Shown one piece after another: positions 1 to 64,000 of a stretch of 64,000 nt of DNA. The notes under the pieces were generated by a model. That model was given only the letters and a program-made list of their open reading frames with translations. It was not told the DNA's origin and did no database searches. The stretch covers positions 310,001-374,000 of the forward strand of contig JAUGWO010000102.1 in the NCBI GenBank assembly GCA_049724395.1. Direction: 5' to 3'. Every line of letters begins with the position of its first letter. Positions within the stretch are counted from its first letter, which is position 1. This DNA is from Spongospora subterranea f. sp. subterranea. Its lineage: Eukaryota. The translations under genes and the position numbers were made by a program.

Positions 1-65
1 GATTTGAATTTACGAGATATCGCCGTTTATTTTTCTTAAGGGTTACCATATTTCGTCAAAACTGC

Positions 66-272
66 TTAGCCTTTATCGCCGAATCGAGGGCTTGTCGCCA
101 TCGGGGACTTCCCTTTCTTTTTCTTTATATGGTCGTTGTACATGTACAGCGCAACAGCGATCGCCAATCCTCCCATGCCGAGCTTGGCATTGGTCGAAAA
201 CCCTGTCTTCACCGTCTTCTCCATCGGTACCAACTGTATGAATTTGCGAAACTTTGATTTTGGCCCACTCAT
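66..272 (-). CDS. Small single-pass membrane protein (68 aa), divergent from CFAP47
   Basis: ATG-started ORF with one hydrophobic stretch (LGMGGLAIAVALYMY) followed by a basic tail. No recognised family. Confidence 0.45.
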   Translation of the reverse strand: MSGPKSKFRKFIQLVPMEKTVKTGFSTNAKLGMGGLAIAVALYMYNDHIKKKKGKSPMATSPRFGDKG

Positions 273-414
273 TTTTCATCTCCGAAACAACGTAGGCCTT
301 GCAACGGATAGTTTTGAGGTCGTCATCATTTGTGTGAGATGCCGGCCTGGTGTTGGGCCGGTGGATCGTTTATGAGTACATCAGGCGAGTTCCCATTATT
401 GGACTATTTGATAT

Positions 415-3400
415 ATGGCTAATGTCAACGATGGTGAGGTGATTAGCCAAACGAGGACCGACAAGTGCTGCGTGAAAGAAGGCGATAATAGTGACCATGT
501 CAAAGATGTAATTAGGGTTGTTCCTGACCGCGCCGTATTTTCGGAGAGCAAAACGTCATTGAACATATCGATTTCAAACTCGAGTAAGACGTCCCATCAT
601 ATTCGATTAATAAGACCGCTATCACCATATTTTACGCTCGTAAATCATGACGCTATATCGGTTCGTCTGGCGCCTGGCCTCAAATTTACTGTCAAGCTGC
701 GGCTGAATGTGTCGAATTTGCGGTCGGGCGACCGATCCCTAGAATCAGATACAAAAACTGGGTCTAACCAGGTCAACAGTGAAGACATTTTCGATCGATT
801 TATTGTGCAAAGCGAAATCGGCGAAACCACAATACCAATCAAATTCGAAAGGAATCGGGGGGATATCCGTCTAGAAAGCGCAATCGATCTGGGAATCACT
901 AATATCGGCAATACAGCGACATACGTCCTGAAATTACGAAATCAGGGAACGGCTGAAGCCGAATTCACTGTATTGGATGACGAGGCCGAAGCAGAAGATG
1001 ACATAAAAGTTACTGTGATTCCACGTTCAGGCAAAGTCAAAGCACGATCGATATCACATGTAAAGGGACAGTTCTTGATCAGCCCAGGTTTTTGAACATC
1101 ATTACTATAGGTCCGGTTAGAAGTCTTGGCAACCTCAACAGGAGTGTTCAACCGAATTTTGTCCTTTAGACTAAACGATCGGATGCATCGAGTGGAACTA
1201 TGCGGGGAATTTGTAGAAAGCAGATTAGAAATTATCGATACCACATTGAAGACATCATCGAAAGCGATTGATTTTGGGAAGGCATATTTTGGGGTTAATC
1301 TTGAGCAAATAAGGACGCTAGTCAATAGCAGTCCAAATACCTGCACATTCCGAGTGGCAACTCAAGAGCAGCAAGATCCCCCCGGGGGATCGGGGGGATC
1401 TGAAAACAACACCATTGAGCTTCTGAACGCAACAGGTTCTGGAATGGATCCACCTGCTATATCTGTATCTCCACAAGAAGGGGTATTAGGGCCATATTCT
1501 AGTATTTCAGTGCGATTTCGTTTTCGCCCTAGGCAAGGCGAGCTAAAAACGGGGTTCAAAAGCCAGATACCAGGAGGAACAGTAAACTTATACCACATTA
1601 TGGTACAGTTTGTTGCTGTTGGCGATATTGAACGATCAGTGTCCATTCATATACGTGGTGTGGCTGCCGCACCGTTCTTCAGTTTTTCTCACGACAGTCT
1701 TAATCTGGGGCAATGTCCGGTGAATGAAAGGCGTGACGCGATTATCAAGCTCGAAAACCACTGCGACGATTTAGGTTTACCATTCACGATCAAAGACGTT
1801 CCTCACTTTCATTCGTATCCAAAAATGGGGAATATTCCAGCTTTACAAAGCCGGGATATCATTATATCCTTCGTGCCCCGTCAACTTGGCGCATTCGAGA
1901 ATATATTGCAATTTGAATTAGGTGGTGAACAGAAATTCGAGTTTCGAGTTTCAGGAAGTTCACCGTCCATCTCCAAGCCAGAAAAAAACACCTCCTCTGA
2001 CAAGCGTACACAAAGAGAACGTGGATTGAGGCGCAATTTCATCGAATCGGTCTTATGTGAGGAACGGGACGGTGACCTGACGTCCGGTGCAGTCAAAATC
2101 GCCACCCTGGCGAACCCTTCATCATCTTTAGTTTTGTCTCCTGAAAAAGCCAATCGTCTGTATTATGCGCAATTTCTACACGAGCAGGAACAAAGACGGC
2201 ATCGTCAGCCTCCAGAAGATCCTGAACATTTCGAATCGGGACTTATTGAGCCAATACTGGAGTTGCCGAAAACCCAGGATCCATTATGGCTTCAGTACCC
2301 CATGGCTGGTTATCCGAGCTCAGGAGGGAAACAGGCTTCTATGATGAGACCCCAAGGCGGATGTATTCCAGACGGCCGAGCGAAGGGTGACGCCAGAAAA
2401 AAATTCAAGTCAGTGCCGTCAACGCAGGCAGAAGTGCAAGATTGTGCCGCCAAGCTGTCAGCTCGCCAGCTAGCTAAAATTTCCTGTGGGCCCGCCGTAT
2501 TGGCATTCGGAACCGTGTGCACGAGCTCCAAAACGTTCCGAACCTTCATGGTAGCGAATGGTTTGGAGAAATACATTCATCTGCGTTTGTGCCCCGACCC
2601 ATCTGGCCCCCTGTCCGAGACGAAGCTGTTGGAGCAAGTGATCCCTCCTGGTCTTGCGACCTCATTTACTATATGCCTCAATCCCCATCATGTTCAGGAC
2701 TTGCGTGTCGTCGTGCCTTACGTTATCAATGGGTCGCACAACCTGAACTTCACCGTTACAGCTCAAGAAGTGACACCGATCGAGATCTCACTCAGTACGC
2801 CGACAATACAGTTTACGTTCCCTCGTGATAGTCTCGAATTCGCTACAGCGCGTCGCCTGATTTTATCGAATCCATGCATGGCTCCGGCGCAGTTCAAGTG
2901 GATTGTACCTGATCCAACCCTCACCTTCATTCCGGCGAATGGCGTAATACCTCCACATAAGGACCTAGATATGCAGGTACTATATAAGCCTGCCATGAAC
3001 TCGAAACTATCAGCAAGGTGTGCGGTACAGATTGTTGGGGGTGTTGACCAATATGTGATGTGCACGAGTGATATCGTGCCCGTAAACTGCACACTGAGCT
3101 CATCGTCCATTGACCTGGGGTTAGTGGCAGTGGGAAACCATGCCAATAGCACCGTCATGTTGAACAACATTGGGCAAAGCTACGCCGTGTTCAACATCAG
3201 TCAATGTCCCGCTAATCTGATCGTCACTCCAAATAAGGGGAAATTATCCCCTTCGCAATCCCTGCCACTCAAAGTGCAGCTACGTCTGCCTTCTGCCGCC
3301 ACGTTCTCCGGTACATTCAGTGTCGATATTCGGGGAAGTACTTCGCTTTCTGTCTCTGTCTGTTGCGAAGCTGTTCTGCCATCGGTTTCAATCGTTCAGG

Positions 3401-6400
3401 TATTCGGAGTCGTATTGTATCTCGTCGTTATCAGTGTTTATTCATCTCGCTGAATAGGGGGAGCTCGATTTTGGGTCTGTCACGATTGGTAGCAGGTCTA
3501 CAATCGATATTGGGGTTAGGTCGACATCGACTGTTGTAACAACATTATACCTCGATTTAACTACTCCCCAATATGACGATTTTTGTGTTGTTTTCTCAAA
3601 CAAGTCTGCAAAATCCGTCTCCGTCACTCCAATTTCGAAGTTGGAACTCAAAAATGCAACCGATAATGGGAACCAGATTGTCCAAGATAATGACGGTGAT
3701 CACGATAAGGGTCCTAGAGCGTTCCGATTGGACCTATCGCCTGGGTCTCTAATTAATTTACCATTGACCTACATTCCGTCATCCGTTAACCAGCATACCG
3801 TCCCTTTACCTCTTGTCCTAGCCGGGTAAGGTTCACTCAGCACCAATAAAGTCTAGTGCTAACTGAAGCATAGGTTTCCCACGTATCCTGATATTCGACG
3901 ATTGGTTCACGCACAAGGCCTCAAACCGAAAATCGTTTTATCTTCAACTAACATATCTTTTGGTCAGCGGATCGTTTTGAAATCGTCTAAGGCTCTTTTG
4001 GGAGCGTACATCACTACATTTACAATTACAAATGACGATTTGTCCAGTACAGCTTGGGCTATTGATGTTGATTCGGAACACGGCGACGCTAACAAGAATC
4101 CGTTCAAGATTGAGCCGTTTTCTGGTGTACTGGGTCAGAAGGAAACCACCATAATCAAGGTTTGTTTCTCTCCTACGGAACGAGGTGGTTTTGAAACCAT
4201 GTATAATCTGTTCATTGGAAGTAACCGAGATGATCCATATATGAACCTTTCCGTGAAAGGATCAGCCGAACACCCAATGCTGAAATTCGACGCTCTGGAA
4301 GTCACGTTGCCGGCGGTTCCCCTGGGCATTAAGTCTGAGGTGCGGTTTCTCATCAGCAACAGCGGTTATGATCGAACTAGTATCGAGTATCAGCTACCTC
4401 TAGATACGGCTCAGATACCATTGCAAATTGACTTTCCCTCGGGGGTTCATCTTGGATCTAAATCAGATTCAATTCCAGTTGTTCTGAGTTTTATCGCATC
4501 CAAACCGACGTCATTCGCTACGACGGTCGATTTCATAGTGGACGATGGAAACAGGTTCTCACTGCCTGTTCACGGATTGGCTGATAATAGCATTTTATCT
4601 GTATGGCCGTTCCTATCCCTCCGACGGTACTCGATACAGTTTGGTGAAGGTCATGGAATCACATGCGTCGATCTTGGTCTTCGATCACCGCCTGCCGGGT
4701 CTTCAACAGCTGGCTTAACAAACATCGATAACATCCGACCTGCGTCAGAGGTAGTCACTTCGTATCAGTTACCTGCGCTGCCCCATTGTTTTGTTTATTT
4801 TGCCTTGTAGATCGCATCAGCCGCAGCCAATACTCTTCGATTCCTGGCGTCATTGAATATGATCGAGGTTTCTGGTCATGCATTTCCTACTGACCTCGTT
4901 GCGAGTAATGGGGAACCTATACTTCGCCTTGTTGAGTTTTTAAGCGGTTCCACCGTATTCAAATCAGAGCTTCATGCCCTTAGTTTAGTCCCTTCAAAGT
5001 CTGGTATGTATTACCAATTTCCGTATAAGTCCAACCTCATTTTTCGTTCAGACACTACACCAGCAGTTTTGAATTTATATGAGAAACTGCTTAGCTACTT
5101 GCGAGCGCATGGGGCTGTTTTAACGGTCAAAGCAGAACATCTTGGCCCATTGTCCGCAATGGTGTCAGCTTTGCCGATCGGGTCTTGGGAAAGGCAAACT
5201 GCAGAGAAATTAGCTCCATCAGTGTCAAGGCAGGCATGGTTCAATGTGTTATCTCAGGTTAGCGACATTGATTGCATTGAGCCTCTAGTTCATTAACCAC
5301 CCTTGACGCCCCGGTAGATTATCAAAATATTCCTTTTGGAACGGGTTACAACTAAATCTGTCTGCGAAGCAATAGGCTGTTCTACATTCCCTACATGCAT
5401 TCCCTCCAACCTTTATTCATCGCATGAAACGCTTCTGTTAGCTTGGCTAACCCACTATCGCAAAGACCGATCCGTCCCTGTAACCAACTTCGAGAATGAT
5501 CTTCGTGACGGCACCGTCTTAGGGAATCTTCTTTTTGCACATCTCCCGTACTTAAAGCAGCTTTCAAACTTGGATGAAAGCCCTGACGATGATCAAGAGC
5601 GTATGACTTCGAATGCACAAAAGGTCGGAACTGCTCCAATTGGTGGCTTCCGTTTTTTTATGCGTTGACATCATTGATTTCAGATCATATCCTCCATGGA
5701 AGAAGCTGGTCTTGATTACCAGGTTTCTGCATCGTTTATTGTATCACCCAACCCTAGAGATATGCTGCTATTGGTCTTGTATCTCTTTACAGTATTACCG
5801 GGATATTTACCACGCTCGACCGTTGAGTTCACTGGTGCAGTCCATGAGAATATCACGAAGACGGTGACGTTGAAAAACCCATTTGCTTCTGAAGTGATCT
5901 ACGATGTAAGATTCGACGGGTGTGCGGATTTCCATGCATCGTCAAAATCAATTATGCTGTCTGGTCGCGGATCCGAATTGTTTCAAATTGCGTTCTGCGG
6001 TAGATTTGCAAGAAATGATTCTGCCGTTTTACGGCTCATTCCTTCTCGCCAGCTTCGAACCCGTCCTCCCCAGCATGCTATCGCAGCCCGTAGTTTTCAG
6101 CTTAGTTTCGTCAGTTTCTGAGTCGTTGACGCCTCAAGCTACACTAACAACTCGTTCGAATCTGTACGAAGCCACAACGTTTGTAATGGAACTACGCAAT
6201 ACTCTTGATAAGGACTGCACGTTTTCCATTGATTGCAGCCACCAGCTTGCCAAGATTATTCCAAATCGCCACACAGCGAAAATGGCGCCTGCGGTCGACA
6301 AACCGAGCTCAGGCGTTTTTCCAAATGCCTTTTCAACTGAAAAAAAGACTATCAGTGTGAAAACAGGAGCGACAGAGAAATTGTCTTGTTCTTTTCAACC

Positions 6401-9400
6401 AACTCTAGAGGCCGAGTACAGTTGCACAATCAAATTTGTGGATTCAGAGGTTGGCGAATTGAGGATTGATGTTCGAGGCGAAGTCAACCTACCAAATCCC
6501 ATTGGAGAAACCATCAAAGTGACATGCAAAGAAAATACACCTGTTGTCAAAGATATATTGCTGTCACTGGTCAATCCGAATCTCGAGAAAGCCATGATGC
6601 GTATCGATGGTGAGCGTAAATCCAAGGGTGGTGTTAGTTCAGTAATCAATCCTTTACGCGGTCCTCTTGCATATTCTGTTGATTGTTCATCGCCATTCAT
6701 CACTGTTTCTAAAACCTGCATTTTGACAGACAGGGTGCTTGGTTTGGCCCCCGCAGGTAAATAACGCGTTATCGTGTTTTAGCTTTTTTATCGAAATGCT
6801 GTTGAAGGGTCATCGAACAAAACTATTAACCAAAAATTAGAAGGATTGGATCCGTCAAAACAGGAGTTGAATCAACCGGGAGACAACGTGCTGCGACTTG
6901 TGTTTAAGGGCGGGCAACCTGGATTGTATCCAGCAGAAATTACTTTGCGATCTGAACATGATATTCGAATATATCACGTCGAATTCGCATCGCAATCTGA
7001 GGGAATGAAGGCGCATCTGGAATTCGACGTGGCTGCCGGGCAAACCTTACGTCAAAATATTCCTATTGTAAATAGTTCAGACAATGAATGGAGAATTACT
7101 GCAGAGGTGCGTTGCCCCCCCCCCCAAATGGCACATTTCACAAAACACTAAATTTTGGATCTGAAAAGTTGAAAGGGAGTGGATGGTCGGGTCCATCATC
7201 AATTGCGGTCCCAAGAAATTCAACTGGAGCGTATCCGTTAAGCTTCTCTCCGTTATGGATATGTGAATCAGAGGGTTTACTGCTGCTGGTTAATACCAAC
7301 ACGAAAGAAAGCTATTCGTACACTCTAAAAGGGCAAGGGAGAGATCCCTTACCTATCAAGGTCGTGACAATCAACTGCAACGCTAGAGAGAAATTTGAAC
7401 AGCTTTTTACGGTCGAAAATCGATCAAATGAGGTGATGTTTGACTTCTCATGCGCTGATTAAGTTCTGAAGTAATGTTTCAGGATTGTGTGTACCGTGTA
7501 GAATCCGACCTGCCATACATTCATGGAGACAGTACAATTTCAGTTCCCAGTAGATCCAAGAAAGACTATAAATTGTTAATGTCGCCACAAATGAGTGGAG
7601 TGTACAATGGATCAATAACATTCATATGCAAAGACGAACGATATCAATGGTTCGCCGTTGAAGTATGTATTGCTTTCTTCTTTGCACCAGTACGATAAGA
7701 CCTTTTGATAAAATAGGCTACAATTGGTCGTCCTTTGCCGGAATCAACGCTGAAGATTGAATGCCCACTCCGAGAAGCAGTGACGGCTGACTTAGTCGTC
7801 CAAAATCCATTGGATAAGAAAATATCATTTGACGTTAGCGTGGAAGGTGATTACCTCTTCTGCGACAATCAAGTCCAATTAGACCCGTGTTGTTCTGCGA
7901 CGTTTGTACTGTCGTATGTACCGTTGAAAGTAGGTCAAAGCTTGGGCCGCGTCAGATTTTTCAACAACATCGTTGGCGAGTTTTGGTACAATCTTGATCT
8001 CAAGTGCGAAATACCAGAACCAATGCGTCTCGATCCGCTTATATGTGAGGCTGGGTCTCAGGTATGAAATTGTAATCCATGATGTTCGACCACTTTAGCA
8101 TTTTTGCTGTTGTAGGCAGTTCACGAAGTGACATTAACCAATCCGTCTCAGTCTCGGATATCGATCGTTTCGGTTTCATCGGAACCCAAAAACTTTACGG
8201 TTCGCCCGTCGACCTTTCAGTTGAATCCTGGGCAGTCGTGTTTGGTTCATATTATCTACACGCCCTCTGTTCTGAACGAGGTGCAAAATGGTATCATCAC
8301 GTTTCAAGAAAATCAGGTAAGACTTCAAAATGTCGTTCTAACTTACATATTCAGCGGAGTCTTAGATTGGAGACTGGGTTTATATCGTATCAGGTATTGG
8401 CAAGCCACCGACTGCAATGCAGCCTATTCACCTACTTTCATCCCTCGGCCAAAGATCATCCAGTATTATTCAGTTTCGGAACCCATTTGATCGAGCATTA
8501 ATTGTTCGAATATCCCTGCATCAACGAGGCCACGATGCGTTCCGTCTATATTCTAGGCGAGAGTTGACCAGAATTACTGGTCAGACTCAGCTTCAGGTCC
8601 CATTTGTTTTCGTGCCTACTGCTCTATCTTGTTACAATGCAGAGGTCGTGATCGAAGCGTCTGAGGGGTTACGATGGGTATCCCTTATCGAGGAAATCAC
8701 TTTAACATCAGTGTTAAGAATTGCATTAGGTGTATCCGTTGATGGGGGAAGCCGAACTGCTGTCGTCGGAGCCGTTGAATTTTTTGTGCATTTCTCGGCA
8801 GCCGCTGAACAAAGACGTTGACTCTAATTCTACCCGGACTGACTCAATCTGAAATTGACAACAATGACTTTACGATCAAAGTTGAACACGTCACAACTGA
8901 ACCTTCTGGTGTCCCTCTCGAAATACTCTCTGACGTTATTCAAGCTAAAGAACAAACTGACAAACCAGTGATATTTGATAATGGTGCGGTGCAGACCGAG
9001 CTTACTCGAAGAAACTACTAACGTCTCATGTGCATAGGTGCAGGCTTCGTCTTCGAAGTAAATTTCAGGCCCTTCCGCACCCTTCATGTCGAGTCCTTAC
9101 TTTCCATTACCAAATCATCTGGTGGAAGATATTCCTTCAGGATGCGGTTTACGTCAACTGAAGCAGCTGTTGACGATGTTGTTCGAATAAGCGCTGGACT
9201 CAATCAAATTGCAAATGTCTCGTTCCGTTTATCTAACATTATCAATGGGAAATCTCAATTTGAGGCGCATTTCGCTCCTGATTCACCATATCAGTTATCT
9301 GTTCAGCCGACAAAGGGATTTCTCGAAGGACGCGATTCTCTCGGGACTCTTTTTACAATAAGTTTCGCCCCGAGTGAATACGGAAAAGCGATAGTGGGAA

Positions 9401-9630
9401 AACTGGTGATATGCACAGACGCAATGGAATGGATATATGAAGTCAGAGGATCGCATCCACATTATTTGCCTCCGAAGGGGCGTAACACCTTCAGCTCGTT
9501 TATGGATGAGACAACGATGCGATCCATTCAAAACAGCAACAACACTGCAACCAATTATCTGAATTATAATATTCGTGCCACAAGTTCAAGGCGACGACAA
9601 GATCAGGTCCAAAAAAAGAAACCAAAATAA
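415..9630 (+). CDS. CFAP47: Cilia- and flagella-associated protein 47 (multi-exon; ASH/Ig-like repeats plus calponin-homology domain)
   Basis: Chain of ORFs joined by ~50 nt GT-AG introns. Repeated IDFG/LDLG...L.N.G ASH motifs, a CH domain (LLAWLTHY..VTNFENDLRDGTVLGNLLFAHLP...PNPRDMLLLVLYLFTVLPGYLPR) and the CFAP47-type C-terminus (FAPSEYGKAIVGKLVICTDAMEWIYEVRGSHPHY). One apparent frameshift near 6050. Confidence 0.88.
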
Positions 9631-9663
9631 ATTGGACTCTCGATTGAAGGAATCCAAACATGT

Positions 9664-12019
9664 TTATCCTGCATTCTGTATGCATGGGCATTCGTCATCA
9701 GGGATTCGCGCGTCATGACAAGTTCGGCTTTCCGAAATCGGAGTCAAAAGTGAAAGGCCTGGCATGTCGTCTGGTACCGGGTCTGGAAGATGTGCCAAAT
9801 GGCGCAATGTCGTATAGATATCCAAACACGTTATCAGGCGTTGCTGGTTGCTGATGAGGGATTCACGAACACCCGGATTCCGATCCAGGAAGGAATTGGG
9901 AACTATAACATTCAGCAACGGTAGCGTCTTTTCGAGCCGGCCCGCTTGAGTATACAGGCTGAGTTTTATGCCAAGTGATCAGGGCACCGTTTAGCCGGCA
10001 TGACAGAATTACTTACTAATAGGGACCCATATGACATCCATGATCAGATACGAGAAAAGTAATGGTGTCATCAAGGTGCGACTTGTCTCTCATTGAACGC
10101 AAAAAGTCTGCCAAATTTTCGTCCATTGTGGCCACGATTTCTTGCGACCCTTCGTGAGCTTCAGAAAAAAACGCAGCAACAAACTTGCCAGCGTTGTCGG
10201 TATAGTGATCGAAGACCTGATCAATATAATCCAGCGTATGGTTATGAACATAACGACCAGAAATACAGCGCCTTCTCAAAGAATATGGGCCTAAGCGGCA
10301 TTGGACAAGATAGAGCGGTAAACGCAATCAACAAACCTGCAAAATTTGTCCAGACACCCCAATTATCATACTCTGGATGACAAAATTCCGGAGCACCAAC
10401 GTCGTGATCAAGTAAGTCTTGATTAGGCGACCCAAAAAACTGATAACTACAATAGTGGCAATTATGGTGTTGAGCAAATGCGATACGGCCAAAACCCGAA
10501 ACTCACTAATCATCACACTGATTAAGGATAGTCGCGGTTACAAACCCATGTTTGGTCTTGAAATCGCCCCAAACAGGATTCGAGCCGTTATTCTCCGATC
10601 CAATTATCATGGGGACAAGATTCTATGAAAAGTATTACACACTACAGAATGGGAAGAAATGAGTCGCCAACCTTTGAAGTTGAGTGTCCGATTGTGGCAT
10701 ACCGAAGGAATTGGAACACGGAAAACCCGCTCTCTGGTTGGCGTAGCTCATCAAGTGCAGCATGGGTTAGAGGCATTTTACGAAGAAAGTGTGATCTTGA
10801 TAATGCGTCCAGCATCAACATTAAAATATTCGGCGGAGGAATATTTTTGTTATTTTGCTTCGCCAACGCTGCTTGTTTGAGCACATCAGGTTTTGCTACG
10901 TTCACCAGGTGGTAGTTTTCTTGGTCATCGCAAAACGCACGTATTGTCCTAGTATCTGCAGGGATCTTGACGATCATAGCTTCAGAAACTTCCACTTGTT
11001 TCGGAGGAAGTGGCTCGCCGGCGATCCATATTCGAATCTTGCCGATCTGAGCGATCCATTAAAAAGTTGTAGTTAAAAATAAATTTTCGTGTCCTGCAGC
11101 TTGCATCGTCATCGAATAGCACATATCCGTCAACCATCGAAGAAAACTGTTTTACAGCTGGGCACTGAAGGATAATCAGAGCAGAGTAAGATCATCATGA
11201 TGAAATAGCAAACCGAATGCGGGCCAGAGAAAAAGTTCATTGTCCTGGACGGAAACAATGAAACCCATGGCACATGGGTAGGCAACTGGCAGAACCTATT
11301 GGATTCTAATGGCAAACCAAACATGCCATTGTGGATATGACTCTTGCCGTAAACAGCAGCAACTGCAACATACACGACCGAGCATGCGATCACGAAGATT
11401 GGCATCCATGGAGTGACGTTTTTAAGAAATCTCAATAAACAGATTGCGATAATCACCCAAAACGTAATTATGAAAAACAGAACTGCGTTGATCTGATCTG
11501 ACAGTATAGTGGCAAAATTGGACGAGAGATTGTACCGAACAGTCGTCACAATGATGAGGATGAGGACCGGCGATAACCGAAAACCCCATCTCGGCTTCAA
11601 AACAACATGTGCCCATAATAAATACGACGCGAGAACGAACAAGCTCGAAGATATCAACAGATACAAGAACTGTGATCCAAACTCTGTCGCTTGGTCAACT
11701 TGTCCTAAAAGCCCCGGCGAGTCAAACAGTGTTAAGGCGCGCACGATACGAGGCGGAAATCACCAGCAATGGTGTAGAAGATCTGTGAGGACCCATACAA
11801 GCCCGATGCAAATAGCAGGCAGATATACGATCTTTGCCTAGATAACCTCCTCACATTTCTATCGTGAACAGATCCGATCCTGTTCATTATAAAGCGTTGG
11901 CAATGGACAACTTTCACGACTGTAATGGACAACTCCACGACTGTAGTGCAGAGCGACTGAAGAACGCCAGGAGCTAGGCCAACCCCCAATGTTTGCGCAT
12001 ATTCCACCCACTTAACCAT
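9664..12019 (-). CDS. Multi-TM protein with C-terminal DUF229 (alkaline phosphatase/sulfatase-superfamily) domain
   Basis: N-terminal hydrophobic helices (11130-11744). Motifs NILMLMLDALSRSHFLRKMP, TFLVSDHG, NQQRLITCLDIYTTL and the terminal SRTCHDARIPDDECPC are typical of DUF229. Start codon uncertain. Confidence 0.75.
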
Positions 12020-12094
12020 TGACCCTTCCCTTGGACCCACAGGGTCAACGGATCGCTTTTCAGAACTCAACCCCTCTTGACGACATGATGAATT

Positions 12095-13549
12095 TTATTG
12101 GGCTTGTAATTGTTTCAATAAGGTTTCTAAGTCTTGGTCATCGTCTTGAACAAAAACTGGATCTGCGTTAGCAGCGACGGTATCTTCTTGCAGTTCAATT
12201 CCTGTATGGAATTAATAACCACTGCGGATAAAGGCACAAGATTGAAACATGCTAACCCCATTGATTATCTTCATGAAGAGGCACTTTTGAATCATCATTT
12301 GCAGGTGACGGATCTGCAGGCTCGACCCAGTCTTTATAGACATGTTGTAGCGAAACACATTTGGCGCTGTTGCAAGATGGATTTGGACGCATTGGCCATG
12401 AAGGGAAGTAGTCGCACATAGCATTATATCCCTGATACGGGGGTAATCATTTGAACTTTCAGAGCCAGAGAGAAAAGCTAATACATGACAATACCAGATA
12501 ATAAGAGACTTTCCCAAAGCCTAAACAGTATTTTAATACATTCTGCACCAACATTGCAGCAATAAGGCCCATTGTTGTTGGAAGCGACGCCGCACAGACA
12601 CCATCGCGCTTCAAAGTCGATTCACTAACGCCTACATAGAGCAATGAAACCATGGTAGACACTATAAATAGCGGTATGATACCAGTTTCTAGAATTACTG
12701 GTGGGGCACAAAGGAAACAAGCTGTTCTGCCTGGAAGGATGAACTGTATATGTCCTGAGATGCATTTAGTCAAATACGTTATACTATGCAATTGCGACCT
12801 TAACCTGAGACAGCATTTTCTGAAACGCCTGATTCCATCCAAATCTACAACAGCATTATTTGGCAGAATATGCAGCGTTCTGGGCAACCTATACCTGATC
12901 TAGTTCGTTGCAAGCTTGATTGATTGCCGTGCGAGCTTGGTAATTGTCGACACAGCTCAGCACAATATCAACTGGACCGATATTATCCAATCCTCCATGG
13001 CTTATTCTCTGCAAGAAATCATCAAAATGATTTACAGACCTACAGACAAGGACGGTGATTAACACAGATCCTGGTCAAAACGGCAGGCCCAATTGTTTAC
13101 GTAATGTCGTAGTTATAGGTTTCAAATACAACATCTGGATTAATTGAGACTAACGTCGCACGAGCAGCTTCGACTTTAGATAAACCTGCTTGGTTTGGGC
13201 GGAAAAACAGTCTGCTCATGCGGTAAAAATTTTGGAAAACACGAAATCAAACGTTCAGAATACCTGTTCATATTGGCAAGTTCTACTTTGTCATAGTCGA
13301 ATAATAATAGTTTACCAACTCCGCACCTAGATATCTATCAACTCGTCATTACGAGATTCCCACGTTGAAACCATACCGGGTCAACATTTCAGCAGCGACC
13401 GAACCAATTCCCCCGACTCCAACGATCAGGACACTCACTCTACGAATGTCCTCGTAGTTGTCCACAATGCCCATCCGCTTCAACGCCATCAAGCGGCTAT
13501 ACGGGTTCGAATCCACAACCTCATCGCTGATGGGTCGCCGAGTTTCCAT
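12095..13549 (-). CDS. UBA5: UFM1-activating enzyme (E1-like), multi-exon
   Basis: [72 protein letters not shown]. Confidence 0.95.
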
Positions 13550-14164
13550 GGGTAAGCGCGTCGCTATACGAATAACCCTAATCGGGTGAACAAACTACAG
13601 GATGTGGTCTCTGCGGAGTAATAACACGTTGTTGATGTTAATGATTAATGATACACACAATCACATGTGTTTATTTAGGGAATCTTTAACCATTGATTGA
13701 TTGTTATCTATTGTGAGGCTACATGTGGTATGTCATCCGGTAATATGTCCTCCATGTTCTTTTCGGCTTCTCGGGGACATTTTATCAAAGACATGCCCAG
13801 AGCGCATTAGGGTATGGGAACTGGGGGGATATGTGTGTGATCGATCAGCGAACTCGGGGTCTGATTGACCGTTCGTCGTCGAATGAGAGCAGGTCAGAAC
13901 ATCCTCCAACGAATTGGCGCGGATGACTTCTAGACTGTATTTAATCCTGGCAATTAGTATCTCCTGGCGCCCCAGAATCAACATGATATTGGGCGACATT
14001 CCGATTTGTAATAATCAGGGGGAGCAAAACGTGACTCCTGTACCGTCGTACGCTCTGGTTTATCGTCATTGCAATAGTCACGGAGTCCGAGGATTTATTC
14101 CAAATCTCCAAATACAATTTGAGCCCGTCATCTCTAGGTTCCACGACCAAAAGCAGGTATCCTA

Positions 14165-15052
14165 ATGTTCTGGGACTTTGATGTTCCAATAACGTTAGAT
14201 AAATCTGGTGCTTCACGAAATGCGTCTCCAGTGATCGATTCGCTCAGAACCTGTACGTAAAAACAATGGCACTTTTCCGTTTCCTGTCTAATTCGGGATT
14301 TTTATGTTCAGTTGGATATGGCGGCATTGTCCTTTCAGAATCAGTCACTGGTAAAGTTGTCAAGAAGTGCTCCTTTGATAGTCGACCCATAAGCCGACTG
14401 AAAAGTAGTTTCTCTCAAGCCACAGAGTTGGTCCAGAAGACTCGTCTAAATGTGATCCTGAGCGATAGTCAACAGATTCAGACGCTGTCATCGTCGAATG
14501 CCTGTATTCAGTCTTATGACATAATTGCCATCCAACCCACTACAGAGAAGCTCTTCTATCAAGCGTGCCAGACCATTGATTGCGACATCATCACATTTGA
14601 CTTATCAGACAGAATACCATTCATGTTGAAGTTTCCGGCAGTTAATTCAGCAATTGCTAGGGGGATATTTTTTGAAATATCTTATTCTTCTCTCATCTCT
14701 GATGCAGCTTCAAGGCACCACTATTTATCAAATTGTCTAAACATCGTCCGAGTTACCAAAGGGCGCAATCTTATTATCAGCTCCCACGCCGTTCAGGCAA
14801 TGCTTGTACGAGGTCCCTACGACGTCATGAATTTGTGTGCCCTTATTGGACTTAGCCAGTCCGAAGCCAAGGCTGCACTTGCCATTAATCCTCAAGCTGC
14901 ACTGGCTCATGCTCAGGTTCGTCGATCTGCTCAGGTATGCCGCTTGTCGTTGATTCTGCGTCCACACTGATTCTTATTTTTTTTAGGGTGTTTGCTTGGC
15001 ATCAAATATCGCCTCATTGCATCCAGAAAACGACGCATGGATCCTGTCGTGA
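14165..15052 (+). CDS. RPP30: RNase P/MRP subunit p30
   Basis: YDIIAIQPTTEKLFYQAC..DIITFD, AIARGIFFEISYS, KGRNLIISSHA..LVRGPYDVMNL. First exon MFWDFDVP at 14165, two short introns. Confidence 0.92.
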
Positions 15053-15096
15053 ACTTTAGATAAACCTTTATTTATTGTCTTTGAGTAAGACAAGTT

Positions 15097-15738
15097 TCAA
15101 ATTTCGGATAACGTAGAGGCAAAGCTAGTTTTGCCGTCTTCGCCTTCCATGATAATCGCAGCGTGTGATGACCTGAGTTGATCGAGGGTTTTCTTATCCT
15201 CAAGATCTTCTGCTGCGTTTTTGAGAGTGACATATCTGCCCATTATGAAAATAGTGGATATGATGCAGCAACTGCTCAAGAAAAACGTGCCAGTAGCCAT
15301 AGTAATTGTTGCCGATGTCTGGTCCTTCATAGTGGCAATCATCGCTGAAAGCGAGAAGAAGAGGAAGAAGCAGAAGGCGTGCACAGTAATATAAACCAAA
15401 GTGTGTTGCTGTTTGTGATGCCTTCGCGACCAAGCCATCCCAGAGACAATGATAGGTAGAATCGGAGCAAACCTACGAATTACTTAGATTTGAAAACGCT
15501 AACCATGATGACATCATGTTTACAATACGGTGATCATGAAAACTGACGTTGACTCAGTCTCGTGCTCGAACATTGCAAGCAGGCCACCAAACCATATTTG
15601 AACAGTGAATAATATTTGGGCAATCCAGAGTGCCAGGGTACCGAAGTACCAGAATCCTTTCAAGGGTTCCGCTTCATCAGCATCGTCGTCGACAGGAAGG
15701 CCAGCTTCGTTCTCTTGCAAAATATCAACGGTTGACAT
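15097..15738 (-). CDS. Hypothetical ~4-TM membrane protein
   Basis: Two hydrophobic ORFs joined by a short intron near 15472-15522. Confidence 0.6.
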
Positions 15739-16450
15739 TGATTAAGAGCAGTTGACCATCCGGAAATGCAACTTCAGCCGATAACGTGAGTCACTTCTTG
15801 TGACGTTTTGTATTCTGAAGTAAAACAAGCCCATACTAATCATACAAGTTCCTGCGCGGAAAATGGCTTTCGCTGGGGGTTGTCAGACGCCACCGACTAC
15901 AGATGCGATCAATACAATTCATAGAAATTTTCGGAGAGCTGCGTTCAGAGGTGACTCTGCCAGATAATCATGCTATGCACTCTCTGTCATAACCTCAGGT
16001 CGCAAACGCCTTGGCGGGTTTTCGTTAGCGATCGTCCACAACAAAAGCAGGTGTGTCATTTAGGGAAATCATGGGCGTTTTGATATGGGCAAGGCCTTTA
16101 CGACCCTGAGCAAAACTCGAAATCGAATACGGCAGCCGCCCACTTTCGGCAATGATTAACCATGAGTTTTGGCTGTGAAATTCTACAGCGATTGCAAACG
16201 TTAGCGCCCAGTTGGTATGTGTCCAGGAAGGAGTTTCACACAACCTGATTGGCGACAACGTTTTGAGATTCCCAGCGCGGACATTATCACCAACAACGGA
16301 TGCGCCGTTAGGGCAGCGCGTTCGGTGAGGAGTGACCTCCAACATGCAGCGCTATCTATGTTTCAGGCTGTACTTAACGTTGGACATACACATGGGTCAG
16401 AGACTAGGGACATTCGATGACAGGTCATTTCGTTATTGGTTGTGGTCGCA

Positions 16451-21410
<4,960 letters not shown>

Positions 21411-21793
21411 TTACACGTCAAATATAATTTAATGGCAGCCGACCCGATCGCAGGATAAACTCTGTCGGCAACGATTGGCTGCAACAGCATATTTTATCAT
21501 ATAGGAAAACATGACAATTTTTGTAACGCCCAGATACTATTGATAACTGTCAGTTCTTGTCGATATAAAAATCGCCCCATCCAACAATCGTTTGATTCAG
21601 TGGCCATGTTCCGAAAAGCGCCAACAGTCGAAAACCCTGGGCCCAATATGCTGGCGCGTTGAAACGGAACTGGTTGGCGTAATGCGTAGTGTTAGAATTG
21701 GTCATCTCCATCTATTCGAACTGGTATTATTCTAGTGGATTAGTCCTCGGCTGATTTTGCTCGGCTGCCCACTCTGGTCATTTTCGAAAATAA

Positions 21794-22540
21794 TGATTCT
21801 GATTCAGCGCCTGACTCCATGTATCCATCGCTCGAATCGTGTAGCCAGCAACGCGCAGCGGCCAGATATCAGGTCCGAATCTGTCGGTCCCCGTCCGCAT
21901 CCAGAGCATTTCCTGCATCTTGTCAAACGATATCATCCCCATACAGAAGCGTGGCTGCGAGTTGTTCGTATCTGTGGATATCTGTTATTTAGTTTGTCTA
22001 TCGTCGTATGGACGGGTGTAATTCATGCCGCCCACGCCAGAAGAAGAGGGTTTATCATACAGGCTTCAAAAACGTCTCGACAGGAAATCATGTATAGCGC
22101 GTTGTTTACAGTGATTGGGATTACGGCAACGGTATGTCGTGATTGTAAATTGGTCCCGTTGATCGTCAAGGGCTGATCACTTTCCTTGCAGATATTACCC
22201 CTTATGGCTGTGGTCATTAATCTCAAATACCCAGACAGCAAACACCGTCTTGTCGCTCGGCTAAGAGTCACGGCTCTTGTCATTCTCCTTCTCTTTCTTA
22301 TCTCCTCGCTTTATTCGTCGTGCTCAACAGGTGGAATCATTGTCGTTTATCAACATTTTTTCTAGGCACTGATCAGCTAGTTTAGTCTCAGGAATGAATT
22401 ATGGAAGGTCTTTGACATCTTTCATGATGGTGGCCGCAACGTTAGTATTGTCGTGCCTACCTAGTGCTTCGCATCGTCATTTTTCAACCAGTTTTTGTTT
22501 TTTATAGGTTTATGATCATTGTCATCAACGTTAGCTTAAT
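21794..22540 (+). CDS. Hypothetical multi-pass membrane protein
   Basis: ORF 21757-22176 plus downstream hydrophobic exons separated by short introns. Ends uncertain. Confidence 0.45.
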
Positions 22541-22674
22541 TATATTGGGTGATCTTCCTCTTCCGAGGACTAATACTCCATTATTTGATATGGGTCCCCT
22601 TTCGTCGTCACCCAGCAGGGATCGTCGCTATACATTTTGAGAAGAAACATTCTAGATAAAACATTTTATTTCAT

Positions 22675-25600
22675 TCAAATTTCTTCACCATTTTCGTCAT
22701 CATCAGCAATAATACGACTGGATTTTTTTCTTAACGTGCGCCTTGTGTTATCCTCTTCATTGACGTCGACTTCGTCATCCATTTTTTTACGTCCATCGCC
22801 ACGCTGGTCTACATCCATGCGCGTGTCATGAGAAGCCTGCTGTTTCTTGCGCTTCACGCGTCTCGTTCCTCCGTCGTCGCTATCATCGTTATCGGACTGC
22901 ATTACGTTCAGAAATTACAATTTTTCTGGGAGATAACTGACACAATATTACCTGTTCCTTTCTTTTAGCTTTGAGATATTGCTGCTCTTGAATCCTTTGA
23001 AGTTTCAACCTATCTTGAAGCAGCGCTTCTTGTATTTTTCTTTCGTTCTCTTCTTGCCTTTTCAATTCCTCCTGGACCCGTGACTGTTCCGCTGAAAATG
23101 CCGTTTCAATAGAAAGTTCTAACTGCCGGCGGGCATCGGCTGCTTGGCTTTCGCTTTTTTCCGCATACCTGTTTCAACGTCACTAATGCCAACGAAAACA
23201 TTTCTTCAACGTAATGGTTACGCGAGGTGACGCTGCGCTAGATCGAGTGACGAATTACAAAACGCTGCATGAGCTGTTGCCTTCTCTTTGACTAGACCTT
23301 TGAATATCAAAGTTAGTCAAAATGGAAGCAACCGAGAGAACTCATACCTTCAGCATGTAATTCCAGGGCCTTAAATATGTTATAAGCGTTGTTTATGTCA
23401 AGAACAGCTTGGCGAACTTCATGAATAGTCCTTGAAGCTTTCGGTTTTTGCAACACGGAGAAAGAATAATCTTCAGAAGCAAGGGCCAAATTATACCTGA
23501 TAATTGACTTGGAAATTGACAATATGCTCGATGAAAACAAACATACCACAGCATTGATGATGACTTGAATCTGATAGCCGTCTGCAAAGACTGCTTCGCA
23601 GTTTGCATATCCCCTAAGACAAACATTGAAATATGCAAAATACTCAGGAACTGTTAAAATCTAACCTTTGAGAAAATGTGCTCTGGCTAAAAAGAGCAAC
23701 AATTCACTATCAGACTCACCAGCAGATCGCTTCTTTAGACAGGTTTCGTAAAGCTTTATGGCAGCATCAAACGAGCTATCCATGACCGCAAGATGGGCTA
23801 GATTGATCTGAGTTGTTCAAGTTAATTCTTTGTGCACACAAAGCACGTAATTGTCCTTACCCAAGCAGTCGGAATGAACGTTGCCGCCTCTCTTACATCA
23901 CTAAAGACCAAGCGAGCACGATCATGCATCTTCCGATACGCCAGACAAGCTCCAAGCCCATTGGCTGCATACACATTATGGACGTCACGCTCCAACACTG
24001 ACTTGTAGTATTTTTCAGCCTTTCTGTACACGAAAACAATTAACTTGATTTGAAATAAAACATAATCAGCGAATACCGAAGATATTGTTCCATCTGGTCA
24101 GGAACTTTCCTGGCATGGATCGATCGGGATAGATACAAATTTCCTAACGATATGCGACAATATGCATCATGCTTGCGCACAGATAGCACCTAGAGCATTT
24201 TTTTGGGCAATTTGAAAGAGTTAACTCTTGAATCTACCTTCGAAAAACATTTCTCTGCATCGTGGGTTTTCCCACCTGAAGTATACAGGCGCCCCAATTG
24301 AGTTAGTAGATGAATATTGGAAGGGTCCCGTTCCAAAGAAGATCCTATCCTGCGGACAGCTTCCTCCAAATCGCCTTTATGAACTGAAATATTGGATAAG
24401 CGCAAGTGACATTCGTAGTAATCTGGAACAATTTCAAGAATCTGAACGGAGAGTTAGATCATACTCGACTCGAACCATAAACTGAACAAACTTTGTTATA
24501 CAGCTGAGATGCTCGATTCAATTCCCCTTTCGCTTCGTAAAGGAGAGCTTGATTATAAAGGACGGCAGGAACAGATTCATCTGAAATCGAATCAGCGCAA
24601 CGAGTGAGCCATGCCTCAGCCTGTACGAGCTGAAAAGCAAAGCAAAGAGCGAACATGAAAATTTACCTCGGATAGTTGCCCTAAATATAATGCAATCACT
24701 CCGATATTATTGAAAAGCTGATAGGGGATATCACGATTTCCTTTCGAAGATTCAAGAGCCCGAACCTCAAAGAGCGATCAGCGAATGGAAAAATCTTACC
24801 CGGTTCTTGTATCACTTACTGCTTCGATAAATACAGATTTAGCCTTTGGTTTATCGGAAACTTTTCCGTTAAGAAATACATGTCCAAGTTCTACCAACAC
24901 GTCAACATTGTTCGGAACAAGTTCTCGCGCCCTGCAGCATTGTCAATAAACAAGAAACTTGATCTCTGAAAGACTCAACCTGGAAAGCAGGCGTTGTGCC
25001 TGTTCTAAGTCAGCGATTCGAGAGTACGTAATCCCCAACAACCGAAGACAATCAAATTCATCCGGATGTTGTTTGAGAACAATTTCAAAACATCGCCGTG
25101 CAGAATTGAAATCGTTTTCTCTCATATGGATTTGACCTAAGCCTAATAAAGCAAGGACATTCGTTTCGTTATATTCAGCGGATGCCACATAATTGAATCG
25201 AGCCTAATACACTTTCAACGGTTTGTATGTGAAGGGGTCGATATTACAACCTGTGAGAACTGATTCTGGATATGATATGAACGGGCGATCATGTAAAGGT
25301 TTCTAGAGCGGAGCAGCCCTGAAGTCGTATTCTTATTTGAGGTCGAGCAGAGGTCAAACACCGCTTGATGATCCCCATGATAAAACCTGAGCGCAAAAAA
25401 AAAGTGAGCTCAGCAGAATTAAAAACGGGATAAACATACAGGTGATCGGCCAGCATGGTTAACGTTAAAGGGCATGCAGGATTTATAGAGTAAGCTTTCT
25501 CCAGCATTGCTATGCTTGTACGAATCGGTTCGTCTTTGCTGCCCAAATGCAGAATTGCTAGCCCAACAAGTGCCTCGACATTGTAGGCGTCAAGAACGAG

Positions 25601-26499
25601 CACGCGTTGAAAAGCAAGTTTCGCAAGGTGGTAATCACCAAGATGCAACGCACAAAGTGCAATACCGAGACGCACATAAGCTGGACAGCCGGGATTGGAC
25701 TTCAGGGCGAGACTATACGCGGCCAGACCAGATTTATAATCTTTCTTGCAGTAGCTGACGCAGCCTTTTCCAAGTAAAGCAGCAATACTTCCTATTTAGA
25801 AGCAGTCGGAGTCAGAAGAATTGTGAAAAACGATGAAAATCCTACCAGGATTCCTGTTTACTGGGTGCCTATCGAGAATGGAATTGAACTGAAGCTCGGC
25901 CCGGACGAAATCTCCAGTTGCCAAGTACATCAAACCCTTCCCCAGCCATTGTTGTGATTCGTGAATATCTATACTGTCCGCTTTTTTGAAATAGGTGGCC
26001 GCTAACTCAAAGATCTATAAAACGCATTTCAGCGAATCTGGAAAAGTAAACTGTTTGGCGAAAACACAAACCTGTTCCCGTTTCGACTTTTCGTCTTGTT
26101 TCATTGCACTACGAGTATGGAAGACCCCTAACGCGCTGAGAATGCCGATTCTCTCCGATTTGCAAGCTCTATAATGCTGCTCGATTTCTGCAAACGATTC
26201 TGAACTAAACCGGACAGTAAACTTGAACTGTAATACCATCTCTCGTTCCCTCTTCTAGCAGAGTCCGAAACTGGTGTTCCTTCCCTACTTTATAATATTC
26301 CACCTAACCACATCGCATTTTGCATCAGCTCGATAACGTCGCGAATAAATGGGTCCGAACCGCTAATTGCAGCCATAATGCAAGAGGAGCGGCTTCGGCT
26401 CTCAACACGTTCGACGACGCTGATGGCGTCTTCAGGCAGAGCATCCAATGGAAGGCAGACCCCATCTGCAGTCCCCCGAATCGGGACATACAATGCCAT
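22675..26499 (-). CDS. CTR9: PAF1 complex subunit CTR9 (TPR repeats)
   Basis: N-terminus LDALPEDA...VLRAEAAPLALWLQLA, many TPR exons, HNVYAANGLGACLA...FSDVREA, RYNLAL, and an acidic/basic tail. Confidence 0.92.
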
Positions 26500-26813
26500 C
26501 CACGACAATGATCGCAATGATCGGAACTCCTGACGTGACACCCGGACTCCGTAATCATCACCGAATAATTGCTCGAACAACTGAATTATGATCGTCTTTG
26601 TCGACGTTTGTGTCTCACACCAGCCTACGTCGCTAACAGAAACAGTTCTATATGAATCACTTGATTTTCCAGGATTTTATTATGGTTCAGCCATGGAAAT
26701 TATGGATATACATTTGACTTCAGCGAAATTAGTTTATTGATTGTTTTTGTAGCTGTGTCTGCGGTTCAACATGAAGGTGGCGATTGCAAATAAACATCAG
26801 GTCGTCCCAATGG

Positions 26814-26890
26814 TCTCTCTCTGTCTCTCTTTGTCTCTCTCTCTGTCTCTCTGTCTCTCTGTCTCTCTGTCTCTCTCTCTCTCTCTCTCT
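26814..26890. repeat. (CT)n / CTCTGT microsatellite
   Basis: Directly visible imperfect CT dinucleotide tract in the CTR9 / TRF-like intergenic region. Confidence 0.95.
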
Positions 26891-27158
26891 TTATTGCGCC
26901 CATCAACTAACACACAGTCCACGCAGCGCATTTTCTGTTCGGCGCTGTCGGGGCACTGACACGCACCGGCCTGAGAGATCAAAGGGGTCGCCAGACTGTA
27001 CGTAACGCAACTACACACCACAGACCCAAACACGGGGGGTGGGAGAGGGAGAGAGGGAGAGGCCACAACAGACAACACTGATATCACCCATTATCATCAT
27101 CTTGTCGTCCAGCCTCGCTCGACGAACAAGAACGATCAGGTGGGTCTGCTACATACCG

Positions 27159-29237
27159 ATGTCTCCAATACCCGCAGATACGGCGAAATCCATAGCGTAC
27201 TGGATTCTTGAGGCCTGCGCGCAATACAACCTCGCTGATTTGGAAGATATCGCTTCCGATTTTCTTGGATATCGACCGCATGAAGCCAGCACGCTAAGAA
27301 TGCGCCTGAAATTTGCTGAACTACGGTCGCTTTGTGAAAACACGCCTCATGTGCAGCTTGAACTTGATAGACTACTTCAGCTTTACGATGAGCTCATCCC
27401 TTGCAGCGATCCCTCCAACACGGATTTGAAATCGCCATGGTTTTTTTTCCGAACGTTGATCATTGTCACGGTACGATGCTCGTTTTCTTGGTTATATTCG
27501 TCCAGGTGTTAATCAGAGTCGCCTCACAGTCCGCTCTCAACGCACGCAACGACGAACAAGTCTATGAACGGTTTTGCAAGCGGCTTTTATATTTTCCTTC
27601 AGCGGTACCGCTCTCTTTTCATTTTCAATTGTCCGATAAGTGACGCTGTGCTTCTATAGAACAAGAATAGCGTATGGGAAGTTAAAAGGCAAATATATCT
27701 ACAGCAACTCGCTAAGGAAATGGAAAGTTTTGCAAACGACGCGTTTAACGAATCAGAAACATCCCAATACCTCAAATTATCGAAATACGTTGGCCAATGG
27801 CACCAATACGCAGAACCGCTGGAGAAATTTATCAAGTTCGCCGTATATTCGATCATTGCGCTTGATAATGGTTTTTTTCAACAATCCCATTCAGGAGCGG
27901 CGCGCCGGTCTCGAAACTTGTTTTCTTGAAGCAGTCGCTGAAGATGTGCATAGATCAGAAACTGATAGTTCTGGTCTTGTTCTATCCGAGTAATTTTCAT
28001 TGTAAAATGTGTCACAGGGTATTAATATTTTTATGTAGTGAGAAACAGACTCGAGGTCTTACACTTTTAAGCGAACAATTTCAGGTTCTATTGGTTTCTT
28101 CTTGTAACCAGCAACTTATCAAATGATCTGTTAGGCAGATTTCATTTGCGACTCGAATCGATTGGTTAGCGAACAGAATTTTGGCGAAGAAAATGTTGAT
28201 GTCTCTTCAGACCATTATAGCGATAACACTCAGGTAATTTTGTATCCTCCGCTGTTTACATTGGTCTCCGTTAATAGTTCATGTTCCAGGAAATTAGCCA
28301 GCAAGAACGTTTACGTTTCTCAAACCGCCACGTGGAAAACCGAGTAAAAAAGCCAAATCGTCGCAAACCTATTACAACAGATGAAGCGGTATATTCTCTA
28401 ATCGAAATCAATTTTGTGGTCTCATGTAGATGCTTAGGGATTGCAAGAAGGTGATGACTTAATCGAGAAAAGGCCCAGAAAAGTTGACAAGAAAAGACGT
28501 TCTCGTAGTAAAATTCTAGACATCGTAGAACCTGTTGGTCTCGCAGTCAAATTCGCCGTTAGTCATCTGATATAGGACCCATTGGATAAGGCCATGGAAG
28601 TTGCAAATAGAATTGAACAAGCGCTTGCTTCTGGAGATTACGAGAGATGGTCTGATGGAGAAGTATTTTTTAATTTACCATCGGTTGAATTCAAAATTAA
28701 CCGTCGCTGTTCAGAAGGAGGGTGCTTCGGAAGTGCTGGAAGCCGAACCGGTATGAAGACAAAGTATTTACCTTCGTGTTATTACAAGTATTCACTCTTA
28801 CCTCAGGCCAGTGACAATGATCTGAGTATAATTCCCTATCCTAAGCACAAAAGGAGGGGTGCTAAACAAAAACTCGCCTTACCGGATACTCACCTACATT
28901 CAGTTCCTTCACCAATCACTCTTGTCAAGGCAGAGGTCTACTCGTAGTTCACAAATGGGACGTATTGAATTGATATGAAGTTGCATAGTCACGGCGACGT
29001 CTGGGAAAATTTACCGATGATGAAGTTTACGAACTCAAGAAGGGGATTGCCAAGCATGGAGTCGGCCAATGGAAAGAGATTCTCGAGGCAGGAAACTTCC
29101 AGGAAGGAAGAACGACAATGGATATCAAGGATAAATATCGCAACATGGTGAAAAAAAACAAACATTGCACAAAACCATTAACTCTGAAATTCGGGATCGC
29201 ACTAATAAAGCCTCCCATAGTCAAACCAATCATTTAA
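27159..29237 (+). CDS. Telobox/Myb-domain protein, TRF-like (helical N-terminal region, charged linker, C-terminal single Myb)
   Basis: Last exon (~28989-29150) reads RRRLGKFTDDEVYELKKGIAKHGVGQWKEILEAGNFQEGRTTMDIKDKYRNMVK, matching the telobox consensus (VDLKDKWRN). Upstream exons are inferred from splice sites. Confidence 0.7.
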
Positions 29238-30185
29238 TTAAACTGTCTAGTTCTATTCGATAATACATATGATAGTTTTAACCGCCCATTTGATTGCGAG
29301 CGAGTTTTTTGGATGAAATCCAGAGTATATTCCGGACCCAAGACTTCATCACACCATAACACGTCAATATCCTCTTGCGGATGATCCAGCTTTGCCTGAA
29401 CATCAATTAGAAACAGCTTGCTTTAACAAGAGACAGTTTACAGAGAGGTATTTCCGAAGATGTTGAACTGTGAACTGAGAGCTCGTCCTATCAACACAAA
29501 CGGATATTAAGCGCTTTGGCAAACCCAGCAGGACGAAGTCAACCTCAGATATGATATCGGGCGAACTGATGGTTGAGGACTTTGAGCAACAAGGTCAATA
29601 TCAATTAGGCATTGGTCCTCATTTTCAAAAATTCGACCACGACGCGGAGCTGACAAATTTGACGCAGATTCCTTCACAGCAGGGGAAGACGATCTAGTCG
29701 TGGAACCTAAACGGGGTTAAACGTGCTTGCTTCTATCCACAATACAGAAAATTATCACCATTGTCCGGTCCACTTGACCTTTCAGAAGGTAAAAATCTGC
29801 ACATTCGGTTCGTTATTGATTGAATAACACGATCAGGTCGAATCGCATTTTTCAAGGGATCTGCTCCCAGGGCGGCTTTACATATGGGACACGTCAAATT
29901 ACACCTTCCTTTTGAATCATTGGGCATTGAGGATGGCAGCTCGTCATCATCCGAACTGTTGCTTTCCGCTCCTGTAGATAAAGCTCAGAAACAGCGCAAC
30001 AAGCAAGGATACTGGTACAAGGTACCTTCATATCCCAGCTCAGACCGTAGACAGGCAAAACAGAAGGTATGAAGGCACTCCATAATCGTATGAGCATCTT
30101 TCAGCCAATCCGAGCATATGGCACAAGAGAGAAACGGTCGCACAGCATCGAGATCAAGTGGCAAGCCAGATGAAGGCTCAGCCAT
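29234..30185 (-). CDS. Polycomb-group RING finger (PCGF/BMI1/DRIP-like) protein with C-terminal RAWUL-like domain
   Basis: LSCAICSDWLKDAHTIMECLHTFCFAC...CPICKAALGADPLKNAIRPDRVIQSI. C-terminal FTVQHLRKYL..KL...IDVLWCDEVLGPEYTLDFI. Confidence 0.8.
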
Positions 30186-30792
30186 CTGACAAATCACCGG
30201 CTGGCCAGTTGGCCGATAAAGACCACTATAAACTCCGGAACGCGTCGCTCCTTGTCGGTTCCTTTCAAGCGCTAAATCCACTTGTTCTTATAGGCAAACC
30301 ACTATATTTGTGGATGTCCCAATGTTGGTTTATTGTTGACAATCTGTCTCTTAAACATATCAATTGGACACCTATATCTGAAATCCACGTCTAGCTCGAC
30401 AAATAACATAAAATTGACAGTTAGAACAGTTTTGCCACACCCCTCGGGGCATCTCGCTAATGTTGATTCACGTCAAAAAATCAATGTGAACTGGATCAAC
30501 GGTGTATTGACGATGAGCATGAGTCACATATCGGGATTGCCAACTGGCTCGGCAAATAATGGTGATGTATTTGACACGCACTGATAATTGGGTTCGTGCG
30601 CGTGCTGCTGTTACCTGACACCATCTCCTGTTGAGCATCGCCTTGTTACAGTCCACTAGGGACACGTAATTTTGCAGTTCAGGTATGGCCACAGTCGCTG
30701 TATCGTATCCCCGAACGTGATCCTGTGGACAGACAGTCGATTGGGACCCCCATTAGGTTCCGCATCACATTTGATCGACATCATTGCGACCA

Positions 30793-31988
30793 ATGATGTC
30801 GCTTCTTGCACGAGTACCTTCATTGGGCTCATATTGTCATTAGCCATAGCTGCACATTCGAAGCGTAACAGATCTCTTGATACGTCAGGGGCGCTCGCCG
30901 CTGTTTGTGTTGGAACCACCTTGGTTGCGGCAGGAAATCAGGTCCTGATAGTTTGAAAATCTCATCAGCGGGATTGCTGAACTCGTAATTTAGTTCGCCT
31001 TAGCCATGCTCGTGTTTTTCTTCACATCTTCAAGGTCAAACATCGCCATTTGGATAACGCCGCTTACCTGATTTTTTTTCAATAACAGGATTACCAAACT
31101 TGCTCCATCGCGCAAAAAGCAGATAGAGGTACTGAATGAAAAACCTGATGTTTTATTCACTGTGGATTTATTCCCGATTAGTCTGACTTCAAAGAAGGAG
31201 GGCAACGCACAGCAGTTCAAGTATACCTCATTTTGAAAGCGTGTATCATCCTCAGATGCTAATCTGGAGTAGGTGTTCTGTAATTCGTTTCCAGCGGTAG
31301 TTGCAGCGTCGCTGCACCTGTGCTTCTATGATCTACCAACCAACCCAGTAAAGGGGGGATAAACGTCTGAGGCGTTGCAGTTATTTGTGTTCGGTTATTT
31401 TACTTGTTGCGCTGCTGATACGTGGTCGAGTGAAATTGGAGTTTTATCAACAACCAAACCGTTCCTCGTTACCACGTGGGCAAGAGTTCCAGCCGGTACC
31501 AACGGTGCAGGTCAGTTGCTTTGACAATGGAGTTGTTCAAGACCTGATCAGTGTCCAGTCTCGTTACTTGGGTTATTTGCCAGTGCGGCTGGGGGTATTG
31601 TACAAGCGCTAACATGGTATGCGTCAACAACTTCCAATCCCGTCGTCATCTTAGTCGGCGCGCTCATTGGCGTTACTGGTTCTCTCGTTAGTTCACAGCA
31701 AATTAAGCAAATCAGATATTTTGAGCATGTCGGTTTCAGATCGATTCGCTATTGGGAGCCACTCTCCAATTTTCTGGTAAGAAACTCGATAGCAACAAAG
31801 TTGTGAACCAGCCAACTGCAAAAGCTATACATATTTCCGGGCGAAATATCCTTACAAATGATCAGGTCTCTATTATGATTATCAAACCTATCTAAAACGC
31901 TCATGATTTTTTTTAGGTAAATTTAGTAAGCGCGACATTAACTGGCTTTCTAACATCATACATCGGCAAATTATGCCATTGTGTCTGA
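30793..31988 (+). CDS. TMEM19: DUF92 / TMEM19 family membrane protein
   Basis: RSLDTSGALAAVCVG, FFFTSS, GGQRTAVQV, CCAADTWSSEIG, VPAGTNG, IDSLLGATLQFSG, SGRNILTNDQVN. Start approximate. Confidence 0.88.
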
Positions 31989-32125
31989 AAAAGACTTGAT
32001 CAAGAATCTGGAAAATAAATAATTATGAGTCTGTTTGATTGTTAGACATTCTCGCGTTCCCGTCCTATGACCACTCATAGTTATGATCAACCTATGCGTA
32101 CCTCATCGCACCTGTCGGTAATCAG

Positions 32126-35100
32126 ATGTCACAACCCATTGCTGATCGACATCGGGAAAAGTCGGCAAACAGGAATAAAGATGATGGGTACCAGCTACGC
32201 AAGGCGGCAGCTACAATTATATCCGAGGGTTCGTCTTCGCCAAACGCAGAAGCCTGGGATACCCTTATTCGCGGATTGAAAGCTTCCGAGCCAGCTATTC
32301 GACATTTCGCCATAATCAGCATTGATAAGAGTTTCTGCCCTGTTCCAGCCGAATCCGCTGTTGGACATCCGACAAGAAGAGAGATCACCCTACTTTTATC
32401 CGATATCGTGACCAATGATATCAGCGAGCAGAACCGTTCATTAGCCGCTGTTGTTATCGGTAGAATTGCTGGTTCCCTGGGGTTATCCATCCCCTCCATA
32501 GCCAAAGATGGCTTCTCAGTGTGCCTTCGTCATTTCCTGCTGCTACAGAGCGAGAGACACGTCGATGGCGCCACACGACGGTCGGGATATGAAACAGCTC
32601 GCTGCTATGCAATCTACGCTCTGACCAAGATGGTTGAGGTTCGGTCAGGGGGTTTGGGCCCTCGTTGATGACGTCCAACCCTGACTGATATGTGCTGTAG
32701 GATCGTATTGATATACCGACTGGAGAATGGGATCGCCTATCCCCAGAGATCATGGCGATATTAGAGACCCCTGAGCAGTCTCGAGATTACGACTGCCTTC
32801 GTGCGAACGCCATCATGTTCCTCTCGAGTTTGCCCTCAACCCTGCGTAATCGCCAACGAACTCAGCCGTTCTGGGTTCCGATTCGGCCGGTTGTCCATCG
32901 TCTGATCGCTGGCGCCGCCGGGCCCGACCATGTATTAACGGTGGCCGTTTCCCGATTCGTCTCGCAATGGTATGGGCGCGTCCCCGACGCTATCCTCGAC
33001 CGATTCCCGCTATACGATCAGCTATCGGGATATAGCGAGCTGCAATACAGCTTCCTGATGAATTCGGAGAAGGAGGGCGTCTCGATTGGGCGGACACAGC
33101 TGCGAGAGGATACGGGCGCCTGTGCCTATCTGGGCATTGTCGAACGCGACGACGTATTGTCCTTCATCAAGCGTTATAGCCGCCGAATGCAGATCGTCGA
33201 CGTTCTACCCGAGAAGTTCGACCTGACGTTCCAGGCCACCGGGATGATCAATTCGGAGCTGTTCTTCGACAATGGGAACATGAGGCGAACACTTCATCTG
33301 ACGAATCGATCGGCGAAACTGGCGCACCGATTCACGGTCCAGATCGTCCCGAGTCGGTTCTTTACAGTGAGTCCAGCGTTTGGCGAGATTCCACCACATT
33401 CGTCGATCCCGATTAACATCACGTTCGCCCGCGTGTTCCCGTTCGAGAAGGGCATCTCCCGCGGCTATCTCCGTCTACGCTCTTGGACCGGGTTCGCGTT
33501 CGAACGGATCGCGCTGCGCTTCTACAACGGCCCATTCCTGCAGATCGTCAACAGCACGGTGAATTTCGGTCCTTGTCCTATCGGGCGACGATTCACCCGG
33601 CGCCTGTTCATCAAGAACATCGGAATCAACCCGATTGTCTGCAGTATCGACCTCACACGATCTTCGCCCAACACCGGTCCCGAGGGCGAACCGGGTGAAA
33701 AACCACCCGATATCCCATCGACATCGCCCAACGAGTTCGACGTGTTTCCGAGATCGAACGCCATTGCCCCGTCGTCGATCGTCGGGTTCGACATCGTGTT
33801 CATCGCGAGGCGCGCCGATCGTGTCGAATCGCAGCTGCTGGTGAGCGGTGTCGGGCACGATGGCGTCCACGAGGTGCTGCTATCGGGATCGGGCGGATTC
33901 CCGATCAAGGTGCTGGAGTCGGTGATTGATATGGGCCCGTGTCTGCTCAACGACAACGCCGCCACCGCCATCAATATCTGCAACACGGCCCAATTCCCGA
34001 TCCTGGTCCAGTTCGACGCCACGATCGACGACCTGGTGATCCCGTCCGTGATCATCGCGCCCGGCCAGACCCGGACCGTCCCCGTGAACTGGTTTGCCAA
34101 CCGATCCGGCAGCATCGACGAGATCGTCTACATCCGCGCGCCGCCTTGCGATCCGCTCCAGATCGGGTTCGTGGCGTTCGTCGGGCCCGTGTTGACCACG
34201 CCGTTCCAGCACCTCGTTCGAATGCCGTTCGTGTCCGTTCACATGACACTTCAGACCGTTATCCCCGTCCACAATCACTCCCGATACGACGCCGAGTTCG
34301 TGATCGACGGACTCGACGGGTCCCCGTTCTACACGATCGCCGTCGACCCCGTCCGGCACGCCAGAGACCGCGAGTATTTCGCCAACGACTGCGCGGGTAA
34401 ACCGGCGACGAACAAGTTCAAGGAGGCGCTGTGTCAGAGCCGGGAGAAGCGCTATATTGTCAAGGCGCAATCGATGATATTCCTCCAGGTCGTGTTCTCG
34501 ACCCACAAACCCGGGTTTTTCGATCGCGAGTTCGTCGTGCGTATCTTGGCGCCGCGCGTATCACGATGGGCGCCATTCACCCTCCGCGCGGCCGCCACGC
34601 TCGACAACGAGAAGTTCCCGCTGAAGAAGCTCTTGCTGTTCTTCGGCGACGTCACCGTGTTCAAGTCGTCGGAGCTGACCCGGCTGCCGTCCAAGGACTA
34701 CGATGGCGCCATCGAGTCGCGCATGATCTACGGCGACACCTGGGAGGGAATCCCGTCGCGCAACGAGACGTTCGCGTTCCACTCGTCGGACGAATGGGGC
34801 TGGGTCGGGCGTCCGCTGCCCGACGTGGTCGTGGAGAACCTGTCGGCCCGTCCCCACAATTTCTCCATGTTGGTCACGTACCCGTTCCTGGGCGCCAACG
34901 CCCGTCATGGAATATGTGGCGCCTACGATCGCTTGGCCATTCCGAGCACGTTGACCGTCGACGATATCGATCATCTGTCGCCGCTCAACGGATTCATCAT
35001 CATTCGCGATAATTTCGCGAAAACCTCAATGTGCCAGCTGCACCTGCTGGCGACCCATCTCGTCGCCGTCGCCGATGCGCTAGCGCCATCCCGGCTGGTG

Positions 35101-38100
35101 TTCGCCACCGTCGACGTCGATATCGTATCGAGCCTGCCCTTCACGGTCGTCAACCGCAGTGGAATCCCGGTCTGGTTTCGACTGGCGATCCAGACCGACG
35201 GTCTGGCAAGCGGGGACGGGCCGCCAACGCTGGATCCAGCGTTGGACCACGAACCCCTGGTTCAGTCAATCCCCGACCCATCACCGTCCACCGAATCGGA
35301 TCGGCTGTTCTTCTACGATCATTCCTCAACGGCCAAGTGTTTAGGTCCATGGGAGCGCCGAACGATATTGCTGAAATTTCGCTCGGCTGTTCAGGGTCGA
35401 TTTATCGGTCGTCTGCAGGTGATTTACGATGATCCGTTGAATCCATCATCGCCATCGTCATCAACATCCCAATCTGGTCCATCGTCCACCCGATCCTCAT
35501 TCGTGTCGTATTTCGCCGATTTGATCGCCATCGCCGGCAAGCCCGACGTCTCCGCCAGCGTCGACGTCCTGGATTTCGGGAATTGCGGTGTCGGATCGTG
35601 CTCGGATCGTGACCTGGTCCTGTCGAACAGCTCGTCGGAAGACGTTCTGGTCGATCCCGTGATCAACGACCCATTCTCTCTATCGACCGGCGGCGGCGGT
35701 CGCCCCATTCGCATCGCGTCGCGATCGTCCACCACCATCGTCGTGTCGTTTCGTCCGACGATCACGGGGCGGTTCTGGGAGCGGATCCAGTTCGTCTGCG
35801 GCGACAGCGTCAGCGACGTGATCCTGTTCGGCGACGGCGGCGTCATGAGTCTGGTATCGCACCTTGGCCCAGGACGCCATCTCCCGCCCTCCCACGATCA
35901 TCATCACGTCGACGATAACGAGATCAATATGGGGGCGGTTCGCGTCTGTATCTCGTCCACACGTGTGTTCCGCCTGATCAACAACGGCACGATCGACATC
36001 GTCGTCAGCGACATCGTGGTGTCGGCCGACGACGGCCTATCGTACGTGATCTGCGACAACGATCTCGGGGAGAGCGGCGGTAACGACCTGCCCGTGTTCG
36101 GCCATGAACTGTTGGACGGGGCGATGGTCGATTGGGACGAGGTCGCCTATCAGGCCACCTATGCCGACGCCCTTCCCCAATCGCTTTCGACGGACGACGC
36201 CAGATTCCCCCGTGTTCTGCCACCTGGCGCCACCCTCCTCCTTCAGCTGTCGTTCTCGCGCTATCTGACCGGCGTGTTCCGGCCCACGCTCCAGGTCCAC
36301 ACGGCCAACCGATCGGCGATCGGGCGGTTCCTGTTCACACTGCGGTTCAACGTCCAGGACGTGATGGAGATCAACGAGAGCCGGCTGGATTTTGGGACGG
36401 TTCCGTGCTCGAAAACGGGGGAGGTGGCGATCTCGTTCCACAACGATTGCGCCCAGGCGGTGTCGTGGCGACTGGATTGCGTCGACACGATCGGGACGCA
36501 CGTCACCGACCGGACGCGTTTGCCCGTTCGCAAGGACGTGTTCACGGCCAGCCCGTCGTCGGGATCGCTGGCCGGCGGGGCCGATCAGCGAGTGACGATC
36601 CGGTTCACGAGCAATCTCCCCCATTGTCTCTGCACCGCCTTCGCCACTCTACAGACGTCCGATATCGGCCAGACCCGGGTCGAGCTGACGGCCGTCTGTG
36701 GGGCGCCGCGCATAGCGCCATCGGATCGGGAGATGGCGTTCGGCTGCATCAGTTTGGGGTCGAACAAGAGCAGGGTCCTGACCTTGTCCAATGACGGGGA
36801 ATTACCCGCCGCCTTCATCGTCAGGGTGTCGTCGAAACGGTTCCACGTGGTGCCGGTTCGCGGGCGTGATCGCCGGGCGATCGCGACAGGCGATCTGGGT
36901 CAAGTTCCAGCCGGCGGATTCGTCGGAGGTGCTAAGCGATCTGCGGGTGGAGTGGGGCGATCCCGATCGCATCGACCGGCGGTTCGACGTCGCCCTGAGC
37001 GGGTGCGGGGGCAATGCGCAGATCGCCGTCAAGGTGTCGTCGATTGATTTCGGCCTGGCGATGCGGGGGACGGCCACGACCCGCCCCTTGACCATCTATA
37101 ATTCGGGGACGGCCGAGGCCCTGGTCGAGATCGATCTCCCCGATCCATCGCTGTCGTGCGATTCGGGCCCCGTCTTCTTCGTCGAGCCGGCGTCGTCGCG
37201 CGATCTGCTGATCGTGTTCCGCCCGGCCACGGCCGTCGCGATCAACGCCACCGCCTTCGTCGTGTCCAAGGAATCGCCCGGCCAGGAGCGGATCCCGATC
37301 GCCGTTCGAGGTCGTGTGGGCGTCCCCTGCCTGGAGCCCGGCCCCGTCGACCTGATCAACGCCAACACTCTGAACATGGGGATCTGTATGGTCCGACGAC
37401 AGACGACCCGACAGTTCTTCGTCGACAACACAGGGAATATGGATGTGCCATTTCAGGTCGTCATCTACCGCTACCATTCGTCGTCGTCGACCAGCGCCGC
37501 CGCCGCCGCTCGTCACGACACCGACGATCACGCCGGTCCGGATCGCGTCCAGGTCAACGACGATGGCGCCGGCAATCCGGTCCAGACGGTCCGGTCGCAG
37601 TTCCCCCGATGGGAACCGCAGGACGCCCAATGGCCATCGCTCATCGATCATCTGGTCGTGGCCGAACCCGATCATTTCCAGTTCGAGCCCGTGTCCGGCG
37701 TGTTCGCCCGCGGTTCCCGCGTCCATTTCACGGCGCGGTTCGCCCCGCCCCGACCCGACCAGTTCCTGGACGTCCTGGTCCATATCGGGAACCCATCCAT
37801 CCCGCTGGCGTTCGTGGCGTCGGCGCTGTCGGACGAGCCGGCGATCGACATCGACATCCCCGAACGCGTTCTGGACTTCGGTCTGTGCCGGTGCCAGAAC
37901 ACGTTCAAACGGCGGTTCCGGGTGTTGAACAAGGGCAACATCCCCTATATCTATCACCTCGGGCCCGATATTCGCGAACCGCAATGGGCGATCTATCGCG
38001 ACGACTACGAGTCGGCACGATTGGCGTGGTCGGCCCATCTGCGATCGATCGGGTTCACGTTCGCCTATGGGGGGACCTGTCCACGACGATCGCACGACAA

Positions 38101-41100
38101 CGTCCTGGTCATGTTCAGCCCGACGTCGGCGGGGGAGGTCGTCGCCCGTGTTCGCGTCGTCTGCAGCGGCGGTTACGAGCAGATCGACCTGCGCGGGGTC
38201 GGGGGGATATCCCATCTCGACCTGGGTCGTCTTTCCGACTCCGACCAGCACCGCAACGGCGACGTGGTCGATTTCGGCCTGCGCCCGATCGGCCAAGAGA
38301 ACCACGTGACGTTGGTGCTGAGGAACGGCGGGGCGTTGCGATCGGGGTATCTGGTGCGGCGAACGATGCCCGAACAGTTCCGGGTGTTCCCGTTGAGCGG
38401 GCAGATCGAGGGCGGTGCCGAGACGCCGCTGCGAATTTCGTTCAGGGCGACGGGCTATGGCCTGGTCCAGTTCGACCTGGAGATCAAGGGGATCGACAAC
38501 ACGGTGTCGACCTGGAGGATCGTCGGGCGCGGCGGTAAGGGGTCGTTGGCGATCCACTACCTGGACGGGGCCGACCAGAACCTCAAGGGGATCGACTTCG
38601 GCCTGGTCAACGTCGGCAACGTCGTCGAGAAGTCGCTGGTCGTGCACAACGACGGCCAGGTCGATCTGCGATTGTGGGCCGAGTGCGATGACGGCGCCGC
38701 GTTCGCCATTCGTCTCAGTCATCCGCCCCAGTCCTACAAGACCAACGGCGATGTCGACGCGCTCCCGCGCCTCAAAGGATTCCATCGCGTGTCGACCCGA
38801 TCGCTGGGCGCGCTGCTGGCGCAATCGCGGTCGATCGAGGCGCTGATCCCGCCCAAACACCTGATCGTGATCGGAGTGGGATTGGCGGCGATCGCCCCGA
38901 GGAAGTACCAGGGCCTGTTGACCCTGTCGTCCGAGTTCAACTCGATGGGCGTCGCCCTGCGCGGACAGGGCGGGACGATCGCCGTCAACCACGTTGGCGA
39001 TCTGGCATTCGGTTCGGTCGGCGTCGATCACCAATACGAACGGTCGTTGACGATCACGAACACGGGGACGATATCGACCGTGGCGCGTCTGTCGTGGCAG
39101 ATTCCTGGATGGGCGGTCAACAACAGCTCGTCGACCATCGTCCTGACCGGACCGAACACTTCCCGATACGCCAAACTGTGGCGCCAGACGATCACCATGA
39201 TTTTAAGGCTCATACGAACCAGTAAATTGATGAACGGCGCCAGAACACTACAGGAGATCGTCGATCGTCAGTCGTCGTCGCCGCGGAAGTCGCCCGTCGC
39301 CATTAAAAACATGTCGTCGATAATGGACCCGTTATTGGTTCAGCTGGGGAGTGTCCAGGTCAGTGCCGATCAACACCAATCCAATATACGGGATGTGGAG
39401 TCGTTCATATCGCCGACCCATCCGCTGTTCGACACGGCCGTCGGTCTGAAGAACATGGGACACGAGACCGGTTTACGATTATCGCTATTACAGGATCGGA
39501 TTGAGAAACGGATCGTGTCGGAGACGATCGCGTCGTCGTCGTCGTCGTCATCGCCGATAACGGCGCTGCTGGCGTCGATCGGCCCGAACCTATCGGCAAT
39601 ACGCGGCGGTGTCTCGCGACACCCTCATCATGATCGCGATCCGATCGGGAAAGGTGCTCTGACCGTGATCCCATCGTCGATCGTGCTGGATATCGACCAG
39701 CCCATCACGGTCACGGTCGTGGCGTCGTTCCCCAGCGCCGGCGCGTTCGTCGGGTCGCTGATCGTGACGAGCGACGTCCTGGGCTGCGACCCGCATCCGA
39801 TCCGAATAACGGCCCAGGCGATGAGCGCCCGGCTCGTGATCAACGACGGCGGGCCGATATCGTTCGGGCGAATCTCGCTGGGAACGGTCGAGATCGCCAC
39901 ACGAGTCCTGACCAATAACGGTCTGTTGCCGATCCGGTTCACAGTTCGCCACCGGAACTTCGGTCTGACGATCGCCCCGTTGACCGGGTTCCTGGACGCC
40001 GACGAGAACGTCACGATGACGTTCTCATTCCGCCCCAGCGACGAAGACTGGCAACGATCCCCGATCATGATCGACACCGACAGCACCGACACGATCGAGC
40101 TGGCGTTCAACGGCGCCGGCGGCGTTCCCAAGCTACATCTCGCGTCGTTCGACCGATTTGATTTCGGTCGGTGTATGGCGGTACGTTGAACGCCGTTCGC
40201 CCGTCAGGTTTTGGTCGGGGAATCTCTGAACGGTTGTCGCACACAGGGGCGAATATCGAAGAAGGCGATACGATTGCTGAACATCGGCAACGCTCAACTA
40301 CCGATACTGAGGTGCCTCCTCGACCAGACCGTCGTCTTCAACAAGGGCTCGGCTTGGCCCACGACCCGCTTCGCCATCGACCCCGACGCCTTCTTCGACC
40401 TGAACGTCGAGTTCACGCCGCAGAGCGAGGACGTGTTCCGGGGGCGCGTCGTGATCGAGACCGACACGCGCGTCGTCCCGATCGAGCTGATGGGAACGGG
40501 GCGGGAGGCGCTGCTCACGTACCAGGCCCACAATATCGACCTGACCAACACCATCGTCGGGAACGTCTATCGACGGGAGCTGGTGGTCAACAACGTCAGC
40601 GATCTCGACTACCCGATCCAGATCACGATCGCGTCGGCGTCGTCGCCGGACCTGGTCCAGGATTTCGCCCTGGACGCGACCGAGATGACCTTACAGCCGT
40701 TCGAGCAGCGAAGTATTCAGTTGACCTATCGCGCCGCTCGTCAGGTAATTCCCCCGCGAAATCGCCCCCCGGTTCGAATTCACGGAATCTGATCCCGCGC
40801 GAAAACCAGATCGAATCGAGCGTCAATCTGCACATGTCGTCGATCTATTCCGAACACGATGTCGTGGTCCCCGTTGTATCCGGTACCGCCATTATCGCCA
40901 TCGATCAGGAGCAGGTCGAGTTCGGCCAGTTCCAGAAAGGGCACAGCTGCTCGCGCAGCGTCGTGATCCGCAATTCGGGCACGATCGCGGTCGCCTTCCG
41001 GATCCATTCGGCGCGGGATCCGGCCGTGCTCGATTTCTCCCTGTCCCGGTGGAAGGGCCTGCTCGTACCCGATCGGGACGTCGAGATCATCTTCAAGACG

Positions 41101-42885
41101 ACGCTGTCATCGCTGGGGTCGTTCCAGGACGAGCTGTGTCTTGAGACCCAGGTCGACGGGCAACGACATTACATTCACGTTCGAGGGCGTTGCGACACCC
41201 CCATAATCGATCCGTCCAAGTTCCAGCGCGTCGATTTCGGTAAAAACGATTCCGAAGTTCGTGGAATCGCGTCAATAATCAACGACCGGCGATCGGTGTC
41301 TGTTGTTCAGGGGATTGCCTAGTCGGGGAGACGGCCACACAATCGTTCGTGATCGATAACTCGGGCGGATATCCGTTGACCTATCGGATGAAGGCGATAT
41401 TCCCCATCAAGGTGATCCCATCGTCGGGGTCAGTCCAGGCGCTATCGCGACAGCGGTTCGTGGTGCAATGGGTCCCATCTGGCGGTTATGGTCTGCGATC
41501 GACGGTTAAGGCCCACACCAATATGGGCGTGTACGACATCAATATCAAAGGTGGGTCGAGGGGATCTCGTTTCAATCGAAAAAACGATCGTTCGATCTGA
41601 GCGGAATGATGTTCAGGTCGTGGAGCGTATCCCCGATTCACCATCTCCAACGCGTTCCTGGATTTCGGCGTCGGCGCCATTAAACGCGTCTATGAACAGC
41701 GGTTCAAACTGATCAATCGGGGGAAGGTCGGGATTCGGTTCTCGATACCGTATGGGAATGGGGGCGGCGGTGGAACAGGACAGATTGAGGGGAATGGCGA
41801 TAGTCCAGGACAGGGCAAGACCGGCACCGATCGGCGACCCGATGAAGTATCGGCCGGATATATCGTATCGCCAATGCGAGGGGCGTTGGCGGCCGGCGAG
41901 ACCGTTGTCGTCAAGGTCCGGTTCGAGCCCCGCGAATACCGGAAATACGTCGGGAACATCGTGGTTGAGAGCAAAGGGCGGTATCGGGAGGTGGTTCTGG
42001 TCGGGGCGGGCGGCGTCCTGAGATTGGATCACCCCGATCGGGTCGATATGGGCAATTGCCCATCGGGCTATTGGCGAACTCGCCCGTTATCGATATCGAA
42101 TACGGGTGATGTCCCGTTGACACTTCACATCGCTGGGATCAACCTTCAACACGGATTCGCTCTGATTCCAACACCAGAAACAGTCACACTTTCCTCGATG
42201 GAACATCAGGTCGGAAAACGAACAACTTTGCTGTTTTTCATTTCGATTTCCAAATTGTTTTCGAACAACCCATTTCCACTTGTTCGTGTAGATGATCTTG
42301 ATCCGATTACGTGTTGACCCGGGGTTCTCTGGGAAATTCGAGTTCGGTCTGGCGTTGGCCGCTCATGAACGAACATGGAAGATTTGTGTCAGCGGGAACG
42401 CCGTTAATCTGATCGACTCGTTCACCCATCTGACCGAGATCCTGATGCGATCGGACGCGGCAATCGTATCGGGCCCGGTCGCTCTACAGCAATGGCCCAA
42501 TGCGCTGGAGCCCGATCTGGTCATCGTTCCGCCCCCGAACCCGTATCTCGGTGGCGATCGCTCGCCCGAGGCGGCAGCGGTGGCGTCGGTCGTGAGGATG
42601 TTGGTGAACGGGTCTGCTGAGATGATGAATTCGGGGACGACGATCGCGACCACATTCCAGGACCGATTGGTGGAACATATCGAGGGCGGATCCGTTCGGC
42701 CAGAGCGGGACTGTTCAGGTCACGATCGTGTTCTGGAACAGGTCCTGGTGTGGAGTTGCGCCATCACCCGACCCGAGATATCCACGATCGTCTCGGTCAG
42801 GGAGCCCGATCTGGTCAACATTATCCACGATCAGGTGATCGCCGCCCCGCCTGTATTCCTCCCCGAATTAACATATTCCCCATAA
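32126..42885 (+). CDS. Giant (~3,300+ aa) protein with helical N-terminus and a long array of ASH/Ig-like (Hydin/CFAP65-like) domains
   Basis: ORFs 32126-32668, 32752-37047, 36791-40189 and later exons. More than 15 recurring [VIL]DFG...L.N.G...F.V.P.SG units. Apparent frameshift near 36860. Not assignable to a named gene from sequence alone. Confidence 0.75.
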
Positions 42886-42977
42886 ACCTCCCCTAATCAT
42901 CATAGCGGGGACATCGCCACCGCTCACCCCGATCAACACAGAACTTATCTTGGAGACGGTCTGTGTGTCATTTATTA

Positions 42978-43545
42978 TCATTCCATCATGGCGTCGTTTC
43001 TCTTGATCTCCTGTTTGGTCCGAACGGAATCGTTCTGAACCAGTTCCGTCTTCTCCTGCACCAGCGATGATTTGATCAGGTTCAGCCCGTGTTTGATCGT
43101 CGCCAGCGTCTTGTTCTTCTGGATCAGTTTGGCCGGTTTCATCCGCGCCTTATAGAATCGCTCTTTGCGAATCGTCTTGATATCCTCGACCCGCTTCATC
43201 GCCCTCAGCGTCGTCGCCATCAGTTCGCGGTCGTATTTCACAGGAATATTCCGCTTCCGCTCGAAGTCGAACGTGGTATCGACGGCCAACTCCTTCCCGT
43301 GTGATTTACGGAACGACTTTGTCCAACGAACGTGTCGTGGGTTCCTCTTTAATTTGAAGTTCTTATGGCACTTCGACCTGCAGAACTGGAACGACTTGCA
43401 ATCGTTTCGAATAAATACGACACCATGACCAGGATATACTGTACTGGAACAGAAATAACACTTCTCTAAACGCTATGGGCGATGAAAACGATCAGATAAA
43501 ACCGAATTAGGATTCGGGGGGTGGAGATAACGCCACTCTTACCAT
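42978..43545 (-). CDS. RLP24: Ribosome biogenesis protein RLP24 (RSL24D1)
   Basis: [25 protein letters not shown]...[48 protein letters not shown], with an intron right after the ATG. Confidence 0.95.
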
Positions 43546-44089
43546 GATTTAAATAGGAACGGGACAACAACGGAGCGAGAACGAAGGCGATGGAGGTGGT
43601 GAGTTGGAACACAAGCGAGGCCCGTCCAGGGGACAATCAGGAGACCCCAGATCAGGTCCGTGACGGAGTCCGGAGATCCATCGCATCACTTGGCTCTACC
43701 GTGCCAATGCAACGTGCGATCGTTGGCCAGCCAGCGTTGGCACGGGTCTCCATCATTATCAACCAATGATTACATTAGGGGACGGTCCTCGACGGGCGCT
43801 GGCGTTGGGGTGAGATCGATATGAGATCGTGATCCCATAATCAGGTGTCGGATCCACATCATCGGTCGGTTCGCGACCTCAACGTCAGACGGGATTGCGG
43901 GTGCCATGGCGTGAGTGAGGCAACGATCACCAACAGGGAGAACAACGATCATTACAACCGGATGATTGGTCGGGCTCATCAGTTGAACTCGGAATAACAA
44001 CCTAAGGATGGGAAGCTGGTTCGGTCCCGCTGCCGACCAACCATTCTTCAGGCGGCGATATAACATCGGGAAGAAAGAGGATAAACCCA

Positions 44090-45230
44090 GTAGTTGATTA
44101 TATCGACCAATCAACTGCACTTCTACCGATCACGGTTTCGCTCAGAGAAATCTCAAACTTGCACTTGTGAGCAAGTTGAGAATTTCTGAGCGACACCACG
44201 ATTGTTAAAAGTGCAATCAAACTCGTCACCACAACCAGTTCGCGCTGGTTCGCTGTCCCATCATCGCTTTCCTCATCTTGATATTGGTCGGATAATGCGC
44301 TATCGTCAATCGGTCTGCTCCGAACCCATTGTCGTGATATTCGACATCCAATCATGGCCGTCTCCTTCACACGCCTTTCTCTCTGCATTATAAATCGAGA
44401 CGACCCGGTATCTGTTGATTTCAACTTTTCCCAGAATATCCAGTTCAAACTTGATTTTGGTCAACCCCCTCAGCCGCAGGTTCATCAAACCCCCAACGTC
44501 ATTTGTCCAGATCAGACAACGGGAAGATGAAGTCATTTCGCCCGTCTGAATCTTAACAACCGCGGCCATCGTAGGAAAGCGGACGTCGTGGCCCTGTCAA
44601 TGAACGGGAGAAGGAGCGCCGCCGTCGGCTGGCATCTGTATCAGTATTGTGGTGGGTCTTATTCCAAGAGACCACTGCCCACGAAAGGACACATACAATG
44701 CCCCCAGTTCTAACTATCCCGCTTTTACTTCTGCCTGCACCTTTCGATTTGATTCACTTGCAGAGACAGGTTCTCGCATTTGCAGCTCTCATCTTCTATT
44801 AGATAGCGGGGCCTGTGTCAATTCAATGAATACCGCTTTCGCTCTCAGGTATGATCTCGTCGCCAAATCCATCCATCCGCCTCTTACCGTATCTAGTTTC
44901 ACCAGACACGATGTCCTGGCCACACACGAATCTGAGTTCCTCCACCTTCAACTCGGTTCGTATCAACGTCGCACTTCTTTTTTCCTCGTTAATAACTTGT
45001 CTTTTCCCGTCATGTTCGGGATATTCGTGGTTAGTAGAACACAATCCTTCTCTCAATGGGAATTCCCGCATAAGGCACCTCCAGGTTGGAGACATCATGC
45101 ACCAATTAGACCAGCTAAACTTTCCCTTTACGACATGCCGCCACAATCGGGCACTATCATTGGCTCCACCGCCGCGACACAACTCCAGCGACTGGACAAT
45201 CGACAGCGCTTGGTCGCAACACATGGCGTC
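44090..45230 (+). mobile_element. Degenerate Ty3/gypsy LTR-retrotransposon remnant (gag zinc knuckle plus aspartic protease)
   Basis: Across frameshifts: RGPVNEREKERRRR...QYCGG..DHCP (knuckle, ~44585-44685) and LLLDSGACVNSM...FPVMFG (protease). Heavily disrupted. Confidence 0.7.
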
Positions 45231-45464
45231 TGATCAGGGGCGCATCCAGCGTTATCAACCCAAAAATGTCATCGATACGCGCAAGTTCATATGGTGTCCC
45301 AATGCGTTGGGTATCACCCGATAAACTTTCGAGGGGAACTGTCGATATTGATCAACAAAAACGGTTGGGTCCAGTCGCCGTACGACAGTCGGGCAGACGA
45401 TCTTCTATCTTTTTGCATGTCAATACATTATTGCACATGTCAATAAAGCCATAATGCATGCTGG

Positions 45465-47445
45465 CGCCAAACCAAACAGTCCCGTTGACCGAGCCTTGCA
45501 ATGACCGAGTAGAAGAAAGAACTCGATGAGGCACAACGGAAAAATGGCGAGGCCGAAGGATCTAAAGGTATCTGACAATATCCATTATCGGCATCCAGTG
45601 GTGAGAAAATTCGGAAATTAGATAGTCGGGTGGATATGGATTCGATAACTAGATAAGGCCACTGGTACGGCTTGATAACCGCTTTGATTCGACGCAAATC
45701 AACAGTCGGACGAAACTTGCCGGGCCGAGAAGGCTTAGGGGGAACAGAAGCGCGAGAGGCAAATGCAGAAGACGGATTGGGGTACAAGCACCATTGTAGT
45801 GTCAACAAGAAATTGACGTGCTGATGGTGAATACCGACCAGAAGGGCATCGGAGTGAAGACGTCCCTGGCAACAGCTCAATAGTCAGAGGTGGAACATCC
45901 ATAGGAGGGTGATCGCCAAAGCCAATGCGGAAGATATCCGGGTCGTCTTCTACACTCTGAAAGAGGGAATTGCTGATAATGATGTTGTATCTGATTAGCA
46001 TCGCTATTGTTGATTCTGTAAGCGATGATGATAACTGTGACTTATCCTGCAAAGACAGCAAATCCGTGTTGCCAACCACAACGTCGATGGCGGCCTGAAC
46101 ATCATACGGAGGCTCAAAGCCGGGATCCAACATGTCGGGATCTGAATTGAATCGGATGCATTGTCCACTGGAGATCAATCGGCGAGGGAACCGGTGCAAC
46201 GAAGACCGCCGGCTTGACAAGGCATCGACGCAAGAGACATCGGTTAACCCTTCGACATATCATCGAACATCGATTCCACATTCAGACCAATGAAGTCCGA
46301 CACAGCCTTGCTGATCATGATCAGCGTTTCGGCCAAAGGGGTAGCTACGACACGAAACGTCAAGGAATGGAGAATAATCTTTCCGCTGGTCGTTGAGAAG
46401 GTGACTGATGGTAGAGTGACGCCACATTCAACCTTGACAGGGAACTGTACGAGTTCCTGATGACGGTGCAGCACGTCCGACCGATATGATGCACACATCT
46501 GAACCTGCATCCAAACAGTACGATATCGAGAAGCCTGGTGAAAAGATAGCCAAAGCAGAAGACGAAAGGGATCCAGAATAATCGTAAAGCGGATTGTTGG
46601 ACGCCGAGATGCCATACGCTCATGCAAGGCTCGGAGATGCTGTTTGCGTTCAGCTTCAGTGCAAGTCGGGCAATGTTGCACCAGATGATCAATAGAATGA
46701 CAGTGCAGACAGTGAGGCGTGAAACGGATGTACTTGTTCGACGATGGAGGAGACGTATCGGGAGGTGTCGCAGATGGTGAATGAGTAGAGCGCGCGCAGG
46801 TGGAATACGTGGGGAAGGAGGAGCCGCAGGAGGAGGAGTCGCAGTTGAAAGTGTGCATAACGTGAAGAAGGATTATTTCTTGTAGGAATCAAAACCGAAC
46901 GGATCTCAGTCAACATAGACGCCTTTGCGTATACGATTTTCGAACGCGGACTCCAACGAGCCATGAAGAGCGCCAGCTTCGACTGTTTTCAATAAAGCTG
47001 TTTCATCATATTCAGAAAGCGAATTGGCGAACGACCTCACAACACAATCCTCGTACAATCCACACGACTTCGGCATAGTACAAGTCCGACGCCATAATTC
47101 ACGAAAACGCTCCACATATCGAATAGCGCTTCCTGCGATGCGAGGACCGCTCGATCAAGTTGGGCACGTAGTTCCACCGACACCGGTTTGACGATTGATG
47201 GATCGTTTTGATACCACCGGCGCAGCAGACCAATGAGACTTGGGTACGAAGTCTCAACAGTTTGCAAAGGTCGCTCCAAAGCCGCACCCCTCAAGGATTG
47301 TAGCAGAACATCACAGCGCATTGAATCGCTAAACCGACTCGTCAGTCGGTCAAAACACTCAACGAGAGTCGTAAACTTCAGACACCGGGTCAAAAGCACG
47401 GTTTCCACACTCGTCGTCGCGTTAATTCCAAGTACTTGTGATTTG
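45465..47445 (-). mobile_element. Degenerate Ty3/gypsy retrotransposon (gag, protease, truncated RT)
   Basis: CLHCHSIDHLVQHC knuckle, CLDAGSDVCII protease (~46490-46520), DIFRIGFGDHPPMDVPPLTIEL, and RT motifs KFRPTVDLRR...WP...FSPLDADNGYCQIPL. Breaks off before the YxDD motif. Many frameshifts. Confidence 0.88.
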
Positions 47446-47446
47446 A

Positions 47447-48561
47447 ATCACTATGGAGAAGGATTCAACTTGTACAGCACTTCTGGCATTGCGATTGCGA
47501 CCTGGAACACGGACGCCATTCAGGTTCACCATATGGGCGCTCAAACAACTCAACATCATCAACATCATCACTACTGAGCTCTGGGAAGATGCTGTATTCA
47601 TGTCATTCTCTGGCATTGGCAATCAAGTGCTGAAGCCAAAAGGAGCAGGAAAGTTAGGGGAACTGGCATCATCATGAACTTGAGTGAGCAGATGAAATAC
47701 GAGATTGACAGTGTAGAGAATGACATGGATGCAAACCTTGACAGCATTAGTAGTAATGACGACGATGACTTGTATGAGCCCCACATGGTTAACAAAAATG
47801 GCGTTCGTGTTCGAGGTCGCAATCGTAATCCATAAGTGCTGTACACGATGAACCATTGTCCATAGTGATCCATGGTTATTATGGGCGTCTCATTGAAGTT
47901 CTCAACAAAGTCAAAAGAGGGACGATCTCTGGAGATCCCATTGAGAGTGGCGGATGTACTCGAGAATGCCATCGAGGACGTAGGCATGCAGCCGTGCGGA
48001 ATTCAAAGACGATGTTTAGGGTCCAGCATCTCCAACGGGGAGCCGCCCTCCTGCCATTGCCGATCACAACTTTTGAATAAAAATCCCACTTGCACCCACT
48101 GCAGGATCAAAAGTTATAATCGGCAATGGCAGGAGGACGACTCCTTGTTGAAGATGCTGGACCCTAAACATCGTCTTCTGAGTTCCGCACGGCTGCATGT
48201 CTACGTCGTCGATGGCATTCTCGAGTACATCCGCCATTTTCAATGAGATCTCCAGAGATTCCCTCTGTCGTTAAGAACTTCAATGAGACGGGATTTTCCA
48301 GCCCTATAATCATCATGGAGAATGATCCATCTTGTACAGCACTTCAATTCGACCTGGAACACGCACGCCATTCAGGTTCACCACATGGGACTCAAACAAC
48401 TCAACATCATCATCGTCATCACTACCGAGCTCTGTAAGGATGCTGTCAAGGTTCGCATCCATGTCATTCTCTACACTGTCAATCTCGTATTTTCACTCAA
48501 GTTCATGAAATTGCCCGTTCCACTGCTCCTTTTTGGCATCCCCAATGCCAGGGAATGAGAA
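47447..48561. repeat. Nested inverted repeats: ~1 kb imperfect palindrome (arms ~47600-48076 / 48107-48560, 30 nt loop) plus a third inverted copy at 47447-47612
   Basis: Manual alignment: for example 47934-48076 matches the reverse complement of 48107-48250 at ~90%. 47447-47612 is a direct copy of ~48313-48470 and the inverse of ~47715-47870. Confidence 0.93.
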
Positions 48562-49108
48562 TCAATTAGTAGAAAGGTAAGGCAGTACCAACTTTAAACG
48601 CACAGCTTCGAATTTGCAGGAATCGAATACAACGCCTAGGAGAGTATGGTTGCGGATTCCGTTAAGGAATTTGCGGCGTTGACAACAGAGCAATTTGGTT
48701 GGAGACGTCATTTCGTAATGGAAGATTCCAAACCTTTTGGCAATGACTGCGAAACCTCTGCCCTTTACGTTGGGCACCTATTGCCCGTCGGCGTCTAGTT
48801 TATACTTTACCGAAAAACTCTTGCGTTTGGTCTCGCATTCCTGTCCCACCATTGTGTTGTGATTTTGAATGTGCTGGTATTGGACTGTGATAGCGTCGTC
48901 GGTACATGGGATCATCAGGATTTGCGTACGCAGTCCGCAAGTCCGCAACAAACCCGAGGCGTTTCAATCCGAATCGATCCAACACTGTGCGCAGTCACAT
49001 GTAAATACAGTTAAGTGTATATGTATCTATTGTAATGTTTAAGAGTCCGTATAGTGCTTTGTTATCATAATATAACAATAATAGGAAGTCCTTGTTTGAC
49101 CAGGAATA

Positions 49109-49212
49109 TTCCCAGATACAAGTTGTTTTTCCCAGTGAAGGTTTCGACGACACCTAATAATCTTCAGTCAGGTTCAATAACCTCTACTGGGAACAAAACT
49201 TGTATCTGGGAA
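49109..49212. repeat. Inverted repeat with ~34 bp arms
   Basis: ttcccagatacaagttgtttttcccagtgaaggtt ... aacctctactgggaacaaaacttgtatctgggaa. Confidence 0.85.
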
Positions 49213-49559
49213 AGTAATCAGCTTTGGACATTGGAAATAGATTTGTTCATACACAAGTATCCATAGACAATCGATGGAACCAATCCAGTTCGATAGGTAT
49301 TCCTGTCTCCAGATAACGCTCTTTGGGAAACACCTGTTCATATTTTACAATCAGTACAGATCAAAACTACATGACATTACTGTTAAAACTGTCGCATAAA
49401 CGCCGTTTCCGGGACCTGGCACCCTGCCAGGGTACCAAAAAAATATCTTAGCCCCAGGTCCAAGCTTGATACGATCACAGCAAGAAATTCAGTAAAACAA
49501 CCAGCCATAACAACGAAAGTGTTGCAACCATTCAAGATTCAAAGGAGCGCATACTGTGT

Positions 49560-49860
49560 CTGAAGCCTGCATCGGTGTCAGCTGCGCTTGGGATGAGCCG
49601 AAGGGAAACAGCGGTTGCTGTAAAACTCAATCGGGTTATTTGTCCTATTAGCGATACACTCTCCTGAAGCAATCTGCCGACTGATGTTCCAGTGTTTTGA
49701 ATGAGTTGTTTCAATCCACATCCGTCTGAAATGGCCAATGAACTGATCGAGCTTCTGCCCTTCACTAGAATCATCTTTGAATGCAGAAGTCGGTTCGGGG
49801 AGAGAGGAATATAGCCAAACCCCTGCTCCATGATTTCAACGTGAGGAATCATCGTTCGTT
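49560..49860 (-). mobile_element. Mutator-like (MULE) transposase C-terminal fragment
   Basis: A minus frame not listed in the ORF track (~49736-49578) reads HFRRMWIETTHSKHWNIS...NRTNNPIEFY..RCFPSAHP, matching the MULE YF..TW...WN...RTNN..E...HP signature. Confidence 0.7.
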
Positions 49861-50540
49861 AACACGTCCAGGTTTCCCGGGATCATTAACACGTTGATCA
49901 GAGAAATATGGATCCGGAGCTGTATAAGCCTGCGGCCGGTTCGCCTGGTTCCAATGGACCGCCCAACCAGGGTGACCAGGGAGATTTTATCTCCAAATAA
50001 AATTACGCCTGGTCGTTTTTATTGGAAATGAAATTCGCGTTTCCCGAGGGCTGTCGTCAACGCCCCCCATGCGCAGCTTACCAGCATCTGGAGAACATTC
50101 TGCCAGGCGGCGCAGGCCTGCTTCGCTTGACGTCTCTGTCGGCTGCTCTGCCAATGCCCAACATCGTGTCCGGGTAATGTCTAGACTCCCTAGGGATCAA
50201 ATCAGGGTTGGTCAGATCGTCCACACGACACCGTCCTTGCGATAAATGCGATTCGTTGACACAGTGCCGATGCCACTCCCCATCTATCGAACTCGTTCCA
50301 ATACAACGCCGTTTATGGATACCGTAATCCAGGATTTTTACTCTACCTGGCGTTCTAATTTCAAAATGAGAATATGTCATCTACTTCGTGTTTCCCTACT
50401 TACCATTAGTATAAAATCGACGACCACCGGCAGCGACACACCAATAAATCGCATTCAAACGAAACGGTCAAAGTTAGCATCTTCATAGGTTATATTGCGG
50501 TAAGGCTACTAGAAAAGCAACGAGCTCTGTCCCAGATGCC

Positions 50541-52777
50541 TTAGCGTATAGCAATGTGATCGCAAAGCTTCAGAAGCGTATGACATTTAGAAAAGCATAT
50601 GTCGTCGAGCAACTTCAATGCGTCAGATTCGCTAAATCCCTCCGTGAGCAAATCGTCAATTGCATCGTATAGCGGTTGTCGTCTAGGAAAAAACTTCCCT
50701 TCCGCAGAGCTCTTGGCACCTCTCCATTTCTTGCCAGGACGCGACTCCAGCTCTTCTATCGGCGGTACAACGACGTTGTCCATGGAAATACCGCCGTATT
50801 TCCATTCCTTCCATCCATCGTGCACCGTCGTCACAGATCTGTTCATTCGGAACGGGACAACAACAGCCTGGTCAGGTACAATGACAACCGGCTCGATGAT
50901 ATAATCGGCATTGCCATTTGTGTCAAAATGAGGTGATTCGGAATGACGACTCGCGACAGCGACAGCATCTGCGCTCGCAGCCGATCCAACCTGTGATTAC
51001 CATCAATATTTCTCTTAGTATGGTTTTCAGAAATCATGCAATCAATTCGCCCATACCTGTGTCGACATACAATTTCCCGGTCGCCATCACCTGAAGACAT
51101 TCGTTGCGGAGCATTAGCAATGTTTTGTTCATGTCCTCGTTCACTTGCTGGATCTTCTGGTCGAACTTCTGGTCAAGACAAGAATTTGATCGCGAATGAA
51201 CAGCGCTCGCATGAACCAGCTCGCATAGATGACCGCGATCTTGCCGGACAGCTCAGCAGCAAAGGTCGTGAACGCCTCTGAAGAGAATATCGGATGTTGC
51301 CATATTGCATGAGCTGAATGATCCTCATCAGCCATTAGAATAGCAGAGGATGACTGTTCGCATGTGGTCTAGCAACCTGAGAAAGCTTTGTCCTGCAATC
51401 TCGGTCTTTCTAACGCCGAACGATGACAACGATGTAGCCTGTTGTTGCGACGCCTCCAGACCGGGAAACACCAACTTTCGAAGATGTTCCGGCGGGTCCA
51501 GCGGAGCTCGTGGCAGGTAATACTGTTTGGGATCGGCAGAGACCTCTGCCGAAACCCGAGCGCATTCCCATGGGATGACGTTGTCTGTGTCGACCCCGCC
51601 AGGCGAACGTACTTGCCAGTGGCCATTGTTGTCAACAGAGGCTTCACTTGCACCCAGATTCTCGGCCATTGACGCGCCGCCCTTTCGACCCATCTGCGGT
51701 TTCGTTGTGATGGCCAGACCGAACGAAGCTTGAGCGGCCTTGATGGCTTCATACTGTTTGATGTATGTCATCGGCTTATCTGAATGGATACCATTCGGCA
51801 AAACGAATAAATTGTATCAACTGCTTGCTTCAGAAAGATCAGCCAAGGATCGCCCCGAACTTGAAATTGAAAAAAGAAATACAAAGACAAGCTTTCGAAA
51901 GGGCACAAACTCACTGATGAATGACGCATCAACGCATTCTGTTGCACTTTTCCAAACTGGTTTTTCTTCGATCTTTGCCAAACAGTACGCAGAAGATGAG
52001 CGCCACTGACACCTTCGCCGGGGAAGAATTTATGTCCAATCTCCGACAACTTAAGTCGTCGAAGATTGTCACCTCTGCAGGTCAGAGCGAAAGATAGCAG
52101 ATAATCTGTCCGCTGCTTCAGACCCTCCTCGCTGTCCAAGTCCCAACAGTGCTTGGCAAGTTTGCCAAACTCATGGGCGGAAATTTCATCGGCTAAAGTC
52201 CCAATTCCACGATCTATAAAAAATTGCGGTTTCACGATCCATTACGTCCTTCTTGGAGCTTCTGAGGAATTTTTTGAAACTCGGAATCTTTTGTTAACAA
52301 TCAATTTGGGTTATTTAATGGGAATCTATTGATAACAATCAATTTGGATTATATGGGAAGGCGTGCCGGTGTCGGAAATTCAGGAGGACACCGCCCCAGC
52401 GTATGCTGCAGTCTTCAAAGATCCATACCAGCATTGACGTATCCATCAAGAATATGCAAAACCCAAATGATCAGGGCGGCAGTTCTCCGGTTCAGACGTG
52501 CTGCTGAGCGCAATGGACGAGCGTTTCCGGCCACGCTTATATGGCCAGCGATCTTTCAATTCGTGTAAAAAAAGCAGAAACTTGCTTTCATTGAATAAAT
52601 CATTGTGATATCTTTTGCAAACGTTCCAGTCAAGGAATTATTTCTGTTTTTCGTCGTCTGAGGACTATGCTCGCCGACCTGATATTGAAAACGATGTGCG
52701 GCTTGCAATTCTTCTAACCGTAGGTCAGTTTGTTTCCAGCGCTGTTCCGCTAGAGACGAGACGACGGTCGGATTCAT
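50541..52777 (-). mobile_element. Degenerate CryptonF-type tyrosine-recombinase element (Ndc10-like YR plus GCR1_C domain)
   Basis: YVNAGMDL*RLQHTLG, FIDRGIGTLAD, LLSFALTCRGDNLRRLKLSEI, SKKNQFGK..ALMRH..LCPF, KPQMGRKGGASMAE..GASE..NGHW, YYLPRAPLDPPEHLRKLVFP. C-terminal MNRSVTTVHDGWKEWKYG..PPIEELE..GKKWR..FFPRRQPLYDAI corresponds to GCR1_C. Stops and frameshifts present. Confidence 0.85.
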
Positions 52778-53014
52778 TGTGATGATGTGAAAATGGAGGA
52801 GCACTATCACGAGAGAACCTTGTTGAATACCCAGCGGTAAACAATGCCGGTTCAGCAGACCTACATTTTGTCCCGGAGGCGGTTTTCACCCGGTGAATGG
52901 GAAGACAAATGAAGTTGCCCGAACAATGTCCTGTTAATATGTATTTGGCGGCGATGACCTCTGGCGAATGGCGGCGCCGGCGGCATGGAGAGGGTTCCAG
53001 CGTGCCAGAATGCC

Positions 53015-53300
53015 AACAGGAGGGAATGTGCAACCGTTGAATTCGTCAACAATCAGGAGATCGAACTTGGCATCATCATACCCATCCCACCATTGTGAAA
53101 CCGTTGGTATCTCGAACACCCGTCGTAGCGCGTCGAAGAACGGTGTCTTCCCCATATTGTGCTCCATCCCCAAGTACAGCTGCTTCTGCTTCCGTGCCCG
53201 CGTTTGAACCAGGTTCGCGTTCACCCACTCGATGACAGCCCGAACAGGTCTCGGCTGCGAATAGCGCTGGTCTGTTTCACAATGCGGCCACGTCGCGAAC
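53015..53300 (-). other. Endogenous CRESS ssDNA virus Rep fragment (SF3 helicase), copy 1
   Basis: EWVNANLVQTRARKQKQLYLGMEHNMGKTPFFDALRRVFEIPTVSQWWDGYDDAKFDLLIVDEFNG contains a decayed Walker A, the WWDGY motif and Walker B. Confidence 0.82.
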
Positions 53301-53660
53301 AAATGGGTGAACGCGGGAACAGAAGCAGTTGTAATTGCAAACGGAGCCCAATTTGGGGAAGACTGCTTTGTTCAACGCGCTACGGCGGTAATCGCGGGTG
53401 TTTGAACTAAACTACCGACGGCAGCACAATGGTGGGATGGGTATGATGACGCCAAGTTCGATTTTTTGATGATTGACGAATTCAACGAATGCACATTCCC
53501 TCCTGTCGTGCAGCTCTGGAGGGTTCGATACACTTAAAGACAACGTGGCACGCAGCGCCTATGCAAATCAGTCAGTTTAATTGTGATCATGTCGTCGAAC
53601 AGCGGCCATGCAAAGGGCTTTCGCAGCGGTTCCTGGTTGTTGATTTCGGTGACTATTGCC
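53301..53660 (+). other. Endogenous CRESS Rep fragment, copy 2 (inverted, pseudogenised)
   Basis: KWVNA..QKQL*LQTEPNLGKTALFNALRR*SRVFE..PTAAQWWDGYDDAKFDFLMIDEFNE, then across frameshifts LIVIMSSN (motif C) and LSQRFLVVDF (arginine-finger region). Confidence 0.8.
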
Positions 53661-54009
53661 CCCCCCCCAAATCAAGTGGCGAAGCGATGGGTTTATATTT
53701 AGAATTCTGCGAAAGAAACACTCTGCAATACTTAAACCAGGTTTGTATAAAGTAATGAGTTATAAAATATGGAAAACTATAAGTCACCCCACTCTCTGTA
53801 AATCCAAGTATTTGGCGATTGTACATTACACTGAACAACATGCCCAAACATTGCCCGCCCTTTCTGTGTTTTGTTGTTTGTTAATTCCATCCCCATCGTG
53901 TGAGATCGCTTTTTTTTTGCGAGCACAATATGGAGATCACTGAGCTTCCATCCCCGATTCGGTCCATTCAAACGTCCAACAAAGTACTACTCCACAGTAA
54001 AATCACAGC

Positions 54010-54730
54010 TGGTGTCGATTGAACGGGGTTATGGACTCGCATTCATTTTTAGCAACACAGCAATACAACGCTCGAGGATCGCCAAAGCATTGTAGCTGAA
54101 TCACACACAGGTTGCACAATCATCGGCATTTCTTGGCCTAGCTTTGGCCGATCGATTACAGACCGGGCGTTTCATATTCCAGAACGACGGGAAGTGTTTC
54201 AAAAAATCAAGTCTGCTGATGTTTCGAAAGAAGAGAACGCTGAATCAGGGCTAACGGTTTCAGAAAGTATTTGTCGTGAAAGCAGGTCGTGATTATGGTT
54301 GAGTCGGCGTACAAATAGGAGACAATGATTTTACCAACTTTTCAGGACACAATTCGGGCCGACTGACTCGAACCGCTCGATTCGATAACGGAGGCGATCA
54401 AGACCCATATTTTAACCAAGAGAAGCAATTCGTGGGAGAAAATCAAACCAAATGGACAGTAAAACAAATATGGCTTCAAATTTAGAACGTGCAGTAGATT
54501 TCGTCAACAGCCGCGTTCGATGATATTCGGAACCGAACGCGATTACGAGAGCGGGCATGGGTAGACCACTTCCTAAGCACCATACAGCAGGAACAGGCAC
54601 GATTATAACAACATTGACAGACCAGGAAACACTTGAAGCTCATGAATTTCGATCCTACTATTGCTATTTTGGTAGAAATTATGAAAAAACGTTTGCGATT
54701 GCAACGCCAACAGTACGAGCAATGGACAAA
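54010..54730 (+). mobile_element. Possible Tc1/mariner transposase remnant
   Basis: Fragmentary motifs in the expected order across frames: RLNGVMDS, GRFIFQNDG, a D-S-N-(P)-L-D-like stretch near 54365, TIAILVEIMKKRL...QWT. Very decayed. Confidence 0.35.
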
Positions 54731-54849
54731 TTTAACGATCAATCGAAACGGTCACAAACTGCTGATATATCTATTGAGCAGGTGTCTTTCCCGTCGTTTC
54801 CGCTATGATAATAAATAATACATTTGCCGTTAATTCATGTTGAAATCTC

Positions 54850-55290
54850 TGAATCTTCCTGAGGCAAAGGTCTGATCAACTGCCCCGAATATTCGCATCG
54901 GTTCATCCCTTCCGATATATGTCTGCACCAACTGGCTCCACTCCATTTGTTGACTTTTCACCTTCAAATCCTTTCAGTACCGGAAATTTACTGTGTCAGA
55001 GACGGTGTCGATTTACCCATTCACTCAGATCAGAAACATCCGATATCGAGACGGTGAGCGCGTTTAGCCGACGTTCTTCGTATTCGCCATCCGTATCGTC
55101 CAGTTCCGATTCACAGAAATCATCGAAATCGATATCGTTATCAGATGCCTCACCGGTGTTGTCCATGGTCATCAGGTGCAGATCATATCCGACCTGATCT
55201 GCAGGTGTAGTAATATCAGTGTCGGCGATGGCTTCCTGATCCGAATCAGAAGGGCTGGTCGTGTCCTGGTGCCCATCCAGGTCGTCCATA
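54850..55290 (-). pseudogene. Acidic ORF remnant of unknown origin, preceded by a CT/GA-rich tract (55390-55500)
   Basis: MDDLDGHQD...DFDDFCESELDDTDGEYEE ORF that ends in stops and frameshifts. No family recognised. Confidence 0.3.
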
Positions 55291-55913
55291 TTCTGATATC
55301 GACCCAATTGTTGTTTTATCGGGTATATTGGTTTTGGCGATTCCCTTTCTGGGTTCTGACTGTACAAAGGAGGTCCAATTATCCCCCACGTCCTTCCTCG
55401 TTCTCTTGTTCCTTTCTCTCTCTTGTGTTTCCCCACATCTTCTCTCTCTCTCTTTCTCTTGTGATTCCTTCCCCACACCTCCCTCACCCCACTCCTGCCT
55501 TGCCACACCTTGTCTGCTGGAACATCGTTTGCTGTTGACATCTCTATGATACTTTGTCCTCCGTCTACATTCTTCGATCTTGATAACTGACTAACAATTC
55601 ATACGACCGTTAAGTCATCATCTTGTTGTATTAAATATCCAGAATGGGGGCGGGATGCCTTATGGAAAAATTCTAATGAAAACCATAATTCTTCAGGGGG
55701 CGCCGCCGGGATTCAGTTGTTTTCGGAAGGATCGTTTAGACTTATGCACTTTGGAAAATTGATACTATGGTATGTTATAATATATGCTCTGGATTGTATT
55801 AACATAATATAGGTCACCTTGAAGGATTAAATATACAATAAAACAGCAGACAATAATACGTTGATATCTAAAACAGATATTACCCGGCGACAGCGTCCTC
55901 AGATTTACACAGC

Positions 55914-58156
55914 TTAGTCTTGATAGGTACAGCGGTTTTCAGCATCTGAGCAATCGTCCGAACGTTGACTGTGACGCCTGAAGGGTCCAGAGGAGCTTGT
56001 ATCCTTGGCCCAAACTGCCTCGCTGCCACAAGGAAACCGTTGTCAGGAGCGAGAGCATCGTCAACTTGACTAACACATGCTGACGTAAACGCTGAGATTG
56101 TGCTTCATATCTGGAGCAATACCGATGGCTTTGCATCGGTTGCCCCAAAACCTGCCATAATATTTAAGTCGATCGAGCGAATTACAAAGCACATTGAGCA
56201 CCTTTGGTCCATAAGCAATACGCCCGTGCATATGATGGGAATTGAGGCTCGCATCGCTTCCGAAGTTGCTCCTAGGCCGCCATGTATAACGACACAATCA
56301 GCACGTTCGAACAGCTTGTTGAACGGGGCACCTCGGGCTTGGAACACAATGTTTTTGGATATAAGCTCGTCAAGCTGAGCTTGAGACCTTGAGCACAGCG
56401 TTTGCATGATACTGTCGCCGAGAAGAGAAACAATTCTGGGCTTCCTTTGACATTGTTCAGCCAGTCGGATCACAATCTTAGTGATGTCTTCTCTCGGAAT
56501 TGGCCTGAAAGCAATAAGAATAAACATTAACACATAATCAACTGATTGACACAAACATTGATGAGAATCCGATGACAACCACAGGACAGGAGTCGGCTTT
56601 AGCTTTATCCAGAAACGAGACCAGGTTAGGCTCTAGTTCAACGACGTCGGACCTATTGTTGTCGGTATACATTAAGGTCGATCAAAACTGACTAGGAAAA
56701 CACTTACGTCAGGTATATGAAATCAGTAAGTACAACCGAGGAAGGCCAATCATTAGGACGGCCTCCAAACGCAACTTCGTTGATGGGAACCACAATTGGC
56801 GACGACTGCTCCAAAATGTGATTCCACGATTTACTTGTAGGCGCTAGGCCTCGTCTCCTTCTCAACGCTGTTAATGTAGGATAGTCTAGATACGATTTCA
56901 GGGTGCCAATGAACCCGTGGGAGAGGATTGTGTCCTCGATCATTAACGGAATAGCATTCTGGCTTAGACTCTCCAACGGAGGATATTGGGATGACGGTAT
57001 CACGGTAGGCTGTAGTATGAAACCGAGCATGGGAATATTGAGCTTCTCGGATAGTATCATCGCAATAGATGCCATTGTAAATCTGGATGCGAAAATAATG
57101 ATTGGGTAAAATACATGAAGCGATTGAGAACGTTTACCCGTATATGATAGCTGAAGGCTGTAGCAATTCTGCCCACCAGAAAACTATGGGCTCCGATGTG
57201 AAGAATTCGGCTTCTGTCCTAGCTAGGATCATGGTTTGAATCATTACTGATCTGGAATGTAAGGCCCAACGGAAAAAATCGCGAGAGACCTTTGCGCTTG
57301 TGTCACCTCCAGAGGGCCGGAAACGGATACCGCCTCGGGAAAGCTTTCTAAAACACAGAGATATATGAGCAAAGTCAAGAACGCGAATTAGTGGTGATCA
57401 CCTGGAGTGAGACATGATGAAGTCTTTATAGGCCAATTCCGTGCAAATCGTCACTAGCCAGTTGCGTTGTTCTGCTAATCCGATAGCCAAGGCGACGAAC
57501 GGTTGAACATCTCCACGAGTGCCTCTTGTGATGATCATCACATGTTTATCGAACCGGCTCACGTCGTTGTATGGCGATTCCATGGGGGCAGGCCAACCAA
57601 CGGGAGTGCGAATCACGTTGATGTGCAACTCGGTTGGGACGTTCAACGACTTCTTAACCATAAAATCCCCGTTATCGAGCTGGAGCAATAACGAACGGAA
57701 CGGGCGCTTGACTAGGTCGCCTAGTCGAATAGAAGTTCTGCCAACCCGATACCAGCTGGACATTACATCCCTAATGAACACATGCATTTAAGCGTGCTAA
57801 TGCCTATTGAGCGTCTAGTCTCACCAGCTGTAGATTTGAATGTCAATCTCATCGGATCGAGCCAATCCGGAAAGATTAGCGAAGGAATTGAAAACAAGAC
57901 TGTTGAATGGCTTTAGAATTTCGCCTTCATCCAGATACAATTGTTTGTCTCCGACGCTGATGCGTATCCAGAGTGTTCGGCCGAACAGATTGGCGAAGGC
58001 ATTTCCCGGCAAATGAATGACGCGGTTGATGCAGATTAGACAATTATCATCAGACCTGTCTTCCTCTTCTGTGAACTTATAGGACATTCGTCCAGCTGCA
58101 TGGATTTGGGCAGTAATATCGGCGCTGATCGATCGTTCTAGGACGTCGTGGTCCAT
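55914..58156 (-). CDS. Sterol 3-beta-glucosyltransferase-like (GT1, Glyco_transf_28 N-domain), multi-exon; 5' end may extend to ~58629
   Basis: IITRGTRGDVQPFVALAIGL, RPNDWPSSVVLTDF, PFNKLFERADCVVIHGGLGATSEAMRASIPII...DQRFWG. Confidence 0.85.
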
Positions 58157-59049
58157 GATTGGAATATATTAATAATGGTCTGACTTCCCGCAGAATCGAA
58201 CGATTGTGATTATCAGTTGAGTCACCCAGGGCTGCCGGAAGTCTGGTGACCAATAGATTTTTCAATCGGATTAATTGCAGTATGTGACGATTCCGTACAG
58301 CGGCGATCAAAGGCGCCACCCTGTGGGGTCGTGGGAGGATTGCGAGCCCCAACGAAACCGCCGATGTGATGAACCAGATTTGTCGGCGATTGGAAGTTAG
58401 CCGAGTATCTGTTATGGCTTAATCCGCACTGCCTTCACAACCAAAGAAGATGATTCGTGCAAAGGTAACGGTATCCCACTCTGTGTCCACGGATCGTTAA
58501 GTGATGGCGTAACCCATCCATATCTATTTTTGGATATTGGGTACAGTAATCGGGCAACTGCAACGGCAAATGCCAGGTGGCAACGTTACTCTGACTGTAG
58601 GCGGCGGCGGCGGCGAGTTTTAGCGCCATTACCTACTGAGATGCAATTGCAAAATGGAGCAGCTGACGGAATTCTCTGTCGACGTTGTAGCGCCCGAAAC
58701 ATTTATAAACGATCGAATAGATAGCCAGTCATATATATAAAACATCTGCTGGAAATCGCATTCGGACCCGTTTCAGACAAGCCGAATCAATAAATCAGAA
58801 AACATCGTAAATGCTCGATTTCCCAGAGACTGATTGATGTTTGAAAAAAATATAAGGCCATAGTTTATGACCGACGACATCTCCAATATAATCCCAAAGA
58901 ATAAACCACATCGTATCTGCATTGCATAGGTAAACCTCTGAAAATCATCGTCACCGTAAAAACATTATGAAACATCGGGAAACGACTCCCCCGCTGAGCC
59001 ATTCATTGGGATGTGTTGCAGAACTCATTCTTGTGGCCCCTGAGAATAA

Positions 59050-59722
59050 ATACCACTAACGCATGTAGATGATCGGTTGAAGTGATTGCAATGCTTTTTA
59101 TGGCAATTCCGTGGGGGCAGGGAGTGCAGATCGTGTTGATATGCATCTGGGTTGGGCCTGTGAACATCTTATTACCTACGAAATCCCGGTTATCGCGCTG
59201 GAACACATATTGAACTGAGCGGACGCTTGAGGTCGCCTAATCAAATCGGAATTCTGCCGACCCGATACCAGCTGGACATGCATCCCTAATTAAATCATGC
59301 ATTTGATGTACTGTGCCAATTGAACGTCCAGATTAACCAGCTATAGTGGTGAGAATTATTTGGTCTGATTGAGCCAATCCGGAAAGTTCGGAGAAAGAAT
59401 TGAGAGACAGACTGTTGAATGACTTTAGAATTTCGCTTCATCCATTCATAATTGTTTGTCACCGGCGCTGATGCGCTTCAATGTGTTCGGTCGAACAGAT
59501 TGACGAGGGCGTTTCCCGGCAATGAATGACGCGGTTGATGCAGATTCCACAGATATCATCCGACCTGTTTTCCTCTTCTGTGAGCTTACGTCCAGCTGCA
59601 TGGATTTTGGCAGTCAGATCGGCAATAATAGATCGTTCGGGGAAATTGTCGTTCAGTAAAAACCAATATTTGAATTCTCGCAGAAATCACCGATGGTGTT
59701 TGTCAGTTGAGTCATCCAGGGG
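59050..59722 (-). pseudogene. Decayed tandem partial duplicate of the glucosyltransferase 5' region (~57480-58230)
   Basis: Colinear similarity, for example gactgttgaatg.ctttagaatttcgc and atgaatgacgcggttgatgcagatt. It includes the intron and has indels and stops. Confidence 0.85.
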
Positions 59723-59879
59723 TGTGCAAGATTTTCAGTGGAATCAAGCACGCGGATGTTGTTTCTGAAGATAAGCAATGAACATGGTGGAGCGATTCAC
59801 AAGGAGGACCTTATTCTCAGACCACTCCGATGATGAGGTTTCGAAGCTCAAAATGGAGAATCACAGAAGACGTTCCGGG

Positions 59880-60090
59880 TGCGTATAGCCGTAAAGCGTA
59901 TCAGGCCAACATACACGGGAAAGAGTCAGAATTCTGGACGAATAGGACATCATGCAACTACAGAACTACAGCATGATGATCTTAAAAAGGCGAACGATTT
60001 TGAAATTGATTTTCAACCGTGCGTGACACAGTTGTGGCAACCGTTGGACTCGTTCATGATATCGCAAATCAAATGGGGCTAAATGGGCAA
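59880..60090 (+). mobile_element. pogo/DDE_1-type transposase fragment
   Basis: GHHATTELQHDDLKKANDFEIDFQPCVTQLWQPLDSFMISQIK resembles the H...P..T..LQPLD...K motif of pogo/Tigger DDE_1 domains. Confidence 0.6.
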
Positions 60091-60505
60091 TGCTCCACTG
60101 TTAGAAAGACGGGGCCGGTCATGGTCAAAACCAAACAATCACATATATGTGTTGTCGGTCCGACATAATCGTCACTTGCGATGTGAATGGGGATAAGAAA
60201 CGAGCGCAACTGATGCCGGAGCTTCAGGCAATTGTCGGAAAATATTAAGCATTTTTTTATGGTCTGAACTCAGTGAACTTTAACAATCCTATTGACCAAC
60301 CATAAAAAGTTTGGCGCTGTCGTGAACCATGTTTGAAGTTCAAAATCAAAAGCTATATCAGTTGGTTGACCCTGAATTGGGCAAACCGCATTCTGGTGAA
60401 CGATGAACCCCTTAATACATGCTACTGACCAACCAAACGCAAACATCGATGATTGATTAAATTGATTGTAATGAGTTTTATCAGTTATGGAAACCGATTA
60501 CGAAT

Positions 60506-61239
60506 CTATTTGTGTTTCTTTTTCTGGACCTTCTTGATGTAGAATTCGAGCTCTTTTCCTTCAAGGATATATCCATCACAGCGACCCGATTGTCCAGGGC
60601 GCGACGATACACAGGCGTACAGACGACCGCTCATGAAGTGCTCAGCAACCTTGGGGTCAATAACAGAGGCGGCCAGACGGGCCTTCTGCTTCTTGACAGC
60701 CGCCTCGCTGACGACGGCGGCGTCCTCAGCCGGCTTCTCGTTCTTCTTCAAGCCCAGATCGACACCGTAGTGCTGCGTGTACCATTGACGGAAAGGAGTG
60801 GCGTCGATAACGACAATGCATCCTGAACAAAAAATGCAAAAAAGGGATCAGAAATATTCCCGCTAACGTGCACGCCGTCGTTGGCACCTTTGACCAAGGT
60901 CTTGGTACGAACAAGCTCGTTCGACGTGGCGTTGTAAACGACATCGATAATACGAGAACGGCGGGTAACTACCTCCGATCCCCAGGAGAAGTTGCCGGTT
61001 TCCAATCGCAGAGCGCGGAATTTCAGATTGCCACCGCGACCACGAACCACTCGGATTCTGATCAGATATCACTCAGACCTCATGATTCTGTACAATTCCA
61101 TAAACGAGGGATACCTCTTCTCGCCAATCTTGGTGTTGGCCGCCGGTCGTCCGAGCTCATATTTGCGCTTCTTCTGGTGGATTTTACGGCGACCACCGGT
61201 GGCGCGTCGCTTATGGCGCGAGTCGCGAGAGATACCCAT
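60506..61239 (-). CDS. RPS8: 40S ribosomal protein S8 (two introns)
   Basis: [82 protein letters not shown]. Confidence 0.98.
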
Positions 61240-61447
61240 GGCCGACGATCAAGCAATAATGGACTGCGATATCGTCAGGATAGCGCAGAATCGAAGTCCG
61301 TGACGGCGTCCGCAATACTCATCATATAACGCCTCACCATATATTGATTCACTTAAATCAGATACGAACCTGAAATCGCCAAGGCATCATCGGTCATCAA
61401 ATCCTACGTAGCTGGGGGCAGAACCGAGTTTCTGAACGCCATGAAGT

Positions 61448-62303
61448 TTATTTAGAAAATTCGAAATCGGTCATCAATGGTACATGATCAGAGCCATATT
61501 TGTGAATGACCCGACGAAACAAATCGGGCCCTGGGATGTCATTCGTGAAATGCAGTTGATTCACGTTGAGTCCAGCAGAATGCAAAACGTAATCGAGTCT
61601 GAACGATTTGTGTTTTGGGGAGATCCAAGTCGCTGTGGGACACGATCGATATGCGTCATGAAGAGTTGACATTTGCGGGATCAGATTCGGTAATCTGTCC
61701 GGGGTGGCGTTGAAATCGCCACACCAGATGATACGACTGGTTCGCCGGCGACGGGTTTCGACGAGATCGGTGACCGCTTGCGCCTGCTGTCGACCAACTC
61801 TACCATATCCTTTCCAGCTCAGGTGAACGTGTGCGATGATCAGGTGATCATCGGTCGAATCCGCTCCTTGACATGTCATGATTTGCCCAGCACTGCCTTC
61901 GCCGCTCCAAACGTGGTTCGAGACGTGAACATCGCTTAGCATTGCCGACCGTTTCACCATCATGATCGTACCGTGATCGATTGGCGCAGTCGTTGGGCAA
62001 TTACCAGATAGCTCTGATATATGATATAGGTTGGCGAACATGGATCTCAGATGGCATAGCTCATTAGCCTGATAATCGCTGATAAGAACCGTTTTTACAA
62101 ACGTCAATCCTTCGGATCATCACCTGCACTTCCTGCAGACAGACGATGTCGGCGTCAGATGACTGAATTGTGCTATGAATACGGGCGCGTCGCAATTCGC
62201 CAGAAAGGAGCTCGGAACGATCTCGAATATTGGGGTAAAACGAGGGAGTGCACCAGACTTCTGCTAAAATATTATGTGTGAAAAGGCGGAATCGCCTGTT
62301 CAT
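61448..62303 (-). CDS. Endonuclease/exonuclease/phosphatase (CCR4/nocturnin-like) protein
   Basis: FTHNILA, ADIVCLQEV, HVHL, WCGDFNATP, LDYVLHS, GSDHVPL. One intron near 62067-62123. Start approximate. Confidence 0.9.
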
Positions 62304-62417
62304 TTCTTGGGGATTGGCATCAAAAGCAGTGGAATTGATCCAATCCAACTCCTTTCCGGACGGATATTTCTGCGCGCCCCGGGCGCCGCGTCACTTTCCC
62401 AAAAACTACAAACAAGA

Positions 62418-62966
62418 TCAGTAAACGGTATATCTTATCAGATTATAATATCCTACTGTAATATTTGTATTATTATGGAGTCTATTTTCTTCCTGGAAAT
62501 TCGGATCATCGACGTTGTCCGAACTGGCGAACCCGGACAGGTCGAACCTTGCGGGCTCGTAGTCGACGTTCTCCGAATCCTCGTCCGCTCTGCTGAAACA
62601 CAGGTCGTCGCGATCAACCAGAATGATGTGTGGAACTAAATCAAACTGCACATGGGCCGTCGTCGCCCGTTTTGGACCACCATCCGGTGTCTTTAGGCAG
62701 CCTGTATTCGGCAATCGCTGTAAAACGGGATCCGTCCTGTCTGGCAATGACTTCTTTCTAACTTGCAGAATCCTTGGAATGGGCAATGGAGTTTCTGGAG
62801 GATCTAATTGAATCTTTCCACTAAACCATCTCGTTAACCAGTTCGCTCGTGATTTTCGCTTCGCCGTTAATGCTTCTGACGTTCTCCTCGTCACCGATTT
62901 TGAAGTTTCAAAAGAATTTGGAGTATTCGCCTGCTCAATCGGTGACCCGAAACTGAGCCGTGGCAT
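62418..62966 (-). CDS. Hypothetical low-complexity protein
   Basis: 182 aa ATG-started ORF with no recognised domain. Confidence 0.5.
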   Translation of the reverse strand: MPRLSFGSPIEQANTPNSFETSKSVTRRTSEALTAKRKSRANWLTRWFSGKIQLDPPETPLPIPRILQVRKKSLPDRTDPVLQRLPNTGCLKTPDGGPKRATTAHVQFDLVPHIILVDRDDLCFSRADEDSENVDYEPARFDLSGFASSDNVDDPNFQEENRLHNNTNITVGYYNLIRYTVY

Positions 62967-63610
62967 AGCGACCTCGCTTCGCTAATCGGGCAAGCGGCCC
63001 GCCCTTCGGTATTGGCGGCGGCAATCCAGATCGGACGGCGGTGGAGCTAACGGCGCCAGTGTCCCGCCGTCCCCCTCACCGACCCCAGCTGCGCCGTGTT
63101 CCTAGGGCCGTTTCACCGATATGGCGATTCCAACCGAGGAATAATTTAGCGACGGCTGCCGTCAGGCCAAGTTGACTGGAAGGCACCTCCTACTAAATCC
63201 CCCCTTCTGTATTGTGTGTTCCCTTCTCTGTGTACCCAACTGGGGATCAATTCACTCCTGATGTTGTCGGGAGATTTTTTTAAGGGCATGCGACAATACA
63301 AGATTCAGGTGTCTTGGACAGGGAAGACAAAAAAGCGATTGTAGTTTGGAAAAATGCGACTTTGGTAGCAATGGGGGATCGAAGGAGGTCGCAAGGGCAA
63401 CCATCATATCCATTTGTGAAAAAAAAACACGGAATATTATCTGGACTACAACTTTTCTGAAAACATTGTAATTGCTTGCCGTGTAGTGATGGAGAAAAGT
63501 CAACTAATACTTATCACATTTGACATTATTTATGGTAGCGTTGAACAGATTGTTGATTTGCCTGGTACGTCAAGTAAGCAATGAAAATTCTTTGTGTTGA
63601 AGATGTTATT

Positions 63611-63998
63611 TCACTGTCTTTTATCCGGATCACGTGGCATCACCAAGCCTGTTTCAGGATCCGTTCCGAGTGGCCGGCGAAACAGAAGGATGTGAGGCTC
63701 CTGGAATGAGATTCACAATTAGCAACGGTTTCAAAGTTCTGTGCAAAAGAATTACAGGCCGATGAACTTCGTAGTGAACCCAGCCACGACTCTGCCGAAA
63801 CCCCGAGCTCGCGCCATTCCTCTTCGCTAAGAATACGAGCTGGCATGATTGCTTTGCCCATTTCTTTTGGCAGCGTTACGTGACTAGTTCCCGGTTCGAA
63901 TCAGATTCTGCAGTACAAGGATACGCGACGGAGGCTGACCGGTATTCATATTCGTCATCAGTATATTTATCGGAATATTCAAAATCGTTCGGCGGCAT
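63611..63998 (-). CDS. CKS1: Cyclin-dependent kinase regulatory subunit (two introns)
   Basis: YSDKYTDDEYEYR|HVTLPK...LSEEEWRELGV.QSRGWVHYEVHRP|EPHILLFRRP. One extra T near 63798. Confidence 0.96.
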
Positions 63999-64000
63999 CT

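Follow-up and report, generated by a model that had tools for sequence, protein, structure and literature searches.

The DNA that we analysed (hereafter the window) is 64,000 nucleotides long, and its positions 52943-53519 hold two inverted, head-to-head, truncated copies of the SF3-helicase part of a CRESS-type Rep. Arm A (52943..53300, minus strand) extends from the linker Trp to the Lys-Gly loop region (PLHAAGAAIRQRSSPP) and lies within P0001, a stop-to-stop frame of 145 codons (52934-53371, minus strand) that reads ...TWPHCETDQRYSQPRPVRAVIEWVNANLVQTRARKQKQLYLGMEHNMGKTPFFDALRRVFEIPTVSQWWDGYDDAKFDLLIVDEFNGCTFPPVGILARWNPLHAAGAAIRQRSSPPNTY. Translated from the minus strand, arm A is a single open frame (WVNANLVQTRARKQKQLYLGMEHNMGKT...WWDGYDDAKFDLLIVDEF) containing, in this order, the linker Trp, WVNANL, KQKQLY, Walker A (GMEHNMGKT), WWDGY, Walker B (IVDEF) and the Lys-Gly loop. 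The first ~24 residues of P0001 are the antisense of arm B and not Rep; the portion that derives from Rep lies between the conserved linker Trp (at about 53293) and 52943, and arm A ends just before motif C, being cut at 52941. Its Met codons are found only inside the P-loop, with no start codon before it. When P0001 was compared by tblastn with 63 viral loci (described below), it aligned through residue 142 or 144 on eight of them, indicating that arm A includes the Lys-Gly loop region.

P0001 was aligned with 26 homologues (alignment A1). The signature common to its members is W-x-N-x-N, R, KQxQL, GKT, aromatic-aromatic-D-x-Y and DEF, and W49, N53, R58, Q64, K75 and F111 are invariant. Walker A is present in both arms (NMGKT in arm A, NLGKT in arm B), with the invariant K75 preceded by a glycine (G74) found in at least 90 % of the A1 rows. 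The same is true of Walker B (LLIVDEF in arm A, FLMIDEF in arm B), in which D109 and E110 are each found in at least 90 % of the rows, next to the invariant F111. A profile of the 26 homologues, P0001 being left out, matched arm A with an E-value of 6.5e-29 over profile positions 185-277 of 364. Of all 2841 stop-to-stop pieces of at least 12 aa in the window, this independent profile matched only arm A and two pieces of arm B (53406-53534, E=1.7e-6, and a Walker A piece at 53335-53388, E=0.086). The SF3-helicase motifs read in the initial annotation (GKT and WWDGY, followed by IVDEF in arm A and MIDEF in arm B) are in the sequence, and the match lies far outside what chance would give.

Arm B (53304..53519, plus strand) is a decayed, inverted, partial duplicate of the core of arm A (53227->53005). 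In a gapped DNA alignment the two arms share 172 of 210 bases (82 %), and the inverted-repeat matches between them comprise 94 nt at 87 % and 75 nt at 79 %. Compared with arm A, 22+1 nt are missing from arm B after WVNA, insertions of 9, 5, 1 and 1 nt are present, and the Tyr codon of KQKQLY is replaced by TAA. Its motifs (WVNA, EQKQL, NLGKT, WWDGY and MIDEF, starting at about 53304) are spread across shifting frames. Arm A itself is free of stops over 119 codons, at a divergence between the arms of 16-18 %. The arms are separated by a single-copy spacer of 76 nt (53228..53303, minus strand), which corresponds to the Rep linker of arm A (TWPHCETDQRYSQPRPVRAVIE) and has no DNA likeness to arm B. 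Many phmmer alignments begin at query residue 25-28, i.e. at the linker Trp, and the spacing from the linker to WxNxN is colinear in A1. The letters TWPHCE (53293-53276) were considered as a possible HUH motif I and rejected, as they lie in the spacer and are colinear with the linker Trp of the relatives, about 20 residues before WxNxN.

The DNA likeness between the arms spans 53005-53227 on one side and 53304-53519 on the other, and it ends abruptly at 53005/53519. The continuation of arm A beyond this boundary is still Rep-like, a pattern that a simple duplication of the whole length does not explain. On the other side, the stretch beyond arm B (53520..53660, plus strand) continues the frame of arm B after one stop (53535-53537) and reads RQRGTQ...IVIMSSN...QRF. 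The initial annotation had listed SSN and QRF among the helicase motifs of the second copy. The letters are indeed there, but the signal was not confirmed: when the stop was read as X, the alignment extended colinearly to motif C with a gain of only 2.2 bits (from 24.7 to 26.9), and the QRF letters, a candidate arginine finger, fell outside any significant profile alignment. The stretch also has no DNA likeness to the continuation of arm A (local score 16, shuffle mean 15.5). Because the likeness stops at 53005/53519 and the gain is so small, SSN and QRF may be chance letters in flanking DNA. Adjoining this stretch, at the right edge, is a run of nine C (53660..53668, plus strand), the length of which varies between sequencing runs.

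The proposal that the helicase is of the CRESS Rep type was borne out by the relatives of P0001. A phmmer search of 1.84 billion cluster representatives gave 322 matches at E<=1e-3 (best 1.3e-13), the match region being typically residues 180-300 of proteins of 330-480 aa. Among the 40 best matches, 26 have an HUH domain of the Gemini_AL1 family N-terminal to the helicase, none passed Viral_Rep, and one (P0039) is an unrelated ankyrin protein. Ten top matches are on short contigs (1.1-5.6 kb). The best identities of P0001 to Reps are 42-49 %, with 49 % as the maximum. Compared with the PDB, the family profile matched the geminivirus Rep nuclease (1l2m, 1.5e-25; 6q1m, 2e-19) and Rep helicases (7lar, of circovirus type, 1.5e-14; 8xms, 5.4e-10). 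Parvovirus NS1, AAV Rep and papillomavirus E1 ranked behind these CRESS Reps.

Used alone against Pfam, PHROGs and PDB sequences, P0001 returned nothing useful, and a word-based search of longer proteins with P0001 found none. In the ESM Atlas the match was to DUF5906, a family of generic SF3 type, which we take as a lead only. An AlphaFold model of P0001, which is a truncated domain, had a mean pLDDT of 68.9, and Foldseek ranked Vientovirus and PCV2 Rep first at values that are not significant (best E 0.07). Among the solved CRESS Rep helicases (PCV2 8xms, Vientovirus FB 9pqj/9pqq, and 7lar), 7lar and 8xms are the top helicase matches by sequence profile; these proteins also come first in the fold search, yet their match to the P0001 model is not significant.

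The lead-in KQKQLY had been said to resemble that of a CRESS lineage, and it is in fact the commonest variant among 216 aligned relatives (35/216). Exact WWDGY occurs in 13 of them. In the P-loop, Asn where Gly is usual is the majority state of the group (109 relatives, vs 54 with Gly, out of the 216), so the Walker A variant of arm A is native rather than a product of decay. Several of the nearest Reps (P0002, P0009, P0013, P0015 and P0026) have Pro/Ser-rich N-terminal extensions of 90-190 residues before HUH motif I. The contigs that encode them barely exceed the ORF. Free CRESS viruses do not usually look like this, and the sequences may represent transcripts or eukaryotic insertions.

Further relatives were found by pattern scans of IMG/VR, which yielded 63 contigs of 2.0-6.5 kb (L001-L063). 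P0001 is 26-42 % identical to these loci over 63-101 residues (tblastn), and all 63 have a Rep ORF that matches the profile, in most of them over nearly its whole length. A search of metagenomes gave 21 matching contigs of 1.5-4.9 kb, with 29-41 % identity; a metagenome scan with P0009 as the query gave nothing. We also inspected 56 second ORFs on the IMG/VR loci, a set that excludes four ORFs running off the contig end, L025, and L001 and L002, which were scanned separately. Of these, 52 match Gemini_coat and/or TNV_CP (satellite tobacco necrosis virus coat); three had no match and one is an unrelated DUF. L001 and L002 have the same type of capsid and, in these two contigs that were examined, a stem-loop with TAATATTAC lies immediately upstream of Rep. 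Cruciviruses pair a tombusvirus-type capsid with a CRESS Rep. No such capsid, nor one of any family other than Gemini_coat/TNV_CP, was found among the second ORFs scanned in the relatives, which leaves the earlier suggestion of a crucivirus association without support.

The capsid gene lies on the strand opposite to Rep in some of these genomes (e.g. L001-L003, L030-L057) and on the same strand in others (e.g. L004, L006-L020, L027, L028). Six contigs (L007, L008, L016, L039, L052 and L059) have two Rep ORFs. Some of them are apparent head-to-tail repeats of a ~2.9-kb genome, while others pair two different Reps, which suggests concatemers or mis-assembled related genomes.

The gemini-like (Repensiviricetes-type) Reps of L001-L063 have in common with the fossil WxNxN...R..KQKQL, xxNxGKT, aromatic-aromatic-D-x-Y and DEF. 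These relatives are complete, with a Gemini_AL1 nuclease joined to the helicase, a Gemini_coat/STNV-type capsid and a stem-loop with TAATATTAC, whereas the window lacks those other parts. No HUH remnant was detected in the 64 kb with 155 homologues (tblastn) or with the full-length profile, and the capsids of two relatives (L001 and L002) gave no tblastn match in the window below E=1, in agreement with the initial annotation, which had seen neither an HUH domain nor a capsid. With up to one mismatch, the origin nonamer TAATATTAC has 13 sites in the window (9.65 expected), none of them within 1.5 kb of the locus. A third Rep piece, at 49590-49793 (minus strand), was indicated by two weak tblastn matches and a 23-aa BLASTP match, but was rejected because its profile score was -2.2 bits and 169 of 1000 shuffles scored as well. 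The locus is a fragment of an HUH-SF3 Rep gene and not a whole member of the CRESS Reps. Lacking a nuclease domain, a start codon, motif C and an arginine finger, arm A could presumably not work as a helicase.

Trees built on 91 helicase columns were poorly resolved, and the fossil fell in no well-supported clade. Its nearest rows were P0003, P0156 (in the cluster of P0009) and P0010, with SH-aLRT values of 80-86, no starred clade and identities of at most 43 % over the 91 columns; these proteins are encoded on short contigs. With about 90 informative residues, the fossil is too diverged and too short for the donor lineage to be named. Since its identity to any Rep is at most 49 % and no supported clade includes it, it ties no virus group firmly to a host, contrary to what had been hoped for an orphan group in the initial annotation. 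CRESS Reps can be chimeric between their nuclease and helicase halves and, the nuclease half being missing here, the term 'gemini-like' refers to the neighbours of the helicase only.

We then looked at the chromosomal setting by comparing the contigs of four public runs (X1-X4) over 50500-56500. The word depth was 170-917 over a repeat at 50500-52941 and 31 (X1) or 60 (X2) in the single-copy flank, and the Rep stretch was at single-copy depth (27.9 vs 31 for the flank in X1). The breakpoint between the high-copy repeat and the single-copy Rep DNA is at 52941..52942, where the depth falls from 170-900 to ~28-60 and where loose ends are found in X1-X4. It is bridged without differences by an X1 contig of 846 nt. 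A second contig, of 14974 nt, comes from X2, which has another organism label and belongs to another study; it spans 52808-56500 and beyond, i.e. the breakpoint, both arms and the right flank, with 13 substitutions and 10 gaps relative to the window over 3.7 kb. At the C run, the X1 contigs are interrupted between 53653, where they stop, and 53660, where they begin again, and X2 is one base shorter at 53659. As far as contigs (and not raw reads) show, the locus is chromosomal and continuous with host DNA. The bridging contigs and the single-copy depth exclude, to that extent, a contaminant or a misjoin, against which the initial annotation had cautioned. Other copies of the repeat run past 52941 with a different sequence, and this loose-end sequence is absent from the window; this indicates that the repeat copy and arm A are both truncated at 52941.

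The repeat (50544..52941, minus strand) is a decayed copy of a CryptonF-type transposon that is multi-copy in the genome, as indicated by Pfam domains and depth. It contains two NDC10_II tyrosine-recombinase-like pieces in different frames of the minus strand (51331-51816 and 51771-52241; Pfam 6.2e-7 and 6.4e-10), followed by a GCR1_C DNA-binding domain (50544-50996; 2.1e-15). This order matches the layout given for CryptonF, a tyrosine recombinase with a C-terminal GCR1_C, in PMC3212892, where such elements are reported from fungi and four oomycetes. CryptonF-type copies are abundant (6-30x the single-copy word depth), with variants that are 90-95 % alike. In other copies a different stretch of 61 nt replaces 52221-52355; the window copy carries a direct repeat of 32 nt there (52283-52352).

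To the right of the locus (53900-56500, minus strand) lies a transcribed, spliced gene with two GT-AG introns of 50-55 nt (54960-55014 and 56150-56199). A frame of 200 codons in this gene (54996-55598) is acidic and of low complexity and has no Pfam match. RNA-type contigs reach a depth of ~350 at 55700-56500; the RNA-type runs have no cover over 53113-53514, which is not evidence of silence. The window as a whole is eukaryotic, with exons for HYDIN/CFAP65-type (flagellar) Ig domains at 412-4810 and 32701-42317 and the RNase P p30 subunit at 14203-14970; it contained no tRNA or Rfam match. From the flagellar genes and the CryptonF-type element, the host would be a zoosporic fungus or an oomycete, a lineage on which an ESM Atlas look-up of the p30 subunit was uninformative. 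The two plus-strand HYDIN/CFAP65-like regions differ in GC content (44-49 % for 412-6764, 53-65 % for 32087-42885), and the GC-rich one has open frames of 1448 and 1135 codons. The pair may represent paralogues that differ in age, or else one region may be in decay or of foreign origin. An endonuclease/exonuclease/phosphatase domain at 61448-62116 (minus strand; 3.2e-12) is most likely the AP-endonuclease of a LINE-type retrotransposon.

Taken together, we consider the locus to be a non-functional endogenous remnant of the Rep gene of a CRESS-DNA virus, of which the helicase half is left in two inverted pieces (probability about 0.85). The fossil likely does nothing now. Viral DNA bearing Rep would first have been joined into the chromosome. 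A fold-back or template switch during repair or replication may then have generated an inverted copy of 220 nt, with the 76-nt spacer left in between. Such an event would give the layout seen here, in which a long original is followed by a spacer and by a shorter inverted copy that starts a little inside the original. A later rearrangement linked to the transposon would have removed motif C and the C-terminus of arm A.

A different origin of the two arms, as distinct but related viral copies or rearranged units of a concatemer that were joined head to head at entry, appears unlikely. The differences between the arms (31 over 189 ungapped sites) lean to third codon positions (10/5/16 for positions 1/2/3; chi-square p=0.03), as if they had arisen under selection in a virus. 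Together with the 119 stop-free codons of arm A, the skew hints, weakly, at some past purifying selection, in the virus or after integration, which is a point against the main reading, and it keeps alive the idea that the arms diverged partly as viral genes. The likeness is also confined to the most conserved part, the Walker A-Walker B core, as might be seen with two separate Reps. However, arm B begins and ends within the span of arm A, only arm A has the linker and a Rep-like continuation, the boundary of the likeness is abrupt and not graded, and only 189 sites were compared.

It is more doubtful still that the Rep piece derives from a cellular mobile element or a plasmid, comparable to the geminivirus-like transposon of truffle, or that it was cargo of the Crypton. 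The piece abuts a multi-copy CryptonF-type element, geminivirus-like transposons do exist in fungi (PMC3198968), and the nearest rows in the tree (P0003, P0010 and P0156) are not among the sampled viral contigs. Against this, the depth of the Rep stretch is that of single-copy DNA, 6-30x below that of the Crypton, the other Crypton copies continue beyond 52941 with unrelated sequence, and the wider Rep family is found on small contigs with capsid genes.

We find it very improbable that arm A is an exapted host exon or a gene under selection. Its 145-codon open frame and the depletion of second codon positions among the differences between the arms would fit such a role, but its only Met codons are those of the P-loop, the HUH domain, motif C and arginine finger are missing, and the first ~24 codons of the frame are nothing but the antisense of arm B. 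Finally, an assembly artefact, or a contaminant viral contig misjoined to host DNA, deserves almost no credence: nothing was found in its favour except that the contigs of one run break at the poly-C run (53654-53659), while the 14974-nt contig reads through from the transposon across both arms into the host flank, the depth equals that of the single-copy flank, and the copies are broken, unlike those of a live virus.

Returning to the endogenous viral remnant, the two arms are predicted to form an imperfect hairpin (stem of ~215 bp, loop of 76 nt, -317 kcal/mol, z=-19.9). One could imagine that the inverted arms are transcribed by read-through from the upstream minus-strand gene, giving a hairpin RNA that would be diced into small RNAs directed against a still-circulating gemini-like CRESS virus. 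This would amount to a heritable antiviral memory in a zoosporic microbe, and it would link the uncultured KQKQLY clade of Reps (P0003/P0009/P0010) to a host for the first time, but we give this scenario only a slender chance.

Descriptions of Rep fossils go back to 2011 and cover protists, fungi, plants and animals, and host assignment has already drawn on them. Liu et al. (2011) reported Rep-like insertions from at least 35 species, among them Entamoeba, Giardia and Blastocystis as well as a diatom, together with geminivirus-like transposons of truffle (PMC3198968). On the basis of such insertions, Kinsella et al. (2020) assigned CRESS families to Entamoeba and Giardia (PMC7493932), and a 2026 paper on an oomycete CRESS virus refers to insertions of Rep and CP in the genomes of several oomycetes (PMC13499601). 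The family names that go with the Repensiviricetes type (Geminiviridae, Genomoviridae and Geplanaviridae; PMC13499601) are background and not a result of our trees, which point to no single family within the class. Like the endogenous Reps described by Liu et al. and Kinsella et al., the present fossil is fragmentary and interrupted and lies in nuclear DNA, such insertions being often near transposons. It differs from them in consisting of the helicase half only, in its inverted partial duplication with a 76-nt spacer, and in being cut by a CryptonF-type element. The only unusual feature of the locus is the inverted partial duplication, the transcript of which would fold into a long hairpin.

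The fossil raises no new question. It is one further indication that a flagellum-bearing microbe of fungus-like or oomycete-like type was once infected by gemini-like CRESS-DNA viruses, or that these at least reached its nuclei, and it provides a clean, small example of how a viral relic may be rearranged, by a fold-back duplication and then by truncation through a transposon.

Follow-up and report, generated by a model that had tools for sequence, protein, structure and literature searches.

How did two fragments of a viral replication gene come to lie back-to-back in the genome of Spongospora subterranea f. sp. subterranea, and does the inverted repeat that they form do anything? Endogenous Rep sequences of the gemini-, nano- and circovirus types have been described as widespread in plants, fungi, animals and protists, where most are truncated and degraded and many lie among transposons (Liu et al., 2011; PMC3198968). 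Because Rep fossils of circular single-stranded DNA (ssDNA) viruses are known from so many eukaryotes, the element itself is ordinary; its layout is unusual. We analysed a stretch of 64,000 nt (the window; positions 310,001 to 374,000 of contig JAUGWO010000102.1, assembly GCA_049724395.1, forward strand, numbered here from its first letter), in which two Rep-like copies stand head-to-head between 53014 and 53603. Among the papers listed in a literature search, no description of an inverted Rep pair was found, which is weak evidence of absence. The reading that we favor, at a probability of roughly 0.55, is an endogenous viral element (EVE) made of two differently cut SF3-helicase pieces of the Rep of CRESS-DNA viruses, joined head-to-head; its likely donors are two related but distinct genomes or a single lineage sampled twice, and it is probably inert.

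The minus arm of the pair lies within an open frame of 145 codons (52934–53371, minus strand). A phmmer comparison of its translation with 1.84 billion representative proteins returned 322 proteins at E ≤ 1e-3 (best E-value 1.3e-13), and the matched part corresponds to about residues 190–290 of relatives that are 300–500 amino acids (aa) long. Gemini_AL1, the geminivirus-type Rep catalytic domain, was present at E ≤ 1e-3 in 16 of the 20 top relatives (15 of them above the Pfam cut-off), and the RNA_helicase domain was present in 8 of the 20 top relatives scanned; the ten best relatives are located on contigs of 1.1–5.1 kb. The nearest Atlas clusters, mostly Cressdnaviricota, were labelled RNA_helicase / Cressdnaviricota at 0.89, no more than a lead. 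Neither the 145-aa ORF nor the plus-arm ORFs had a Pfam match, and the 145-aa ORF had no PDB match at E ≤ 10 and only a chance match in PHROGs (E 0.2). Likewise, tblastn against phage records gave no match, a search of viral contigs for related loci with the ORF as query gave 11 pattern matches of which 0 were confirmed, and a search for longer homologous proteins gave 19 candidates, none of them significant; Rfam and tRNA scans of the 64-kb window returned nothing. Since the ORF itself lacks a Pfam, PDB or PHROGs match, its identity as Rep is taken from the domains of its relatives. These relatives are at most 49% identical to it, which points to a lineage otherwise unsampled.

To delimit the two copies, we built a 349-position Rep profile from 150 relatives and ran hmmsearch over the window. 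The minus copy (53014–53293, minus strand) covers profile positions 187–276, from upstream of Walker A through Walker B, in a single open frame with 0 stops and 0 frameshifts. It matched the profile with 91.9 bits (E 1.5e-29) at 53293 to 53030, or 87.0 bits against the whole window, and the nucleotide alignment extends it to 53014. With the 322 database hits, this match places the sequence with the Rep of CRESS-DNA viruses, a protein with an HUH nuclease and an SF3 helicase. The plus copy (53304–53603, plus strand) covers about positions 208–314, is broken and runs in two frames, and spans WVNA, Walker A, Walker B and motif C (IVIMSSN). Its WVNA block (53304–53315, positions 208–210) is identical to that of the minus copy, its first part lies at 53317–53415 (positions 220–252, E 2.5e-07), and its second part, which holds motif C in the second frame, lies at 53412–53603 (positions 250–314, E 3.4e-09); the tail by itself (positions 277–314) scored weakly (E 0.0074). 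Each copy has a part that the other lacks: positions 187–207 occur only in the minus copy and 277–314 only in the plus copy. An extension of the minus copy past 53014, where tblastn alignments with several relatives reached as far as about 52946, was dropped after the sub-profile 277–316 proved unsupportive and the tails could not be aligned as DNA.

By their likeness to these relatives, then, both arms are Rep SF3-helicase sequence. The HUH nuclease domain (positions 1–186) had no match in any frame of the whole 64-kb window, and neither copy has a start codon. With the nuclease domain absent, both copies are fragments and not Rep genes; the label "Rep" that the initial annotation gave them is right for the helicase half, but the nuclease half is missing. 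The helicase motifs are kept to different degrees. Both arms retain GKT of Walker A, and at the first Walker A glycine (position 228) the minus copy has Met and the plus copy Thr; neither residue occurs there in any of 149 relatives (G in 123/149, S in 16/149, A in 10/149). Walker B reads LLIVDEF in the minus and FLMIDEF in the plus copy, in which the residues D271 (143/149 relatives), E272 (144/149) and F273 (137/149) are conserved. Motif C, with S312 in 131/142 and N313 in 140/141 relatives, is found only in the weakly scoring tail of the plus copy and is missing from the minus copy.

Could the open minus-strand frame be translated as a domesticated host protein? It offers 145 open codons with GKT and the DEF of Walker B retained, but we regard this as scarcely credible. 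The first ATG is codon 69, inside the P-loop; codons 1–25 read the plus arm and the spacer in antisense; Rep likeness is absent from roughly the last 30 codons; and the frame has Met for the first Walker A glycine and lacks motif C.

Decay is plain in the plus copy, which carries three TAA stops and two frameshifts in total. A loss of 23 nt, kept in the minus copy at 53193–53215 (minus strand; 17 nt between two AACGCG repeats plus 6 nt), removed about positions 211–220 and shifted the frame. The first TAA (53332–53334) corresponds to TAC in the minus copy and to position 225, a Tyr in 90 of 149 relatives; the second (53389–53391) stands where the profile consensus is Tyr; and the third (53535–53537) lies outside the repeat, upstream of motif C. 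An insertion of 5 nt (53405–53409), an ACTAA-like duplication, makes the other frameshift, between VFE and LPTAAQWW. The minus copy in turn lost 9 nt that lay between CGG repeats and that the plus copy retains at 53385–53393 (plus strand; positions 243–245); this loss is in-frame and leaves a gap of 3 residues in the profile alignment, where the plus copy is ungapped. It had been proposed that each copy has its own short deletion between microhomologies (aacgcg; cgg), which is correct: the profile of 150 relatives polarises each difference as a deletion in that arm. Within the shared part, all four disabling lesions fall in the plus copy, a distribution with a two-sided P of ~0.12 and with too few lesions to test. 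States seen in 0 of 149 relatives occur in the plus copy at positions 225 (stop), 228, 253, 267, 269 and 275 and in the minus copy at 227, 228 and 236. Since such residues fall on conserved columns in both arms, part of the divergence between the arms is decay.

The arms were aligned in a curated alignment, which places the minus arm at 53014–53227 (minus strand) and the plus arm at 53304–53508 (plus strand). It comprises four ungapped blocks, 53227–53216 with 53304–53315, 53192–53124 with 53316–53384, 53123–53113 with 53394–53404, and 53112–53014 with 53410–53508 (minus and plus strand, respectively), in which 159 of 191 aligned nt (83%) are identical. A repeat search returned two inverted repeat pairs, one of 94 nt (53016–53109 and 53413–53506; 87% complementary) and one of 75 nt (53120–53194 and 53314–53388; 79% complementary). 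In a control on one arm, the score was 70, whereas 500 shuffles averaged 7.4 and none scored as high, which puts the repeat far beyond chance. The similarity ends sharply at 53012/53511; the tails beyond were matched in score by 397 of 500 shuffles. The whole pair is present in DNA contigs from two studies and is therefore not an artefact of one assembly: a contig of 846 nt (X1, which may be the source sample of the window) covers 52808–53653 with 0 differences, and a contig of 14,974 nt from a separate study (X2) covers 52808–53900 with differences at 53659, 53809 and 53856, all outside the Rep pair. These results confirm the inverted head-to-head pair claimed in the initial annotation. The contigs of both studies bridge the pair and its flanks, and the window is shared with spliced host genes, as for an EVE. 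Just past the plus copy lies a C run (53658–53668), where the X1 DNA contigs stop and resume and where X1 and X2 show one-base length differences.

Between the arms lies the stretch that would form the hairpin loop (53228–53303, 76 nt). A spacer of ~70 nt had been reported, and a spacer does exist, but it is not neutral filler: most of it (53228–53293) is the additional 5′ Rep sequence of the minus copy, profile positions 187–207, which the plus copy lacks. The profile alignment, read together with the sequence, places the head-to-head junction somewhere in about 53288–53303, a range within which base-exact placement is impossible. No third Rep copy was found in the 64-kb window, either by tblastn with the minus-strand ORF or with the Rep profile in six frames.

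Where did the two copies diverge, in viruses or in the host chromosome? The substitutions cited earlier as signs of coding constraint (ACA/ACT, GAT/GAC, LLIVDEF vs FLMIDEF) are all present in the arm alignment. By Nei-Gojobori counts over 61 codons (Sd 12.5, Nd 16.5), dN/dS between the arms is 0.28 (dS 0.45, dN 0.125; bootstrap 95% interval 0.13–0.58); 45 of the 61 codons are identical (74%), and 16 amino-acid columns differ. A less well aligned version, with three short 5′ blocks misaligned around the 23-nt deletion, gave 0.36. When 30 random changes were simulated neutrally at the observed transition share, the median was 0.75 and a value of 0.28 was reached with P 0.009. Across five mutation models, P was 0.007–0.01 without CpG hypermutation and rose to 0.07 at most with kappa 4 and 10x CpG; the CpG observed/expected ratio in the window is 1.04–1.45, that is, without depletion, so the CpG-heavy models are unlikely to apply. 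CpG decay is, by the same ratio, an unlikely origin of the synonymous excess, and RIP-like mutation was rejected, as the 30 differences comprise 17 transitions and 13 transversions.

This excess of synonymous change is moderate support for two donor genes that had already diverged, as against dead DNA duplicated in place. The initial annotation had read the arms as two viral variants or old EVE paralogues, for which a dN/dS near 1 would have been unfavorable; the observed 0.28 agrees with it, but the support for constraint is moderate only, because the alignment has 61 codons, the differences by codon position (11/5/14; chi-square about 4.2) are not significant by themselves, and residues of decay occur in both arms. 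The synonymous-rich divergence would make this one locus with two samples of a past viral lineage.

Our preferred reading, a decayed, apparently low-copy EVE, may be put as a sequence of steps. Two Rep genes, from two related viruses or from one lineage at two times, would have diverged while working and been broken at different points, with most of the divergence between the arms arising while Rep was a working viral gene. The fragments may then have been captured in inverted orientation at the repair of a chromosome break. If the viral dN/dS is taken as about 0.1, a rough partition would assign about 0.09 substitutions per site over both arms to later neutral decay and about 0.36 of dS to the time before integration. 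For one break to take up two different viral genomes would be coincidental and calls for co-infection or a hot spot.

Under the main rival reading, a single dead Rep fragment could have been duplicated locally in inverted orientation, by fold-back priming or break repair, after which an asymmetric central deletion stabilised the palindrome and neutral drift brought the arms to 83% identity. Several features are what this course would leave behind. The spacer continues one arm, as it also would after a fold-back duplication and a later central deletion; each arm is the other's nearest relative, with 74% of codons identical against at most 49% for database relatives; and the deletions in both arms are flanked by microhomology, which is typical of host repair. 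Both arms, moreover, share rare states at positions 228–229 (a residue other than Gly at 228 and E at 229), so the sequence from which both descend may have been odd or dead to begin with. Against it stand the dN/dS of 0.28 and its upper bound of 0.58, as 0.28 was reached by 0.7–1% of neutral simulations without CpG bias, and the fact that neither copy is a subset of the other (187–207 vs 277–314), so two further deletions would be required. On balance we hold a local duplication to be unlikely, and the capture of pieces of two diverged Rep genes remains the reading that we prefer.

After local duplication, the next alternative is a transposon family that carries Rep. Two paralogues of a Rep-bearing mobile element, or older endogenous copies, could have spread under selection on Rep and become adjacent through nested insertion or rearrangement in a spot rich in transposons; copies within transposon families do show a dN/dS below 1, and the pair adjoins a decayed Crypton-like element (NDC10_II, GCR1_C, 50.5–52.2 kb) and high-copy repeats. 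A geminivirus-like transposon has also been described in a fungus (PMC3198968). The abundance of the pair speaks against such a family. At ≥90% likeness, each DNA run has one contig on the pair, with a word depth (27.9 and 59.8) about that of its long unique neighbour, word depth not being the same as copy number; the short contigs at 52644–52790, for comparison, sum to a word depth of 600–2000. This suggests that the Rep pair is not a high-copy repeat, within a contig matching that is blind to paralogues below 90% identity. The 64 kb contain no further Rep fragment, and neither terminal repeats nor a transposase are seen beside the pair. We therefore consider a mobile-element origin quite improbable, and an EVE of apparently low copy number the better description of the locus.

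A Helitron origin was rejected on domain content, since the helicase of Helitrons belongs to another superfamily than SF3. A Replitron origin was rejected on the same ground: as far as the published account describes them, Replitron transposases have a Rep domain and an oligomerisation domain and no helicase domain (Craig, 2023; PMC10288648), whereas the sequence here is an SF3 helicase whose relatives lie on virus-sized contigs. What the Rep pair has in common with Replitrons and Helitrons is a distant link to the CRESS-DNA Rep and the possibility of diverged copies in one genome (PMC10288648).

The pair shares most with the known endogenous Rep sequences. Tobacco has germline geminivirus-related DNA. 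Like the endogenous geminiviral sequences of yam (PMC5014472), the pair is a geminivirus-type Rep sequence integrated and inherited in the host germline; the yam and tobacco sequences are described as multi-copy, with some intact and expressed under selection in plants, whereas the pair is apparently low-copy, is without the nuclease domain and has one copy broken. The elements described by Liu et al. (2011; PMC3198968) are similar in being Rep-derived, in lying in non-coding host DNA near transposons, in their stops, frameshifts and indels, and in having relatives with the geminivirus-type Rep catalytic domain. The pair differs from them, as they are described there, in holding only the helicase half, in two diverged, differently cut and inverted pieces.

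If the locus were transcribed throughout, would its RNA form a duplex? The initial annotation had suggested that a read-through transcript would fold into ~200 bp of dsRNA, and as thermodynamics this is true. The predicted fold of the minus-strand RNA has −316.2 kcal/mol (z −26.9; shuffles average −165.6), and that of the plus-strand RNA has −313.4 kcal/mol (z −21.5), that is, a long inverted repeat predicted to fold into an extended duplex on either strand. Its perfect duplex runs are 25, 17 and 15 bp long, with a run of 38 bp on the minus-strand RNA when G:U pairs are included. On that strand, 170 of the 191 positions are paired with G:U, and 21 unpaired positions and four indel bulges interrupt the duplex.

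Transcription of the pair itself is represented by a sole RNA-seq contig of 159 nt (53110–53268; X3), with 0 differences and a word depth of 3.2. It overlaps the minus arm and the spacer, each in part, and weighs against calling the locus silent; contigs of this kind give neither the strand nor the ends of a transcript. RNA contigs over the plus arm or the junction are absent, blanks as uninformative as those at 44001–45334 and 48003–48669. X3 and X5 are one sample, identified as RNA by spliced GT..AG joints in neighbouring genes: introns of 50–65 nt in minus-strand genes appear in the RNA contigs at 56149–57824, 60821–61115 and 63699–63940. X4 and X6, which have another organism code and study, agree almost completely with X3 and X5 in contigs, depths and joints; they look like duplicates of that data set and were not taken as independent evidence.

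A possible source of this RNA lies upstream. A spliced glycosyltransferase-28-like gene (about 55.3–59.7 kb, minus strand) is transcribed towards the Rep pair; it has at least six GT..AG introns of 50–57 nt and long RNA contigs, and its exons include one with a Glyco_transf_28 match (E 1.5e-07) and another with a weak EryCIII-like_C match. Downstream of this gene, X5 RNA contigs lie at 53659–53808 and 54211–54653. Weak read-through from the 55.3–59.7 kb gene across the Rep pair is thus possible.

Whether such RNA would serve the host is a separate question, and one that fits any of the origins weighed above. In a working hairpin-RNA locus, a transcript over both arms would fold into an imperfect dsRNA of ~200 bp and give small RNAs that silence related CRESS-DNA viruses. 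The strong hairpin predicted on either strand, with its long duplex runs, and the RNA contig at 53110–53268, with those at 53659–53808 and 54211–54653 as possible read-through, are compatible with this, and inverted viral integrations do feed siRNAs in tomato (PMC9868043). Yet no contig joins both arms; the 83% identity and the four indel bulges carry no sign of selection or gene conversion preserving the duplex; and 21 of 191 positions would stay unpaired even with G:U on the minus-strand RNA. We accordingly think a working hairpin locus very unlikely, and the small-RNA defence role offered in the initial annotation is speculative. As nothing in the sequence suggests upkeep of the duplex, we read the locus as an inert fossil that would have no present function, any hairpin RNA being a by-product of low-level transcription.

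The closest parallel in layout is tomato, in which inverted-repeat rearrangements of endogenous pararetroviruses yield siRNAs (Valli et al., 2022; PMC9868043). As in those loci, viral fragments form an intergenic inverted repeat whose transcript could become dsRNA. The differences are that the source is an ssDNA-virus Rep and not a reverse-transcribing virus, that the host is not a plant, that small RNAs and silencing were measured in tomato (PMC9868043), and that the arms here are short (~200 bp) and only 83% alike. A layout of the type that feeds antiviral small RNAs in tomato bears on heritable RNA-based immunity outside plants and animals. In its strongest form, a live hairpin gene, the read-through from the strongly expressed glycosyltransferase gene (2 kb upstream, minus strand) would cross both arms and be diced against a still-circulating CRESS-DNA virus and give an RNAi memory drawn from two donors; we give this a very slim chance. 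If true, it would mean that a flagellated eukaryote, neither plant nor animal, keeps a heritable RNAi memory of infection by ssDNA viruses. If no small RNAs come from the locus, it is simply a dated marker for paleovirology.

The surroundings of the pair yielded several further observations. To its left, at 52644–52790 and 52908–52941, short DNA contigs with loose ends pile up to a summed word depth of 600–2000, against 28–60 nearby; these high-copy repeats may mark the truncation of the minus copy. The decayed Crypton-like element extends over 50529–52778 (minus strand), its NDC10_II and GCR1_C frames split over several ORFs, and is matched by RNA contigs 90–95% alike, so other copies of the family are transcribed. 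Between this Crypton-like remnant and the Rep pair, a 32-nt unit occurs in two tandem copies (52283–52352) that are 91% alike and spaced at 38 nt. On the other side, an ORF with an Exo_endo_phos domain (61448–62116, minus strand) may be a LINE-like remnant, and the spliced minus-strand transcript at 60821–61115, with introns of 57–65 nt, adjoins it. Further away, the block at 32000–42000 holds intron-poor ORFs of 1448, 1135 and 386 aa with HYDIN/CFAP65/ASH Ig-like domains; its G+C content is 59–65%, against 42–49% outside, with an abrupt change at the block. A second set of HYDIN-like ORFs, at 1111–6764, has an ordinary composition.
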